Below are positions 1-64,000 of a stretch of DNA of 64,000 nt, in pieces. The translations under genes and the position numbers were made by a program. The stretch lies in assembly GCA_044892525.1 (NCBI GenBank), contig CM097886.1, positions 63,922,001 to 63,986,000 on the forward strand, read 5' to 3'. Below the pieces are notes generated by a model that was not told where the DNA came from, made no database searches, and saw only the letters and a list, made by a program, of their open reading frames with translations. Positions within the stretch are counted from its first letter, which is position 1; each line of letters starts with the position of its first letter. The stretch comes from Schmidtea polychroa. Taxonomy: Eukaryota.

Positions 1-1750
1 TAAACTTTATGAATTTTACATGGGATTTATAAAAACAAATTTTTATGAATTTTTAAATTATGGAATCTTTTTGAAAAAATCCATTTTTAAAGAAAATAAA
101 AAAGATCAAAGATGAATATAAAACAAATGTTTTTACAAAATATTATTTAATTAATAAGGTTTACATGTTTAACTTAATTTTTTAAATTGTCTAGTTTATA
201 ATTATTTTAATAAAATAAATATTGTAAATTTAATTTGTATAAAATAAAGTTCACTTAAGATTTTTGAATGTCTTAAACAATGATCAGATCTTTATCCGTT
301 CTAAGATGAAGCTAAAAATGGTTCTGAATCTCGATGACCTTTGTCTTTGATATTATATACCAGATCTGATGAATCTTAGGTAACATAAATACAAAATCTT
401 TCAGGCTGTTTTTCAATAAAGTTAAAGTTTATTTCAAGCGTACTTCCTAGTTGAAGGTCAAATATATAATTATTTCTTGTATCTAAACGATTTTGTTTGG
501 TTTTGTGGCCAAGGTTTTAATGAGGATAAAATATCAAATTCAGAATCTTTTAAAAATTATTTTAAATTTCAATTTAAAAAGGATCTAAGATGTTTACATT
601 CAAAATTTAAAAAAGTGAAAATATCATTACAAAGATCCTAATAAATTTTTAATTAATTCTGGATTTGATGTATTCTTATTTCATTACAACATTGGTCATT
701 TTTAAATGCAAGAGTTATACAATTTTAATTTTTACATATTGAATAATTTTGTGAAAAATTTAAATTAAAAACTTTGCAGATAATGTAATTCACGAATTCA
801 ACAAAATAACGAAGTGTTAATAAATACTGTATTTGGTATACATTAAATAATTAATTTTAATTATGTAAAAAAAATTGCAATCAAAATTTTTTATTTTTGA
901 ATATTTTTGATCATTCCGACCTTAAAAAATATAAAAAGGGTTTTCCGTAAATTGCAATAGCTTAGTGTAATCATTGGATTGAAAAAAGCAACAGAATTAA
1001 GAATTATTACCGCTTATTTATTTAATCGCTCCAAAATACAATAAAATGATGTCATTTATAAATAAATTAAAATTGTTCCACTGTTTTAATCAAAATATAT
1101 TGATCGTTAAGGTTTTTATTCGATTTTTAGAACGAAACAGAATTTTTTTAAATTTAAAGTTTATCTCTCTTTAATTAAAATAAACTTTAATATAAGTTCA
1201 TTTTAATTAAATATNNNNNNNNNNNNNNNNNNNNNNNNNNNNNNNNNNNNNNNNNNNNNNNNNNNNNNNNNNNNNNNNNNNNNNNNNNNNNNNNNNNNNN
1301 NNNNNNNNNNNNNNNNNNNNNNNNNNNNNNNNNNNNNNNNNNNNNNNNNNNNNNNNNNNNNNNNNNNNNNNNNNNNNNNNNNNNNNNNNNNNNNNNNNNN
1401 NNNNNNNNTTACTGCAACAATCGATGGTTGGATGATTGTATTGACTATCAGAGACAATAAGATTCAAATCAATAATTCTACTAAAGTATTTATAGAAACA
1501 ATTAAAGATTTCCACGTATCAAGCAGCTATAAATTAGCAGTTTGTTCTAATAAATCGATCAAAGTAATATTTAATATTTATATTATTTATTTTTAATAAC
1601 CTCAACAAATAAGCAATCAAATGTAAAATAATCACCTATTTAAATTTTGCACCGAAATATTTATTAATTAAAAAATTACGATGTAAATTTCCAATTTTTT
1701 ATAACCAATAAATTTAAAATTTATTATATTAATTAATATTGATTGAGAGA

Positions 1751-1863
1751 TTGACAAGGACTATCTTATAGTCGAAAATTTTTTCATTAAATATATTATT
1801 CGCAACAAAAGGCTATAATTATCACTTTATTGTTTTAAATAATAAATGCTGCTACCAAGAAAT
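1751..1863 (+). repeat. Half copy of palindromic repeat family B (other copy 19626-19812)
   Basis: TTGACAAGGACTATCTTATA...GCTGCTACCAAGAAAT matches the centre-to-terminus arm of the 19.6-19.8 kb palindrome. Confidence 0.8.
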
Positions 1864-2640
1864 TGTTGAGGATACCTAAATAACAATTTATAAAGAAATA
1901 AATAAAATTACCTGGGGAAGATCGCCATGACAAACGGGACGATCTATTGGAACTCAGGAAAGAAAACAGAAGTAAAAAGAAATTAAAAATGAGAAAGATA
2001 AAGGAAATAAAAGGAATCAAACAGGAAAATGAAAGCCAAGGTCAGTACTAATTAATTAGTACAAAATAGGAAAAGGAATTTTGAAATCAGGAAAACGGAA
2101 AACAACAATATCCTTATCTCGACAGCTTGCCAGTGATAACAGAATTGATGGTAGAAGGCGGTCAAACAAAAAAGGGAAAATAACCTGACAGCTGTCAGAG
2201 ATAAAAATGGGACAGTCGGGAAAAGCAGGAGAAGGAAAATGGAAAACACTTGATTAGATGGAGTGCCACAAGAGAAGCAAACTATATAAGGGAAAACTGG
2301 TGGACATGAAATAAGAAGAAAAATTAGAGACAAAGTGACGCGAAATTGAAAACGATTTGGAAGATGATTTGAGAGACAATTTGAGAAACGATTTGAGAGA
2401 TAAAATTATTGGAGAAAATTAGACGTTGGACGAAACGTTGTTGGACAAACGATTGCCAAAAATAATTGTAAAGGAAATAATTGTGGAGAATAATTATTGG
2501 AGACGACTTGAAGAAAAGAATTAGTTGAAAAATAAAACGAAAAGAAGTTATTTGATTATTTGAATAAAGTTGTGAAGAAAGTCAAGGAAAACAACCAGCT
2601 CAAAATTCCAGTTTAGAAACCAATCAGTAACTTGTGATCT
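1864..2640 (+). mobile_element. LTR-like fragment (5' part)
   Basis: Starts TGTTG. 1865-1950 recurs at ~3232-3320. The purine-rich ~1980-2330 segment is homologous to ~4380-4740, which ends ...CAACA at 5242. Confidence 0.55.
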
Positions 2641-2744
2641 TTTAACCCGGTGTTATACACAAATGCTATTATAATTTTTATATTAATAATAATGATTTAG
2701 TAACATGAATTTAGTCATAGTAAAATGTACTTGCGGGTCTTAAA

Positions 2745-2796
2745 AATAATTTGGCGAGCTGTATATGGCCCGCGGGCCACAAGTTGGACAGCCCTG
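2745..2796 (-). mobile_element. hAT (Charlie-like) terminal fragment
   Basis: Minus strand reads CAGGGCTGTCCAACTTGTGGCCCGCGGGCC, a typical Charlie-type terminus. Confidence 0.6.
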
Positions 2797-3328
2797 TTTT
2801 AAATAAATTCTGAAATTATATAAAAAATAATTTTAATCGAAACTAATTAATTTTCATAAAATTAAAACAGCACTAATAGCGTTAATAGAAGTATGTCTGT
2901 ATATATAAATATAAATATATTTGGAACTATTTTACAAAATTTTATAATAATAACTTATTGGTTACGGAATTATATAGAAAAACAGTTTACATAAATAGCT
3001 AAGTTTTTCCACCAATGATTATTAATTATAAGTTTTTAACAGAAAATAAATCCTATTCTTTCAAATATTAAATATAACTGATATTTCTGATTGAATATCT
3101 CAGATATAAACTGTTAAATTAATAAACACTGGAAATTGCTTATTTATTGATTTGTATAATGTTTTAATTTTATAAAATATTATCACATAAAGTATCCTTG
3201 ATAATTTATAACGAAAATATTTATCAATAAAGTTGAGGATACCTAATTAACACATTTATGAATAAATAAATAAAATTACTTGGGGAAGATCGTTATGACA
3301 AACGGGACGAGCTATCTCAATTTTCATT

Positions 3329-3365
3329 AGATAGTATCCCCCTAAAAATTTGGGGGATACTATCT
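3329..3365. repeat. Perfect 14-bp inverted repeat, 9-nt loop
   Basis: AGATAGTATCCCCC-TAAAAATTT-GGGGGATACTATCT. Confidence 0.9.
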
Positions 3366-3664
3366 ACCGATAAAAATTTAATTTTATATAAATAAAGATT
3401 AAATAAAAGAAGTATATTGGTATTAAAACGTAAAACAAAAAAAAATTATTAATTGACATGTAAATTATGATTTTTGGCCGGTGTTATACCATTTTGTTCA
3501 AAAATATGTAAAATTAAAAACATTTTCTAATAAAAAAATAAATACATAAAATTTATTGGTGTATTTGGTTGTTGAGGGATAATAAATACTTGTTATATAG
3601 CATTTATTATTAATTAAAATTTAAGAAATTTATTAAAATTTAAAAAATCCATAAAATTGCAGAG

Positions 3665-4289
3665 ATGAGAAGACGTTTTACACTTGCTAAGAAACTTGAA
3701 ATTATAGCTGAGCAGGCAAGAGAAGTTGTTCAAACTCCGAAATATGTCGCCGTTATAATTTACAGCTTCAACAGCTTAAGAAATGGAAAAATGATCGTTT
3801 GGTATATCGATACCGCAGCAAACGCCTTAGATCGATAAATACTAGAAAGCTACCAATTTATTACGAACACGAATTAAGTTTATTAAGATATAGACGTAAG
3901 AAAAGAGAATCTCTGTTGTATCAGTAAGGTCTGTCGTGATAAGATTGAGAGAATTATCTGAAATTGCAAATTCAAAGCCATTTGTGAGTTGTATGCCTTG
4001 GGTTCATTGGTTTTCAAATCGTAATAGACTTTCTATTCGATGCATTACAAAACAAACCACACTCACAAATGATGAGGAACAGGGGAGATTGTCAGTTTTT
4101 TATAGTAATGAGGAAGAATTATTTTTTGCCGATCCGCAAATCGTCTTTATTAATATGGACCAAACAAAAATCAAATTCGAGATGCAAGATCGCCGAACAA
4201 TTGAAGTAAGAAGTGCTAAAACAGTACCCACAATAAAAAAACAGCAGTCAAACGAGTCACATCACGGCTATTATAGCTGTTACATCTGA
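3665..4289 (+). pseudogene. pogo/Tigger-like transposase remnant
   Basis: MRRRFTLAKKLEIIAE (CENP-B/psq-type HTH start), and INMDQTKIKFEM...KTVP resembling the pogo DDE_1 NMDET motif. Frame is disrupted. Confidence 0.75.
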
Positions 4290-4329
4290 CGGCAAGAAAT
4301 TAAAGTCAGCATTAATTTTTAATGGAACA

Positions 4330-5242
4330 GAAAATGTAGGGTCTCGAGAGAATATGTTCATTTCCAAAATGTTTTAGATATTATTATAGGGAACTCGGAG
4401 AAGGGAACGGAAGTAAAAAGAAATAAAAAATGAGAAAGATAAATCAAATAAAAGAAAACAAACAAGAAATTAAAACATAGGTCATTGTTAATTAAGAAGT
4501 GCGAACGAAGGAGGAATTTTAAATTCCACAAAAACAAAAACACGGTAAAAGCCGTATCTTGACAGCTTGTCAAAGATACCGAAATGGCAGTAAAAGTCGG
4601 CAAAACACCAAAAGGGAAAAACAGGACATATCTCAACATCTGTCAGAGATAAGGCCGAAATAGCGGGGAATACAGAGAAGAAAAAAATGGAAAAACAAAA
4701 TTATCTCAAGTACTGCAAATGTGGCAAGCTATAAAAGGGAAGACACAGAAGTTAGAATAGAGAAGTAAAAGGAGAGTAAAATGGAGATTTAACAAGAGAG
4801 TTAAAAGAGAATTAAAATAGAATAACAACAGAGCTCAAAAAAGGGTGAAACCAGAGTGACAGAAGGGAACTGGTTGATTATAAATAATTGATTGGGAGAG
4901 TGATAAGAATCTTTTGTAAAATTGGATAAAAAGAGGAAGTGGAGTGAATAAAGTTGTGGTCAAAGCAAATAGAACAATCGATCAATCTACCCTGTGATTG
5001 AGTTGGTTGACGGCTAGTGATTATTGTTACTGTTACAGAAAATTATACGAGAAGGGCTATTCTTCACGTAGTGTCTTAATAAGCTCTATGTAATTAACTG
5101 ATTTGGAGTTAATTGATTGTAATTCTAACTTGTACGTATGATTTACTGTGAATATTAATAAAGGTTTATCTTGTTCGGGATTGTTAATTTGTGAATTAAT
5201 AAAACACGCTTTGGAGTCAGAGTGAACATTTAAACACCAACA
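4330..5242 (+). mobile_element. LTR-like fragment (3' part), same family as 1864-2640
   Basis: Homology to ~1980-2330, AATAAA signals near the end, terminus CAACA complementary to TGTTG at 1864. No TSD. Confidence 0.55.
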
Positions 5243-5433
5243 ATAATTATAAAATAAATTTTTATTAAATTATTATTAGTTTTAAATTTTCTTATTCGTT
5301 ATTAATTTAGATATATCAGTTACCTATTCTCACACTTATAGAATCTTTAAGTTTGATATCAGAGCCAATTCTAGCTTCTCATTTTGTCGATGTTAATATT
5401 TTTTATAACCATTAAGTTTAACTATTTTAGTAG

Positions 5434-5660
5434 TCGTTTCTGGCAGTTACAAATGGTTCTTTAGAAATCAGTTTGGTTGATACTAATAATTTTAAAAAAA
5501 CTACCTGGAATTGGGGATTTTTGGTTCATTGGATTAAGTGTTGTCCGGCTACTTTACGATCTTCCAAAACTACTATTGTGACGTTTGATGTTAATGGAGC
5601 TATTTGCCTTTGGCTATCGAATAGAAAAACACCCATTCGTCAAATTTTAATTGTAGGGTT
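5434..5660 (+). CDS. Probable host exon, WD40-repeat-like (possibly WDR11-like); runs into gap
   Basis: Follows a TTTTAG acceptor. Reads SFLAVTNGSLEISLVDT...VHWIKCC...IVTFDVNGAICLW, resembling the WDR11 LASADVNGKIIVW segment as recalled. Confidence 0.35.
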
Positions 5661-6015
5661 NNNNNNNNNNNNNNNNNNNNNNNNNNNNNNNNNNNNNNNN
5701 NNNNNNNNNNNNNNNNNNNNNNNNNNNNNNNNNNNNNNNNNNNNNNNNNNNNNNNNNNNNNNNNNNNNNNNNNNNNNNNNNNNNNNNNNNNNNNNNNNNN
5801 NNNNNNNNNNNNNNNNNNNNNNNNNNNNNNNNNNNNNNNNNNNNNNNNNNNNNNNNNNNNNNNNNNNNNNNNNNNNNNNNNNNNNNNNNNNNNNNNNNNN
5901 NNNNNNNNNNNACACGATTGCCAATTTTATTGTTCGCCTTTACAGGGCCACGTCGATCAGTTTTGAATAATAACATTTTGTCCATTTCAATGTCAAATAA
6001 TAAATTACCTACTTC

Positions 6016-6076
6016 TCGCGTCTGTGTGCGCACACCAACAAGAATCGGTCTAACCAGACCGCGCACACAGACGCGA
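6016..6076. repeat. 16-bp perfect inverted repeat with 29-nt spacer (copy 1)
   Basis: TCGCGTCTGTGTGCGC ... GCGCACACAGACGCGA; identical arms at 19853-19915. Confidence 0.9.
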
Positions 6077-6589
6077 ATATAAAAAGGCCAAACAACTGCC
6101 AGTCAGAGGCAATCCNNNNNNNNNNNNNNNNNNNNNNNNNNNNNNNNNNNNNNNNNNNNNNNNNNNNNNNNNNNNNNNNNNNNNNNNNNNNNNNNNNNNN
6201 NNNNNNNNNNNNNNNNNNNNNNNNNNNNNNNNNNNNNNNNNNNNNNNNNNNNNNNNNNNNNNNNNNNNNNNNNNNNNNNNNNNNNNNNNNNNNNNNNNNN
6301 NNNNNNNNNNNNNNNNNNNNNNNNNNNNNNNNNNNNNNNNNNNNNNNNNNNNNNNNNNNNNNNNNNNNNNNNNNNNNNNNNNNNNNNNNNNNNNNNNNNN
6401 NNNNNNNNNNNNNNNNNNNNNNNNNNNNNNNNNNNNNNNNNNNNNNNNNNNNNNNNNNNNNNNNNNNNNNNNNNNNNNNNNNNNNNNNNNNNNNNNNNNN
6501 NNNNNNNNNNNNNNNNNNNNNNNNNNNNNNNNNNNNNNNNNNNNNNNNNNNNNNNNNNNNNNNTATAAGATAACGCCAAACATTTTTTT

Positions 6590-6628
6590 CACGATTAATT
6601 TCGACAGTTTTCCTGTCATCATCAGGTG
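6590..6628 (-). ncRNA. Minimal type I hammerhead ribozyme in inverted pLTR
   Basis: Reverse complement of the motif at 7202-7240. Confidence 0.85.
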
Positions 6629-7186
6629 GGATATAATACTCATTAAATAAAGGATTTTAAACAAATTTAATTATATATAAAAATTTTTTATTTTATAAAA
6701 ATATTATTTTTTAAAAACTTTTACATTTAAAATTTAATTTAATAATTTAAAAATTTAAAAATTGGAGAGACTTCCCGTCATCTCTGTATTCGAGCTCGAG
6801 AACATTGTAGACCGAAGTCTTTGACCCATATTGGTGAGCACAATAAGGGCTGTAAGATTAAAATAGGTATGTCTGATTTTAAAATTTTATTAAAAAACTT
6901 CGATAATTATTGGGAACGTGTGATTTGTGAGGCGTTGTTGATAAAATCATTGAATCCGAAAATTAATGTGCAGAATGCTGTAAATACTTGTGTGTTGAGT
7001 GTTTTTAAATAAGCTTTTGTGTATTGTATGTATTGATTGTTGTGTTAAATTAAATAATTGATAAAAAAATTTAAAATTTTTAAATTATTAAATTAAATTT
7101 TAAATGTTAAAGTTTTTAAAAAATAATATTTTTATAAAATAAAAAATTTTTATATATAATTAAATTTGTTTAAAATCCTTTATTTA

Positions 7187-9730
7187 ATGAGTATTATATC
7201 CCACCTGATGATGACAGGAAAACTGTCGAAATTAATCGTGAAAAAAATGTTTGATTGGCGTTATCTTATAATTAAATCATTGCCATGTATGTTTAACTAT
7301 TTATTCAAAAATCATGTTTCTGCTGTTCCAGTATTCAAAAGATTATTGAAGACTTTTAATGCACTTAGAAGAAAAGAACTAGACATTTGTTTTCTTGAGA
7401 CTTGTCTAGAAGAAAAAATGATTCCTTCGTTCATTTTTAAAATGAAACTTAGTGATTGTCTCTCAAGTAAAGATGTGCAAATAATACATCAAAGAACGTT
7501 AAGAAGAATGTTGGAATCAGAGAAGATAAGGAGAATATCTTTGGATAAAAAACTATTAAATATTGGATGTACTTTAAATCAAATAACCAATGAGTTTTGT
7601 TTGCAGGTTTGTGTTGAATGGTGTATTAAAAATTCAATTTCTCAGTTAAAATCAAAAGAGAATGCTCATATCAATAAATTAAAAAATTTGAGAAAATTAT
7701 TTGGGATCTCTAAATTTAGTGTAGAGAATACATTAATAAACATGAGTAAAGTTGTTTTGTCTGAAGATGAGGAGCGTATTTTGAAATTTGGTCCCAATCA
7801 TTCCATTAAGAAAAGAATTGATGAAACAAAATTATGTGCGAAGATTGAATGTTTATACTTTCATATACTTAGATCGATGAAGGATATTAATACTAATTAT
7901 GTGAAGAGTGTGTTGAGTTCGAGTACGATGGAGTATATTGATAAAAATAAAAAGCAGAATATTAAAGATTTTACTGTATTAAAAAATTTAGCTAAAAAAG
8001 ACATCAATATATGCAAGTTTGACAAAGGAAATGGATTGGTAATTCTCGACCATGATGTATATGTAAATAAGCTTAATGATGTTTTGAACGCTCCCCAGTT
8101 TGTGAAAATAGAGATTTCTCGAAAAAATGGAATACATCCTCCTCTTAAGGATGAGAATTTGTTGAAAGAAATACTGAATAAATTAATTAAAAATAAGCAA
8201 ATTGATGAAGAGTTGTTTAAGTCCATTCGCCCAATGGGATCACAACCAGCAAAAATGTATGGGCTTCCAAAAATCCATAAAGATGACGTACCTATGAGAC
8301 CTGTTTTATCCATGATTGGCACTGCCCAGTATAAAATAGCCAAATTTTTGGATGGATTATTGAAACCATTGATACGATCAGAATTTGAATGTAAAGATAG
8401 TTTTGAATTTGTTTCCTGCATTGCACAATATGATAGACAAAGTATGGATGAAATTATGGTTTAGTTTGATGTTTGTAGTCTGTTTACTAATGTACCATTG
8501 GTTGAAACAATTGAATTATGTTGCTTGTTATGGAATGAAAATATTTCTGAACATCATATTTTGGATAGAACAGCATTTCGTGAACTTCTTGTATTTGCAA
8601 CTTCAAAAATCAATTTTCTTTTCAATAATGAATGGTATCAACAAATAGATGGAGTTGCTATGGGTTCTCCTTTAGCACCAACGATGGCTTCAATTTTTTT
8701 AACAAGCTTAGAAAAGAAAATTGCATCTTTCCAAGGTATGAAACCCACTGTTTATAAACGGTATGTGGATGATATTTTTCTTATATTTGAAAATCAGAGG
8801 CATGTTGACCCGTTTTTGCATTATATGAACAGTCTACATAAAAACATTGTATTCACATGTGAAACGGAGAAAAAATCATCGCTTGCTTTCTTGGATTTGT
8901 TAATTCAACGCAAAGAGAAACACTATGAGACAGAGATTTATAGAAAACCAACTGATACTGGTCTCTATACTTCTTCCGAAAGTTTTTGTGAATTCAAGTA
9001 TAAAAGAAATATGGTGAAGGGGTTGATTTGTCGTGCATGGTCTTTGTCATCTACTTTTAAAAATTCGGTAAAGAGTGTTGACGTGTTGGTTGAACTGTTG
9101 ATGAAGAATGGTTATTCAAAATCCTTTTTAGTAATTATGGTGAAAGAGACTGTTGACAAATTTATTAAAAATCCTAAGGATCCATGTTTGAGAAAATTTG
9201 GGTGTGATCTTGTTGAGATGTGTGAGTTTGATGAGTTAAATAAATTAAATAGTGTGAGCAAGGATGACGAGCCTAAATTTGTGTTAGTATTGCCGTACTC
9301 AGAAGGTTTTAAGGATTATAAAGTGAAGATAAGAAAGCAGTTAGGGAATTTAAACTATAGGATAGTGTCAACTTCATGGAAAGTACGCAATATGTTTATT
9401 AATAAGTCAAAGACTCCGGTTGAATTGTGTTCCGATCTCGTTTATCAGTTTACATGTAATGGGTGTAATGCCACATACATTGGAGAGACTTCCCGTCATC
9501 TCTGTATACGAGCTCGAGAACATTGTAGACCGAAGTCTTTGGCCCATATTGGTGAGCACAATAAGGGCTGTAAGATTAAAATAGGTATGTCTGATTTTAA
9601 AATTTTATTAAAAAACTTCGATAATTATTGGGAACGTGTGATTTGTGAGGCGTTGTTGATAAAATCATTGAATCCGAAAATTAATGTGCAGAATGCTGTA
9701 AATACTTGTGTGTTGAGTGTTTTTAAATAA
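7187..9730 (+). pseudogene. Penelope RT-GIY-YIG polyprotein with one in-frame TAG (8462-8464)
   Basis: GLPKIHK, MV*FDVCSLFTNVP, QIDGVAMGSPLAP, YKRYVDDIF and VYQFTCNGCNATYIGET. ORFs 7166-8464 and 8498-9730 are in the same frame. The second copy has TCG (Ser) at the stop position. Confidence 0.92.
7202..7240 (+). ncRNA. Minimal type I hammerhead ribozyme in 5' pLTR
   Basis: CAC-CTGATGA-T-GACAG-GAAAA-CTGTC-GAAA-TTAA-TC-GTG; predicted cleavage after 7237. Confidence 0.88.
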
Positions 9731-9902
9731 GCTTTTGTGTATTGTATGTATTGATTGTTGTGTTAAATTAAATAATTGATAAAAAAATTTAAATTAAATT
9801 TTAAATGTAAAAGTTTTTAAAAAATAATATTTTTATAAAATAAAAAATTTTTATATATAATTAAATTTGTTTAAAATCCTTTATTTAATGAGTATTATAT
9901 CC

Positions 9903-9941
9903 CACCTGATGATGACAGGAAAACTGTCGAAATTAATCGTG
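9903..9941 (+). ncRNA. Minimal type I hammerhead ribozyme in 3' pLTR
   Basis: Identical to 7202-7240. Confidence 0.88.
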
Positions 9942-10322
9942 AAAAAAATGTTTGATTGGCGTTATCTTATAATTAAATCATTGCCATGTATGTNNNNNNN
10001 NNNNNNNNNNNNNNNNNNNNNNNNNNNNNNNNNNNNNNNNNNNNNNNNNNNNNNNNNNNNNNNNNNNNNNNNNNNNNNNNNNNNNNNNNNNNNNNNNNNN
10101 NNNNNNNNNNNNNNNNNNNNNNNNNNNNNNNNNNNNNNNNNNNNNNNNNNNNNNNNNNNNNNNNNNNNNNNNNNNNNNNNNNNNNNNNNNNNNNNNNNNN
10201 NNNNNNNNNNNNNNNNNNNNNNNNNNNNNNNNNNNNATTTCATATATTTTTATATTTCCTTCATTTATTCGGAGTTTGTTTTTATACAAAAACATTATAA
10301 AAATTTTAATAATAAATATTAA

Positions 10323-10563
10323 GGATGCTCCATCTGTTGTTTATCCCGGCCCAATATCTCTAATAAATAATAGTTTGATATTTGCTGACAAAGGATACTT
10401 GCGTTTATTTAATGTCCACCTCAATAAGTACGAGAGATCTATTCAAATATTAGGCTGCAAATCTATCAAAATCAGTGAAGTTTATATTGCTGCTGAAAAG
10501 TGGATTGTTTGTTTAAATCAACGAAAAGAATTTATTGTGTTACCTATATCGACTGTAAAATAA
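10323..10563 (+). CDS. Possible host exon, unknown protein
   Basis: Open frame with normal composition (DAPSVVYPGPISLINNSLIFADKGYLRLFNVH...) ending in TAA; no family recognised. Confidence 0.3.
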
Positions 10564-10595
10564 ATTTTTTTATGATTCTTTAAATTAGGTTTTTG

Positions 10596-10991
10596 CAGGG
10601 CCGTAACAAGGCATTATTGCACTCTGTGCGGTTCATATATCTGGGACCTCCAATTCAAAACAGCCTATTATAATAATTATAATGTTCGTGTTAAGATTGT
10701 TAACTATATATTCATCTCCAGCTATTATAATAGGTAGTAATGCTCTTAAAATTCTGTTGCTAATTGAAAAAATGACAAGAACACGTTTTACAAAATTCAC
10801 ACCTGCGAGGGCATGTTAATGGACCAGTGCAATCAGTAATGTTAAAGATAGGCTGTCGTTTTTTTTGTACATGCAATTTGATAATTTTTTTTATTATTAT
10901 CATTAAAAAATGTTACATCCCAGTTTTGCACCCCTTTCAGATGTGGGCCCGGTGCTACTGCACCGCTCGCACCACTCTTGTTACGGCCCTG
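10596..10991. mobile_element. hAT-family MITE (396 bp)
   Basis: Perfect 15-bp TIR CAGGGCCGTAACAAG and perfect 8-bp TSD GGTTTTTG. Confidence 0.93.
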
Positions 10992-12498
10992 GGTTTTTGA
11001 TTTTATTGTTGAGTGTTAGTAATATACTTTAAATTATAATGCACTAGAAATTAGAACTTAATAAAAAAACTTAATGTCAAACACCTTTCGATACTGTACT
11101 CGTGGCATAACGCTATAAAGATAAACTTCGACGTTTAACCCCATGAAATAATTTTACCAGTCAACAGGGACCTCCAAATGATCGTTTTATGTAATAAAGC
11201 TCCAGTTTTTGTTTACTTATTGCATTAAGTACGTTATTTACCTGCATTTTACCTATTTATGCGATCCCCTCTGCCTCTCCCTCGCTAGCGGGCGCTGAAC
11301 ATAAGGGGGTCCCTTGAGAGTTGAGACCAGTTTGAGGCTTTGAGCACAATTGTTTAGTTCTGAAAAAATATATGAGGAAAAATTTTTTTCTTATTCCATT
11401 TTTTATCTTGCGAACTAATTCAAGATTCTGGGGCCCCATTTTCATTGGGTGTCACCGTGTCAGTGTACCACGCTGGAACAATGGCACGATTTCAGTGCTT
11501 AGCCTACCATAGCCATAAGAGCTATTTATTTTCTGTAGATTCTCTTCGCCGTCGGCGGTCGGTAACAAATAGTGACACAAAATCACATAATTTAAAGGCA
11601 CAAATAAACAGCTACTTGGGATGTGTTATAAATGATAAATAGGCCTATTACGAATTTCAAGTTATTTCATAGGTAATAAAATTTTGTTACTTTTTGATTC
11701 GTCAGTGTCGTCTGAATCTGATACATTTTAATTACCTTGTCTCGTACATTCGTTGAAATACGTTTGGCAAGCCTGTCCGAATCATGTTTTTTTTCAGCTA
11801 GTTACTGACTACCTTTCGTTCATCCGTTCCTCTTGTGACATCGTATTTGTTGGTATAAATAAAATTTTAAAGTCCATGGGTGGGTCTATGTTATATTATA
11901 TTTAACATTTATTGCTATAAATAATGATATGCACTGTGCTGACAGCCTGACAGTAGGTCTAAGTATTTCCTAATATATTAGAAGAAAGGTGACTTTATGC
12001 CTTTATTATTATGTGTTGGTCTAGGCCTGCATCATTACTTGTAATTAGATTATATACTTTTTAAAATTTGTTCTTTAGGTAAAAGCCAAAGCCCCTAAGG
12101 CTAACATGCAATAAATTATAATCATATTTTAAATTGAAAAATGCCTAGGCCTAGATCTAAAAATACCAAAGCTAGTATGAGCTCTTTATTGTTACATTAC
12201 TTCAATATACTGTTACTGTTAGTTAGGGATTAAGGCTTAAGCCATTTTCGTAGAATGAAAAAATCTTTTTTCGTAGACAATTCTTGTCCGTACATTTCGA
12301 AACCTCGAATTCTACAATATTCAGTTTCTACAAAAATGGACTAGGCTACTATCGTTAGTTACGGTCTTATGAAGTTATGGAGGTCAATGACATCTGTAAC
12401 TTTAAGCACTGTATCTTGTTAAAAATTTAAATAATAATAATTTTGATTATTTCGATTTATATAATCTGATTATATTACTTATAAAGTTGCCCATAACT

Positions 12499-14320
12499 AT
12501 GGATAATCTAAAAAATTTAAAAACGAAAACAAAGAGTGGAGCACTCAAAAGAAAATTGAAAGCAGAATTAAAAAAACTACCAAAACTTGATTTGTTTCTT
12601 AGAAAAAGTGCCGACAGTCAAGCAAGTACGTCTACTGTAAGAGTGGAAAACAACAATGAAATAATACTGAGGAGTCACGATGATGGGTTTGATGATGTCC
12701 AATTAGTGAACATTTGCGAAGAGAAAAATTGTAATGTATTAAAAGAAGTGCCAACTGATGATCACGATATTATTCAAACTGACACGGACAAATTAAATGT
12801 TTCAACTGATCTTGGTAAATATCTAAATCAAAATATTTCTGAAGAAACAAAGAGAATATTAATAAATCTTTCACCTCATTGACCAAAAGGGCCGTTTCCT
12901 AAAGATCCAGAACAAGAAAATATGTGTTTTAGAGAAACGTATTATTACTCTTGGGCAAAATATGGTACCAGTACCACGTTTGCGGCTCTGTTATTCCACT
13001 GTTTTAGACGCAGCATATTGTGGACCTTGTTGGCTTTTCTCGAATATCAAAGGCCAATGGCGTTCTGGTATAAGAGATTGGCGAAATTTATCATCACGCA
13101 TAAATGCGCATAGTATTTCTCAACAACACATTGGAGCATGTGCAGTGTACGAGATGTGGAGAAAAAATGAAACCATCGATAAAAATGCTGAAGCCTCTTT
13201 TTGGAAGATGGTTCTAGAATGTTTAATCCTTATAACGCTCATGTTAGCCAAAAATTCTTTATCATTTCGTGGACATCGAGAAGGATTTTCAGATGATTAT
13301 AATGAAAATTTTCTTTCACAGGCTCAATTGCTTGTCTATTATGATGATGTCATGAAGCAGATAATAGATATGCCATCTGGATCAATTAGATATGTAAGTC
13401 CAACAATTCAAAATGAACTAATACAATGTTTGGGAGAAAAACTTCTAAAAGAATTGATATTAAAGATTAATGTGGCGCCATTTTATACTCTAATGTTGGA
13501 CACAACACAAGACATCACAAAAATTGATCAACTAAGTATCATTATAAGACATGTTCACATTCTTCGGAGCACTAACCAAATACCAATAAATTTTGAAATC
13601 ATTGAAACCTTTCTAGGATTTTATGAATTTAAGGACCATTCCGCAGAAGGTATGAGTGATCAGGTAATGAAGATACTGATGGAAATGAATATTCCAATGG
13701 AAAAATGCTATGAACAGGGCTATGCTGGGGCTAGTGTCATGAGTGGTGTGTACAATGGTGTACAAACAAGGATTAAACGGATTCAACCAAATGCATTGCG
13801 CCAGTCACAATCTCAATTTAGTAATTAATGACTGTATTAGTGACTGCCACGCAGTTTCGTTATATTTTTCCACTCTTCAGAATGTATATGCGTTTTTTGG
13901 AAACAGTATAGAGGTGGGATCTTCTTTCTCAATTTAGTGGCGAGCCACAGATCACCTTAAAAAAACTTAATCAAACTCTTTGGTCAGGTAGAATATAGTC
14001 CCTAGCAGCTGTTAAAGTTCGTTTTGTTGACATTAAAAGCTTTGACTGAAATCAGTCTTAAATCCAAAAAAGGAAGAAAGAGATGAGGCAATTTGAATAC
14101 AGAAAAATATGGAGACATTTGATTTTGTTTTTATGAGTATATTTTTATATAAAGTCATGCGCGAAATTAATTATGCATCCAAAACTCTGCAGAAGAACGA
14201 CATTGACCTAGATGAAGCGTCTCTTGTGTTAAATCGTGTCAGTGAGAATATCCAAGAAAAATATCCAAAAATCGTATGAAAAACTGAAATTAGAAGCTGT
14301 AGAACAAGCCAAAAAGTGGA
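12499..14320 (+). pseudogene. hAT transposase pseudogene (ZMYM1-like/DUF4371 type)
   Basis: KSGALKRKLK N-terminus, TTF-like YCGPCWLF, LAKNSLSFRGHRE, MLDTTQDITKIDQLSIIIRHV, QGYAGASVMSG and HCASHNLNLVIND, with several frameshifts and stops. Confidence 0.88.
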
Positions 14321-15474
14321 AAATATTCATCCAAAGTCCCATCAAATAACACAAAAATGTCTCACGTTCATCGGATGTAATTCTAAAGAAATCTCAAGGA
14401 ATGATTGTTGCTATTAAATGGATCTAACGCCAACTGCTACAATCTAAACCAACAACAATAATATTAATAATAAAATACAATAAAATACAAAATATCATAT
14501 ATAAAATATTTAATCCACGAATCCTGACGCATAATGCATTTGAAAATAAAATTACAACTTCTACAAACTTCAAATAAACTCCATCAATCTTTTCTTCGTT
14601 CAATCAGTAATTTTGAACCAATTTACAAAAACCTTCAATAAAACAACACAAAAATTCTTTAATATTTACTTTCGAGTAAATTCTTAAAAAAATTGATACC
14701 TAACAACATTAAAAACAATAAAATCCATATATGACTTTTATTCCGTCATGGAAAATACATCATAATNNNNNNNNNNNNNNNNNNNNNNNNNNNNNNNNNN
14801 NNNNNNNNNNNNNNNNNNNNNNNNNNNNNNNNNNNNNNNNNNNNNNNNNNNNNNNNNNNNNNNNNNNNNNNNNNNNNNNNNNNNNNNNNNNNNNNNNNNN
14901 NNNNNNNNNNNNNNNNNNNNNNNNNNNNNNNNNNNNNNNNNNNNNNNNNNNNNNNNNNNNNNNNNNNNNNNNNNNNNNNNNNNNNNNNNNNNNNNNNNNN
15001 NNNNNNNNNNNNNNNNNNNNNNNNNNNNNNNNNNNNNNNNNNNNNNNNNNNNNNNNNNNNNNNNNNNNNNNNNNNNNNNNNNNNNNNNNNNNNNNNNNNN
15101 NNNNNNNNNNNNNNNNNNNNNNNNNNNNNNNNNNNNNNNNNNNNNNNNNNNNNNNNNNNNNNNNNNNNNNNNNNNNNNNNNNNNNNNNNNNNNNNNNNNN
15201 NNNNNNNNNNNNNNNNNNNNNNNNNNNNNNNNNNNAACTACAACTTATTATTATTATTATAAATTAATCTCTCGCGGTTCATACCGGCATCTATCAGAAA
15301 ATATTATCAATCAATCACATTTGTTCGAAATTCATGCTTAAGCAAAATAATCAATAATATTAATAATAATCAATAAAAGTTGTTATTGATTAATACTCTC
15401 AATATATTGGTCAATGGAAAGTATGACAATAAAATATTGCAAATAATACAATTATCAGTTTCTTTAATGCAATT

Positions 15475-15993
15475 TTATTTTAGGCAGTATAATAATAATA
15501 AAAGACTGAGCGTTGTAATGGTAATTGTAGCAGTTGATTTGTGATTTGAAATTGCTTTACCACCTGGAGTTGTTTGCTTACTGTTTTTGTTGGGGTTTTT
15601 CACATCGACAATACCGGGAATCCAAACCTCTGATGGAATAGTACCGGGATACTGATCAGGTTGCAGTGATTTTGTTGGACTTAAAGTTGAATCAGTTATA
15701 GTTTGTGGTTTTGAAGGTATTCGCTTTATTGTAGGTACTCTACCACTACCTTCAATGGATTTCTCTTCATCGGGATTTAACTTTGAGTCTTTGGATGAAG
15801 GTTTAACTGTACTTCCTTGTGTATCTGGTATCATAGGAAGAACAGGGCGCGGAACTTCTTGTGGTGGATCGACTTCTGATCCTGAACCTTCGACTGGTTT
15901 TTCAGGCAAGCTAGCTGTTGTAGTAGTAGTTATTGATTCAATAACCGGTATTTGTGGTTTATTTGGAGTGGAATCTGGATCCGAGCCACTTCC
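15475..15993 (-). CDS. Terminal exon of Ser/Thr/Pro-rich, Ser-Gly proteoglycan-like protein with GPI-signal-like tail
   Basis: TTAG acceptor, then an open frame GSGSD...VEGSGSE...IEGSGR...KSTATITITTLSLLLLLYCLK*. Confidence 0.7.
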   Translation of the reverse strand, partial: GSGSDPDSTPNKPQIPVIESITTTTTASLPEKPVEGSGSEVDPPQEVPRPVLPMIPDTQGSTVKPSSKDSKLNPDEEKSIEGSGRVPTIKRIPSKPQTITDSTLSPTKSLQPDQYPGTIPSEVWIPGIVDVKNPNKNSKQTTPGGKAISNHKSTATITITTLSLLLLLYCLK

Positions 15994-16196
15994 CTAAGTN
16001 NNNNNNNNNNNNNNNNNNNNNNNNNNNNNNNNNNNNNNNNNNNNNNNNNNNNNNNNNNNNNNNNNNNNNNNNNNNNNNNNNNNNNNNNNNNNNNNNNNNN
16101 NNNNNNNNNNNNNNNNNNNNNNNNNNNNNNNNNNNNNNNNNNNNNNNNNNNNNNCAATGATTTAATTATAAGAAAACGCCAATCAAACCTTTTTTT

Positions 16197-16235
16197 CACG
16201 ATATATTTCGACAGTTTTCCTGTCATCATCAGGTA
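16197..16235 (-). ncRNA. Minimal type I hammerhead ribozyme (Penelope)
   Basis: Minus strand TAC-CTGATGA-T-GACAG-GAAAA-CTGTC-GAAA-TATA-TC-GTG. Confidence 0.85.
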
Positions 16236-16982
16236 GGATATATTAACTATATAAATAAAAATTTTTTAATAAAAACATTTCATTCTTTTTAAAATTATAA
16301 TTAAAATAATATATTATTTTTTAAATTTTAACATTTAGAATTTAATTTAATAATTTAATAATTTAATAATTTAAAAATTTTATTAATTTTTTAATTTAAC
16401 AACATCAATCGATATATACAATATACAAAAAAATCATTTAAAAACATTTAAAACACAAGTATTCACTGCATTCTGTACATTAATTTTCGGATTCAATGAC
16501 TTTATCAATAAAGCCTCAGAAATTACACGTTCCCAATAATTATCGAAATTTTTTTTAATAAAATTTTAAAATCAGACATACATATTTTAGTCTTACAGCC
16601 CTTATTATGCTCACTAATACTTTACAAAGTCTTCGGTCAATAATGCTCAAGAGCTCGAATACAGAGATGACGGGAAGTCTCTCTAATGTATGTGGCATTA
16701 CACCCATTACATGTAAACTGATAAACGAGATCGGGACAAAAGTCGATCGGGATTTTGTTTTTTTAAAAATAAATATATTACGTTGACACTATCCTATAGT
16801 TTAAATTTCCTAATGCTTTCTTATTTTCCCTTTATAATCCTTAAAACTTTCTGAGTACGCAATACAATCATCCTTGCTCACACTATTTAATTTATTTAAC
16901 TCACCAGACTTTTTAAAAAGAATGAAATATTTTTATTAAAAAAATTTGTTTAAAATCCTTAATTTTTATAATTATTATATCC

Positions 16983-17021
16983 TACCTGATGATGACAGGG
17001 AAACTGTCGAAATATATCGTG
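16983..17021 (+). ncRNA. Minimal type I hammerhead ribozyme (Penelope)
   Basis: TAC-CTGATGA-T-GACAG-GGAAA-CTGTC-GAAA-TATA-TC-GTG. Confidence 0.85.
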
Positions 17022-18825
17022 AAAAGAATGTTTGATTNNNNNNNNNNNNNNNNNNNNNNNNNNNNNNNNNNNNNNNNNNNNNNNNNNNNNNNNNNNNNNN
17101 NNNNNNNNNNNNNNNNNNNNNNNNNNNNNNNNNNNNNNNNNNNNNNNNNNNNNNNNNNNNNNNNNNNNNNNNNNNNNNNNNNNNNNNNNNNNNNNNNNNN
17201 NNNNNNNNNNNNNNNNNNNNNNNNNNNNNNNNNNNNNNNNNNNNNNNNNNNNNNNNNNNNNNNNNNNNNNNNNNNNNNNNNNNNNNNNNNNNNNNNNACT
17301 TTCAATTTCTTCATTAATTTTGGATTAATAAATAGATAAGTTTTGAAAATGAAACATAATATTTAATAATATGTCTTTCTGAAACTGTAATTTCGACGTT
17401 GTGCTTAAATATTCCAATTAAAATTAAAATTTCAATAAAAAAAGTTGATTTAAATAACATTTTATAAATTTTAAATTTAAAATCTTAATTTTTCAGACTT
17501 CAAATAAGTGGGTTTATTTATTAATTTAATTTCAATTGTGAATCAATTTATTGGATAAATGATCATTAAAAATTTAATCCATTTAATTTAAATAAAATCA
17601 ATTTTTATTTTCATGTTCAAAGAAGCTTAAAATAACGAAAGCAATATTTTTCAGATTCCATATGAAATCTCATTAATGAAATTTCATCGTTGGAATATTT
17701 TCGCGTGAAAGATCACGTGCATTCGCTAAGTGTAGTGTCAGAAAGTCTTAAAGATCATGTTGGATCAACCAGCAGCTTCGATAAGCATATTCCAATGCAC
17801 TTCATCGTGATAAATCAAGTGAAAAAAACTGCTTCTGATATTTTAGCTCAATCAGCAAAACTCTACAATTCACAAAGTTTTGCGAGCCTGGCATTGGTCA
17901 TAAATTACCTTGTCATGCGAATTAACTTTCTGGAAGTGATACTGGTTCATATCATAACTTTTGACAGTTTTCCATTCTGCATTTTTATTATATCAGCGGA
18001 GTTCCGCAAATGTTTTTCAATACGCTCGTTTGACGCTCCAAAATTAGATACTACTATTGGCTCCTTGATTGTGAAGTATTATAAAATGATTCACTAAAAT
18101 ATAAGCTTGAACTTTCACACTTAAAGGCTCTAGACAAGCGATTCAGAGTCACGAATGAGCTTCAGTCAAAGACCTTCGAAATTTGAATGTAAATGTACAT
18201 ATTAAGGATAAACTTTGGAATTTTGACTATCCCGAGGGCATCGATAAATGGAAAGCTGCATCAAACTTATTAAATAAAGTCTGAAGTTATTTGGATTGAA
18301 CTTGCAGCAAAATGTATATAACGACAGACGATGAAGCTGTCATGGTAAATGTTAGGAAATTGATTGCTTGTCTGTAACAACTATGTTTTACCTATTTGAC
18401 AGTTGTGAATTTCCTCTACAAAATGCCTGGATAGATCAAATGAAGAAGTTTATGATGATGAAGGCAAGAACAATGCAACTGATAGAGATTTCGAATTTTT
18501 TAACGAAGATGAGCTAGAACTATCATATAAACTGTATCCATAGATCAATAAAGTACGTAGGACTGTAAATCTGTTTCGTCGATCAACGACAAATACGAGC
18601 ATATTTCAAGACAGAAAATAGCTAAGAAAATAAAAGGTACTGCGTCAATTTCCNNNNNNNNNNNNNNNNNNNNNNNNNNNNNNNNNNNNNNNNNNNNNNN
18701 NNNNNNNNNNNNNNNNNNNNNNNNNNNNNNNNNNNNNNNNNNNNNNNNNNNNNNNNNNNNNNNNNNNNNNNNNNNNNNNNNNNNNNNNNNNNNNNNNNNN
18801 NNNNNAGAAATCAGTGGTGAAATTT

Positions 18826-18862
18826 GAAAATAAGTTCTTATAATATTATTATTAATATGACA
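18826..18862 (-). repeat. Terminus of foldback repeat family A
   Basis: AGAAATCAGTGGTGAAATTT...AAGTTCTTATAAT is the reverse complement of the start of the 19438 and 55539 copies. The rest lies in a gap. Confidence 0.75.
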
Positions 18863-18870
18863 TTATTATT

Positions 18871-19292
18871 AAAGCTCAAAACTACTCTACTAGATTCGAA
18901 CTGGGTATCACAAAGCTTGTACTGTTTATATTTTTCAAGTGTAAAACATCCGGGAAAAATTTTTTTACACCATTACTTTATAAGTTAAAAATTCTAAAGG
19001 TAATCGGATGCACCTGTAAACAGTTTCTGTGTATCGACCAATTTTTTAGTCTATAGAGGTGATTATGATTTTTCATACGCCATGTTTTACAAATTTACAG
19101 ATTTTTTGTGATCAAGCTAATAAACAAGTGATGTGTACCAGAGAAAGTATGCAATAAAGCTGAATCAGCAACTTTATATATAAACATATATCTTCGCGTC
19201 TCTTGCATAGTACTGATGAGAGCCAAAAGCTCGAAACTAGTCTACTATTGGAATTTGCACTGGGTATCACAAAGCTTATGCTGTTTATATCA
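18871..19292 (+). mobile_element. Retrozyme-like unit: ~65-bp direct repeats 355 bp apart, second one containing an intact HHR
   Basis: AAAGCTC(A/G)AAACTA...CTGGGTATCACAAAGCTT...CTGTTTATAT at 18871 and 19226, flanked by ATT-rich sequence. Confidence 0.6.
19207..19248 (+). ncRNA. Minimal type I hammerhead ribozyme, distinct from the Penelope pLTR HHR
   Basis: ATAGTA-CTGATGA-GAGC-CAAAA-GCTC-GAAA-CTAG-TC-TACTAT: perfect 6-bp stem I, 4-bp stem II, palindromic stem III, GUC site (cleavage after 19242). Confidence 0.9.
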
Positions 19293-19322
19293 TTAATATA
19301 TTATTATCATTATTAGTAATAC

Positions 19323-19323
<1 letters not shown>

Positions 19324-19405
<82 letters not shown>
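19324..19405. repeat. (ATT)n microsatellite
   Basis: Direct observation. Confidence 0.95.
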
Positions 19406-19407
<2 letters not shown>

Positions 19408-19437
19408 ATTACTAATATTATAACATTATTATTATTG

Positions 19438-19605
19438 TATTATAAGAACTTTTTTTTTAAAATTTCACCACTGATTTCTTTTCCATTGTATTCATTAAAA
19501 AGCTTGAAGACTATGAATCAGCAAATATATCGATGTTTTTGATATTCAAAAACATCGATATATTTACTGATTCATAGTCTTCAAGCTTTTTAATAAATTA
19601 TTATT
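19438..19605 (+). repeat. Foldback repeat family A, collapsed to a near-perfect palindrome
   Basis: ~50-bp arms AAAAAGCTTGAAGACTATGAATCAG...ATCGATGTTTTTGA / TCAAAAACATCGAT...CTTCAAGCTTTTT with a 3-nt loop. Confidence 0.85.
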
Positions 19606-19625
19606 ACTAATATTATTAAGTGATG

Positions 19626-19812
19626 ATTTCTTGGTAGCAGCATTTATTATTTAAAACAATAAAGTAATAATTTAAGCCTTTTGCTGCAAATAATGTACTT
19701 AATGAAAAGATTTTCGACTATAAGATAGTCCTTGACAAGGACTATCTTATATTCGAAAAATATTTCATTAAATACATTATTTGCAGCAAAAGGCTTATAT
19801 TATCACTTTATT
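19626..19812. repeat. Palindromic repeat family B
   Basis: Arms ~75 bp centred on GATAGTCCTTG-A-CAAGGACTATC. Confidence 0.85.
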
Positions 19813-19852
19813 ATTAATATTATTATTGTTTCAGCCGATTTTGGCGTTTTTA

Positions 19853-19915
19853 TCGCGTCTGTGTGCGCGTTATTATCAGACTGCTATTCGGAGTAGTATG
19901 CGCACACAGACGCGA
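19853..19915. repeat. 16-bp perfect inverted repeat with 31-nt spacer (copy 2)
   Basis: Same arms as 6016-6076, diverged spacer. Confidence 0.9.
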
Positions 19916-19987
19916 AGAGTTGGTTGATTTTGTTTTGTAGAAAGTTTTTTGCTAGAAGATTCTAGAGATTTTGTGATGTTGTTTAAA

Positions 19988-20725
19988 ATGGAGAAAAAAA
20001 TGGAAAGTGTCGTTGAAATTAATATTCAACCAGTGGCTCTATTCTCAATAACTGATGCATTTGAAAGAAGGTCTGACGTAAATTCTCGTGTCATTGGAAA
20101 TGAATTGATACATGATGATGATGTATATTCTTACAAATAATAAGTAAAAATTCAAAATATGTTCAATAACAAGTTTCGTTCATTTAATTTTCCCAAATCT
20201 GACAATTTCAAAATGAAAAACTCTTGTACATTTTCTAGTATTATCCAAGATTTAGAAAATCTTAAAAATTCAGAGCCGTTATGCAAGTATTCAATGAACA
20301 TCACACTACCTAATATTACAATGAAAGATAAGTCTACAAATTCACAAAGCAAAGATCAAAGTAATATTTCGATTGGAAAACAAAATGAAGATTATTTATG
20401 TGATATGAAATATGAACTATTGGACAAAACTAAACGTAATGGAGCTATGTTTGTCCCTATTGAAGTGCAAAGAATTGCTCATGAATCTGAAAGATACGCT
20501 TTGGATTTAATGAAAGAAGGATTACGAAATAAAGAAAGGCACGGGTATATGAAACCTGAATTGTCTCCGGTTATAAATGTAACTAGTGATATTTTTGAAA
20601 TGATAACAGTTGTGTTGGATTATGTTTCAAAAGTCGTCAATAAATACATTTTTGAAGTCTCTCTTCTGGGTATTTATGTTTGCTCAAATCAATTATTATT
20701 ATATTATTATTGTTATTATTATTAG
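19988..20725 (+). pseudogene. EIF3F: Rearranged eIF3 subunit F (MPN)-like sequence
   Basis: INIQPVALFSITDAFERRSDVNSRVIG resembles the eIF3f N-terminus. GAMFVPIEVQRIAHESERYALDLM...ITVVLDYVSKV resembles the later region. The MPN core between them and the C-terminus appear absent, and a stop occurs at 20140. Confidence 0.65.
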
Positions 20726-20899
20726 CTTGTTAATTATTATTGTTTTCAACTGAATTTAATTAATTGAATGAAAAAAGTGTGTAAATTTGTGCTTTTTAAA
20801 ATCCGGGTTTTGTAAATATTGGCCGATATATAATAATAATAACCACATATATGTGATGCTAAACTCATCAAAATCTGTTTTCAACAATTTAATAATTAC

Positions 20900-21361
20900 C
20901 TCTGGTATAATATTTGGTTTTGAAGATGATGTTATAATAGGCTTTTCAGGTACAATATTTGGTAATTTTGAAACCATATCTTCATCATCTGTATTTATAT
21001 TTGATTCTGTTGAAGATTGGGTCACAACTTTGACAAGGGAAGAAGTAGAAACATTTTTAGGACCTGAAGTTGATGACTTCTTCTCTGGTGTATTTACAGG
21101 TAACTGTTTGAAAGGTTTAGTGTCAGGTTTATTTTCTTCTGAATCGCCACTACCTTCCCACGAAGGATATTGTGAAATTTTAGGTTGTTCGGGAATTTTG
21201 TTGTTATTATTATTATTACTATTTTGAATATTATTATCTTCTAAAATTGATTTTCCAGTCTGTGGAGGTGGAAGAGTTGGCTTGACTTCTTCTGTCTCAA
21301 TCTTTTTAGTCTGTTCAACTGGACTAATAGGGAAATTTTCAAAATCACCACTACCTTCAAT
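20900..21361 (-). CDS. Internal exon of Ser-Gly proteoglycan-like protein (inferred to splice to 15993)
   Basis: TTTAG acceptor, 154 open codons (IEGSGD...WEGSGD...KPNIIPE), then GTAATT donor, phase 0. Confidence 0.7.
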
Positions 21362-22179
21362 CTAAACGATTTTTAAAGTAAATTAATATCTTTAGGTTTT
21401 ATGTGCTTAAGGAAATTTTAACAGTAACAAATAGTTTAGAAGCATGACTTACTAATTGGAATAAATAACTTAAATGATGACCGGAAATACTTAAAAATTA
21501 AAATGACACTTTTTAAAATTATATCTTTATAATTTATTGTATCTTTACAACACATAATGCCCGAATTATTTGTCAAAGATGAATTAAAATAATTTCACGA
21601 ATTGAATCACCAACAATACAAAAAAATTATTAATTTATTAATGCTGAACACATTTTTTATATCCATAGATGACACTTCAATTTATATGAAAACTTTACAA
21701 CTACTTTCAGAAGGTGTTTTAACACGTTTCGATTTTCCAATTTATGTCCCAATTTCTCAAGACTTCTAAAAAAATTAAATATTATGATTTCACAAGACTG
21801 GTCATTTGATGAACCAAAAATCTATTTTAGAATGAACGATTTTTTAACATTTATGCTCTGAGAATTTACTGAAAAATCTTACCGGTAAAATTAATACCCT
21901 TTGGATTTTTACTAAACCACGACAGAAAGTCAATTGCTTTTATGCATTTCATAATTTGTTGGTTCTGAAAATGCGAGAGATTGATAAATAAAGCTTAACA
22001 TTTGAAGAAACTATGGAAAACTAATTTCAAATTCTATACTAGCTTCAGTACCTGGTTTTGCTCCGGATAGATTCAAACTCATTCTTTTTGTATTATAATT
22101 GTCATGGGTTGTTTGTCAATTATATATTCATACGTTGTATATATATGTATATGCATGTTTGTGCGTGTATATTAAGAAA

Positions 22180-22783
22180 TGTTGTGGAACCCGATAGAGT
22201 CACCTTTAAAAATATGTGGTGGGACAATCGAGATTAGTGTATGTAGTTCGAGCAGCGATACAGGTAAGAATAAAATCAAAATATGAAATTAACAGTAATT
22301 AACTAACGAATTATAATTCAAACCTTTATTAACAATAAGAAAAAATTAGTACTTTATAAAACTTTCTGTTGACTTTATCTTCTATCGTACAGAATTGCTA
22401 TCTTTCTTTTTCTTTATGAATTATTCTACCTTTCAAATATATGTTCTTCGGGTGGTTTAGTTCAAATTACTATTTAGAACAGTCTGCTACTTTATATTTG
22501 TTTTGGATTTTTACAAAACTTTCGGACGACTTTATCTAGTATAGATCTAGATTGTAATCTTTCTTCTTCTTTAATAATTATCCTGCCTTCCAAATGTAAG
22601 ATCTTCGGGTGGCCTAGTTCTACTTGATATTAAGATCAGTCTTCTACTATATACTAAGAATTCCGCAAATTTTATTTTTAGTTTTTATCGATTTTTTTAT
22701 TTTTCTTTCAATTTTCTATAGCGATAATTTACCATAGTTTTAATTATTTTTTCCGCACGTAACACGCGACGATCATAACAACA
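22180..22783 (-). mobile_element. Possible solo LTR
   Basis: TGTTGT...ACAACA termini, internal ~40-bp duplication (~22425 and ~22580), AATAAA on the minus strand. No TSD. Confidence 0.45.
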
Positions 22784-22859
22784 ACCCTTTCTAAATCTAA
22801 TAAACAATAAAAAAATATAATATAACAATACATTACAATAATTAATGTTATCCTGTTAT

Positions 22860-23140
22860 TACAAATTAATTTCAATATTTGACTAAATACAATATTTTTA
22901 ATCTCTCGTTGACCACGGGTGATGTTGAGACAATGATGGACAATTCCCATATAGAGCTCTCCGTGCAAGAAATACAGGACTGTCAAATTCGATACTATGT
23001 CTTTGAGTAAGTGCCCTCCCGCCTCATTGATTTTGATTGCAAATGCAAAAGTTGAAAGATGAAAATAGAACTATTAACATAGAAATGGCAGCCAGAATGA
23101 TATGTAGTTATCGTTCACCGCTTAGACGGAGTTCTTTTGG
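22860..23140 (-). pseudogene. Helitron PIF1-like helicase C-terminal remnant
   Basis: FAFAIKINEAGGHLL...YFLHGELYM...IKNIVFSQIL resembles FAMTINKSQGQ...FSHGQLYVA...TKNIVY.EVL. Confidence 0.65.
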
Positions 23141-23646
23141 GAGACACATGCATTTACTGTTTTATAATATAGATGAGTAAAATGAGTTGACTATAAGAAA
23201 CTCAAAAAATGCATTAGTTCATAACAATTTATTGCACTTACAATCAATAGATAATATGATCACTATCTATTGAAATATCACCAGTAATAATGCTAACAAT
23301 AATTACACAGTAAACTGTGCAAGACAGATGTAAATATTTCGTTGAATATCTCATTATTGAATCATATCAGTCAACATTGAATAATTTAATTACCGAATCC
23401 AATTACCATATAATTATAAATAATGAAATAGATTAAAAAATAACACTGAAACTATTGGGAAAAATAAATAATTATTCCTTATCCCAATGCTTTCATATCG
23501 ATTTTCTGATTACTGGGACCTTGAAAGATTTGGCATTAATATAAGAAAATAACTAAATGTACCATAAAATTTTCAAAAAGTTGTATTTGTAATACTCCAT
23601 TTTTTAATAATGCCATCTTAATTTGATAAAATTATGTATACCCAAG

Positions 23647-24788
23647 TTGGGTTTTACATTACTGTTAAACAGCAACAGTAAAACAGCTGTTTTTTGTCTT
23701 AATCGGAAAACATTAAACAGCTGTTTTTTCGAAGCTGTTTATACTGTTTTTTAACGATCCTTTTTCAATTTTTTTAAAAAGAATTTTTAATATTATAATA
23801 TAACTTACAAAAGTCAATATTTAATTGATATTGTTGATAAATATTTGTTTGATTATTTATATACTAACAAACTTCTAAAAACATAATTTTATATTTCACC
23901 CATGTCTTCAGTTTGGGATTATGCTATAAAACGAAAAAATGTGTTAAAAAAGGTGCTTGAAGGTCAATGCAAGCGATGTAATAAAGTTATAACTTGTTCT
24001 GGCAATTCTACAACAACTTTAAAAAATCAAGAAACTTTCGATGATTAATAGTGAAATAAGTCAAGATCTGCATGATAACTTAAAGCAACGAATCGATGAA
24101 AGAATAAATAAAGATGTTATGAATCTTTTGAAAAGTCTCAAAGATTCATCAGTTGTTCCATCAGAAACAACATTAACATTTGCTGGACGTTTAGCTTCAC
24201 GCATATTTGAATTTGATGATGGCGATGATATACGTGGTTCTACCCAAGAAGAATTTGAAAACACCAATCTTTCGCTAAAAGAAGAACTTAATATGCTTTT
24301 ATATATGGATCAAACCCCGAAAGTACTTGAAGTAGATTTTAAATGGCTTAAGTCAGAATTCACTTTGTATAAGAATACTGGACAACGAACGGAAAATCTT
24401 CAAAAACTTTACAATGCACTTCTTAGCATCAAACCAACATCGACTGACATTGAGCGTGTATTCTCAATTTGCACAAATTTTTGCACTAAAATTAGATCAC
24501 GCTTATCAGATGATGCTCTTAAAGCTTTGGTTTTCTTGAAATTTTACTATAAAAAATAAATAAGTTTTCTGATGTTATATGAATTAAGTTGTTATAAAAG
24601 ATAATAAATATTTTCCAAGATATTAATAAATTGAAAAAAAATAAATATATACATTTTCAGTATTTTTTAAATATTAAAATTATGGGAAAATTGAAAAAAC
24701 AGTAAAAACAGCTAATATCAGCTGTTTTTTCGAAAATAAAAAACAGTAACAGCTGTTTTTTGAAAACCGCTGTTTTTGTAAAACCCTA
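23647..24788 (+). mobile_element. Internally deleted hAT (Ac-like) element
   Basis: TIR T(T/A)GGGTTTTACA, TSD TACCCAA(G/C), repeated AACAGC subterminal motifs, BED-finger start at 23902, hAT dimerisation domain (KPTSTDIERVFS...RSRLSD) in ORF 24041-24559. Confidence 0.88.
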
Positions 24789-27540
24789 TACCCAACCTTT
24801 CTTTACACGGTTCAAATAAGTATTCTTTTTTGAATTGACACGATTTTCAAGTTATTGTACGTAACCAAGAGCGGTTTAGTATAAATTGCAGTCTTTAGTA
24901 TCAATGAATCAAAAAAATTCATGTTTTTACCACATTAGGCAGCAGTACGAACGAAAGTCTCCAATGAAGAGCTTGACGAATGTGAATATCTCTAGTGATG
25001 ATAGTGACTTTGGTTCAGTTCGTCATAAGCAATTGCGCTTATTATCAAGTAACGACGAAAAATTATATAACTAAATATTATTTCTATATTTCTTTTTTTA
25101 ATTTTGAGTTTTCTATTCTTAACTTTGGATTAATAGAATTTTTTTGCTTGCACTACTTATTTTTTACATATGAACTGCATTTTAAATTGTATTACTCAAT
25201 AAAATTGTACATGCTTATAGTATTCGTACGCATTCCAGAACCTTTACAGTTTTCAACATTTTATACGAATTTCCGAGGAACGCATCTACCGTGTAAAAAA
25301 AGAGCGGCACATTTCTTTGAAGACATGTAGTACAAATAACTTTTAATACGAAATCAGTCTATATTTACCTCAATAAAGTCTTTGACAACTTTAAAAATTA
25401 TGAGATAAAATTTTCAATTGAAAATCTTTCAAATGAAGAGCGATAATTTTATTCTAATTTATGAATTTGATAATTTCCTTTATATTAATAAAATCTTTAA
25501 TTTTTTGCTAGAATATTTTTTACAAATTCCTTAGTATATTGTTTCAAAGAATGTTATTAAAAATGTGAGTTAGTTTTGAAATTCCGATTTCTCTTCTAAT
25601 ATTATTACTAATATAGATATTATTACTTGATATAATAAATTTTCGTAGTAAAAATATCGTTTAAATAAATGGGATTTTGATTTTTGTATCATCTATCATT
25701 TTCTTCTTTCTTAAAACAAAAGTGTTTTCTTGCATACAATTAGTAACACGTTAGATTTCTTTTGTTTTGCAAGTACTTCACGAGAAATTACATTTTTAAG
25801 ATATTGTGTTTTTGTAATTTTCACAAAGGTCTTACACAGCTTTTTACATATTATTCCACAAATATTTTCTACAATACTGAGAACAAAAGCATTAAACGAG
25901 AATATTACCATTGTTATTTTGAAACTATTTCTTTATTAATTCGGATAAATGTACCTGAAGGTTATTTTGCTGTTTAACATTTTTTGAGTGGCCTTTAAAT
26001 GATAAGATATTGATGCATTTACGTGAATTGATATTTTTGAATGAAGCAAAAACTTTTCACCATTTATTGAGACTGATATTGATGAGCAGGCAAAACTATT
26101 TTTATAGATTAAGCAATACTTTGGGTCACTAGGTTCGTCAAAACAAAATATGACTAAAAATGTTACGATATATTTGTTTGTCATTATCAGCAGTAAAAAA
26201 AATCATTTCCACGTAAATTTGCAATAATAACCGTTTTTGTTTGAAAATTTTGACCTCTCATCTTTTAAGATATCTGTAATTTTAAATTAAATAAGTAGGT
26301 GATGAAGGAAACCAACAGGAACGGTATATTTTGACATAAGAACAATATAAGACTCATTGTTGTCTACATACATCCTTCGGTATTGCAAGAGTTCCAAAAA
26401 GATGTTTTTGAGGAAAATTAGGATTTAAACTTCAAGAAAAGATCCACGTCCTGTTGCAAATTTGCATCATTTTGGTAGAGTTTTCCTCACAAATGTAGAT
26501 AGATAAAAAGTTGGTGTAGTAGGTGAGATTTATTCGCAGAACTTTTTTTTAAGCGAAATCTGTACAGATTATGCTACTTTTATTAACACCAATGATATTC
26601 GATGATATGTTTCAGATCCCATTTTCCTGGAAGTATTACATTCACTGGACTCATGTCTTGTCTCAGGAACATACAGGGATAAGGAGGTTTTAGCCACTGT
26701 AAAGATATTTCTGAAGAATTGATTGTTCATCAAAAATACGATGGTTTGCCTGGCAACATTCCCCCATGGTTTTCACGTGGAAAAAAACAGAGGAAAACAT
26801 TGGATGGCATGCACACCTTCGGTACTCACATTCAATCGCTAAGAAATATTCTTGATAGTGATTCGGAATCCGCAATTTGCAAACATTCCTTTCTTTTCTG
26901 ATCAGAAATTTTACAAGAACGACCAACTCTCTCATCGTCAAACACTGATTGGCGACTATGTTTGAACAGACTAATTCAATCGTTGATTCTGGTACGAAAG
27001 GGGAATATATTGTCATAAATTGTCCTCAACTGATTCTATTTTTGCTGACTGTTATCACCACGCAAAAAATAAAAAATTTAATCAAACTTCTATACTCGAC
27101 AGAATGTAGCATGACTTGACAAATAACTTGAAAATGTGCTGTTACACGTTGCTATGTAGATAAATATTAAAACAAACTATAATTTTGTAAACATAGATAA
27201 TATATTATGATTTCATTAAAATATTGTTAAAGTACGATTATTTTTTATGGAGTACTTTGTATTTAAGATATAGAATAGAATACTGAGATACGTCATTGAA
27301 AATATTTTAAATTTCATAAGATATTTTGATACAACATTTTAATAATATTATAAAAACTGTTTTCTTCGATCAATGATGAACAAAAATAACCATATTAATG
27401 ATTTTAATGATAACTAATTGTGTAAAAAATTTGTAATTAGTAAAATAATTTTTTAAGACTTTAACATTTTTTATAATTGGGATCAGAGTTATGATCAAAG
27501 TTATATTTAATCTATTTAAATTTAACGGTTGGAAAAATTT

Positions 27541-27780
27541 TTACATTAAATTCGAAAAACTCACTGGGGCAAGAGTAGGTTTTATTGGTTTTCCAGTTCG
27601 TTTACTAGAAGGCTTAGATTTATATAATAAATAATCTTCAACAACAACAGTTTCAGGATCTGGGACTTTATCCCTCAATAAATCGTTTATTTTCATTGTA
27701 ATATCCTTCAAATTATTTGTTACTGTTTTAAATATTGAAACTGACGATTTATCAATTTTCTTTTTGCTATTTTTATCCAT
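27541..27780 (-). CDS. Possible host exon/short ORF, unknown
   Basis: ATG-started 79-aa ORF with normal composition; no family recognised. Confidence 0.25.
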   Translation of the reverse strand: MDKNSKKKIDKSSVSIFKTVTNNLKDITMKINDLLRDKVPDPETVVVEDYLLYKSKPSSKRTGKPIKPTLAPVSFSNLM

Positions 27781-28584
27781 AGAAATACCAGGTCTGAAGA
27801 AAGAGGTTTAAAAGATAATATATAATATAATTCAAAAAATTACAATGTTCCGTTCCAACACTGAACAGACTCATTAGATTGTGAATTCGATGTACAAAAA
27901 TCATGAATAACTCTAAGAAAATAGCCTTCCAATGACTTATACTATTAGAAAAATAACAAAATTAAGGTTAATATTATAAAAATTAATTTATAAATTTTTT
28001 TCAATCAAAAAATCGAAAAACTGCAATATTATTGGTTATTTTTTAATACAGAATTTTTACAGTATGAAAACCCAAACAAGATTCGTGGGTAATTTACGAT
28101 AATCAATTCTACAAAAATAATAAAAAATAAAAATAAGAATATTATCACCAATAATAAACAAAATAAACCATTTTACGGCTTTAAATTACACTGAATTCTC
28201 GTTATACATTATAATTATGGTCTTTACAATGTATATATCGAAAGTTGTAAATTTATCATTAGCAAGAATAACCAAGATGGAACAATGATACCCATTTGAT
28301 ATTGCAAAACGGTCAAATGTGAATATATCAAGTACTAAAAAGGAAAATGATCAGAGCATGAAAGAGTTTCTACTATTGCCGATGAATATAATTGCATGTA
28401 ATAAAATGTACTTTTATTCATTAATATTATCAACAATACATGAAATTATTAACAAGAAGTAATTATTTCTCAAAATTTGAGGTGAAACCAGTAGTTCATA
28501 ATTTTTCAATTCCTCTATGACTAGTATTTGAAGTTTAATTTGAAGTTTAAAACTCTCTCAAAATTGATGAATTATCCATTTAAA

Positions 28585-29455
28585 ATGGAGGTCGATAAAA
28601 CGCACATACGAGATTGCATTTTATTCATGTTCAACATGAATAAAAAAGCATCAGAAGCAAAAGAAGAAATTTGCCAAGATATTGTCAGGCTCATAACTTT
28701 CAAGGACCGGTAATCGAAGTTCAAGAGGACTGATTTTAGTTTAGAGGCCAATGTGGGATCAGGACCCCCGCAAGAAACCCAAGATGAACAGCTTCAGGCG
28801 CTATTGGATGAAGATGATCCACAATTAAAGCGTGGCGTTGTCAGAAGACCTAATGTCAATCATTAAAGATAGTGCAGAGAAGATTTCAGGCTTTGTATAC
28901 GTTTCTAATGCATGTAGATGGGTTCTGCATTAGCTTTCACAAATAAACAAGAATGATATAATTGTCTTATCTGACACGTATAATGACTGGAGATGAGACG
29001 TGAGTGTAACCCTGAGAGAAAAATGTTGTAGACAGACCCAGACATGCCTTTGACATACGTCCCAAGGCGCCAAATCCGTGGAAAAAAAGATATTTTATAT
29101 ATGTGTGCTGGAACAAGAAAGAAATCGTGTACTGTGAGTTATTGAAGTCAAATGAAATTGTTACTGCAATAAGGTATTGTTATCAGCTGAATGATAAAAT
29201 AGAGTTAAGACCGTATTCAGACCATACATCACCAAATATCATACTCTTGCATGATAAAGCAAGACCGCATGTTGCATCTACAACGAAAAGTATAATATTA
29301 GAGCTTGGATTGGGAATTCTTCTACACCAACAATATTCACCGAAATTGGCCTCATCAGATTACCATATCTTGAGGTCTCTCCAACGCACTTTCTGACACA
29401 AAATTTACCAAACTTGAAAAAGTGAAAAGTGGACGCTGATTACTTCATTGAATAA
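28585..29455 (+). pseudogene. mariner (DD34D) transposase remnant
   Basis: MEVDKTHIRDCILFMFNMNKKASEA (mariner HTH), RIMTGDET, LLHDKARPH and YSPKLASSDYH; many stops and frameshifts. Confidence 0.88.
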
Positions 29456-30552
29456 TAATATTTACAATTTTAATTATTCATTTTCGAATATTCGAATATC
29501 CTGGGTTTCTTAGTAATCAACAAAGCCTATGTATATCGAGAACACAATATAAGTATATAAACGGAAATAATTATAAGCGTATCGAAACAAAAGACTTTTG
29601 ACCATGAATATTATTAATAAACTAACCTACAATTACGACTTAAATAATCGCTTTCACTGTATTAAATAAATTATGATGTTTTATATTATATATTGTAATA
29701 GTCNNNNNNNNNNNNNNNNNNNNNNNNNNNNNNNNNNNNNNNNNNNNNNNNNNNNNNNNNNNNNNNNNNNNNNNNNNNNNNNNNNNNNNNNNNNNNNNNN
29801 NNNNNNNNNNNNNNNNNNNNNNNNNNNNNNNNNNNNNNNNNNNNNNNNNNNGCTATTGCTGTATGTACCTGAGTATTTGTCCATCCGAATATAAGTTAAT
29901 TTAAATCCGAAAAAAGAAAACGTCAAAACATAATTTTTTAAAACTCTCTCTCTTACATTCTCTCAAAATTAAAAATTCAATATGCTTGCTCAATGCTATG
30001 AAATATTTAATATTACGCAAAATCACCTAGTTAAGAAATTACTTTGAAAGAAACATTTTATTAATATTTTGAAAATATTATTAAAATTGAAAATTTTCAA
30101 AATAGTTAATTATAGTACCTTCGACCGATCTGAAATTTTGAAAGAATGCATTGTTCTCGACGATGAATCTATCTGTCAAATTTCAGCTCGCTCCGATCAC
30201 GGGAAGTAGGTTAATTTGCCGTCGCANNNNNNNNNNNNNNNNNNNNNNNNNNNNNNNNNNNNNNNNNNNNNNNNNNNNNNNNNNNNNNNNNNNNNNNNNN
30301 NNNNNNNNNNNNNNNNNNNNNNNNNNNNNNNNNNNNNNNNNNNNNNNNNNNNNNNNNNNNNNNNNNNNNNNNNNNNNNNNNNNNNNNNNNNNNNNNNAAA
30401 TTCTGACTACGGATTATTATTAAGCAATTTCATAAATCCTACAATGACAACAGATTCGGAGTGAAACATTTAAAAAATATTCCTTTTAAGAACATTCTAT
30501 AAACCATTTTTTAAAATATATTAGTTAAAATTCAAATTCAAAAATAATTAAT

Positions 30553-31270
30553 TTGTCCTATAGAGTTAAATACTTCGATACAGTTAGTGAGATTACCATG
30601 CGACGTGCTGTGAAGAAACAGGGGCTTAAATTTTTCAGGAGAATCCGAGCTCTCCAGTATACCAGTGTACAAGAAGACGTGGTGAAACTGAAGACAGGAA
30701 AATTACTCAGACTTGTGCAACAAAATTATCTCAATGGATGATGAGTCCTATTTTAAATTGAAATGTCATTGCATCCCCGAAAATGAAAATTGTTATGTAC
30801 CTGACATTGCCTCTGCACCAGATGACATCAAATTTCGCACTGAACGAAAATCTCCTGTTCAGTTGATGGTCTGGATATGCACCAGTGAAAAGGAGTGAGT
30901 GATCCTGTTTTCCTACCACGTCCAAATAGTGTTAACACTGATTTTTTCCCCAGAAGCACTGCATTCGTGACAAATAAATTAACGATAAATTAACCATTTC
31001 ACAATGCGGACACTATCATGTTCTGGCATGATTTGGCCTTCGCGCATGGACTTCATATTCCATTTGTCCCTATGGAATCAAACTCCCCAAACCTTCCCCA
31101 TTGTCACCCTATGATAAATTATTAGTCACGCCCCAAATCTGAGATTTACATGGACTGTTGAGAGGTAGATTCCATTCAACAATTACAACGCCGTATCCAG
31201 CGATGCATCCTAAAAGTGTCTGGCGTTGCTGTGTAGAATGACTTTAAAACTATCCGAAAATGCCTACGGA
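30553..31270 (+). pseudogene. Tc1/mariner-superfamily transposase remnant, DD37E-like
   Basis: MDDESYFKL, LMVWICTSEKG, FWHDLAFAH and PNLPHCHPM resemble MDDETY / FWPDLAS.HY / NPPN.P.LRPIE. Confidence 0.7.
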
Positions 31271-33458
31271 CAATCTGTACAATATCAGTTTTTTGAAATT
31301 TAAAATTGTTGCATATACTTTGTTACATATATTAACATGTTATTTCATGGATAAATGTATTACTCGCCTTTTCCAGTGGATTCGTTAATAAGTTTTTACG
31401 CTGTCCGGATTTTGATGTCGAACCTGTTACATGTCTACTTTAAAATAAAATTTTTATTAAATTATTTATAATCTTTTTATTTTTCGAATCGAAAAATAAA
31501 TAATTTTAAACAATTTTAAAATCCAAATTTAATAATTGCCATTCAATTCCTATGAAATTGAAAAAGAATAAAAAATTATTTTACCATTAGTTAATAGTAA
31601 AAAGAATAGCAATAGAAGGAGTGAAATTATTACAAGTCAGTACTATAAACTAGTTATCAAAATAATGCTTAATAAATATCAGAGACTAGTCATAGGAAAA
31701 TTTTATTTTTATGAGGACAGAAATTATTCAAAATATAATTAAAAACATTTTTACTTTTGTTTTAATTCTTCTTGACATTGGAGAGAGAAAATCCGTAAGT
31801 TTAGTGCTTTGGGAACCGACAGGATTTTTCTTAGGTACTCCGGACTTCAAATTATCATTTAATTTTTTTTCCCAAAATGGAGACTCATCACCTAATTTGG
31901 TTTGCCAAAACATAAATTCTTTCGCAACCTGTCTTTTTCTTCGAGCTGTACTTCCAGCATTTTGACATTTAGCTTTGATCTGAATATTAAAATTATGTTT
32001 AATACAGTTATAAATTTAACAATAAATTATTTTTGTAATATAATTGGTTAATTTTTCGATTAATTCAAAATTTTATTTTTCGAACTAATTAATTAATTAA
32101 ATAAGAAAATCTGATGGAATTCATATCATAAATTTTAACCCTCTATAACAGTGATCGGCAAATTTTGTATATTATTTAACAAATTATCTAATTAGTTATA
32201 TTTATTTAAGTGTTGGATCGTTTTGAAAGAAATTTCGTATATTAATTGTCCAACAATTAATAAAATTTAATTCGAAACGCATTTATTTTAATATTTTATT
32301 ATTTAGTAAAAATTTTAAGTTTTTAAACAATTTTTTTAATCTAAAATGATCAGCAGATGAATTGACGAATTAATTTCATGAATTTTAAAAGAAAAGCAAC
32401 ACATCAACAATAAATGAAAGGTAGTGTATTAGTGAAAGTAAACACCAAACAAATATCTCAGGATTTTTTAAACCTCCATCTTCTTGTGGTAGTAGAAATT
32501 ACAATTGTCTTATTTTGTCTAAATGAAGTGCTTTATATTTTTTTTGTAAAAATTAAATAATTTTTTAATTTAATTTAAATGAAATACACACATGACAATG
32601 GCTGTGCTGAAATATCGTGTACCTTATATATTGTTTTGATCTATAGACTCACAAACATTTTATTGAATTATATTATTTAAATTATTGAAAAACAAATCAA
32701 TGGTGAAACCAAAAGAAACAAAATTTTTGTAAATTTTTAAATTTTAAGGTCTGTTTTTACCATTCATTAAAAACCTTAAAAACTTGGTCCCGATAAAAAA
32801 TCAAAAATAAATATTATATTTTTAATGGTTTGGTATCTCCAAAAATCCTGAATTTTATGTCACAAAAAGCGTAAATTGGTGAGCTATCAACTCAATACTT
32901 TCCGGTGGGTTGGATTAAGTAATTTAATCTAGATTTAGTATATTATTCTTAGTATATAATTAATTGTCAACATAATCACTTATCGATCATTTTCAATTAA
33001 AGCCTAAAAAGATAGAATCACTGAAAAAAGAGAAAATTCACAGATCACACGAAACAATTGAAAATGATCAACGATAAATTAATTCTTAGAGTAAAAGGAC
33101 TTATTAAAAATGTTTGCGTTAAAATTATTTTCCTTATAAAAATATTTAATAAAGATTTTTCGCGAAAAACAAGTAATGAATGAAATTCTATTAAAGAATG
33201 AATTATAAAAACTTAAAAATTCATAAAAATTATCATTGTAAAAATGGCTGTGATTGACAGCTGGCCACTTTAGGCTTTTAGTGACATTTAGCATTTAAAA
33301 TTTTTTCAATGATATTGAACCACTTGTACCATTTGTTGACCCTTTTAGACGTTTTATTAAGATTACACGAATGAAACTTTATTTTTAGGATTTTTAATGA
33401 AAAAGTTTTTAGGCGGTTGAGTGAGATAAAATTAAAAGATTTTAAATTTAATTCATTT

Positions 33459-33600
33459 ATTATAAGAACTTCTTTCAATTTTCAACTTTGATTTCTTTTA
33501 AATTGACATTGTATTTATTAAAAAATTGACTATGAATCAGTAAAGATATCGGGTTTTTTTTATATTCACGAATTTTCGTCACAGCCTTTTCAAGTGATTT
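33459..33600 (+). repeat. Foldback repeat family A, left arm only
   Basis: TATAAGAACT...TTGACTATGAATCAGTAAAGATATC...ATATTCACGAATTTTC. Confidence 0.8.
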
Positions 33601-33854
33601 TTAAACATAAAATTAGAAACACTTCTTTTAAACAAAATTAAGAAATTGTGACACCCTTCGAAAAAAAGAATGGTTACCAAATAAATTGTAGTTAGTGATT
33701 ACTTCCATTAATACACTACTAATAAATTTAATGTTTTTCATCCAGAATGAACATCTCGGAATTCTCTACCACCACTTAATTTAAGCCGCGTGTTCCAGAG
33801 ACCTTTGACAAAGTCACCCTTTTACATATCTGATTCTTCTTCTTATGTATTTAA

Positions 33855-34083
33855 CCTCTTAAGTGGTTTATTTCGTCAAACGAAATGCGCTCCTCAGCGG
33901 CGAGTTTTGTTATCCGCTAGTGTTACAAAAAATAAAATAATATCTTATTTGATGATATTTATTAAGATAATATGTTAACAAAAGTAATATTTATGATATA
34001 TTTTTAACATATTTTGTCAATTTAGGTCAATTTAGGTCAATTTAGTTTTATGACGTATATATCTGTCATAGCAACTTAAGAGG
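33855..34083. mobile_element. piggyBac-type MITE (229 bp)
   Basis: TTAA on both flanks and 10-bp TIR CCTCTTAAGT. Confidence 0.75.
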
Positions 34084-35988
34084 TTAAGATATTTTCAATT
34101 CGTGAATATTAGAGATTAAGATGTTCAATGTACGTACGATCATCAATTACTCAAAGAACATGATTAAAATCTGTCATTGTGATGCATGGTTCCGTTTTCT
34201 ATGATGATTTTCTTCTTGAAGCCTTAGCCTTACAATGTCTGCAGGTAATTGTCCAGAAATTATAGAGACCACTCCTCATATTGACGATAGTCAACTGACC
34301 TCATCGCCAATGAATTCAACCACACGGGCTTATAGTAAGAAACTGTATATAAGATATTCTCCTGTAATTCAACCTAATGATCTGTAAATAGATGTAAACA
34401 GAAATCGTTAGCACTGACATTTGAAGGCAATAAATTGTAATAGAATAAAATCAAATGGTTATCAAATGATTAATAAAATAATATTTTTTATCTACCATTT
34501 AATTTCATAAAATTACTATTATTTCAATATTTATAAAAGTGCTTTATTGAAAATGACATTGTTCTTTATCTTAACAAAAACATAAGAAAACCCATTATGA
34601 ATATACATAATGAAATGGCTGAAATTGTAATTTCAAACATATAGATGAAAAAGAAAATTTTTTCCTTAATTATACAGAATCTAAAATTTATTATAAATAA
34701 ATTGTTAGAAACATGTGCGAAAAACTGATCATTGCAGTTGTATTCTCAATGGTTTGTATGCCTATTTGTGACAGAAACACCAACGGAATGGTTCAATGTA
34801 TAAATATATATTATGATTTGGTTTTGGCAAGAAAATAATTGATGTCATCATCTACGCATATGTTCAAATATAAATACACCATCGTACGTGCAATTAAATA
34901 TTATATACATATGAATCAAAAATTAAATATTATAAAATAAAATGTGGATATCATTTTCTGAAACCGATATATCAGTTACATCAAAATATTGTATAACACC
35001 AAATCACTATTGAATATATGAAATATATTTAAATGAAATATTTATTCACAGTTTATTACCCCTGAGGTTTCAATTGACAATAAATGCGACTGATTCAATA
35101 ACAGTATAAAATATATTATTATTATAATATATGATGTTGACAGTAACTCATCATAACGCATCTGTCAATCATCCAGCGTCAGACATTATTTCAATAAAAC
35201 CGAGAAAATATTTCAATAGAATTTCTGTATATTCATCATTAATATACTGATACAATATTTTTGAAATTAATATTAATATTTGAAATATTATAATACAATA
35301 TTTTTTGAAAAGTGAGCTCTGTACATTTTTTGCATATGAGTAGTACTGTAAAATATATATTTTTTGGAAGCTAAAAATTCAAAAGGATTTAAAAGAATCA
35401 CATAATTATTTTAAAAGAACTGTTGTTTAAAATGAGCTTTAATTGTAATTAGATAAGTTATAATTTTAATTTGATGAGATCCTAAAATATATAATCTTAA
35501 GCTTAAATAAATTAAATGAAATCTTAAAATTATTAATCTTAATCCTAAATTAATTTTTTAATAGATTTCATAGCTCGCTTTTAAGAGCACGGGTAATATT
35601 AAAGCACAACTTAGAATTTTTAGAGCACACTTAATAGCCACTCTTTTTATTTATATTATGGGGTGTATAAAATATGATGTTTCAATAAATTACAAATTTA
35701 AAAAATACTTTTTATAAAGTTCATAATGTTCATAATTCATAATAATCTGATATCATGAACATTATTAGGATCATCCTGTAAAACATTAAAATCAGTTTTT
35801 GTTTCCATAAATTTTATTTCAGTAAATATCAGAATTAAATTATATCTTCTTTAAACTTTCTTATTTAAAAAAATTTTCTACGAAGATATTTTTAATTAAA
35901 ATATCTTCTTATTATTTTTTTTAAAAATTAATCTAAAATTTAATTTTTAAAATTTTCAATTTAAAAATTTCTTCCTCATAAAACTTCC

Positions 35989-38900
35989 TCATATCCCCCT
36001 TCTTAAGAAATTTTTAAGTTTTTCCACATTTCTTTCGATCCTTTTTCCATCTTCATTTCTTAAGATGTATCGTCTGTCATGCACTTTCTCTATCACTTTG
36101 TTCGGACCTTCATACCTGTCCTGGCCTTTGTGGCGTGTTTCTACTTTTACTAATACTTCTTCTCCTACATTGAATTTTCTCCTTGTTTGTTCTTCTAGTT
36201 CTTCCTTTATCGGTATTTCTTTGGACCCGTACCATTTTTCCCTGCTAATCTTTTTTCCAAAAACTATCTCTGCCGGGCTTTTCCCTGTCGTTTTTTGTTT
36301 GGTTGCATTTAAAGTGAATTCGACTTCTGGTAATATCTCTGCCCAATCCGTCTTCTTTCTATCCTGTAAAGTAGCATTTATCAAATCCCGTATTGTCCTG
36401 AATTGTCTTTCTATCTGACCGTTTGTTTGGTGATGGTATGGACTCGAAAAACATAATTTAATATCTAGCATCTTTGTGAATTCTCTCATCATTCCTGATT
36501 CAAACGCCTTTCCGCAATCAACTCTTATCTCCTTTGGGCATCCAAATCTTAAAATCCACTTTTCTAAAATCGTTTTCTTTATTGTTTCTTCGTCTTGTTT
36601 TGTTATCGCTGTCAAGACTTGATACTTACTATACTGATCTATTATGCCCAATATATACTTCTTACGTCCTTTTGTTTCTGTCAACGGTCCACATATATCC
36701 ACGAATATAATTTCGAACATTTCCTTCGAATCTTGTTTTTTTACTGGTTCTTTCGTTGTTATTGTTAAAGCCTTGGTTTTTTGACAAATCTCACAACTTC
36801 GAACAATTTCCTGAATCTGACTCCACAGGTGTTTTCCAACATATCTATCTTTCATATAATCGGCTATCTTCTCGACTCCAGCATGACACAATAGTCTATG
36901 TATTTCCTTTATTGTTTCTTGTAACTCATTTTCAGGTATCATCGTTTTCTTTCGTACTTCTTCTACAATTCCATGTTGGATGTTGCTTCTTCCTTCTTCT
37001 CTGATCGAGTCTAGTAATCTGGTTTTTATCTTTCCTTTCTTAGCTTCTTCGTGGGCCATTTGACATTGAACACACGTGTTACATTTAGTTCTCGACACCA
37101 TGTCTGCATTTTGGTGATTAATACCCTTTCTGTATTCTACTCTTATATCTAAACTGCTCAAATAATTGATCCATGTTTGGAATTGTGAAGTAATCGGCTT
37201 CTTGGTTGTCATCATAAACGTGATTGCCTTGTGGTCTGTCCTGAGCGTGAATCTTCTTCCGTAGAGATAGTGCTTAAAATGAATGCAAAAATAATATACC
37301 GCCAATAGTTCCTTTCTTGTAATACAATATCCTTTCTCGTGGCTCGTCATCGAGTGTGATCCATACGCAATTACTCTTTCCTTTCCATCTTTATCTCTTT
37401 GTGAAAGTACTGCTCCAATGGTATCGAAACTAGCATCGGTATCTAAAATGAACTCCTTTTTCAGATCCGGAAAACATAAGATTGGCGCCGTCGTGAGTGC
37501 TAATTTCAATCCCTCAAACACGCTATTCGTTCCTTCACTCCATTCTAATTTTTTGTTACTTGGTCCGCTACATAATTGTTCTAACATCCTTGCCTTCTTT
37601 GCATAATCACTGATGAATCTTCTATAATAATTGCAAATACCTAAAAAGCTTCGGAGTTTCTTTACGCAATTAGGCTTCCCAAAGTTCTGTATGGCCTGAA
37701 TTTTAGATGGATCTGTCTGTACTCCTTCCTTGCTGATTATGTGTCCTAAGAATCTGATTTCTTCCTTTATTATTTGGCATTTTTCTGGATTAATCCTTAG
37801 GCCTGCTTCCTCAACCGCATTTAACATTTCTCCGAGTATTGTATAGTGTTTCTCTTTACTGCTTGAATAAATCAAGATGTCGTGCAAATACACCATTGCT
37901 CCCTTTATTTTGCCTAATACTTTTGTCATCATTTCTTGGAACGTACCTGGTGCTGCTGCAATTCCAAACGGCATTCTGTTGAAACAATATTGTCCGTTCT
38001 TCGTTGAGAAAGCTGTTTTCTCCTGTGATTCTTCTTCTAGTTCCACTTGGTAATATGAATTACCTAGATCGATTGAGCTGAAAAAGACGGATCCTCCTAA
38101 CAAATCTAACATCTCGTCTATGTTTAGCATTGGAAATGCCTGCCTCTCTGTTACCGCGTTCAGCTGTCTAAAGTCCAAGCATAGTCTAATATCCTTTTTC
38201 TCTTTTTTCCATACACATATTAGCGGTGTATTCCATGGAGAGTTACATTTCCGTATAATTCCATTTTCGTACAAATTTTCTATTGCTTCTTCAATCTTTG
38301 ATTCCAAATTTAGTGGTTGGCGATATGGTTTTATGTTTATCGGCTCACCTCTTGTAACTATCTTGTGTTTTACCAAATGTGTGCGACCCACATCCCATTT
38401 ATCTGCCATAAACACGTTTCCACTGTTTGTTATAATTTCCTTTAATTTGCTATCTTCATTGATCTTTAACTGTTCCAACGCTCGTATCAATCGTTCTTCA
38501 TCCTTTATTTTTCTGCCAAATTTTGCTTCAATGTTACAAATATAGTTCTTGTCTTTTTCACTAGCCTCGCTATCTTTAATTTTTAACAGTCTAAATCCAA
38601 ATGTTTCTTGTAATTCGATTCCTCCAATCACATCTGGTGTCACTTTATCCGCCACAATGAATATAACTTCCTTCGAAACATTTCCAATGGTTACTTGCAC
38701 CTTCGTTTTTCCTATTGTCTCGATCGTACTCTCGTTTGCGCATCGTAACTTATCGTCACTTTTCGTCAATTGTTGTCCTCGTAGCTTGTTAAAACAGTTC
38801 ACACTCATTACATTGATTCTTGCACCAGTGTCTAATAAACAGTCGAAATTTTCCCCATTCATCCTTACTGTTATACTAGGCCTTCCTTGCATTTTTTTAT

Positions 38901-39048
38901 AAAAAATTTCAACAACCTGCTCCGTTTCAATGGTTCCAATTCTTTCCACTTCCTCTTCAAACATTTCTCTCTTTAGGAACCTGTATACTTTCTCGCTTAC
39001 CCTTCCAACATTCTCCCAATTTTCTGCCCCTTGAGGATATCCCATCAA
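35989..39048 (-). CDS. pol: Gypsy Pol (protease, RT, RNase H, integrase); RT site mutated to YLHD
   Basis: LLDTGA, LDFRQLN, RMPFG, YLHD, TDAS, HHCC (HRLLCH..CEIC), and the DDE core; uninterrupted 1019-aa frame. Confidence 0.93.
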   Translation of the reverse strand: MMGYPQGAENWENVGRVSEKVYRFLKREMFEEEVERIGTIETEQVVEIFYKKMQGRPSITVRMNGENFDCLLDTGARINVMSVNCFNKLRGQQLTKSDDKLRCANESTIETIGKTKVQVTIGNVSKEVIFIVADKVTPDVIGGIELQETFGFRLLKIKDSEASEKDKNYICNIEAKFGRKIKDEERLIRALEQLKINEDSKLKEIITNSGNVFMADKWDVGRTHLVKHKIVTRGEPINIKPYRQPLNLESKIEEAIENLYENGIIRKCNSPWNTPLICVWKKEKKDIRLCLDFRQLNAVTERQAFPMLNIDEMLDLLGGSVFFSSIDLGNSYYQVELEEESQEKTAFSTKNGQYCFNRMPFGIAAAPGTFQEMMTKVLGKIKGAMVYLHDILIYSSSKEKHYTILGEMLNAVEEAGLRINPEKCQIIKEEIRFLGHIISKEGVQTDPSKIQAIQNFGKPNCVKKLRSFLGICNYYRRFISDYAKKARMLEQLCSGPSNKKLEWSEGTNSVFEGLKLALTTAPILCFPDLKKEFILDTDASFDTIGAVLSQRDKDGKERVIAYGSHSMTSHEKGYCITRKELLAVYYFCIHFKHYLYGRRFTLRTDHKAITFMMTTKKPITSQFQTWINYLSSLDIRVEYRKGINHQNADMVSRTKCNTCVQCQMAHEEAKKGKIKTRLLDSIREEGRSNIQHGIVEEVRKKTMIPENELQETIKEIHRLLCHAGVEKIADYMKDRYVGKHLWSQIQEIVRSCEICQKTKALTITTKEPVKKQDSKEMFEIIFVDICGPLTETKGRKKYILGIIDQYSKYQVLTAITKQDEETIKKTILEKWILRFGCPKEIRVDCGKAFESGMMREFTKMLDIKLCFSSPYHHQTNGQIERQFRTIRDLINATLQDRKKTDWAEILPEVEFTLNATKQKTTGKSPAEIVFGKKISREKWYGSKEIPIKEELEEQTRRKFNVGEEVLVKVETRHKGQDRYEGPNKVIEKVHDRRYILRNEDGKRIERNVEKLKNFLRRGI

Positions 39049-39056
39049 ATTTTCTG

Positions 39057-40085
39057 TTAGAATATGGCTCCAACCAACTCCTCTACTGGTGGAGCCCTGT
39101 TGTTTGGGTACGTCTTCCTAAAATTATCTTCATTTGAATCTACACACGATTCCCTTTCTTCTTCTTCCTCGATACCATTTATCCGACTGTATCTGTTTCC
39201 CGTGAATCTTTGTCTCTCCGTCGCTCTCCCGTACCTCATCTTTGTATAACACTCCTCGGATCTATGAACATTTCTGCTACATCTTTCACAACGTATTTCC
39301 TGACACAATCTTCTTTTATGACCTTCTTTCCCACACCCAAAACATCTTGGAGCTTTTTTATCTGGACAGTTTCTACTTATATGTCCGCTTCTATGACATG
39401 TCCAGCATTCTATTTTACCTTTTATTGGACAATCAATTTTCGTGTGTCCTATTTTGTGGCATAACCAGCATTCTGGCATTTCTCTTCGGATACTTTCTTC
39501 TCTCTGTTCTTTCTTCTTGTATTGTACTCTTCTCTGTGGTTCCTGATAGACCACTCTGGCGTAACTTTTCATACTGTTTATCTGATCTCTTTGCTTGTCT
39601 ACTTTGTCCATCAGAATTAGTGTTCCTTTATTTCTTCTGTGCTTTTTATCTTCCGTAGTATCACTTCTTTCCGCACATACTATTAACATCCTTGCTGTTA
39701 ATTTCTCTTTGGTAAATTCTTTATTTTCAAACAACCTATCAACAAGGTCCTCCACCTTTTTAAAGTACGTTTCTATTTCTTCACCCTTCCGCTTGTAATT
39801 CAACAAGTTTTGTAGATCCTTTAAAACATCTCTTTTGCGATCGAATGCCAATCGCAACCTAGCCTGGAATCCTTCGGCTTTTTTCAGTGTTTCGGCATAC
39901 ACTTCCAGGAGATCCTCATCAATCATGCAAGATGTTAATCTTTCCTGATCTTTCTTCTGCGTGATTCCCTTGGCGTCGAAATAAATTTCGCATCTCTTAA
40001 TGAACTTTTCCAAGTCGTCACCTTGGCAGAATACCTTTGGTAGCAATCTTTCGATGATTGCGTCAGTGTTTACCGCTGCCACCAT
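39057..40085 (-). CDS. gag: Gypsy Gag with four CCHC zinc knuckles
   Basis: CWLCHKIGHTKIDC, CWTCHRSGHISRNC, CFGCGKEGHKRRLC, CERCSRNVHRSEEC. Start uncertain: ATG at the LTR/PBS junction, or an in-frame ATG inside the LTR. Confidence 0.9.
   Translation of the reverse strand: MVAAVNTDAIIERLLPKVFCQGDDLEKFIKRCEIYFDAKGITQKKDQERLTSCMIDEDLLEVYAETLKKAEGFQARLRLAFDRKRDVLKDLQNLLNYKRKGEEIETYFKKVEDLVDRLFENKEFTKEKLTARMLIVCAERSDTTEDKKHRRNKGTLILMDKVDKQRDQINSMKSYARVVYQEPQRRVQYKKKEQREESIRREMPECWLCHKIGHTKIDCPIKGKIECWTCHRSGHISRNCPDKKAPRCFGCGKEGHKRRLCQEIRCERCSRNVHRSEECYTKMRYGRATERQRFTGNRYSRINGIEEEEERESCVDSNEDNFRKTYPNNRAPPVEELVGAIF
39067..39108 (-). promoter_or_regulatory. Candidate -1 programmed ribosomal frameshift signal
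   Basis: C CCA AAC in the gag frame, 6-nt spacer, then GCTCCA-CCA...TGG-T-TGGAGC hairpin. pol is in the -1 frame and open from just upstream of the heptamer. Confidence 0.7.
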
Positions 40086-41849
40086 ATTAGGATGTTCATC
40101 CTGTAAAACATTAAAATCAGTTTTTGTTTCCATAAATTTTATTTCAGTAAATATCAGAATCAAATTATATCTTCTTTAAACTTTCTTATTTAAAAAAATT
40201 TTCTACGAAGATATTTTTAATTAAAATATCTTCTTATTATTTTTTTTAAAAATTAATCTAAAATTAACTATTAATGAGTTACACAAGACCATGATATCAA
40301 AACTAGAATCAAATTAAGGAGAATTTTGATAAATAAGTTTAACCTGAAATATTAATATTCACAAAATATAAATATCAAACACTGGAAAAAACTGAACTAT
40401 CAAAATTTAACTAATAGAAAATTAAAACGATGAAATTGTAACGATGATTAACAATTTACATTCAATTTACCTTCAAAATCTCGATGAATAGAAAGTTGAA
40501 GGTTATAATTTTCACTGATGAAAAATAACGTTATTTGTCAATTAACACTATATTTAGATATTTTGAATATTCAACTCTTTCTAACCCAAATTTTTCCCAG
40601 AAAAGAAATCTTTATTTTTGTAAAAACATTATGAAAGAATTTATTTTATCACAAAAATATCTCACCAAAATATTTTTATTATTTCATTAGGAAAAATATA
40701 ATTCACATTAGGTAATACAAATAAGAATGTACTAAGACAAAAATTGAATTTAGAAATAATGATTCCAGTAGGAATCACTGAGTTAGAATTTTGCGTTAAA
40801 AGCCTAGAAATATTTTTAAAATTTTATAATTTTTTTTAATAAACTTAAGGTAAAAAACATTTCATACTGATAAGAATTTATTAGAAATTTTTGATGAATA
40901 AAATAATTTATTATTAAACATAAATAAAATAGAAATAGAAATGAATTAATTAATAAATGAATTAATAACGCTTTACGGAATGGAATGTTAATTTGAGGTT
41001 ATAAATGATCTGCTTGAAATAATTAACGACGTAGAAAAATGGTATACTGATCTAATTTGCATATTTAGTGATGTTTGGAATGATAGTTCTGCATTGATAA
41101 TATTTGATAATATATACTTCGGAAAACAGGTTTATATTATCATTTACTTGTTTAACATTTAATTAATGTTCTATCAGGAAATCATAACTTTATATATTGT
41201 ATTTACTGGAAATTATGTTAAAACTTTAAACGTTATATTCAATTCATATTATATTAGAAACGTTACAAAATTTTTTAAAAAGTCCAAATTTTTGACAAAT
41301 ATTATTTGTATAATTATTAATAGTTTTGAAATACAATTTTTGGATAGTTCTTTAATGGTTTTAATATTTACCTTTTTAATATTAAATTCAAAAAATATCG
41401 TAACTGTAAATAAAATTTTAAAACAATTTACTACAGTTTTCATGACTTCAAACTAATAAAAGCTTGTACTGTCAATGTCATTGTTTAGGCAAATTTTTGG
41501 TAGAAAACGATTTTACAATTTTAAATGATATTCAAATTTCAAAGAATAACTACATTTTTCTTTTAATTCATTTTTGATCTATTTGTCCCTTTAGTATTTT
41601 GTATTTGGATTTTGACTATACATCTATAATTTTCGACACTGCCTCTTCAGTTATTTTTATTTAACCAATAGTTTCCTTCTGTTGCTAGGGGTCTGTCATT
41701 TTTAGGATTTTTTTGTTCTCATCTGATTTTTGAAAGAAAAGATTGAATATTTTCTATTGAATTTCTATCATTTTTATAAGTTCATGTAACATAAAATAAC
41801 ATATGCATCAACAACTAGAAAGATGACGGATTTTGCTCGTCGATTTCTC

Positions 41850-42420
41850 GTATGATTATGTCGAAGGCTTTTTTATTGTTCAAATAACGCTACCATGTGA
41901 ATTCACACAAATAAAAGTCCAACATTGAACGGCGAGTGCCCCAGAGTTAATGATTTCTGGCTTTTGCAACATTTCAAGTTGGTTCAATGGTAATTGTATG
42001 TGCCATTATTAGGATCCATAATATTTTCACTGTGATTAACTGTTTAGTGACTGTATGTCAATTGACCTTTTTCATCCTTAATCTTTCCAATATGAACATA
42101 AGAAGCCTAACCACCAGACTTAATTTGAGACCTGGGTTCTATCGATTCTTTAATCACAATTTCCAAAAGTTGAAGCATATGATCCTTTACAGAATACAAA
42201 AAGCATTGTTTTGTTTTGCGACAAACTCCGGCGACAACCCACTGATGCGACAAATTTCTACAAACATTGTATTTATAGATTCATAATTTTACATGGTCAA
42301 TCTGGTACCATTAATAGTAAAAGGATTAGAAAATAAAACTTGAGCTACACTTCTCGCAAATAATGAATTCGGAAATAAATTCGGAATAAACCATAATCTT
42401 TGCAAAACTTAATGGACGCC
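41850..42420 (-). pseudogene. Merlin (IS1595/ISXO2-like) transposase remnant
   Basis: QWVVAGVCRKTKQCFLYSVKD, VNHSENIMDPNNG and MLDFYLCEFTW; frameshifted. Confidence 0.78.
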
Positions 42421-43149
42421 AATAGCAAATATGAGTACACATTAAGAACAAACCCAACTTACATCAAGTGGCCCTATCCATTGACAAAACAAAATGTCAA
42501 CTTTTACAAAACGAGTTTAAAAACTTTTTACGTTGACTTGCTTTTGAAACCCGATTAATCACAAAGCACAATTCTACCACCGATATTTAATTCACATAGA
42601 ATCACAAGTTTTTCTGTCTTTTACTTTGTGATTTAGTAATATCCAATAAAAGTAACTTAAAACAAAATAAATGACAAATCAATATTAGCAGAAATAACCG
42701 AGTGGTTAAATACAGACAAATGGGAAAATTTGTGTTAAATAAAAAAAACATTTATCTATAATCGAAATCTAAATGAAGATAAATGAAATTTTTATAAATA
42801 TTACATTTATAAATTAAAATTCGATAGTCGTCGAAATTCGATGCAACTAATTAACTATTCAAATATTACCACAAGCCATTAACAGTGTCATAATGTATAT
42901 ATAAATTGCAAATTTAATATACAAAACGTATAAACCATGAGAAACACAAACTTCATTAAAAATATAAAAAGTTGAATGAAATTGCCGTAATTAAATCAGT
43001 ATTCATGTGTAAATGCAATATTATGATTCTTGATAGATCGTACATAAAAGTTAGTTGAAAATTTGCTTATAAAGTGAATAAGATAATATATCTAAAATAA
43101 TAGTAATTAATTATAACTATTTTTATATTCTTAGATATTATAATTAGAT

Positions 43150-43810
43150 ATGATAATTAGACAACTTATTGTTATTCATTTGTTGTTGAAATTTCGGCAG
43201 AAACTTTTGAGCCAAACCTGTATATCTTAAAATACATGAAAGCTGTTCTTAGTGAGAAATGTCAGTAGTGAATTCTAATATTACTGAATAATACTCTGAA
43301 CTTAGAACTCTCTAAGAGATTAATTGAATACTTTTTATTTCACTTTGAATTCTTTTACTTAGATGCAGGATATTATTTTCTTTATTTGTTCCTTCACCAT
43401 ATATACGTTCTTTAAGCACCGGATCGTATTTTAGAATAACTTGATTTGTTCATGATCAATTAAAAATGAATTTTATATAAAAAAATTGAATGTAGACAAA
43501 AAAAAGATATCTTACCTGCTCTTTAATTGTTGGATAAATATTCTGTATATTCATAATGGCAGTGGATATTTGCACATTCATCTTATGATTAACTGCTGGG
43601 AAATTTAACTGATTATCTAATTTATTGGCAAGTTCAAATAGAGCGTCTAAAAGAAATCTGAAATCAATATTAAAAAAGCAAGCTAAATAAAAGCGTCGAT
43701 AGTAATCTATATACAGCATCTTCCGGATATAGTTAAGTTGGATATTATAAAAAATTGGATATAGTAAAACTAGTGTGTGGCAATAGTCCTTGTACTGTAC
43801 TATATGTTCC
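43150..43810 (-). pseudogene. Highly degraded hAT (DUF4371-type) transposase remnant
   Basis: LKYDPVLKERI and ILEFTTDISH*EQLSCILRY resemble LA.YDPVL.E and ILDETTDISHKEQLS.ILRY. Confidence 0.5.
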
Positions 43811-44962
43811 ATTTTAAGAAAATCTGGTTAATAATATTTTTTCTGGCAAAAACATTTTATTATATCCGAGAGTTAATTTACACTTCTAGTTCTCTTGTTT
43901 AATTTTGTTCCTTCATAAAAATCAACATAAATTTCAAATAGTTAGTTGAAAGCAAAATAGAAGAACTATGATATATCTAATTATATATTATTTTCATGTG
44001 TTTGGATCGGTTCTGAATAATTATCATACACAACATCAGTTTATCAATGCCAATTTCATGTTTCAAGTGGCAGAACAATTTTGACTCAGGAAGTAATTAA
44101 TTTTTATGCATAGCGCTTGTCATTTAGAAACTTTGAATTAATTAAAAACTATGCAACTTAATGAGAATTCAGTAAAAAATTAATTTAATTAAGAAACGGC
44201 CTAAAACTTTGAAATTAAACAATTTCAGGGTGACTTTATCGACAGACAAGCATTCTAATAGTAATCTCTTTTATTACTTGAATAATCATTTTTTTTGAGT
44301 TACCTTAAATCGTTTTTTTAATCAAGATTTCGGATACGTTTTATTATTTAATAAAAATAGTATTTAAACAAATCAAATCATAATTTGTTTGAGGAATTTC
44401 TATTAAAATAATTAATGCATAAGTAAGAATTTCAACATACAGGCAACATACAATAATAATTTAATTTATATTTTAGAACACCTCACGTTGTATTAGACTA
44501 AAATAAAAAATAAAAACGACAAGGATAAGTAATGAGTTGTCACATGAATAATGACCATTTTCAAAGAATACGTTTTAATTATTGAAATTTAACGCATATT
44601 TATGTAACTATCATTTCATTCCTATTTCAGTCAGTGTTTTGATTTTAAAATACTTTAACGCCATAATTATAATTTTTGATACATTGTGTAAAATACACTG
44701 TCCTGAAAATGTATGTGAAATGTTAGAAGTGATTGCAGTGCACTCTTCAGAAATTGAAGTCATGACTAAATAATTAAACGATAATATTTATCTCAATAAA
44801 AATAAAAACAACTGAAATTTTAATTAATTCATTATTCAAACAAACGTTCACAACATTTGCATTTTCGACATCACCAAGATGACCTATAAAAATTATATGA
44901 GGATTTATAATTTTAAAAATTAAAAGTAGAATGTAATTTTAAAATGTCAAAATTATGAAGAG

Positions 44963-44968
<6 letters not shown>

Positions 44969-45054
<86 letters not shown>
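44969..45054. repeat. (AT)n followed by (GT)n microsatellite
   Basis: Direct observation. Confidence 0.95.
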
Positions 45055-48000
45055 CTACTTTTCATTAACATATCTTTCAAGTAATTTTTTGATAATTTCA
45101 AATAGAATTCTTATAAGTTCGCTTTTCTAAATACAAACTTAATTTAAATTTCTATACATTTTTTAAGTAATAACCCTCATTAGAATAATGTCACACATTT
45201 CATGTTATTAGAGAGCTTGACATTTTTCAAATTTTGATTTAGATACCCTCTCGTTTTGTTGCTTTCTGGTCTAAAATAGATTTTATTTTATGATTTTTTG
45301 AATATTATTATATCGTATTTTTCACAATTTTGGCTCGATTTGCAAAATAATTAGATATTATAATGTCAGGTGATTCAAAAATTTTAATGACTACATTAGC
45401 ATAAATAGGATATTGAAACGAAATTTTAAACATTTAAGAAATTAATTATATAGATTTTTAATTCACCATTTTAGCTAGAATTTTTTTTTTAGGTAAATTA
45501 ATAAAAAGTTAAAATGTAGTGATTGATGCAGTTGTCCACAATGAATTTCAAACACTATTGCATGAACAAAGGAAATATGAGACAACTGAAAACCTATTCA
45601 AAATCAAGGTATAGAAGTTGCGGAAAAGAAGAACTGAAGCAGCATAGTGATAAAAATTTTGATATGTTCTTTGATTTCTTAGAGTTTTTCGATATTTACA
45701 TGTTCCTGTATAAAAAAAATTCCGATTTCTATTATTACGTAGAAAAATAACTTTCATTATTCTTTCATATTTTTTATCTTATTTATAACCATTCTTGATT
45801 ATTGGTTGCCATTTAAATAAACAATTAAATTCTGCTGTAACACAATTAAATATTTATTTTTAAAAAGATCCAATGATGAAGATGATATATTATTTTCTTT
45901 TTAAAGAATCACGAATAGGAAAGGTAAAATATACATTATACAATTGTTAAGCTTAAAAGTATTTGCAAATTTAAAAAAAACTCAACAAACAGACAAAAAA
46001 GCCTTAAAAGCCTTCAACTTAAAACTTTATCAATTAATTTATATAGTATGTATCCCTTGTTAAAGTATTACTAATAACTGCAGTGGCAGACAGTGAACTA
46101 GTCCAAAACATAGAATGAATTTTATTCATAAGTCGAGGTTGCACTATAATTAATTAACAATTTTAATATGTAATAAAACAATGATAAATAATGATGCGGA
46201 AATTTTACAATATTCAGTTATTGATTGTCAAAATTAGTAGTTTAAATTAAAAATAACTGAAGTGTAAACAAGACACTTGATTTTTTACCAGTTATTGCTT
46301 TCTTATGAAGTGTAATATTTTTAGCTAAAATTCTCAAGCATTCTCAGACATGATTTGATGACTAGCCTAATCATTACTAAAGAAAATTTGAGCTCATTTA
46401 ATGACGCATAGCAAAGTTGATTGGGTTCTGAGTAATTAATTGTTTTTCATCTTATTTAGCCAATGAAAATATAGAAATCGCTTTCCCGCTTTTTTCTTTT
46501 CTTGATTTCTCTGAACTGCATGTCTAATCAATCCTAAAACAAGTTTTGCCATTCATCTAATAGTACTTTAAATCAGGTCATCGAGGCAAGGAAATCAAGA
46601 GGGAAACTTTATATATTTAATATATTAGAAAAAAATTGTAACATAATTTTAAAAATTTTTTACATTATTAAAAACCATGAAATCCTCAACCTTAGTTTTT
46701 CAGTTATGAAATTTCTTTTATGATTACTTATTAATTAAACGGATATTTTTACTGTAAATCACTAATATTTCGTATCAATGAAGTTAGACATGAAAATATT
46801 ACTTTACACTAGATAATTTTCAATTGATAAATCCGCTAACTTTTCGTCACGGTACAAGAATTTGGAACCGTTATAAATTATAATTATATTGTAAATTTGA
46901 TATTAATTTTACAAGTTAAATATATATAATTGAAAAAATTTTGACTCACTGTCACTCAGAAGCCCATGAAATCTGGTTATAACAAGTAAGAAACATGAAA
47001 AAGGTTTTACGTGCATATTTTTAAAATTTATCTTTATCTTTGTATTTGGTTTATTGCTACATATGGTTTTCAAAATATTTGAAATTAAATGAGAAAAACT
47101 TTCGAGAACTGTTCATAGTTTTTAGCTTTCAACTCCAAAGAAAATAAATTGAAAAACAATAATAAATTATTAATCCTACATAGGAAGAGTAGGATACATT
47201 TAAAACATATTCACCAATTGATACAATATAGGTTGACAGAGTAATACGAATTGTGTTCAGATTCCTCAGCATTATTCAGAGCGTCCAGTCGGCTGGGGTT
47301 TTATTAAAAATCGAATCAAGCAAGAAACATCGTCTATTGAAACTACAACGCTGTAGATTGGAGTTATTTGGGAGATTCGAATGGAGATCGTTGTGATATG
47401 AAGTAAGAGATTTGTTTCGTATTTATTTCATTACCACGACTGGAATTGGCAAAAGCAAACAAGCGGCCGTAAATAAATGTAAAACCGATTCATAGGGAAG
47501 ATTTTCACGCATTAAATACGATACCAATCTCAATATTGGTCCGGAACAAAATTCTTTCTTTTTTAAATTTGAAATGCAATCTGATATTTCCATTAAATGA
47601 ACTTTGAACACTGATCGCACAGAAATATATGAAGAACACAAAGATTGAAGTTGATGCAATTATATATTCAATATAGAGACGAAGCGGTTTGATGTTCCAC
47701 TAATTGATACAATTCCAGAAATTTGAGTACATTTTGTTTTTTGTATGGTTGAAAAAATTAGATGGCAAATTTAAATATTTGTTATTTTAATAACGCATTT
47801 GTAATTTTAAGTTAAATAATTAAAACTTAATAAAATAAAATAATTTATTATTTAATTATTATTTTTCAATTTTCATGAATGCTTTTTTTGCAAACCTGAG
47901 TAAGTATAGCACAAGCAAACCTGATTTTTTTCTTCATCGTTTTTAGTACTTTATTTCAAACTATTGCATTTAAAATTTTTTTAAATCTCATTTTAATTTT

Positions 48001-48349
48001 TAATGAATAAAAATAATAGGCGAAATCCAATATTTAAACAAATATAATAAAGCTTACTTAAATATTTAATCAAAATCTTGTCGAGTTTCTTCAACTCAGC
48101 CAACTTAAATGAACCAAAACAATTATCCATGAGAGTTTTACATGCCATAGGACAGGATTTGACTGTCAATCCATTACATAACATACAATGAAACTGAGTA
48201 TTAAATTGTTCTACACAATTGGCAGTAGGAGTTATCTGAACATAGGAGTTATATGAATTGAATAAAATAAATAAAATAAAATTCTTTTAATATTTATTAT
48301 AAAATTTTATTTTGTAAAGGGCTGATCATCTTTTATATATTTCACATTA

Positions 48350-48353
48350 TTAA

Positions 48354-48428
<75 letters not shown>
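48350..48428. repeat. (ATT)n microsatellite
   Basis: Direct observation; abuts a family A foldback element. Confidence 0.95.
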
Positions 48429-48429
<1 letters not shown>

Positions 48430-48655
48430 AGAACTTCTGATTTCTTTTTAATTGACTTTGTATTTATTAAAAGAAATTGACTACGAATCAGTAAAGATAT
48501 CGATGTTTGTTTTTATATTCATGAATTTTCGCCACAGCTTTTTTTCTTTTTTTCAAGTTTATAGCAAAATCACTTGAAAAAGTCTTCCGAAAATTCGTGA
48601 ATATCAAAAAAAACATCGATATCTTAACTGATTCGTGGTCAATTTTTTATTAAAT
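48425..48655 (+). repeat. Foldback repeat family A
   Basis: Inverted arms TTGACTACGAATCAGTAAAGATATCGATG...ATTTTC / GAAAATTCGTGAATATC...CATCGATATCTTAACTGATTCGTGGTCAA. Confidence 0.85.
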
Positions 48656-50064
48656 TATTATTATTACTATTAACTTAAATTAATATTTATAAACTAGATT
48701 GCATTTATAATTAAAATACAATCGATTTTAAAAGGCAATTTCTAAGAGAATTCCTGAAAACTACATGCAGATGTTTCTTCGATAAAATATCAAGTGTCAA
48801 TGATATGTGAAAAAGGCAACAGATCAAAATGAATATTTAAACTGTTTAATAAAACCAATTTCAAACCAAAAGAAAACATTTGGAGATAAATTTTATTATA
48901 TATTTTCATCAATTAAAACAGTTAAAAAATCGATACATTATCTTATTAATTTAATTCTATATTATCTGTGGAAAATGTCAAGACAAAATAATTGTTTCAA
49001 AATTACAATTGTTTAACTAATCTACTGGCTACTGATATTACATTACAAACCATTAAGGAATCTTCTCTAATTTGCCCTTAAATAATTTTTCCTGGCTAGG
49101 AAATTAATATACAGAAATTCTTTTATAAAGAAATATATATAGTAAATGTGTGCTTTAAAAACCGAAAATTTCCTAAGTTGTACATTGCTGCAGTACACGT
49201 GCAAATCAAATCGTAGAAAGAGAAAATAATCACATACAGAGATAAAAAGATAAAGTTTTCCTTAAATTTTGGAGTTAAGAATGAAAATGTTTAAATAGAA
49301 ATTTCGAAAATCTACAAATAAAAATTTTATATTCTATTTCAACAACTAAAATTCAACCGAAAGACACATTTTCCAAAGTATAGTTTTACTAATTAATTGC
49401 TTAGTTGAACAATAAGGAAATCATGAAAACTAAAGTATAAATTAGTGGTCAAAATATATGAATTGAACAAATGAATTTATTGTATATACGCATTTTTTTA
49501 ACCAATAAGTAAGCTATATTTCAGCTTTTTTACTTTATACAGATTAGTTGACACCTCCGCTATTCAAACTCTATTGAAAACTTTGATTCAAAATAACCTT
49601 CGTGGTTTCTAGGTTTTGCAAACTATAATAGAACTTAATGAAGTACAACAACAATAAAAATATTTCACAATATAAAAAAATCTTGATAAAAAAATAGTTT
49701 TGTGTCGTTTCGTTATTTTTGTAATAAAATAGTTGTGATTAGGGTTTAATATTTAACGAGAAATTATGAATTTTGAAAATTGTGAAATTTCTAAATTCAT
49801 TCTCGACAATTCAAGATTTTTTAAAGGAAATGTTTAACATTATATTATATAATAAAGAAGAATACACGAAAGAAATAATAACATCATGTTTTAATTTAAT
49901 AAAATAAAATAAAGTAATACACAGTTCTAGTTTACTGATATTTCATTACCCTAATAATTTTTATTGTGATATATTCTTTGCATACAGCATTTATTAATAG
50001 ATAATTTAATGAAATTCAAAAAACTGAAAACAAAATACATTCTTTCTAAAATTATTTAATCAAA

Positions 50065-50200
50065 AATAACAATTGACATATTTATTAAAAAATTAACTAT
50101 GAATCAATAAAGATATAAAAACATCGATATCTTTATTGGTACATAGTCAATTTTTTAATAAATATAATGCCAATTGAAAATGAAAAGAAATAAGAGGCGA
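50065..50200. repeat. Foldback repeat family A, collapsed copy
   Basis: AATTGACATATTTATTAAAAAATTAACTATGAATCAATAAAGATAT...ATATCTTTATTGGTACATAGTCAATTTTTTAATAAAT. Confidence 0.75.
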
Positions 50201-50519
50201 AAATCAAAAGAAGTTGAACCTATTGATTATAACTTCAACAAGAATTCCAAGATATTTTAAGAATTTGCTTTGATATTCTTTTAATTCCAATTTCATAAAG
50301 TCATCATACATAGCTTGATGTTTATTTATGAAATGCATATCTTTATAAGTTCTGTTGAAATTCATCAAATTCTTCACTAGATTGAACTTTTCCATTGAAA
50401 TTTGAATTAAGTATACTTTTAAGTATATCCTTTTTTAAATACAAAACCTTCTTTTAAAATTCCAAAATAATAATTCCAGAATCACAAAATAATTATTCAA
50501 AAAAAATTATTATTTAAAC

Positions 50520-50859
50520 CAGTGTTTCCCAAACGGTATGCCGTGAGGTTGAACCAGGTGTGCCGCGAGACTTTTTTTCTCAAAAAAGTTGGTAATAAAA
50601 AAATTTACAAAAGCTATATCAAGTTTTTTTACTATGAAAAAGTCGCTTCTGTGGATCAAAATTACAAAAAAATTGTCTTTATTACCTTATAAAAATCTCT
50701 CGCAATCATATTTAATTAGTATAGACTAAAAAGTAGCTTTTTTATATATCATTGGAAAGTCAAAAAATTTGTAAAAATATTTGATTTTTGGGCAGGTGTG
50801 CCGCGAGCTTTTTTAAATTTTTTAGTGTGCCGTGAGCGAGAAAAGTTTGAGAAACACTG
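50520..50859. mobile_element. hAT-Charlie-type MITE (340 bp)
   Basis: TIR CAGTGTTTC(C/T)CAAAC (14/15) and perfect 8-bp TSD ATTTAAAC. Confidence 0.93.
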
Positions 50860-53399
50860 ATTTAAACGAGTTAAAAAAATTTGAGTAACTAGCACAAAAT
50901 ATCCTGATTTTATTTATACCTTGAAAAATCTAAGGTTATTTTCTACCCAGCTACTTTGATCTTAGATTAAAACAATTCAAATATTAACCTGAGATAGTTC
51001 TGATACATTTGGTGAATTTTCTGTTTAAGATATTCAAATCAGTGTTTAAAGGGATTTTTTAGTTTATTAGAAGATAGGAAGTGATTAAGTAATTTTTTTG
51101 TCAATTTTAAATATTTATTTAACAGAAAATAAAAAGGTATGTAAAATACGATATAAAACAGAAAACAAAAAAAACAAAATTAAAATTACAAAACAGATCA
51201 GACTGAAAAACTGTTCATTTCACTATTTTTATAATTTTGTAGCTGTATTTTTATCCGTTTTATAAATTTAAATATGTAAATGTATACATAAATCAGGCAA
51301 AAAAATATATACCACCAGGAAGTTTGTGAGCTTTGGAAATGTATTTTGTAGAATATTATAAACGATTTATACAAATAAAAATTACCAAATTACAATAAAA
51401 ATTAAAAAAAACTATTTCTTTGACAAATAAATAATGAATAGAAATAAACAGCCATTATCCTTACAGTGATAAAAGAAAATAAAATGATTTAAAAAAAATT
51501 TTGAAACTCATTAAAAATAATTAGCGTAATTTTTTCTTTTCAAAATATTTAAAATCCAATCTAGAAACTTCCTGACTTATCGTTTAGAAATTATAAGAAC
51601 TTGCCGACTGATCAGGTTAAATTTCAAAATTTTTCTCTCATGAAAAAGTAATGTTAAAAATTAATACTAGTCTCTCATTTTTTCATCAATCAAAATCTTA
51701 AAGTAATCAGTAAAATTCGACATAAAATTATTGAAAAAAAATTAACCCAATATGTTTCACGGAGATTCAGCATCAAATTAACGATTAATTTACAACCCGC
51801 AGGAAATAGTATACCGGATTTTCCACATTCATTTATTTAATGAAACTGAAATTTTACTATTAATTACTTTTAGATCATGTCAGTTTGCCAATACCATAAA
51901 AATTGGATGAGAAAATATAAAAGATTCGTTGATTTAAACAAATTAATCATTATTAGATACATTATAAACTATAATATTGCAAATATTGTTTATTTAATCG
52001 ATACAATTTTCACACAAAATTCTATGATTTTCCATAAATGATTGTTTGTGGCAGAAATTAACAGTTCATCATTTTGAATGAAACAACTTATGTGGCAAGT
52101 ATAATTAAATAACAATAACCAATTTAAAAACACTGAATATTGTAATAATAATTTTTATACTAGCATATCTTGTTAAATTCTATAATGAAATTATCTATTA
52201 GAAATTCTAACAAAATTTTAATAATTTATAATAAATTATGAAATAGTAAATGAAAAACATTGTAAAGGATTTTACAACTTCAGATTAAAATTATTTAATT
52301 ATTTTACGAAAATAAATTTGAAGTTAAATAATATTGAAATAAATACATCAACATGTTACAATANNNNNNNNNNNNNNNNNNNNNNNNNNNNNNNNNNNNN
52401 NNNNNNNNNNNNNNNNNNNNNNNNNNNNNNNNNNNNNNNNNNNNNNNNNNNNNNNNNNNNNNNNNNNNNNNNNNNNNNNNNNNNNNNNNNNNNNNNNNNN
52501 NTATCAGTTTTAATAACTTTTAAACTAAATTATTACAGCTAATCTTTTTATCTCAGATGTTATATCTACTATTCATTTTTACGTTAATTAGTTAATAACT
52601 TTCATTAGGCATGTTTACTTTCATTTTTGCTCTATCATTTATAGTGCATTATAATTTAACGGTTAATGAGAACAAAATAATAATGGCGCATTTGAAAGAC
52701 ATTGAATTCTGTCAAGAAAACCAAATTAATATTTCTGAATCGTTTATAATTTACATATGTTACATGAAATAAATCCAAAAAACTTTATGAATTGGAGAAC
52801 AATTATTAAATAAAATGTACTCGAGTTTCATTGTGAAAGTGTTTTACATAGCTATGGATAAATGATTCAGAAAGTTGTCACTCTCAGTGCTTATCAAAAA
52901 GAATAACATGGTTTCTATATGGATTCTTTAGAGAATCAGAAAGAAATTGAAAAAACTCCGACCAATAGAAGCTACTAAGGAATTTATGAATATTTATGAA
53001 TACAAAATTTGCTTTTGAAAATAATTCGAAAACTTAACTTGTAAGCAGATGTATCTTAAGACCTAATAAGAGGAAGTAATTATGAAAGTTTTTCCAATGG
53101 GAGATATGTACTTTCACTCAGACAAGCCAAGATCCCTTAAAGACTATTCAGATTATTATTCATTTTGGAACTCACTGAATTAAAATCCCTTTCAGTACTT
53201 TTATGGCAGCATATATTCGTTCATTATTAGACCCATTGGATACCCGTTGTGGCCATCTATTTGCGACGCCGCCTGTACGGTTGTCAGTCGTTTACAGTAG
53301 TAGAAAACTATTTAGGTTGAGTTCAAGTATTGTACCAAAACCCACAGGTGGGAAGTATATACACCGCCTCAAAAGTGTTAACATTTCAGTAAATGTATA

Positions 53400-53478
53400 A
53401 TTTTCACTATATATGGAGACCACAGAATGGAGCGAGTCACGCACTTTTGTCATGGACTAGAAATAATTGAGAACCCTG
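53400..53478 (-). mobile_element. hAT-like terminal fragment
   Basis: Minus strand CAGGGTTCTCAATT...; partner end not found. Confidence 0.4.
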
Positions 53479-55398
53479 GTTTAACTGAAAGTATTTTTTC
53501 ATGGAAAATAAAAATAAGTTTGATAATAGAATGAATTTTCTATATATCTAATAAAATATTATGAATTGTAAAACTTTTTTTCTTTTTATCAGTGGGTTTT
53601 TAATTTCGGGTCAATAAGAATAAATAAATTTGCTTTAAAAATATTTATCATGATTGTAAAAAATAATATTTTAGATCTTTGATTATTCATATGAGTTATT
53701 ACTATAAAATTGTGTATTAAAAGCTATAAAAATTGTGTTTTTTGAAATGATCGAAAATTCATATGTAATATTTGTTAATAAATTATAATCTTTAAGTTAT
53801 AAAAAAATTGTTCTTTTAACTCAAATTGTGAAATTGAATCAGTATTAATCATTTTACAGATTTGTTTATATATTAAAATAAATCTTAGCTGCTTGTAAAA
53901 TTATCAAAATATAATCTATCAGTGACAGATAAAATCTACAATAACATCCTGCAAAATCAAAAAACTTTATCTGAAATTAGACGTGGTGAAGAGATTTCCG
54001 AAAGATGGTAAACNNNNNNNNNNNNNNNNNNNNNNNNNNNNNNNNNNNNNNNNNNNNNNNNNNNNNNNNNNNNNNNNNNNNNNNNNNNNNNNNNNNNNNN
54101 NNNNNNNNNNNNNNNNNNNNNNNNNNNNNNNNNNNNNNNNNNNNNNNNNNNNNNNNNNNNNNNNNNNNCTAACCAATCTAATTATCAACGAATTTATAAC
54201 TGTTCATAAATTCATATTATTAAAATTAAAATGTATTTTGAAAATAAATTAATAATAAATAAAATATATATTTAATAATTTTTTACATGTATAAAATTAC
54301 AAGTAAATATTAAAATATTAATAGCTTATAAAGGCGTAGTTTTCATAAATTTCTAAATAGTGTAATTGGCAGCATTTCGGGTATGAAGGAGGTTTGATTT
54401 AAAAAGATTTTTTAAATGTTAAAACGACAAATATTGGTAATTTTAATTATTTTACTTTATTTATTTCATAAACTAGATCAAATTTATTAGTAACATTTTA
54501 TTATCTACAATTATTTACTTAGTATATTGTTTATGTTAATTGAAAAGCCGAATTGTTCAATGAATAACTTATAAGTGTGGAATTCAGTCGACATAAATCT
54601 TTATGAACAATCGTCAATCAGTCTACTAAAATCCCATTTAATGAAATATATTAATAACCAAAAAACTTAATCCGAATTCTAAAAATACCTTTTCCATCTA
54701 TCGATATTATTATACTTTTATCACTTCTTGATAATGTCATTATTTAATTTGAGAACTGAAAATATTTGTCAAAGAAAATAGCACAAATGTCAGCTAAATA
54801 ATATTCCCATCTCTACCTCCAGAATCAGATAATATTGGAGATAAAATTTAATATTTTCTTATATTGATTGAAAAAAAATTATTGATCGAATGGAAAAATA
54901 TAATAAGACATGATAAATATATATTTTTTCTTTAATTTTTTTTTGTATTATTATTATTATTATTATTAATATTATTATTAATATTAGTCGAGCACGAAAT
55001 TAAATCGGATAATATAAAAAAGAAAGAAAAGAAATTATAAGATAGTTCCAGCAAAAATTTTAAATTCAAAATTCTAGAAGATAATCATTGGCAATTTGAT
55101 AAATAATTCCGATTAATGAAATATTATTCATCAAATTGGATATGAATACCGATCAATATTTCACATTGACAATCCAATTGGAATTACAGAATCAATCTGA
55201 ACCCGAACAACAGTGCTGACAATTCACTGACAAATATTATCTACAATCACTGCTGTTGTTTGATCACAAAATCAATGCTAACAAAAATAAAAGCATTTTA
55301 AAATTTGTATTAAATGAAAGAATTATTAATTTCCACATAAACATTTTTTCATTAAAATTAAATTTTGGAATTTCTTAGCATTTCGTAAGTGGTATAGA

Positions 55399-55433
<35 letters not shown>

Positions 55434-55538
55434 ATATACAGATGGTATAGAACAAAGTTAAATATAACAAAACGTCAACGATTTAATATACTCCTTTTCC
55501 TATCATGTTATCGAATAGAAATCAGAACAATTATATAG

Positions 55539-55745
55539 ATTATAAGAACTTTTATTCAATTTTCACCACTGATTTCTTTTCAATTGACATTGTATTTATT
55601 AAAAAACTTAACTATGAATCAATAAAGATATCGATGTTTATTTTTATATTCACTGTCTTGAAAAAACCAGTGCTGAAAATTCGTGAATATCAAAAAAACA
55701 TCGATATCTTTACTGATTCAAAGTTCAGTTTTTTTAATAAATTCG
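55539..55745 (+). repeat. Foldback repeat family A
   Basis: TATAAGAACT...TTTCACCACTGATTTC start, with inverted arms around a short variable centre. Confidence 0.85.
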
Positions 55746-57600
55746 ATATAAAAGTGAAAATTAATTAAAACAACTAAATAGTCATAGCTAAAATTTACTT
55801 GGACTTGTGTTGAAATTCAATATTAAGTTCCAAAAGAAAGGAAATTAAAGAATAGAAAAAGGTTTAAAAAGTTCAGAAACGAAATTTTAATTTAATAGAA
55901 AAGAAAAGCTTATTCCTTATCTTATCATCACATGTATTATGTGTATTATAATTATGTCGAGGGACATGTTAGTAAAAAGTACTACCTTTTATAAATTTTA
56001 TTACGAAGGGAATGCAATTTGCCGTTAAATTATAAAATGCACGTATTATAATTGAATACAAATAATAATTAATTTTCAATATTAACTTTTTATCAAATAT
56101 TAAACAAACTGAACTAGTTGTAAATAATAATTATAAAGAAAATTCTTATGAAATCAAGAAAATGCAATCTACTTGAATGCGATTTCTATTCTAGATATTA
56201 CGGTGTCTTGAATTTTAAGCTCCATACATTTTAATATTAAAATATAAATATTACCTTAAAATAATAACTGATATTTTTATTTAATATTTTATATCTTCCT
56301 TAGAATAAGAAACAGTATATTATATTTAAATACACTTCTAGATGAAATTATCATCATAAAAAATATTTTAAATATACACAGTATATTACGGAAAATAGGT
56401 TTGTTAAATCTGGCGCATCTGCGCATATGCGTAATAGGTACGCGTCTAGGCCTCCCAAATCTTGAAGGATGAAATAAAAAATTTAATTATAAAAAAAAAC
56501 ATTCTTGAATTTTGACTTTAATGACCTATTTTAAATATAGGCTAAATTTTATATTTTTACACTTTTGCACTCACATAAAAGTATATTATTTTAATTTATA
56601 ATTATCTTTCTTCATTTGGGCTAATAATTGATTTTTATACAAAACAACATCAAACTTGCTAGCCGCAACGGTCGTCTGCTGAAATTAAAGTTTTCGTCTG
56701 ATAATTTCTTCATTTTTGATTTTAGAACTTAATGTATTTTTGGGCAACTTTGGTCACACTACAAGTCTTAGACTGTCAATCTGCAGGTTTAGAGGGGCCC
56801 AAAAAACTTTGAGCCAATAGCCCCATTTTGAATATAATACTAAATATAACTGTCTGTTCTAAATCTCTATTGTGATCAGCTGATTGTTTTTCACTCTTAT
56901 TTTGCTAAAATTTGCTCAACATATAAACAATAATTTTCATCCATACACATCAAATCTATATCATTTGTGAATGGGCGGTGGGAATAGTTATACGGTTTTT
57001 AATGAAAAATTGTTATTTAGATTGTCTGAAACTAACACTATTTCTATATCAATGATACATTTCAATAATCAAGATAACTCCCGATTTAGTTACAATTTCT
57101 CTACATGAAAAAAGCATTTTCGAATTAAATTTTACCGTTACTTTGGTTCAGATTGATTTAAATTAATGGCGCACTACTCTAAACACAAGACAAATAATTA
57201 TGCACTTGTTTATTTGGTTGAAATATGCGTTGATCGTGAAGTCATTTTCTCTGGAGTATATTTTTTATTTTACATAATAATACCAGTATTGAAATAAATA
57301 TTTATTCATTATTCTCATTCGGGAATTTTATTTAAATTAAATTGTCATAATTTATATATCTAACCGATCGTATTATAAAAGTAAAACTTCAATAATCGTA
57401 CATTATTGTACACATTTAGTACACATTTATTAGAAATTTCTGTAATATAATTTCTAGTAAATCTTTATTGTATCATATTATACTTCTAAATTTTTATTTA
57501 AACTTTTAAAATTTTTATTATTCATCTATTCGTTTTCTACTGAGAAAATTGCTTTCTAATCTATCTTATAAAGTGAAAGATAGTAAAAATTTCTTGAAAA

Positions 57601-57649
57601 TAACCCGAACAGTTTTGATAAAATTTATTTAATGTACCTGTTCGGGTTA
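57601..57649. repeat. 12-bp inverted repeat, 25-nt loop
   Basis: TAACCCGAACAG ... CTGTTCGGGTTA. Confidence 0.8.
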
Positions 57650-57723
57650 GAAAAAAGTTATTGAGTTACACTTTGAAAATTAATTTAGTTACCAAACTGA
57701 ATTTAAAATTTTTGTGTATAATT

Positions 57724-59680
57724 ATTCTCGGAAAAATGGAATACAGCCTCCTCTTAAAGATGAGAATTTGTTAAAAGAGATACTGAATAAATTAATTAAA
57801 AATAAGCAAATTGATGAAGAGTTGTTTAAATCTATTCGCCCAATGGAGTCACAACAAGCAAAAATTTGTGGGCTTCGAAAAATCCATAAAGATGGCGTGC
57901 CTATGAGACCTGTATTATCCATGATTCGCACTGCCCAGTATAAAATAGTCAAATTTTTGGATGGATTATTGAAACCATTAATACCATCTGAATTTGAATG
58001 TAAAGATAGTTTTGAATTTGTTTCCTGCATTGCACAATATGATAGACAAAGTTTGGATGAAATTATGGTTTCGTTTGATGTTTGTAGTCTGTTTACTAAT
58101 GTACCATTAATTGAAACAATTGAATAATGTTGCTTGTTATGGAATGAAAACATTTCTGAACATCATATTTTGGATGGAAGAGCATTTCGTGAAGTTCTTG
58201 TATTTGCAACTTCAAAAATCAATTTTCTTTTCAATGATGAATGGTATCAACAAATTGATTGAGTTGCTATGGGTTCTTCTTTAGCACCAACAATGGCTTC
58301 AATTTTTTTAGCAAGCTTAGAAAAGAAAATTGCATCTTTTCAATGTATGAAACCCACTGTTTATAAACGGTATGTGGATGATATTTTTCTTATATTTGAA
58401 AATCAGAGGTATGTTGACCCGTTTTTGCATTATATGAATAGTCTACATAAAAACATTTATTCACATGTGAAACGGAGAAAAAATCATCACTTGCTTTCTG
58501 GGATCTGTTAATACAACGCAAAGAGAAACGCTATGAGACAGAGATTTATAGAAAACCAACTGATATTGGTCTCTATACTTCATCCGAAAGTTTTTGTGAA
58601 TTCAAGTATAAAAGAAATATGGTGAAGGGTTTGATTTATCTTTCACGGTTTTTGTCTTCTACTTTTGAAAATTCAGTGAAAAGTGTTGACAAAATGGTTG
58701 AAATGTTAATGAAGAACGGTTAATTACAATCCTTTTTAGTAATTATGGTAAAAGAGACTGTTGACAAATTTATTAAAAATCCTAAGGATCCATGTTTGAG
58801 AAATTCTGGGTGTGATCTTGTTGAGGTGTGTGAGTTTGATAAGTTAAAATCTGGGTGTGATTTTGTTGAGGTGTGTGAGTTTGATGAGTCAAATAAATTA
58901 AATAGTGTGAGCAAGAATGATGAGCCTAAATTTGTGTTAGTATTGCCGTACTCAGAAGGTTTTAAGGATTATAAAGTGAAGATAAGAAAGCAGTTAGGGA
59001 TTTTAAATTATAGGATAGTGTCAACTTCATGGAAAGTACGCAATATGCCTATTAACAAGTCAAAAACTCCGGTCGAATTGTGTTCCGATCTCGTTTATCA
59101 GTTTACATGTAATGGGTGTAATGTCACATACATTGGAGAGACTTCCCGTCATATCTGTATTCGAGCTCGAGAACATTGTAGACCGAAAACTTTGACCCAT
59201 ATTAGTGAGCACAATAAGGGATGTAAGATTAAAATAGATATGTCTGATTTTAAAATTTTATTAAAAAATTTCGATAATTATTGGGAATGTGTGATTTGTG
59301 AGGCGTTGTTGATGAAGTCATTGAATCCAAAAATTAATGTGCAGAATGCAGTGAATAAATGTATTTTAAATGTTTTTAAATAATTTTTTTCTTGTATATT
59401 GTATGTATTGATTGTTGTGTTAAATTAAATAATTAATAAATTTTTATAAATTCTTAAATTATATTTTGAATGTTTAAAATTTTTAAAAATATATTAATTT
59501 AATTATAATTTTTAAAAATAATTAAATGTTTTTATTAAATAAAAAAGTTTTTATATAATTAATAAATGTTTAAAATCCTTAATTTACATAGTTATTATAT
59601 CCCACCTGGTGATGACAGGAAAATTGTCGAAATATATCGTAAAAAGAATGTTTGATTGGTGTTTTCTTATAATTAAGTAA
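57724..59680 (+). mobile_element. 5'-truncated, decayed Penelope copy with 3' pLTR
   Basis: Colinear with ~8115-9975; stops and frameshifts; in-frame 45-bp tandem duplication at 58806-58895. Confidence 0.93.
59603..59641 (+). ncRNA. Mutated Penelope hammerhead (core CTGGTGA), probably inactive
   Basis: CAC-CTGGTGA-T-GACAG-GAAAA-TTGTC-GAAA-TATA-TC-GTA. Confidence 0.7.
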
Positions 59681-62315
59681 ATTAATTTTATTTGATGATT
59701 ACGCAATTATGCCAATACGTCAAAATATTAAATTTCACTGAAACAAAATTTATAAAATATCTAATTGCCGTAATATGGTGTCAACGGTGCCTACCGCTAT
59801 ATGGCTGAACAAGCACCCTTATGAAGCGGTGATATGAGTCAGGCTGCATCATTGCTACACCCTGTCAACAGTACTGTAATGATATTTATAATATTTATTA
59901 TTTACAAACTTATATGAACGAATAACTTGTTGGTTTTTTGTTATTTTATCATTTACATGTTTAACATTTAATTTATACTTAGAATAATCTAAAACGAGGT
60001 TCTTCAACATGGGTTCCTTAAAACTTTTAAGAAGTTCTTGGCACATTCTATGCATGAAAGAGTACATTGATTAAAGATCAACTTTTAAAAATTTGGCTTT
60101 TATGAAACTATTCGTTCTTTTCTAAAAAAGTCAAAGTGGACTCTGTTTGAACTTCCATTGAAAACGGATGCCAAAACTTATTGCATTAAGAAACCTAAAG
60201 CATTTTTAAAGAAAGGTTACGTGAGTAATTTTGTAGATTATTAGGGTTCAAATGATCTGAAACGGTTGAGTACCCCTGTATTAAAGTGAACTTAAACAAT
60301 TGAAATTAATTGTTATCCTAAAGCTGACGACGTTCATAAATTTACATAAGCAATGAGACATTGGAAATCTTAAAGCAATTTTGGAATTTGGCAATTTATT
60401 TGAATTTTTCAGGATTTCTCCAATATTTTTATTGTTAAAATATTTTATTTTTCAAGATTTCTTTGAAATATTTTTTTTGATAATGGATAAATATTGTGAA
60501 GTGCTTTCTTGCATATTTTCAATGTATGTAATGGCAAATGTTTAAAGTGCAAATAAAATTTATTGACACTTCTTTTTAATTATAAATTCCTTTTTGAATT
60601 GTTTATGTTTCTATCTGTTATACAAAAGCTAAAAGTAAACTTTTTACAATTAAATTACTGTCGTTTTCTAATATTAGTTAAACACAAAAATCGCTCTCGG
60701 TATCTAATTGGTTTTCTTACTCAATCTGGGATTTCACGCATTTCTACTTTTTTATTTTATTTTTTTATACCTTGGTTTATACCTTTCTTTCAGTTTTGAA
60801 CATAACTTTATCTACTTTTTTAAACATGATTTTAAATAAATTGAAGTGTTATTCGTATGTCGGAGTCTCATTAGCTGTCCAATAAAACATTATATACTTA
60901 ATTCTATTTTCCTTTTACGTGAATTCTCTTGGAGAAACAATGGAAAATAAATTTAAAAAACAACATTTTAATAAAAATATATCAACCAATCAATTGAATT
61001 ATCACTTATATAGCGCCAATAAAAATCAGAATCGGAATGATAATAAATTTGATATTGTTATTTTGTTTATTATTTATATATTATTATTAATATAAAATTT
61101 TATTCAATATTTATTAAAATTGTGTAATTATGTAATTAGAAAATATTTTAAAAAAGATAAACCTAAAAACGAAATGTCTTTTAATTAGTGAAATCTTTAA
61201 AGACATATGCATGAAAATAAACATTGAATACTGCACAACATTGATAGTCATTTTATTAAGAAAATAAATCAAAATTTATAAATTCAAATAATTATTGGTG
61301 CAGAGTTTTATTTCATGATTTTACTGTATAAATAAATTAATAATTAAGGAAATAAATTATTTTCTTAAAACATTCTTAAATAATCAGTGGCAAAATTACA
61401 ATTAATTCTATTAATATTAAATCAAAAAAAATTACTTTTGTTTGTTCACAAGCATTTCAAACATAAAATTTTTTATTTCATTATTCCTTTGTAAGTTTTA
61501 GTATCGTGAATGTAATAAAATTCGCAAAATAATAATAATTACAATACAAATTTCTGTTTTTTTCTATTGCAGATCTATCATATTCAAATTCAGAAAGGAT
61601 AGAATATATTAAATGAACTTTTTTGTTTTCCATGTTTCCGTTTTGAAATATTATTTTAGTATGACTCGCTATTTTCAGTCCACTAGATTTTAATAGTTTA
61701 TTCAATAGTGTAATCAAATTTTTTCAAATACTAAAATTGATCAATTCAATCAAAAAGTACGTTGTCAAATAAAAACCACCAGAATTTCTCCTTATGTTTA
61801 ACACCATGTTGAAAGAATAACTCGCAAATAACTTATTTAAGATACTAAAGTCTAAATCCGATGTGATAATTAAATTCGACACCATACTCTCAACAATAAT
61901 TAATGATCACCATTATTTTATAGTCATTCGAAAAGCAGAAACGTTGAATACGAAACATTCCAACGAAGGTTATGTTCACTCGAAATTTAATTTAGATGTA
62001 AAATAAATGCAAATTTGCAATCTGATTTCCCTTGTAATCACTAAATGTATTACTAACCTTAATTTTTAGTTTACAGTAGTTTAAATATATTCTTATTTTA
62101 GTAAGTATTATAAACGTAATTTATTTAATAATTCTAATCTCTTTCAATTTCTCTAGAATATTCTAATGACATTTACAAAATGAAATTAATTAATTTCTTA
62201 TTATTTCGAATTTGAAAAAGAATGAGTTGATTTTCAATGACTTGCCGATGACCCTTGTAAAATTGAGGCGAATATATTTATTTTATTGGTAATCGAAGCA
62301 ATTTTAGGTGTTCTA

Positions 62316-62356
<41 letters not shown>

Positions 62357-63632
62357 TTATTATTAATAATAATAGTGTATTATATATAATTAGTATTTGA
62401 AAATGTTTAAATAAACAATTAAGCACATGTATTCATAGATTAAAATCTTAGACATTTTAACACTATGTCAATAAAGTTAGTGCTATGGGAGTTACCAATA
62501 AAGCATTTAGATCAATTGTTAGGTCAATAAACATTACATTGGATATGAGTAAAGAAAAAGTGGCAAAGATCTTTTTATGAAATCGATAACCATTTAGTCA
62601 CAAAAAATAATAGAAATTAACATCTCTTCTAGTACAAAAGTCGACGATAAAAGTATGGCAAATATATTAAAATAATATATTTCTTTGAAATGAGATTACC
62701 ATTATAAGTGTGCGAAAATGATGATTTTGTCATTCAATGGGCACAATTGATAATAAAAAAATATGTGCACCTTTTGCGTCAAATCGATTCTTAATTTATA
62801 TTATTTTACAAGGTGCTTAATTTATTTTATAAATATTTCGCTATTTATAATGAAATAAGTTTTACATTTTTTTAGAATAATTAGCAATTATTGACCAATG
62901 AAAAAATAAAAATAAAATATATCAAAGTGTAACAAATAGTTATCGTATTATGCGGAATGATTCAAATGCATAGTCAACAAGAAACGTCCATAAACTTCTA
63001 TGAAATCGTACGTACAGTTGAAAATTATGTACGTAATAAAAACTACTAAATTTTAAAGTTGTGATTGTTTAAAAATTATTGCATATGGAAGATATAGCTT
63101 CTACATATTTGTTATTGTAAAATGGTAATTTATTTTTATGTATTCAGGTATCAGGTAAAATAATAATAAAAGGTCATTAATACTTCAGTGACGTAATAAA
63201 AAGATAGTCTAAACCATATTTGGCATGCATTCAATCTTATGGAAATATTTTTCACATTGATCTTAAACTTATACAAACCACAAATTTTACCTGGAACAAG
63301 ATAATAAAAAGATCATAGTGTTTTATTATGTAACAGTTTTTGATAACGATTTTTGATATTTTAAGGACAGTAAATAAAACCTATTTTAAAATTATTTTTT
63401 GATATTATATCTATCTTATGATTAAAATTTATAAGTCTATTTTGAATGATAAACTCTGATTCATTAATAAATTGTTATTGGTACATCAAGTTATTACGTA
63501 ACTACAACTATTACAATTACATAAGATTTATTCTATTTAATTCAATGCTTAAAGTTTCATACATAAGTTTGAATATCACCATTATTAAAGGCCGAACAAA
63601 TATTTCATACTGATTTTCAAAATTTTCATTTA

Positions 63633-63849
63633 CCGTATTTTCCCGCATATAACCCGCATTCGCAGATAACCGTCATACTCAGATACCCCACAAGTTTTTA
63701 AGTTTTGTGTAAAAATTAAGCAATATAGTAAAATAACAAATACTTGTAAAAAATGTTTGATATAACCCGCGCTCATATATATCCCGTACCCCCCCTGTGG
63801 GATACGTAAAATTCGGTATAACCCGCGGGTTATATGCGGGAAAATACGG
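63633..63849. mobile_element. pogo/Tc1-mariner-type MITE (217 bp)
   Basis: Perfect 25-bp TIR CCGTATTTTCCCGCATATAACCCGC with TA on both flanks. Confidence 0.92.
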
Positions 63850-64000
63850 TATAAGAAATTCAGTAATAAATAATTTTCTCCACGAAATTCTATAATATGT
63901 TTCTATATATAATTCTATAAACACAATTGATGATTAATTGAATTTCTCGCTGAATAATATTGGCAAATGATTGTATCGGAATAATAAGTCAACCAAATTT

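What the first reader, a model, noticed from the sequence alone, without database searches (positions are those of the whole stretch)
18871..19292. Stand-alone hammerhead ribozyme in a ~355-bp direct-repeat unit (retrozyme-like), unrelated to the local Penelope pLTR
Seen: 19207-19248 has a complete HHR core, perfect 6-bp stem I, GAGC/GCTC stem II, palindromic ACTAGT stem III and a GUC site. A decayed copy of its 3' half and flank lies 355 bp upstream. No ORF is evident, and the unit sits in ATT-rich sequence. Known: metazoan retrozymes are small non-coding tandem-HHR elements that yield circular RNAs and are thought to be mobilised by Penelope-like elements. Inference: this is a second, non-autonomous ribozyme retroelement family, possibly using the Penelope RT/EN found in this window.
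Basis: partly seen in the sequence, partly recalled or inferred. Interest (0 to 1): 0.75.

Follow-up and report, generated by a model that had tools for sequence, protein, structure and literature searches.

The report
Lone hammerhead ribozyme retroelement copy
A genuine self-cleaving-RNA (hammerhead) motif sits in a short, ORF-less, slightly-more-than-one-unit repeat inserted into an ATT microsatellite of an animal genome; it is best read as a stranded copy of an already known kind of small ribozyme retroelement, so it is real but ordinary.

Summary
At 19207-19248(+) there is a complete type-I hammerhead: 6-bp helix I, CTGATGA, 4-bp helix II, GAAA, palindromic ACTAGT helix III and a GTC site with the cut after 19242. 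It is the only strict match in the window, and such a match arose in 2 of 300 simulated windows. A 61-65-nt copy of its 3' half and tail lies 355-359 bp upstream (83% identity). The element therefore spans 18871-19290, about 1.17 units of a ~359-bp unit. It has no ORF above 54 aa. It lies in ATT-rich DNA between two inverted copies of a MITE-like repeat. It shares no sequence with the local Penelope family beyond the ribozyme core, and its ribozyme is of a different subtype. The best reading is a 5'-truncated, more-than-unit copy of a metazoan non-LTR retrozyme-type element. With one intact ribozyme it is inert at this locus. Not shown: any other copy, any tandem array, any RNA, or any link to the local Penelope enzyme. 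The unit is not unusually self-paired (z about -0.1). A truncated 3' end of another Penelope family in partial tandem cannot be excluded. This is a new member of a known kind, of modest interest.

The parts
18871..19290 (+). Whole ribozyme-bearing element, about 1.17 units: a 5'-truncated upstream unit followed by a full unit
   Evidence: Bounds come from the direct repeat and from the switch to ATT-rich and MITE-like flank on both sides. Each bound is uncertain by about 2 nt because the flanks are low-complexity.
18871..18931 (+). Partial upstream unit: the last 61 bp of the unit. It keeps only the 3' part of the ribozyme plus the tail.
   Evidence: 83% identical to 19226-19290 with one 4-nt indel. 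It lacks the 5' half of the ribozyme. It differs at 3 positions in the ribozyme part it retains, including conserved ones, so it cannot act as a ribozyme or as a dimer partner.
18932..19290 (+). One full unit of 359 bp, 32% G+C, non-coding
   Evidence: Defined by the repeat register. It holds no ORF above 54 aa and shows no similarity to 120 Penelope-type proteins at E<1e-3. Circular fold z is -0.07 on the plus strand and -0.08 on the minus strand.
19207..19248 (+). Type-I hammerhead ribozyme; predicted cleavage after C at 19242
   Evidence: Read directly from the sequence. It is the only descriptor hit in the window and such a hit arose in 2 of 300 simulations. Rfam HH9 scores 21.6 bits, E 0.0095, below gathering. 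The monomer fold with a 1-bp helix III is -1.0 kcal/mol. The double-hammerhead fold with a 6-bp intermolecular helix III is -18.8 kcal/mol.
19291..19439 (.). ATT-rich microsatellite abutting the 3' end of the element; the presumed target tract
   Evidence: TRF reports period 3 and 50 copies at 19288-19436. The same (ATT)n precedes other copies of the neighbouring MITE-like repeat, for example 48346-48428.
18806..18843 (-). Inner end of an inverted copy of a MITE-like or foldback repeat. It continues into the N run 18654-18805, which was not filled.
   Evidence: 88% identical to 55529-55577 and 85% to 33458-33496 on the opposite strand. It forms an inverted repeat with 19452-19479.
19440..19598 (+). 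Copy of the same MITE-like or foldback repeat, with an internal palindrome at 19490-19598
   Evidence: Matches 55539-55754, 48428-48672, 33427-33568 and 50113-50169. Its 53-nt arms are 96% complementary.
6564..9993 (+). Context only: local Penelope-like element copy A. It has an inverted 5' piece at 6564-6763 and a pseudo-LTR at 6761-7292 that equals 9479-9993. Its RT plus GIY-YIG reading frame is interrupted once by an in-frame stop, with no frameshift seen. Its own, different hammerheads start at 7205 and 9906, with one on the minus strand at 6587-6625.
   Evidence: It is bounded on the right by an N run. No sequence relation to the finding.
16155..17037 (-). Context only: Penelope copy B, a 3' fragment with a short inverted piece and hammerhead motifs on both strands. 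Its coding remnant carries about 3 frame changes and 4 stops.
   Evidence: Both sides abut N runs.
57726..59677 (+). Context only: Penelope copy C, 5'-truncated. Its coding region carries about 2 frame changes and 3 stops, and its hammerhead core is altered.

Best explanation
18871-19290 is a single, dead-on-arrival insertion of a short non-coding hammerhead retroelement of the metazoan non-LTR retrozyme type. These are also described as non-autonomous derivatives of Penelope-like elements.

Shown here:
- It carries a canonical type-I hammerhead.
- The unit is about 359 bp and has no ORF.
- The copy is longer than one unit. Its 5' end falls inside a ribozyme, and its 3' end lies 48 nt past the cleavage site.
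- It is inserted in an ATT microsatellite.

Inferred for the family, from the published model (PMC7229834, PMC4209133):
1. Source loci with two or more units are transcribed.
2. Neighbouring ribozymes pair through the palindromic ACUAGU to build a 6-bp helix III (a double hammerhead) and cut after GUC.
3. The ~359-nt monomers, with 5'-OH and cyclic-phosphate ends, are closed into circles by a host RNA ligase.
4. A Penelope-type reverse transcriptase/GIY-YIG nuclease copies the multimeric or circular RNA for more than one turn at a nick in AT-rich repeat DNA. It stops early, leaving a 5'-truncated copy of more than one unit such as this one.

At this locus only one ribozyme is intact and helix III is too short to fold alone. 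The copy is therefore expected to cleave poorly, to give no circle and to be inert.
For: Ribozyme:
- The core and all three helices are as required. The motif is improbable by chance (2 of 300 simulations). The best Rfam family is a type-I hammerhead.
- The layout of helix I 6 bp, helix II 4 bp and a 1-2-bp helix III with a palindromic loop is the 'canonical metazoan type-I' layout. That type is said to work as a dimer in tandem repeats (PMC4209133).
- The double-hammerhead fold is -18.8 kcal/mol, against -1.0 for the monomeric ribozyme fold.

Unit:
- Its length of 355-359 bp lies within the 170-400 nt reported for animal retrozymes, and its low G+C also fits (PMC7229834).
- There is no ORF and no similarity to Penelope proteins in 17298-21500.
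- The direct repeat gives more than one unit.

Insertion style:
- 5' truncation, partial tandems and insertion into microsatellites are the published style of Penelope-type integration (PMC8557442).
- Local Penelope copy A shows the same plan: a 3'-terminal fragment followed by a full unit. Its ribozyme cleavage site lies about 38-41 nt from the 3' end, compared with 48 nt here.
- Solo monomers are common in retrozyme families (bioRxiv 10.64898/2026.07.22.740005).
- Three Penelope copies in the same 64 kb show that such enzymes exist, or existed, in this genome.
Against: - Only one locus was seen, and there is no second copy in the window.
- No eukaryotic genome collection was available, and pattern scans of the three collections gave only chance 19-31-nt matches or nothing. 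A multi-copy family and tandem arrays are therefore assumed, not shown.
- The locus fails the working criterion of two consecutive complete ribozymes, and TRF sees no ~355-bp period.
- The unit is not more self-paired than shuffles: linear z is -1.4 and -1.9, circular z is about -0.1. Published retrozyme circles are described as highly self-paired.
- The Rfam score is far below gathering.
- There is no 3'-end similarity to the local Penelope family, so no partner is identified.
- A target-site duplication cannot be read in the low-complexity flanks.
Confidence: 0.55

Rival explanations
1. It is the 3' end of an autonomous Penelope-like element of a second family, present as two 5'-truncated pieces in the partial tandem typical of these elements (the last 61 bp, then the last 359 bp). 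On this reading the '355-bp unit' is set by a truncation point and is not a true period.
For: Penelope insertions are heavily 5'-truncated and arranged as a partial copy followed by another copy (PMC8557442). Local copy A shows this plan. Hammerheads lie near the 3' ends of these elements, as here. Most genomic PLE-type hammerheads occur as single motifs ascribed to truncated elements (PMC4209133). One locus cannot tell a unit junction from a truncation junction.
Against: The ribozyme lacks the features reported for metazoan PLE hammerheads, namely an unpaired base before helix II, a long helix II and a short helix I. It has the canonical type instead (PMC4209133, PMC7229834). There is no trace of an endonuclease C-terminus in the 359 bp. 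In the local family the last 359 bp would include about 110 nt of coding sequence. In the published scheme the upstream partial copy precedes a full-length copy, which implies that 18932 is a true 5' end.
Confidence: 0.2
2. It is the eroded remnant of a DNA-level tandem (satellite-like) array carrying hammerheads. The array was cut down by deletion or by the neighbouring repeat insertions, and this is not a discrete retrotransposed copy.
For: Animal hammerheads were first known from short tandem DNA repeats (PMC4209133, PMC7229834). The two overlapping segments differ by 17%, which suits an old array. The region is crowded with foldback and MITE-like repeats and microsatellite.
Against: Both ends are sharp against ATT-rich flank. 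The neighbouring MITE-like copies end at their usual terminus rather than cutting into unit sequence. No other unit fragment lies within 64 kb.
Confidence: 0.1
3. It is a chance hammerhead-like motif next to a chance or unrelated short duplication.
For: The genome is very A+T-rich and the Rfam score is below gathering. The fold z-scores are unremarkable.
Against: The strict descriptor is expected 0.007 times per window. The repeat has BLAST E about 1e-13. The duplicated segment begins inside the ribozyme, which ties the two observations together. The genome demonstrably carries hammerhead-bearing retroelements.
Confidence: 0.03

Closest known systems
Metazoan non-LTR retrozymes (Cervera & de la Pena 2020, PMC7229834; Li et al. 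2026 preprint, 10.64898/2026.07.22.740005)
   Same: It shares the type-I hammerhead, a unit of a few hundred bp (170-400 nt reported; about 350-390 bp in mussel), the lack of an ORF, LTR, PBS or PPT, low G+C, and co-residence with Penelope-like elements. Solo monomers are a recognised state.
   Different: This locus has only 1.17 units and one intact ribozyme. No array, no RNA and no family were seen. The unit is not highly self-paired. The sequence is unrelated to anything retrievable with the tools on hand.
Canonical metazoan type-I hammerheads with a short palindromic helix III that act as double hammerheads (newt, Schistosoma and axolotl type; PMC4209133, PMC7229834; Rfam clan CL00010)
   Same: Helix I is 6 bp and helix II is 4 bp with an A-rich loop. 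Helix III is 1-2 bp with a palindromic centre, and the site is GUC. The Rfam HH9 alignment covers the core and all three helices.
   Different: It scores 21.6 bits against a gathering score of 52. The loop 1 / loop 2 contacts cannot be assigned, and the outer part of helix I is poorly defined.
Hammerheads in pseudo-LTRs of Penelope-like elements, including the family in this window (PMC4209133, PMC8557442)
   Same: Both are type-I with a small palindromic helix III (ATTAAT in the local element, ACTAGT here). Both lie within about 85 nt of the element's 3' end and share the plan of a partial copy followed by a full copy.
   Different: There is no adjoining RT/EN reading frame and no sequence similarity outside the core. 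It has no unpaired base before helix II. Helix II is 4 bp rather than 5, and helix I is 6 bp rather than 3.

Membership tests
Hammerhead ribozyme, type I | Invariant core: CUGANGA, GAAA, an A15.1-U16.1 pair and a non-G base at position 17 | tested here: met
   Read directly at 19213-19242. Passed the descriptor scan.
Hammerhead ribozyme, type I | Three helices around the core, with helix I open and G10.1-C11.1 closing helix II | tested here: met
   Helix I is 6 bp and helix II is 4 bp starting G-C. Helix III is 2 bp with a 2-nt centre, so it is stable only between two copies: -18.8 kcal/mol for the dimer against -1.0 for the monomer.
Hammerhead ribozyme, type I | Reaches the curated Rfam gathering score of a hammerhead family | tested here: not met
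   HH9 scores 21.6 bits against 52, E 0.0095 on 695 nt. There is no hit at gathering. Minimal helix III variants commonly fall short, so this lowers formal membership but not the structural reading.
Hammerhead ribozyme, type I | Self-cleavage at the predicted site | not testable with these tools
   No RNA data were available.
Metazoan non-LTR retrozyme | Tandem repeat with at least two consecutive units, each with a complete hammerhead | tested here: not met
   The locus has 1.17 units and one complete ribozyme. TRF finds no ~355-bp period. The locus could still be a solo copy of such a family.
Metazoan non-LTR retrozyme | Unit of about 170-400 bp, low G+C, no ORF, no LTR, PBS or PPT | tested here: met
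   The unit is 355-359 bp at 32% G+C. The longest ORF is 54 aa. There are no terminal repeats other than the unit overlap.
Metazoan non-LTR retrozyme | Monomer RNA predicted to be highly self-paired | tested here: not met
   The circular MFE is -62.7 kcal/mol with 60% of bases paired, z -0.07 against 200 dinucleotide shuffles. Linear z is -1.4.
Metazoan non-LTR retrozyme | Multi-copy family in the genome, expressed as linear and circular RNA | not testable with these tools
   There is no second copy in 64 kb. The collections on hand hold no matching eukaryotic DNA.
Pseudo-LTR of an autonomous Penelope-like element | Adjoins or overlaps an RT plus GIY-YIG reading frame | tested here: not met
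   tblastn of 120 Penelope-type proteins finds nothing at E<1e-3 in 17298-21500. A copy truncated to its last 359 bp could still escape this test.
Pseudo-LTR of an autonomous Penelope-like element | Sequence similarity to the Penelope family present in the window | tested here: not met
   nothing beyond the ribozyme core.

The most novel reading that the evidence does not exclude
The 1.17-unit structure is the footprint of reverse transcription running more than once around a ~359-nt circular ribozyme RNA. The enzyme would be a Penelope-type one that shares no 3'-end sequence with its passenger. Recognition would then rest on the ribozyme fold or on nothing specific. The canonical-hammerhead elements would form a lineage that parasitises Penelope elements rather than deriving from the resident family.
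Probability: 0.2. Interest if true: 0.5.

Novelty: new member of a known kind. Interest (0 to 1): 0.3.

Why it matters
It adds one well-delimited example of a canonical type-I hammerhead element beside Penelope elements that carry a different hammerhead subtype. That bears on whether animal retrozymes derive from the pseudo-LTRs of resident Penelope families, as the 2026 preprint argues for Xenopus, or are separate passengers. The 5' end inside a ribozyme and the length of more than one unit fit the multimeric or circular template model but do not prove it. For annotation, the site should be labelled as a ribozyme-bearing non-coding repeat copy, not as part of the local Penelope family. None of this would surprise a specialist.

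Tried and rejected
1. Exact-pattern scans with a 19-mer conserved in both copies gave 3 metagenome, 2 prokaryote-genome and 1 viral contig. All share only 19-31 nt with the unit, so they are chance matches. Two ribozyme patterns found nothing in viral contigs.
2. A full-text search for four sequence strings from the ribozyme and tail found no paper.
3. I tried to name the organism.
   - An exact look-up of the 288-aa hAT-related ORF was not on record.
   - The word search with the Penelope RT/EN piece gave 344 unnamed relatives. The best full-length hits were 55-59% identical, plus one 89% fragment from ENA assembly ERZ2272692.
   - The species stays unknown. A glypican-like exon and the Penelope elements point to an animal.
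4. ARAGORN found no tRNA-like part. A B-box-like string in the partial copy is not kept in the full copy, so a SINE-type polymerase III promoter was dropped.
5. The Rfam mir-2067 hit at 18962-19022(-) scores 26 bits against 70 and was taken as chance.
6. The inverted repeat around the element first looked like terminal inverted repeats of a larger element. It was rejected because the arms are the inner ends of two outward-running copies of a repeat found four more times in the window.
7. Steps not run:
   - The costly protein searches with pseudo-ORFs of the unit, because the odds were very low for the cost.
   - Any consensus of the unit or of the Penelope copies.
   - Any joined reading of the interrupted Penelope frame; its pieces were searched apart.
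   - Any filling of the N run 18654-18805.

Full report
**1. The observation**

The stretch 19207-19248(+) reads as a complete type-I hammerhead.
- Helix I is ATAGTA paired with TACTAT, 6 bp.
- The core is CTGATGA.
- Helix II is GAGC/GCTC with loop CAAAA.
- GAAA follows, then the palindrome ACTAGT, which supplies the A15.1-U16.1 and C-G pairs of helix III.
- The GTC triplet ends at 19242, where cleavage is predicted.

A loose search for CTGATGA...GAAA gave 10 overlapping matches at 6 sites, against 1.3 expected. Five sites belong to the local Penelope copies and one is the finding. A stricter structural descriptor that demands pairing in all three helices returned the finding alone on either strand. 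In 300 simulated windows of the same dinucleotide make-up, the descriptor at the finding's strength appeared in 2.

Rfam finds nothing in the window at gathering scores. With permissive settings on 695 nt it gives Hammerhead_HH9 at 21.6 bits, E 0.0095 (gathering 52). The alignment covers the core and all three helices and has a gap where the model has a helix III loop.

The upstream decayed copy is real. 18871-18931 matches 19226-19290 at 83% over 65 columns, E about 1e-13, at an offset of 355-359 bp because of one 4-nt indel.

**2. Anatomy**

The repeat register defines an element of 18871-19290. It consists of the last 61 bp of a unit followed by one full unit of 359 bp (18932-19290), about 1.17 units in all.
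- The 5' end falls inside a ribozyme. The partial copy keeps only the 3' part of it and differs there at 3 positions, some conserved, so it is not functional.
- The 3' end lies 48 nt beyond the cleavage site.
- No ORF above 54 aa overlaps the element.
- 120 Penelope-type proteins gathered find nothing at E<1e-3 anywhere in 17298-21500.
- The unit has 32% G+C, against about 26% for the surroundings.
- TRF reports no period near 355 bp.

**3. Surroundings**

The 3' flank is an (ATT)n tract. It is followed from 19440 by a copy of a MITE-like or foldback repeat, which recurs at 33427-33568, 48328-48672, 50113-50169 and 55529-55754 and is itself usually preceded by (ATT)n.

The 5' flank is 27 nt of ATT-rich sequence. 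Before that comes the inner end of an inverted copy of the same repeat (18806-18843), which runs into the N stretch 18654-18805.

The inverted repeat around the element is therefore two outward-running neighbours, not the termini of a larger element. The element sits in a microsatellite between them. A target duplication cannot be read in such sequence.

About 700 bp downstream on the same strand there may be the first exon of an eIF3f-like gene, on weak evidence.

**4. Relation to the local Penelope family**

The window holds three copies of one Penelope-like family.
- Copy A (6564-9993) has a pseudo-LTR and an inverted 5' piece. Its RT plus GIY-YIG frame is interrupted once by an in-frame stop.
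- Copy B (16155-17037) is a 3' fragment.
- Copy C (57726-59677) is 5'-truncated and has several frame changes and stops.

Their hammerhead has an extra unpaired base before a 5-bp helix II, only 3 bp of helix I, and an ATTAAT helix III. These are traits reported for metazoan Penelope hammerheads (PMC4209133). It gets no Rfam hammerhead hit at E<=10.

The finding's unit shares nothing with this family beyond the ribozyme core.
- BLAST at word size 7 is blank.
- The 3' tails align worse than shuffles do.
- The unit body gives z 0.7 and 2.2.

The plan is nonetheless the same. Copy A is a 3'-terminal fragment followed by a full unit, and the cleavage site lies about 38-41 nt from the 3' end seen in copy C.

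**5. How it most likely works**

The ribozyme layout is what PMC4209133 calls the canonical metazoan type-I hammerhead. Its short helix III blocks cleavage by a single copy, while two copies in a tandem transcript form an active double hammerhead.

The energy terms agree with this.
- The monomeric ribozyme fold with a 1-bp helix III is -1.0 kcal/mol.
- The double hammerhead with a 6-bp intermolecular ACUAGU helix is -18.8 kcal/mol.
- That is within 4 kcal/mol of the unconstrained dimer optimum.

[quoted passage not shown] The circles are probably closed by a tRNA ligase.

PMC8557442 describes Penelope insertions as heavily 5'-truncated, arranged in partial tandems and biased toward microsatellites.

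The 2026 preprint 10.64898/2026.07.22.740005 argues that animal retrozymes are non-autonomous Penelope derivatives. It counts solo monomers as common, non-competent offspring.

Taken together, the locus is best read as such an offspring. A cDNA was copied for a little more than one turn from a multimeric or circular ~359-nt RNA, primed in an ATT tract, and ended early inside the next ribozyme.

Only the anatomy is shown. Transcription, cleavage, circle formation and the enzyme are inferred. With one intact ribozyme, this copy should be inert.

**6. What weakens it**

- There is one locus only. No other copy exists in 64 kb, and no eukaryotic genome collection was on hand.
- The working criterion of two consecutive complete ribozymes is not met.
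- The unit is no more self-paired than shuffles: linear z is -1.4 and -1.9, circular z is about -0.1.
- No partner element is identified.
- Penelope elements themselves insert as a partial copy followed by another copy. One locus therefore cannot exclude the 3' end of a second, autonomous Penelope family present as two truncated pieces. The canonical ribozyme subtype and the absence of any endonuclease remnant argue against that reading but do not settle it.

**7. Verdict**

This is a new member of a known kind and is of modest interest.

**8. Conduct**

The two pieces of the interrupted Penelope frame were searched apart. N stretches were left alone.
- One slip: checkpoint note 1 lists the coordinates of the two uninterrupted ORF pieces of Penelope copy A, which brackets an interruption. 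This report gives outer bounds and counts only.
- The organism could not be named. Nothing suggested human sequence.

Noticed in passing
window 19440-19598, 18806-18843, 33427-33568, 48328-48672, 50113-50169, 55529-55754: A MITE-like or foldback repeat family of about 160-220 bp with an internal palindrome (53-nt arms, 96% complementary at 19490-19598). It is usually preceded by an (ATT)n tract. Two inverted copies bracket the ribozyme element.
   Followed up: partly
window 19655-19815 and 1751-1863: A second foldback repeat: 80-nt arms, 90% complementary, 1 nt apart, with a related copy near the start of the window (88-92% identity).
   Followed up: no
window 19853-19915; related 6007-6092(-): A perfect 16-nt G+C-rich inverted repeat separated by 31 nt, in otherwise A+T-rich DNA. 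It lies in a segment that recurs (76%) next to Penelope copy A. Its nature is unknown.
   Followed up: no
window 19988-20098(+): A possible first exon of an eIF3 subunit F-like MPN-domain gene about 700 bp downstream of the ribozyme on the same strand. Pfam JAB gives E 0.021 and PDB eIF3f chains give E about 0.035, both below threshold.
   Followed up: partly
window 43456-43812(-): An ORF with a glypican-like stretch (Pfam E 1e-4, 21.7 bits against a cut-off of 26.4). It is the clearest hint that the host is an animal.
   Followed up: no
window 35989-40163(-): A Ty3/Gypsy-type LTR retroelement with two long open frames. One is 1019 aa with protease, RT, RNase H and integrase domains. The other is 368 aa with a zinc knuckle. 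LTRs were not sought and the element was not fetched or compared further.
   Followed up: no
window 12962-13828(+), 24041-24559(+), 29103-29396(+): DNA-transposon remnants: a DUF4371 piece and a hAT dimerisation-domain piece, plus a mariner-type transposase fragment.
   Followed up: no
window 6587-6625(-), 7205-7243, 9906-9944, 16194-16232(-), 16986-17024; altered copy near 59607-59638: The local Penelope family carries its own hammerhead variant, with an extra base before helix II and an ATTAAT or ATATAT helix III. It occurs in direct and inverted pseudo-LTR copies, and in copy C the core is altered.
   Followed up: partly
window, 12 N runs of 138-469 nt (for example 18654-18805, 9994-10236, 16000-16154, 17038-17297): Four N runs abut ends of Penelope pseudo-LTRs, and one abuts the MITE-like arm next to the finding. 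They limit what can be said about element ends.
   Followed up: no
L007 (ENA assembly ERZ2272692, contig of 1110 bp): The only close relative (89% protein identity over half the query) of the local Penelope RT/EN in the 5.8-billion-protein collection. This suggests that DNA of a related animal is present in that sample.
   Followed up: no
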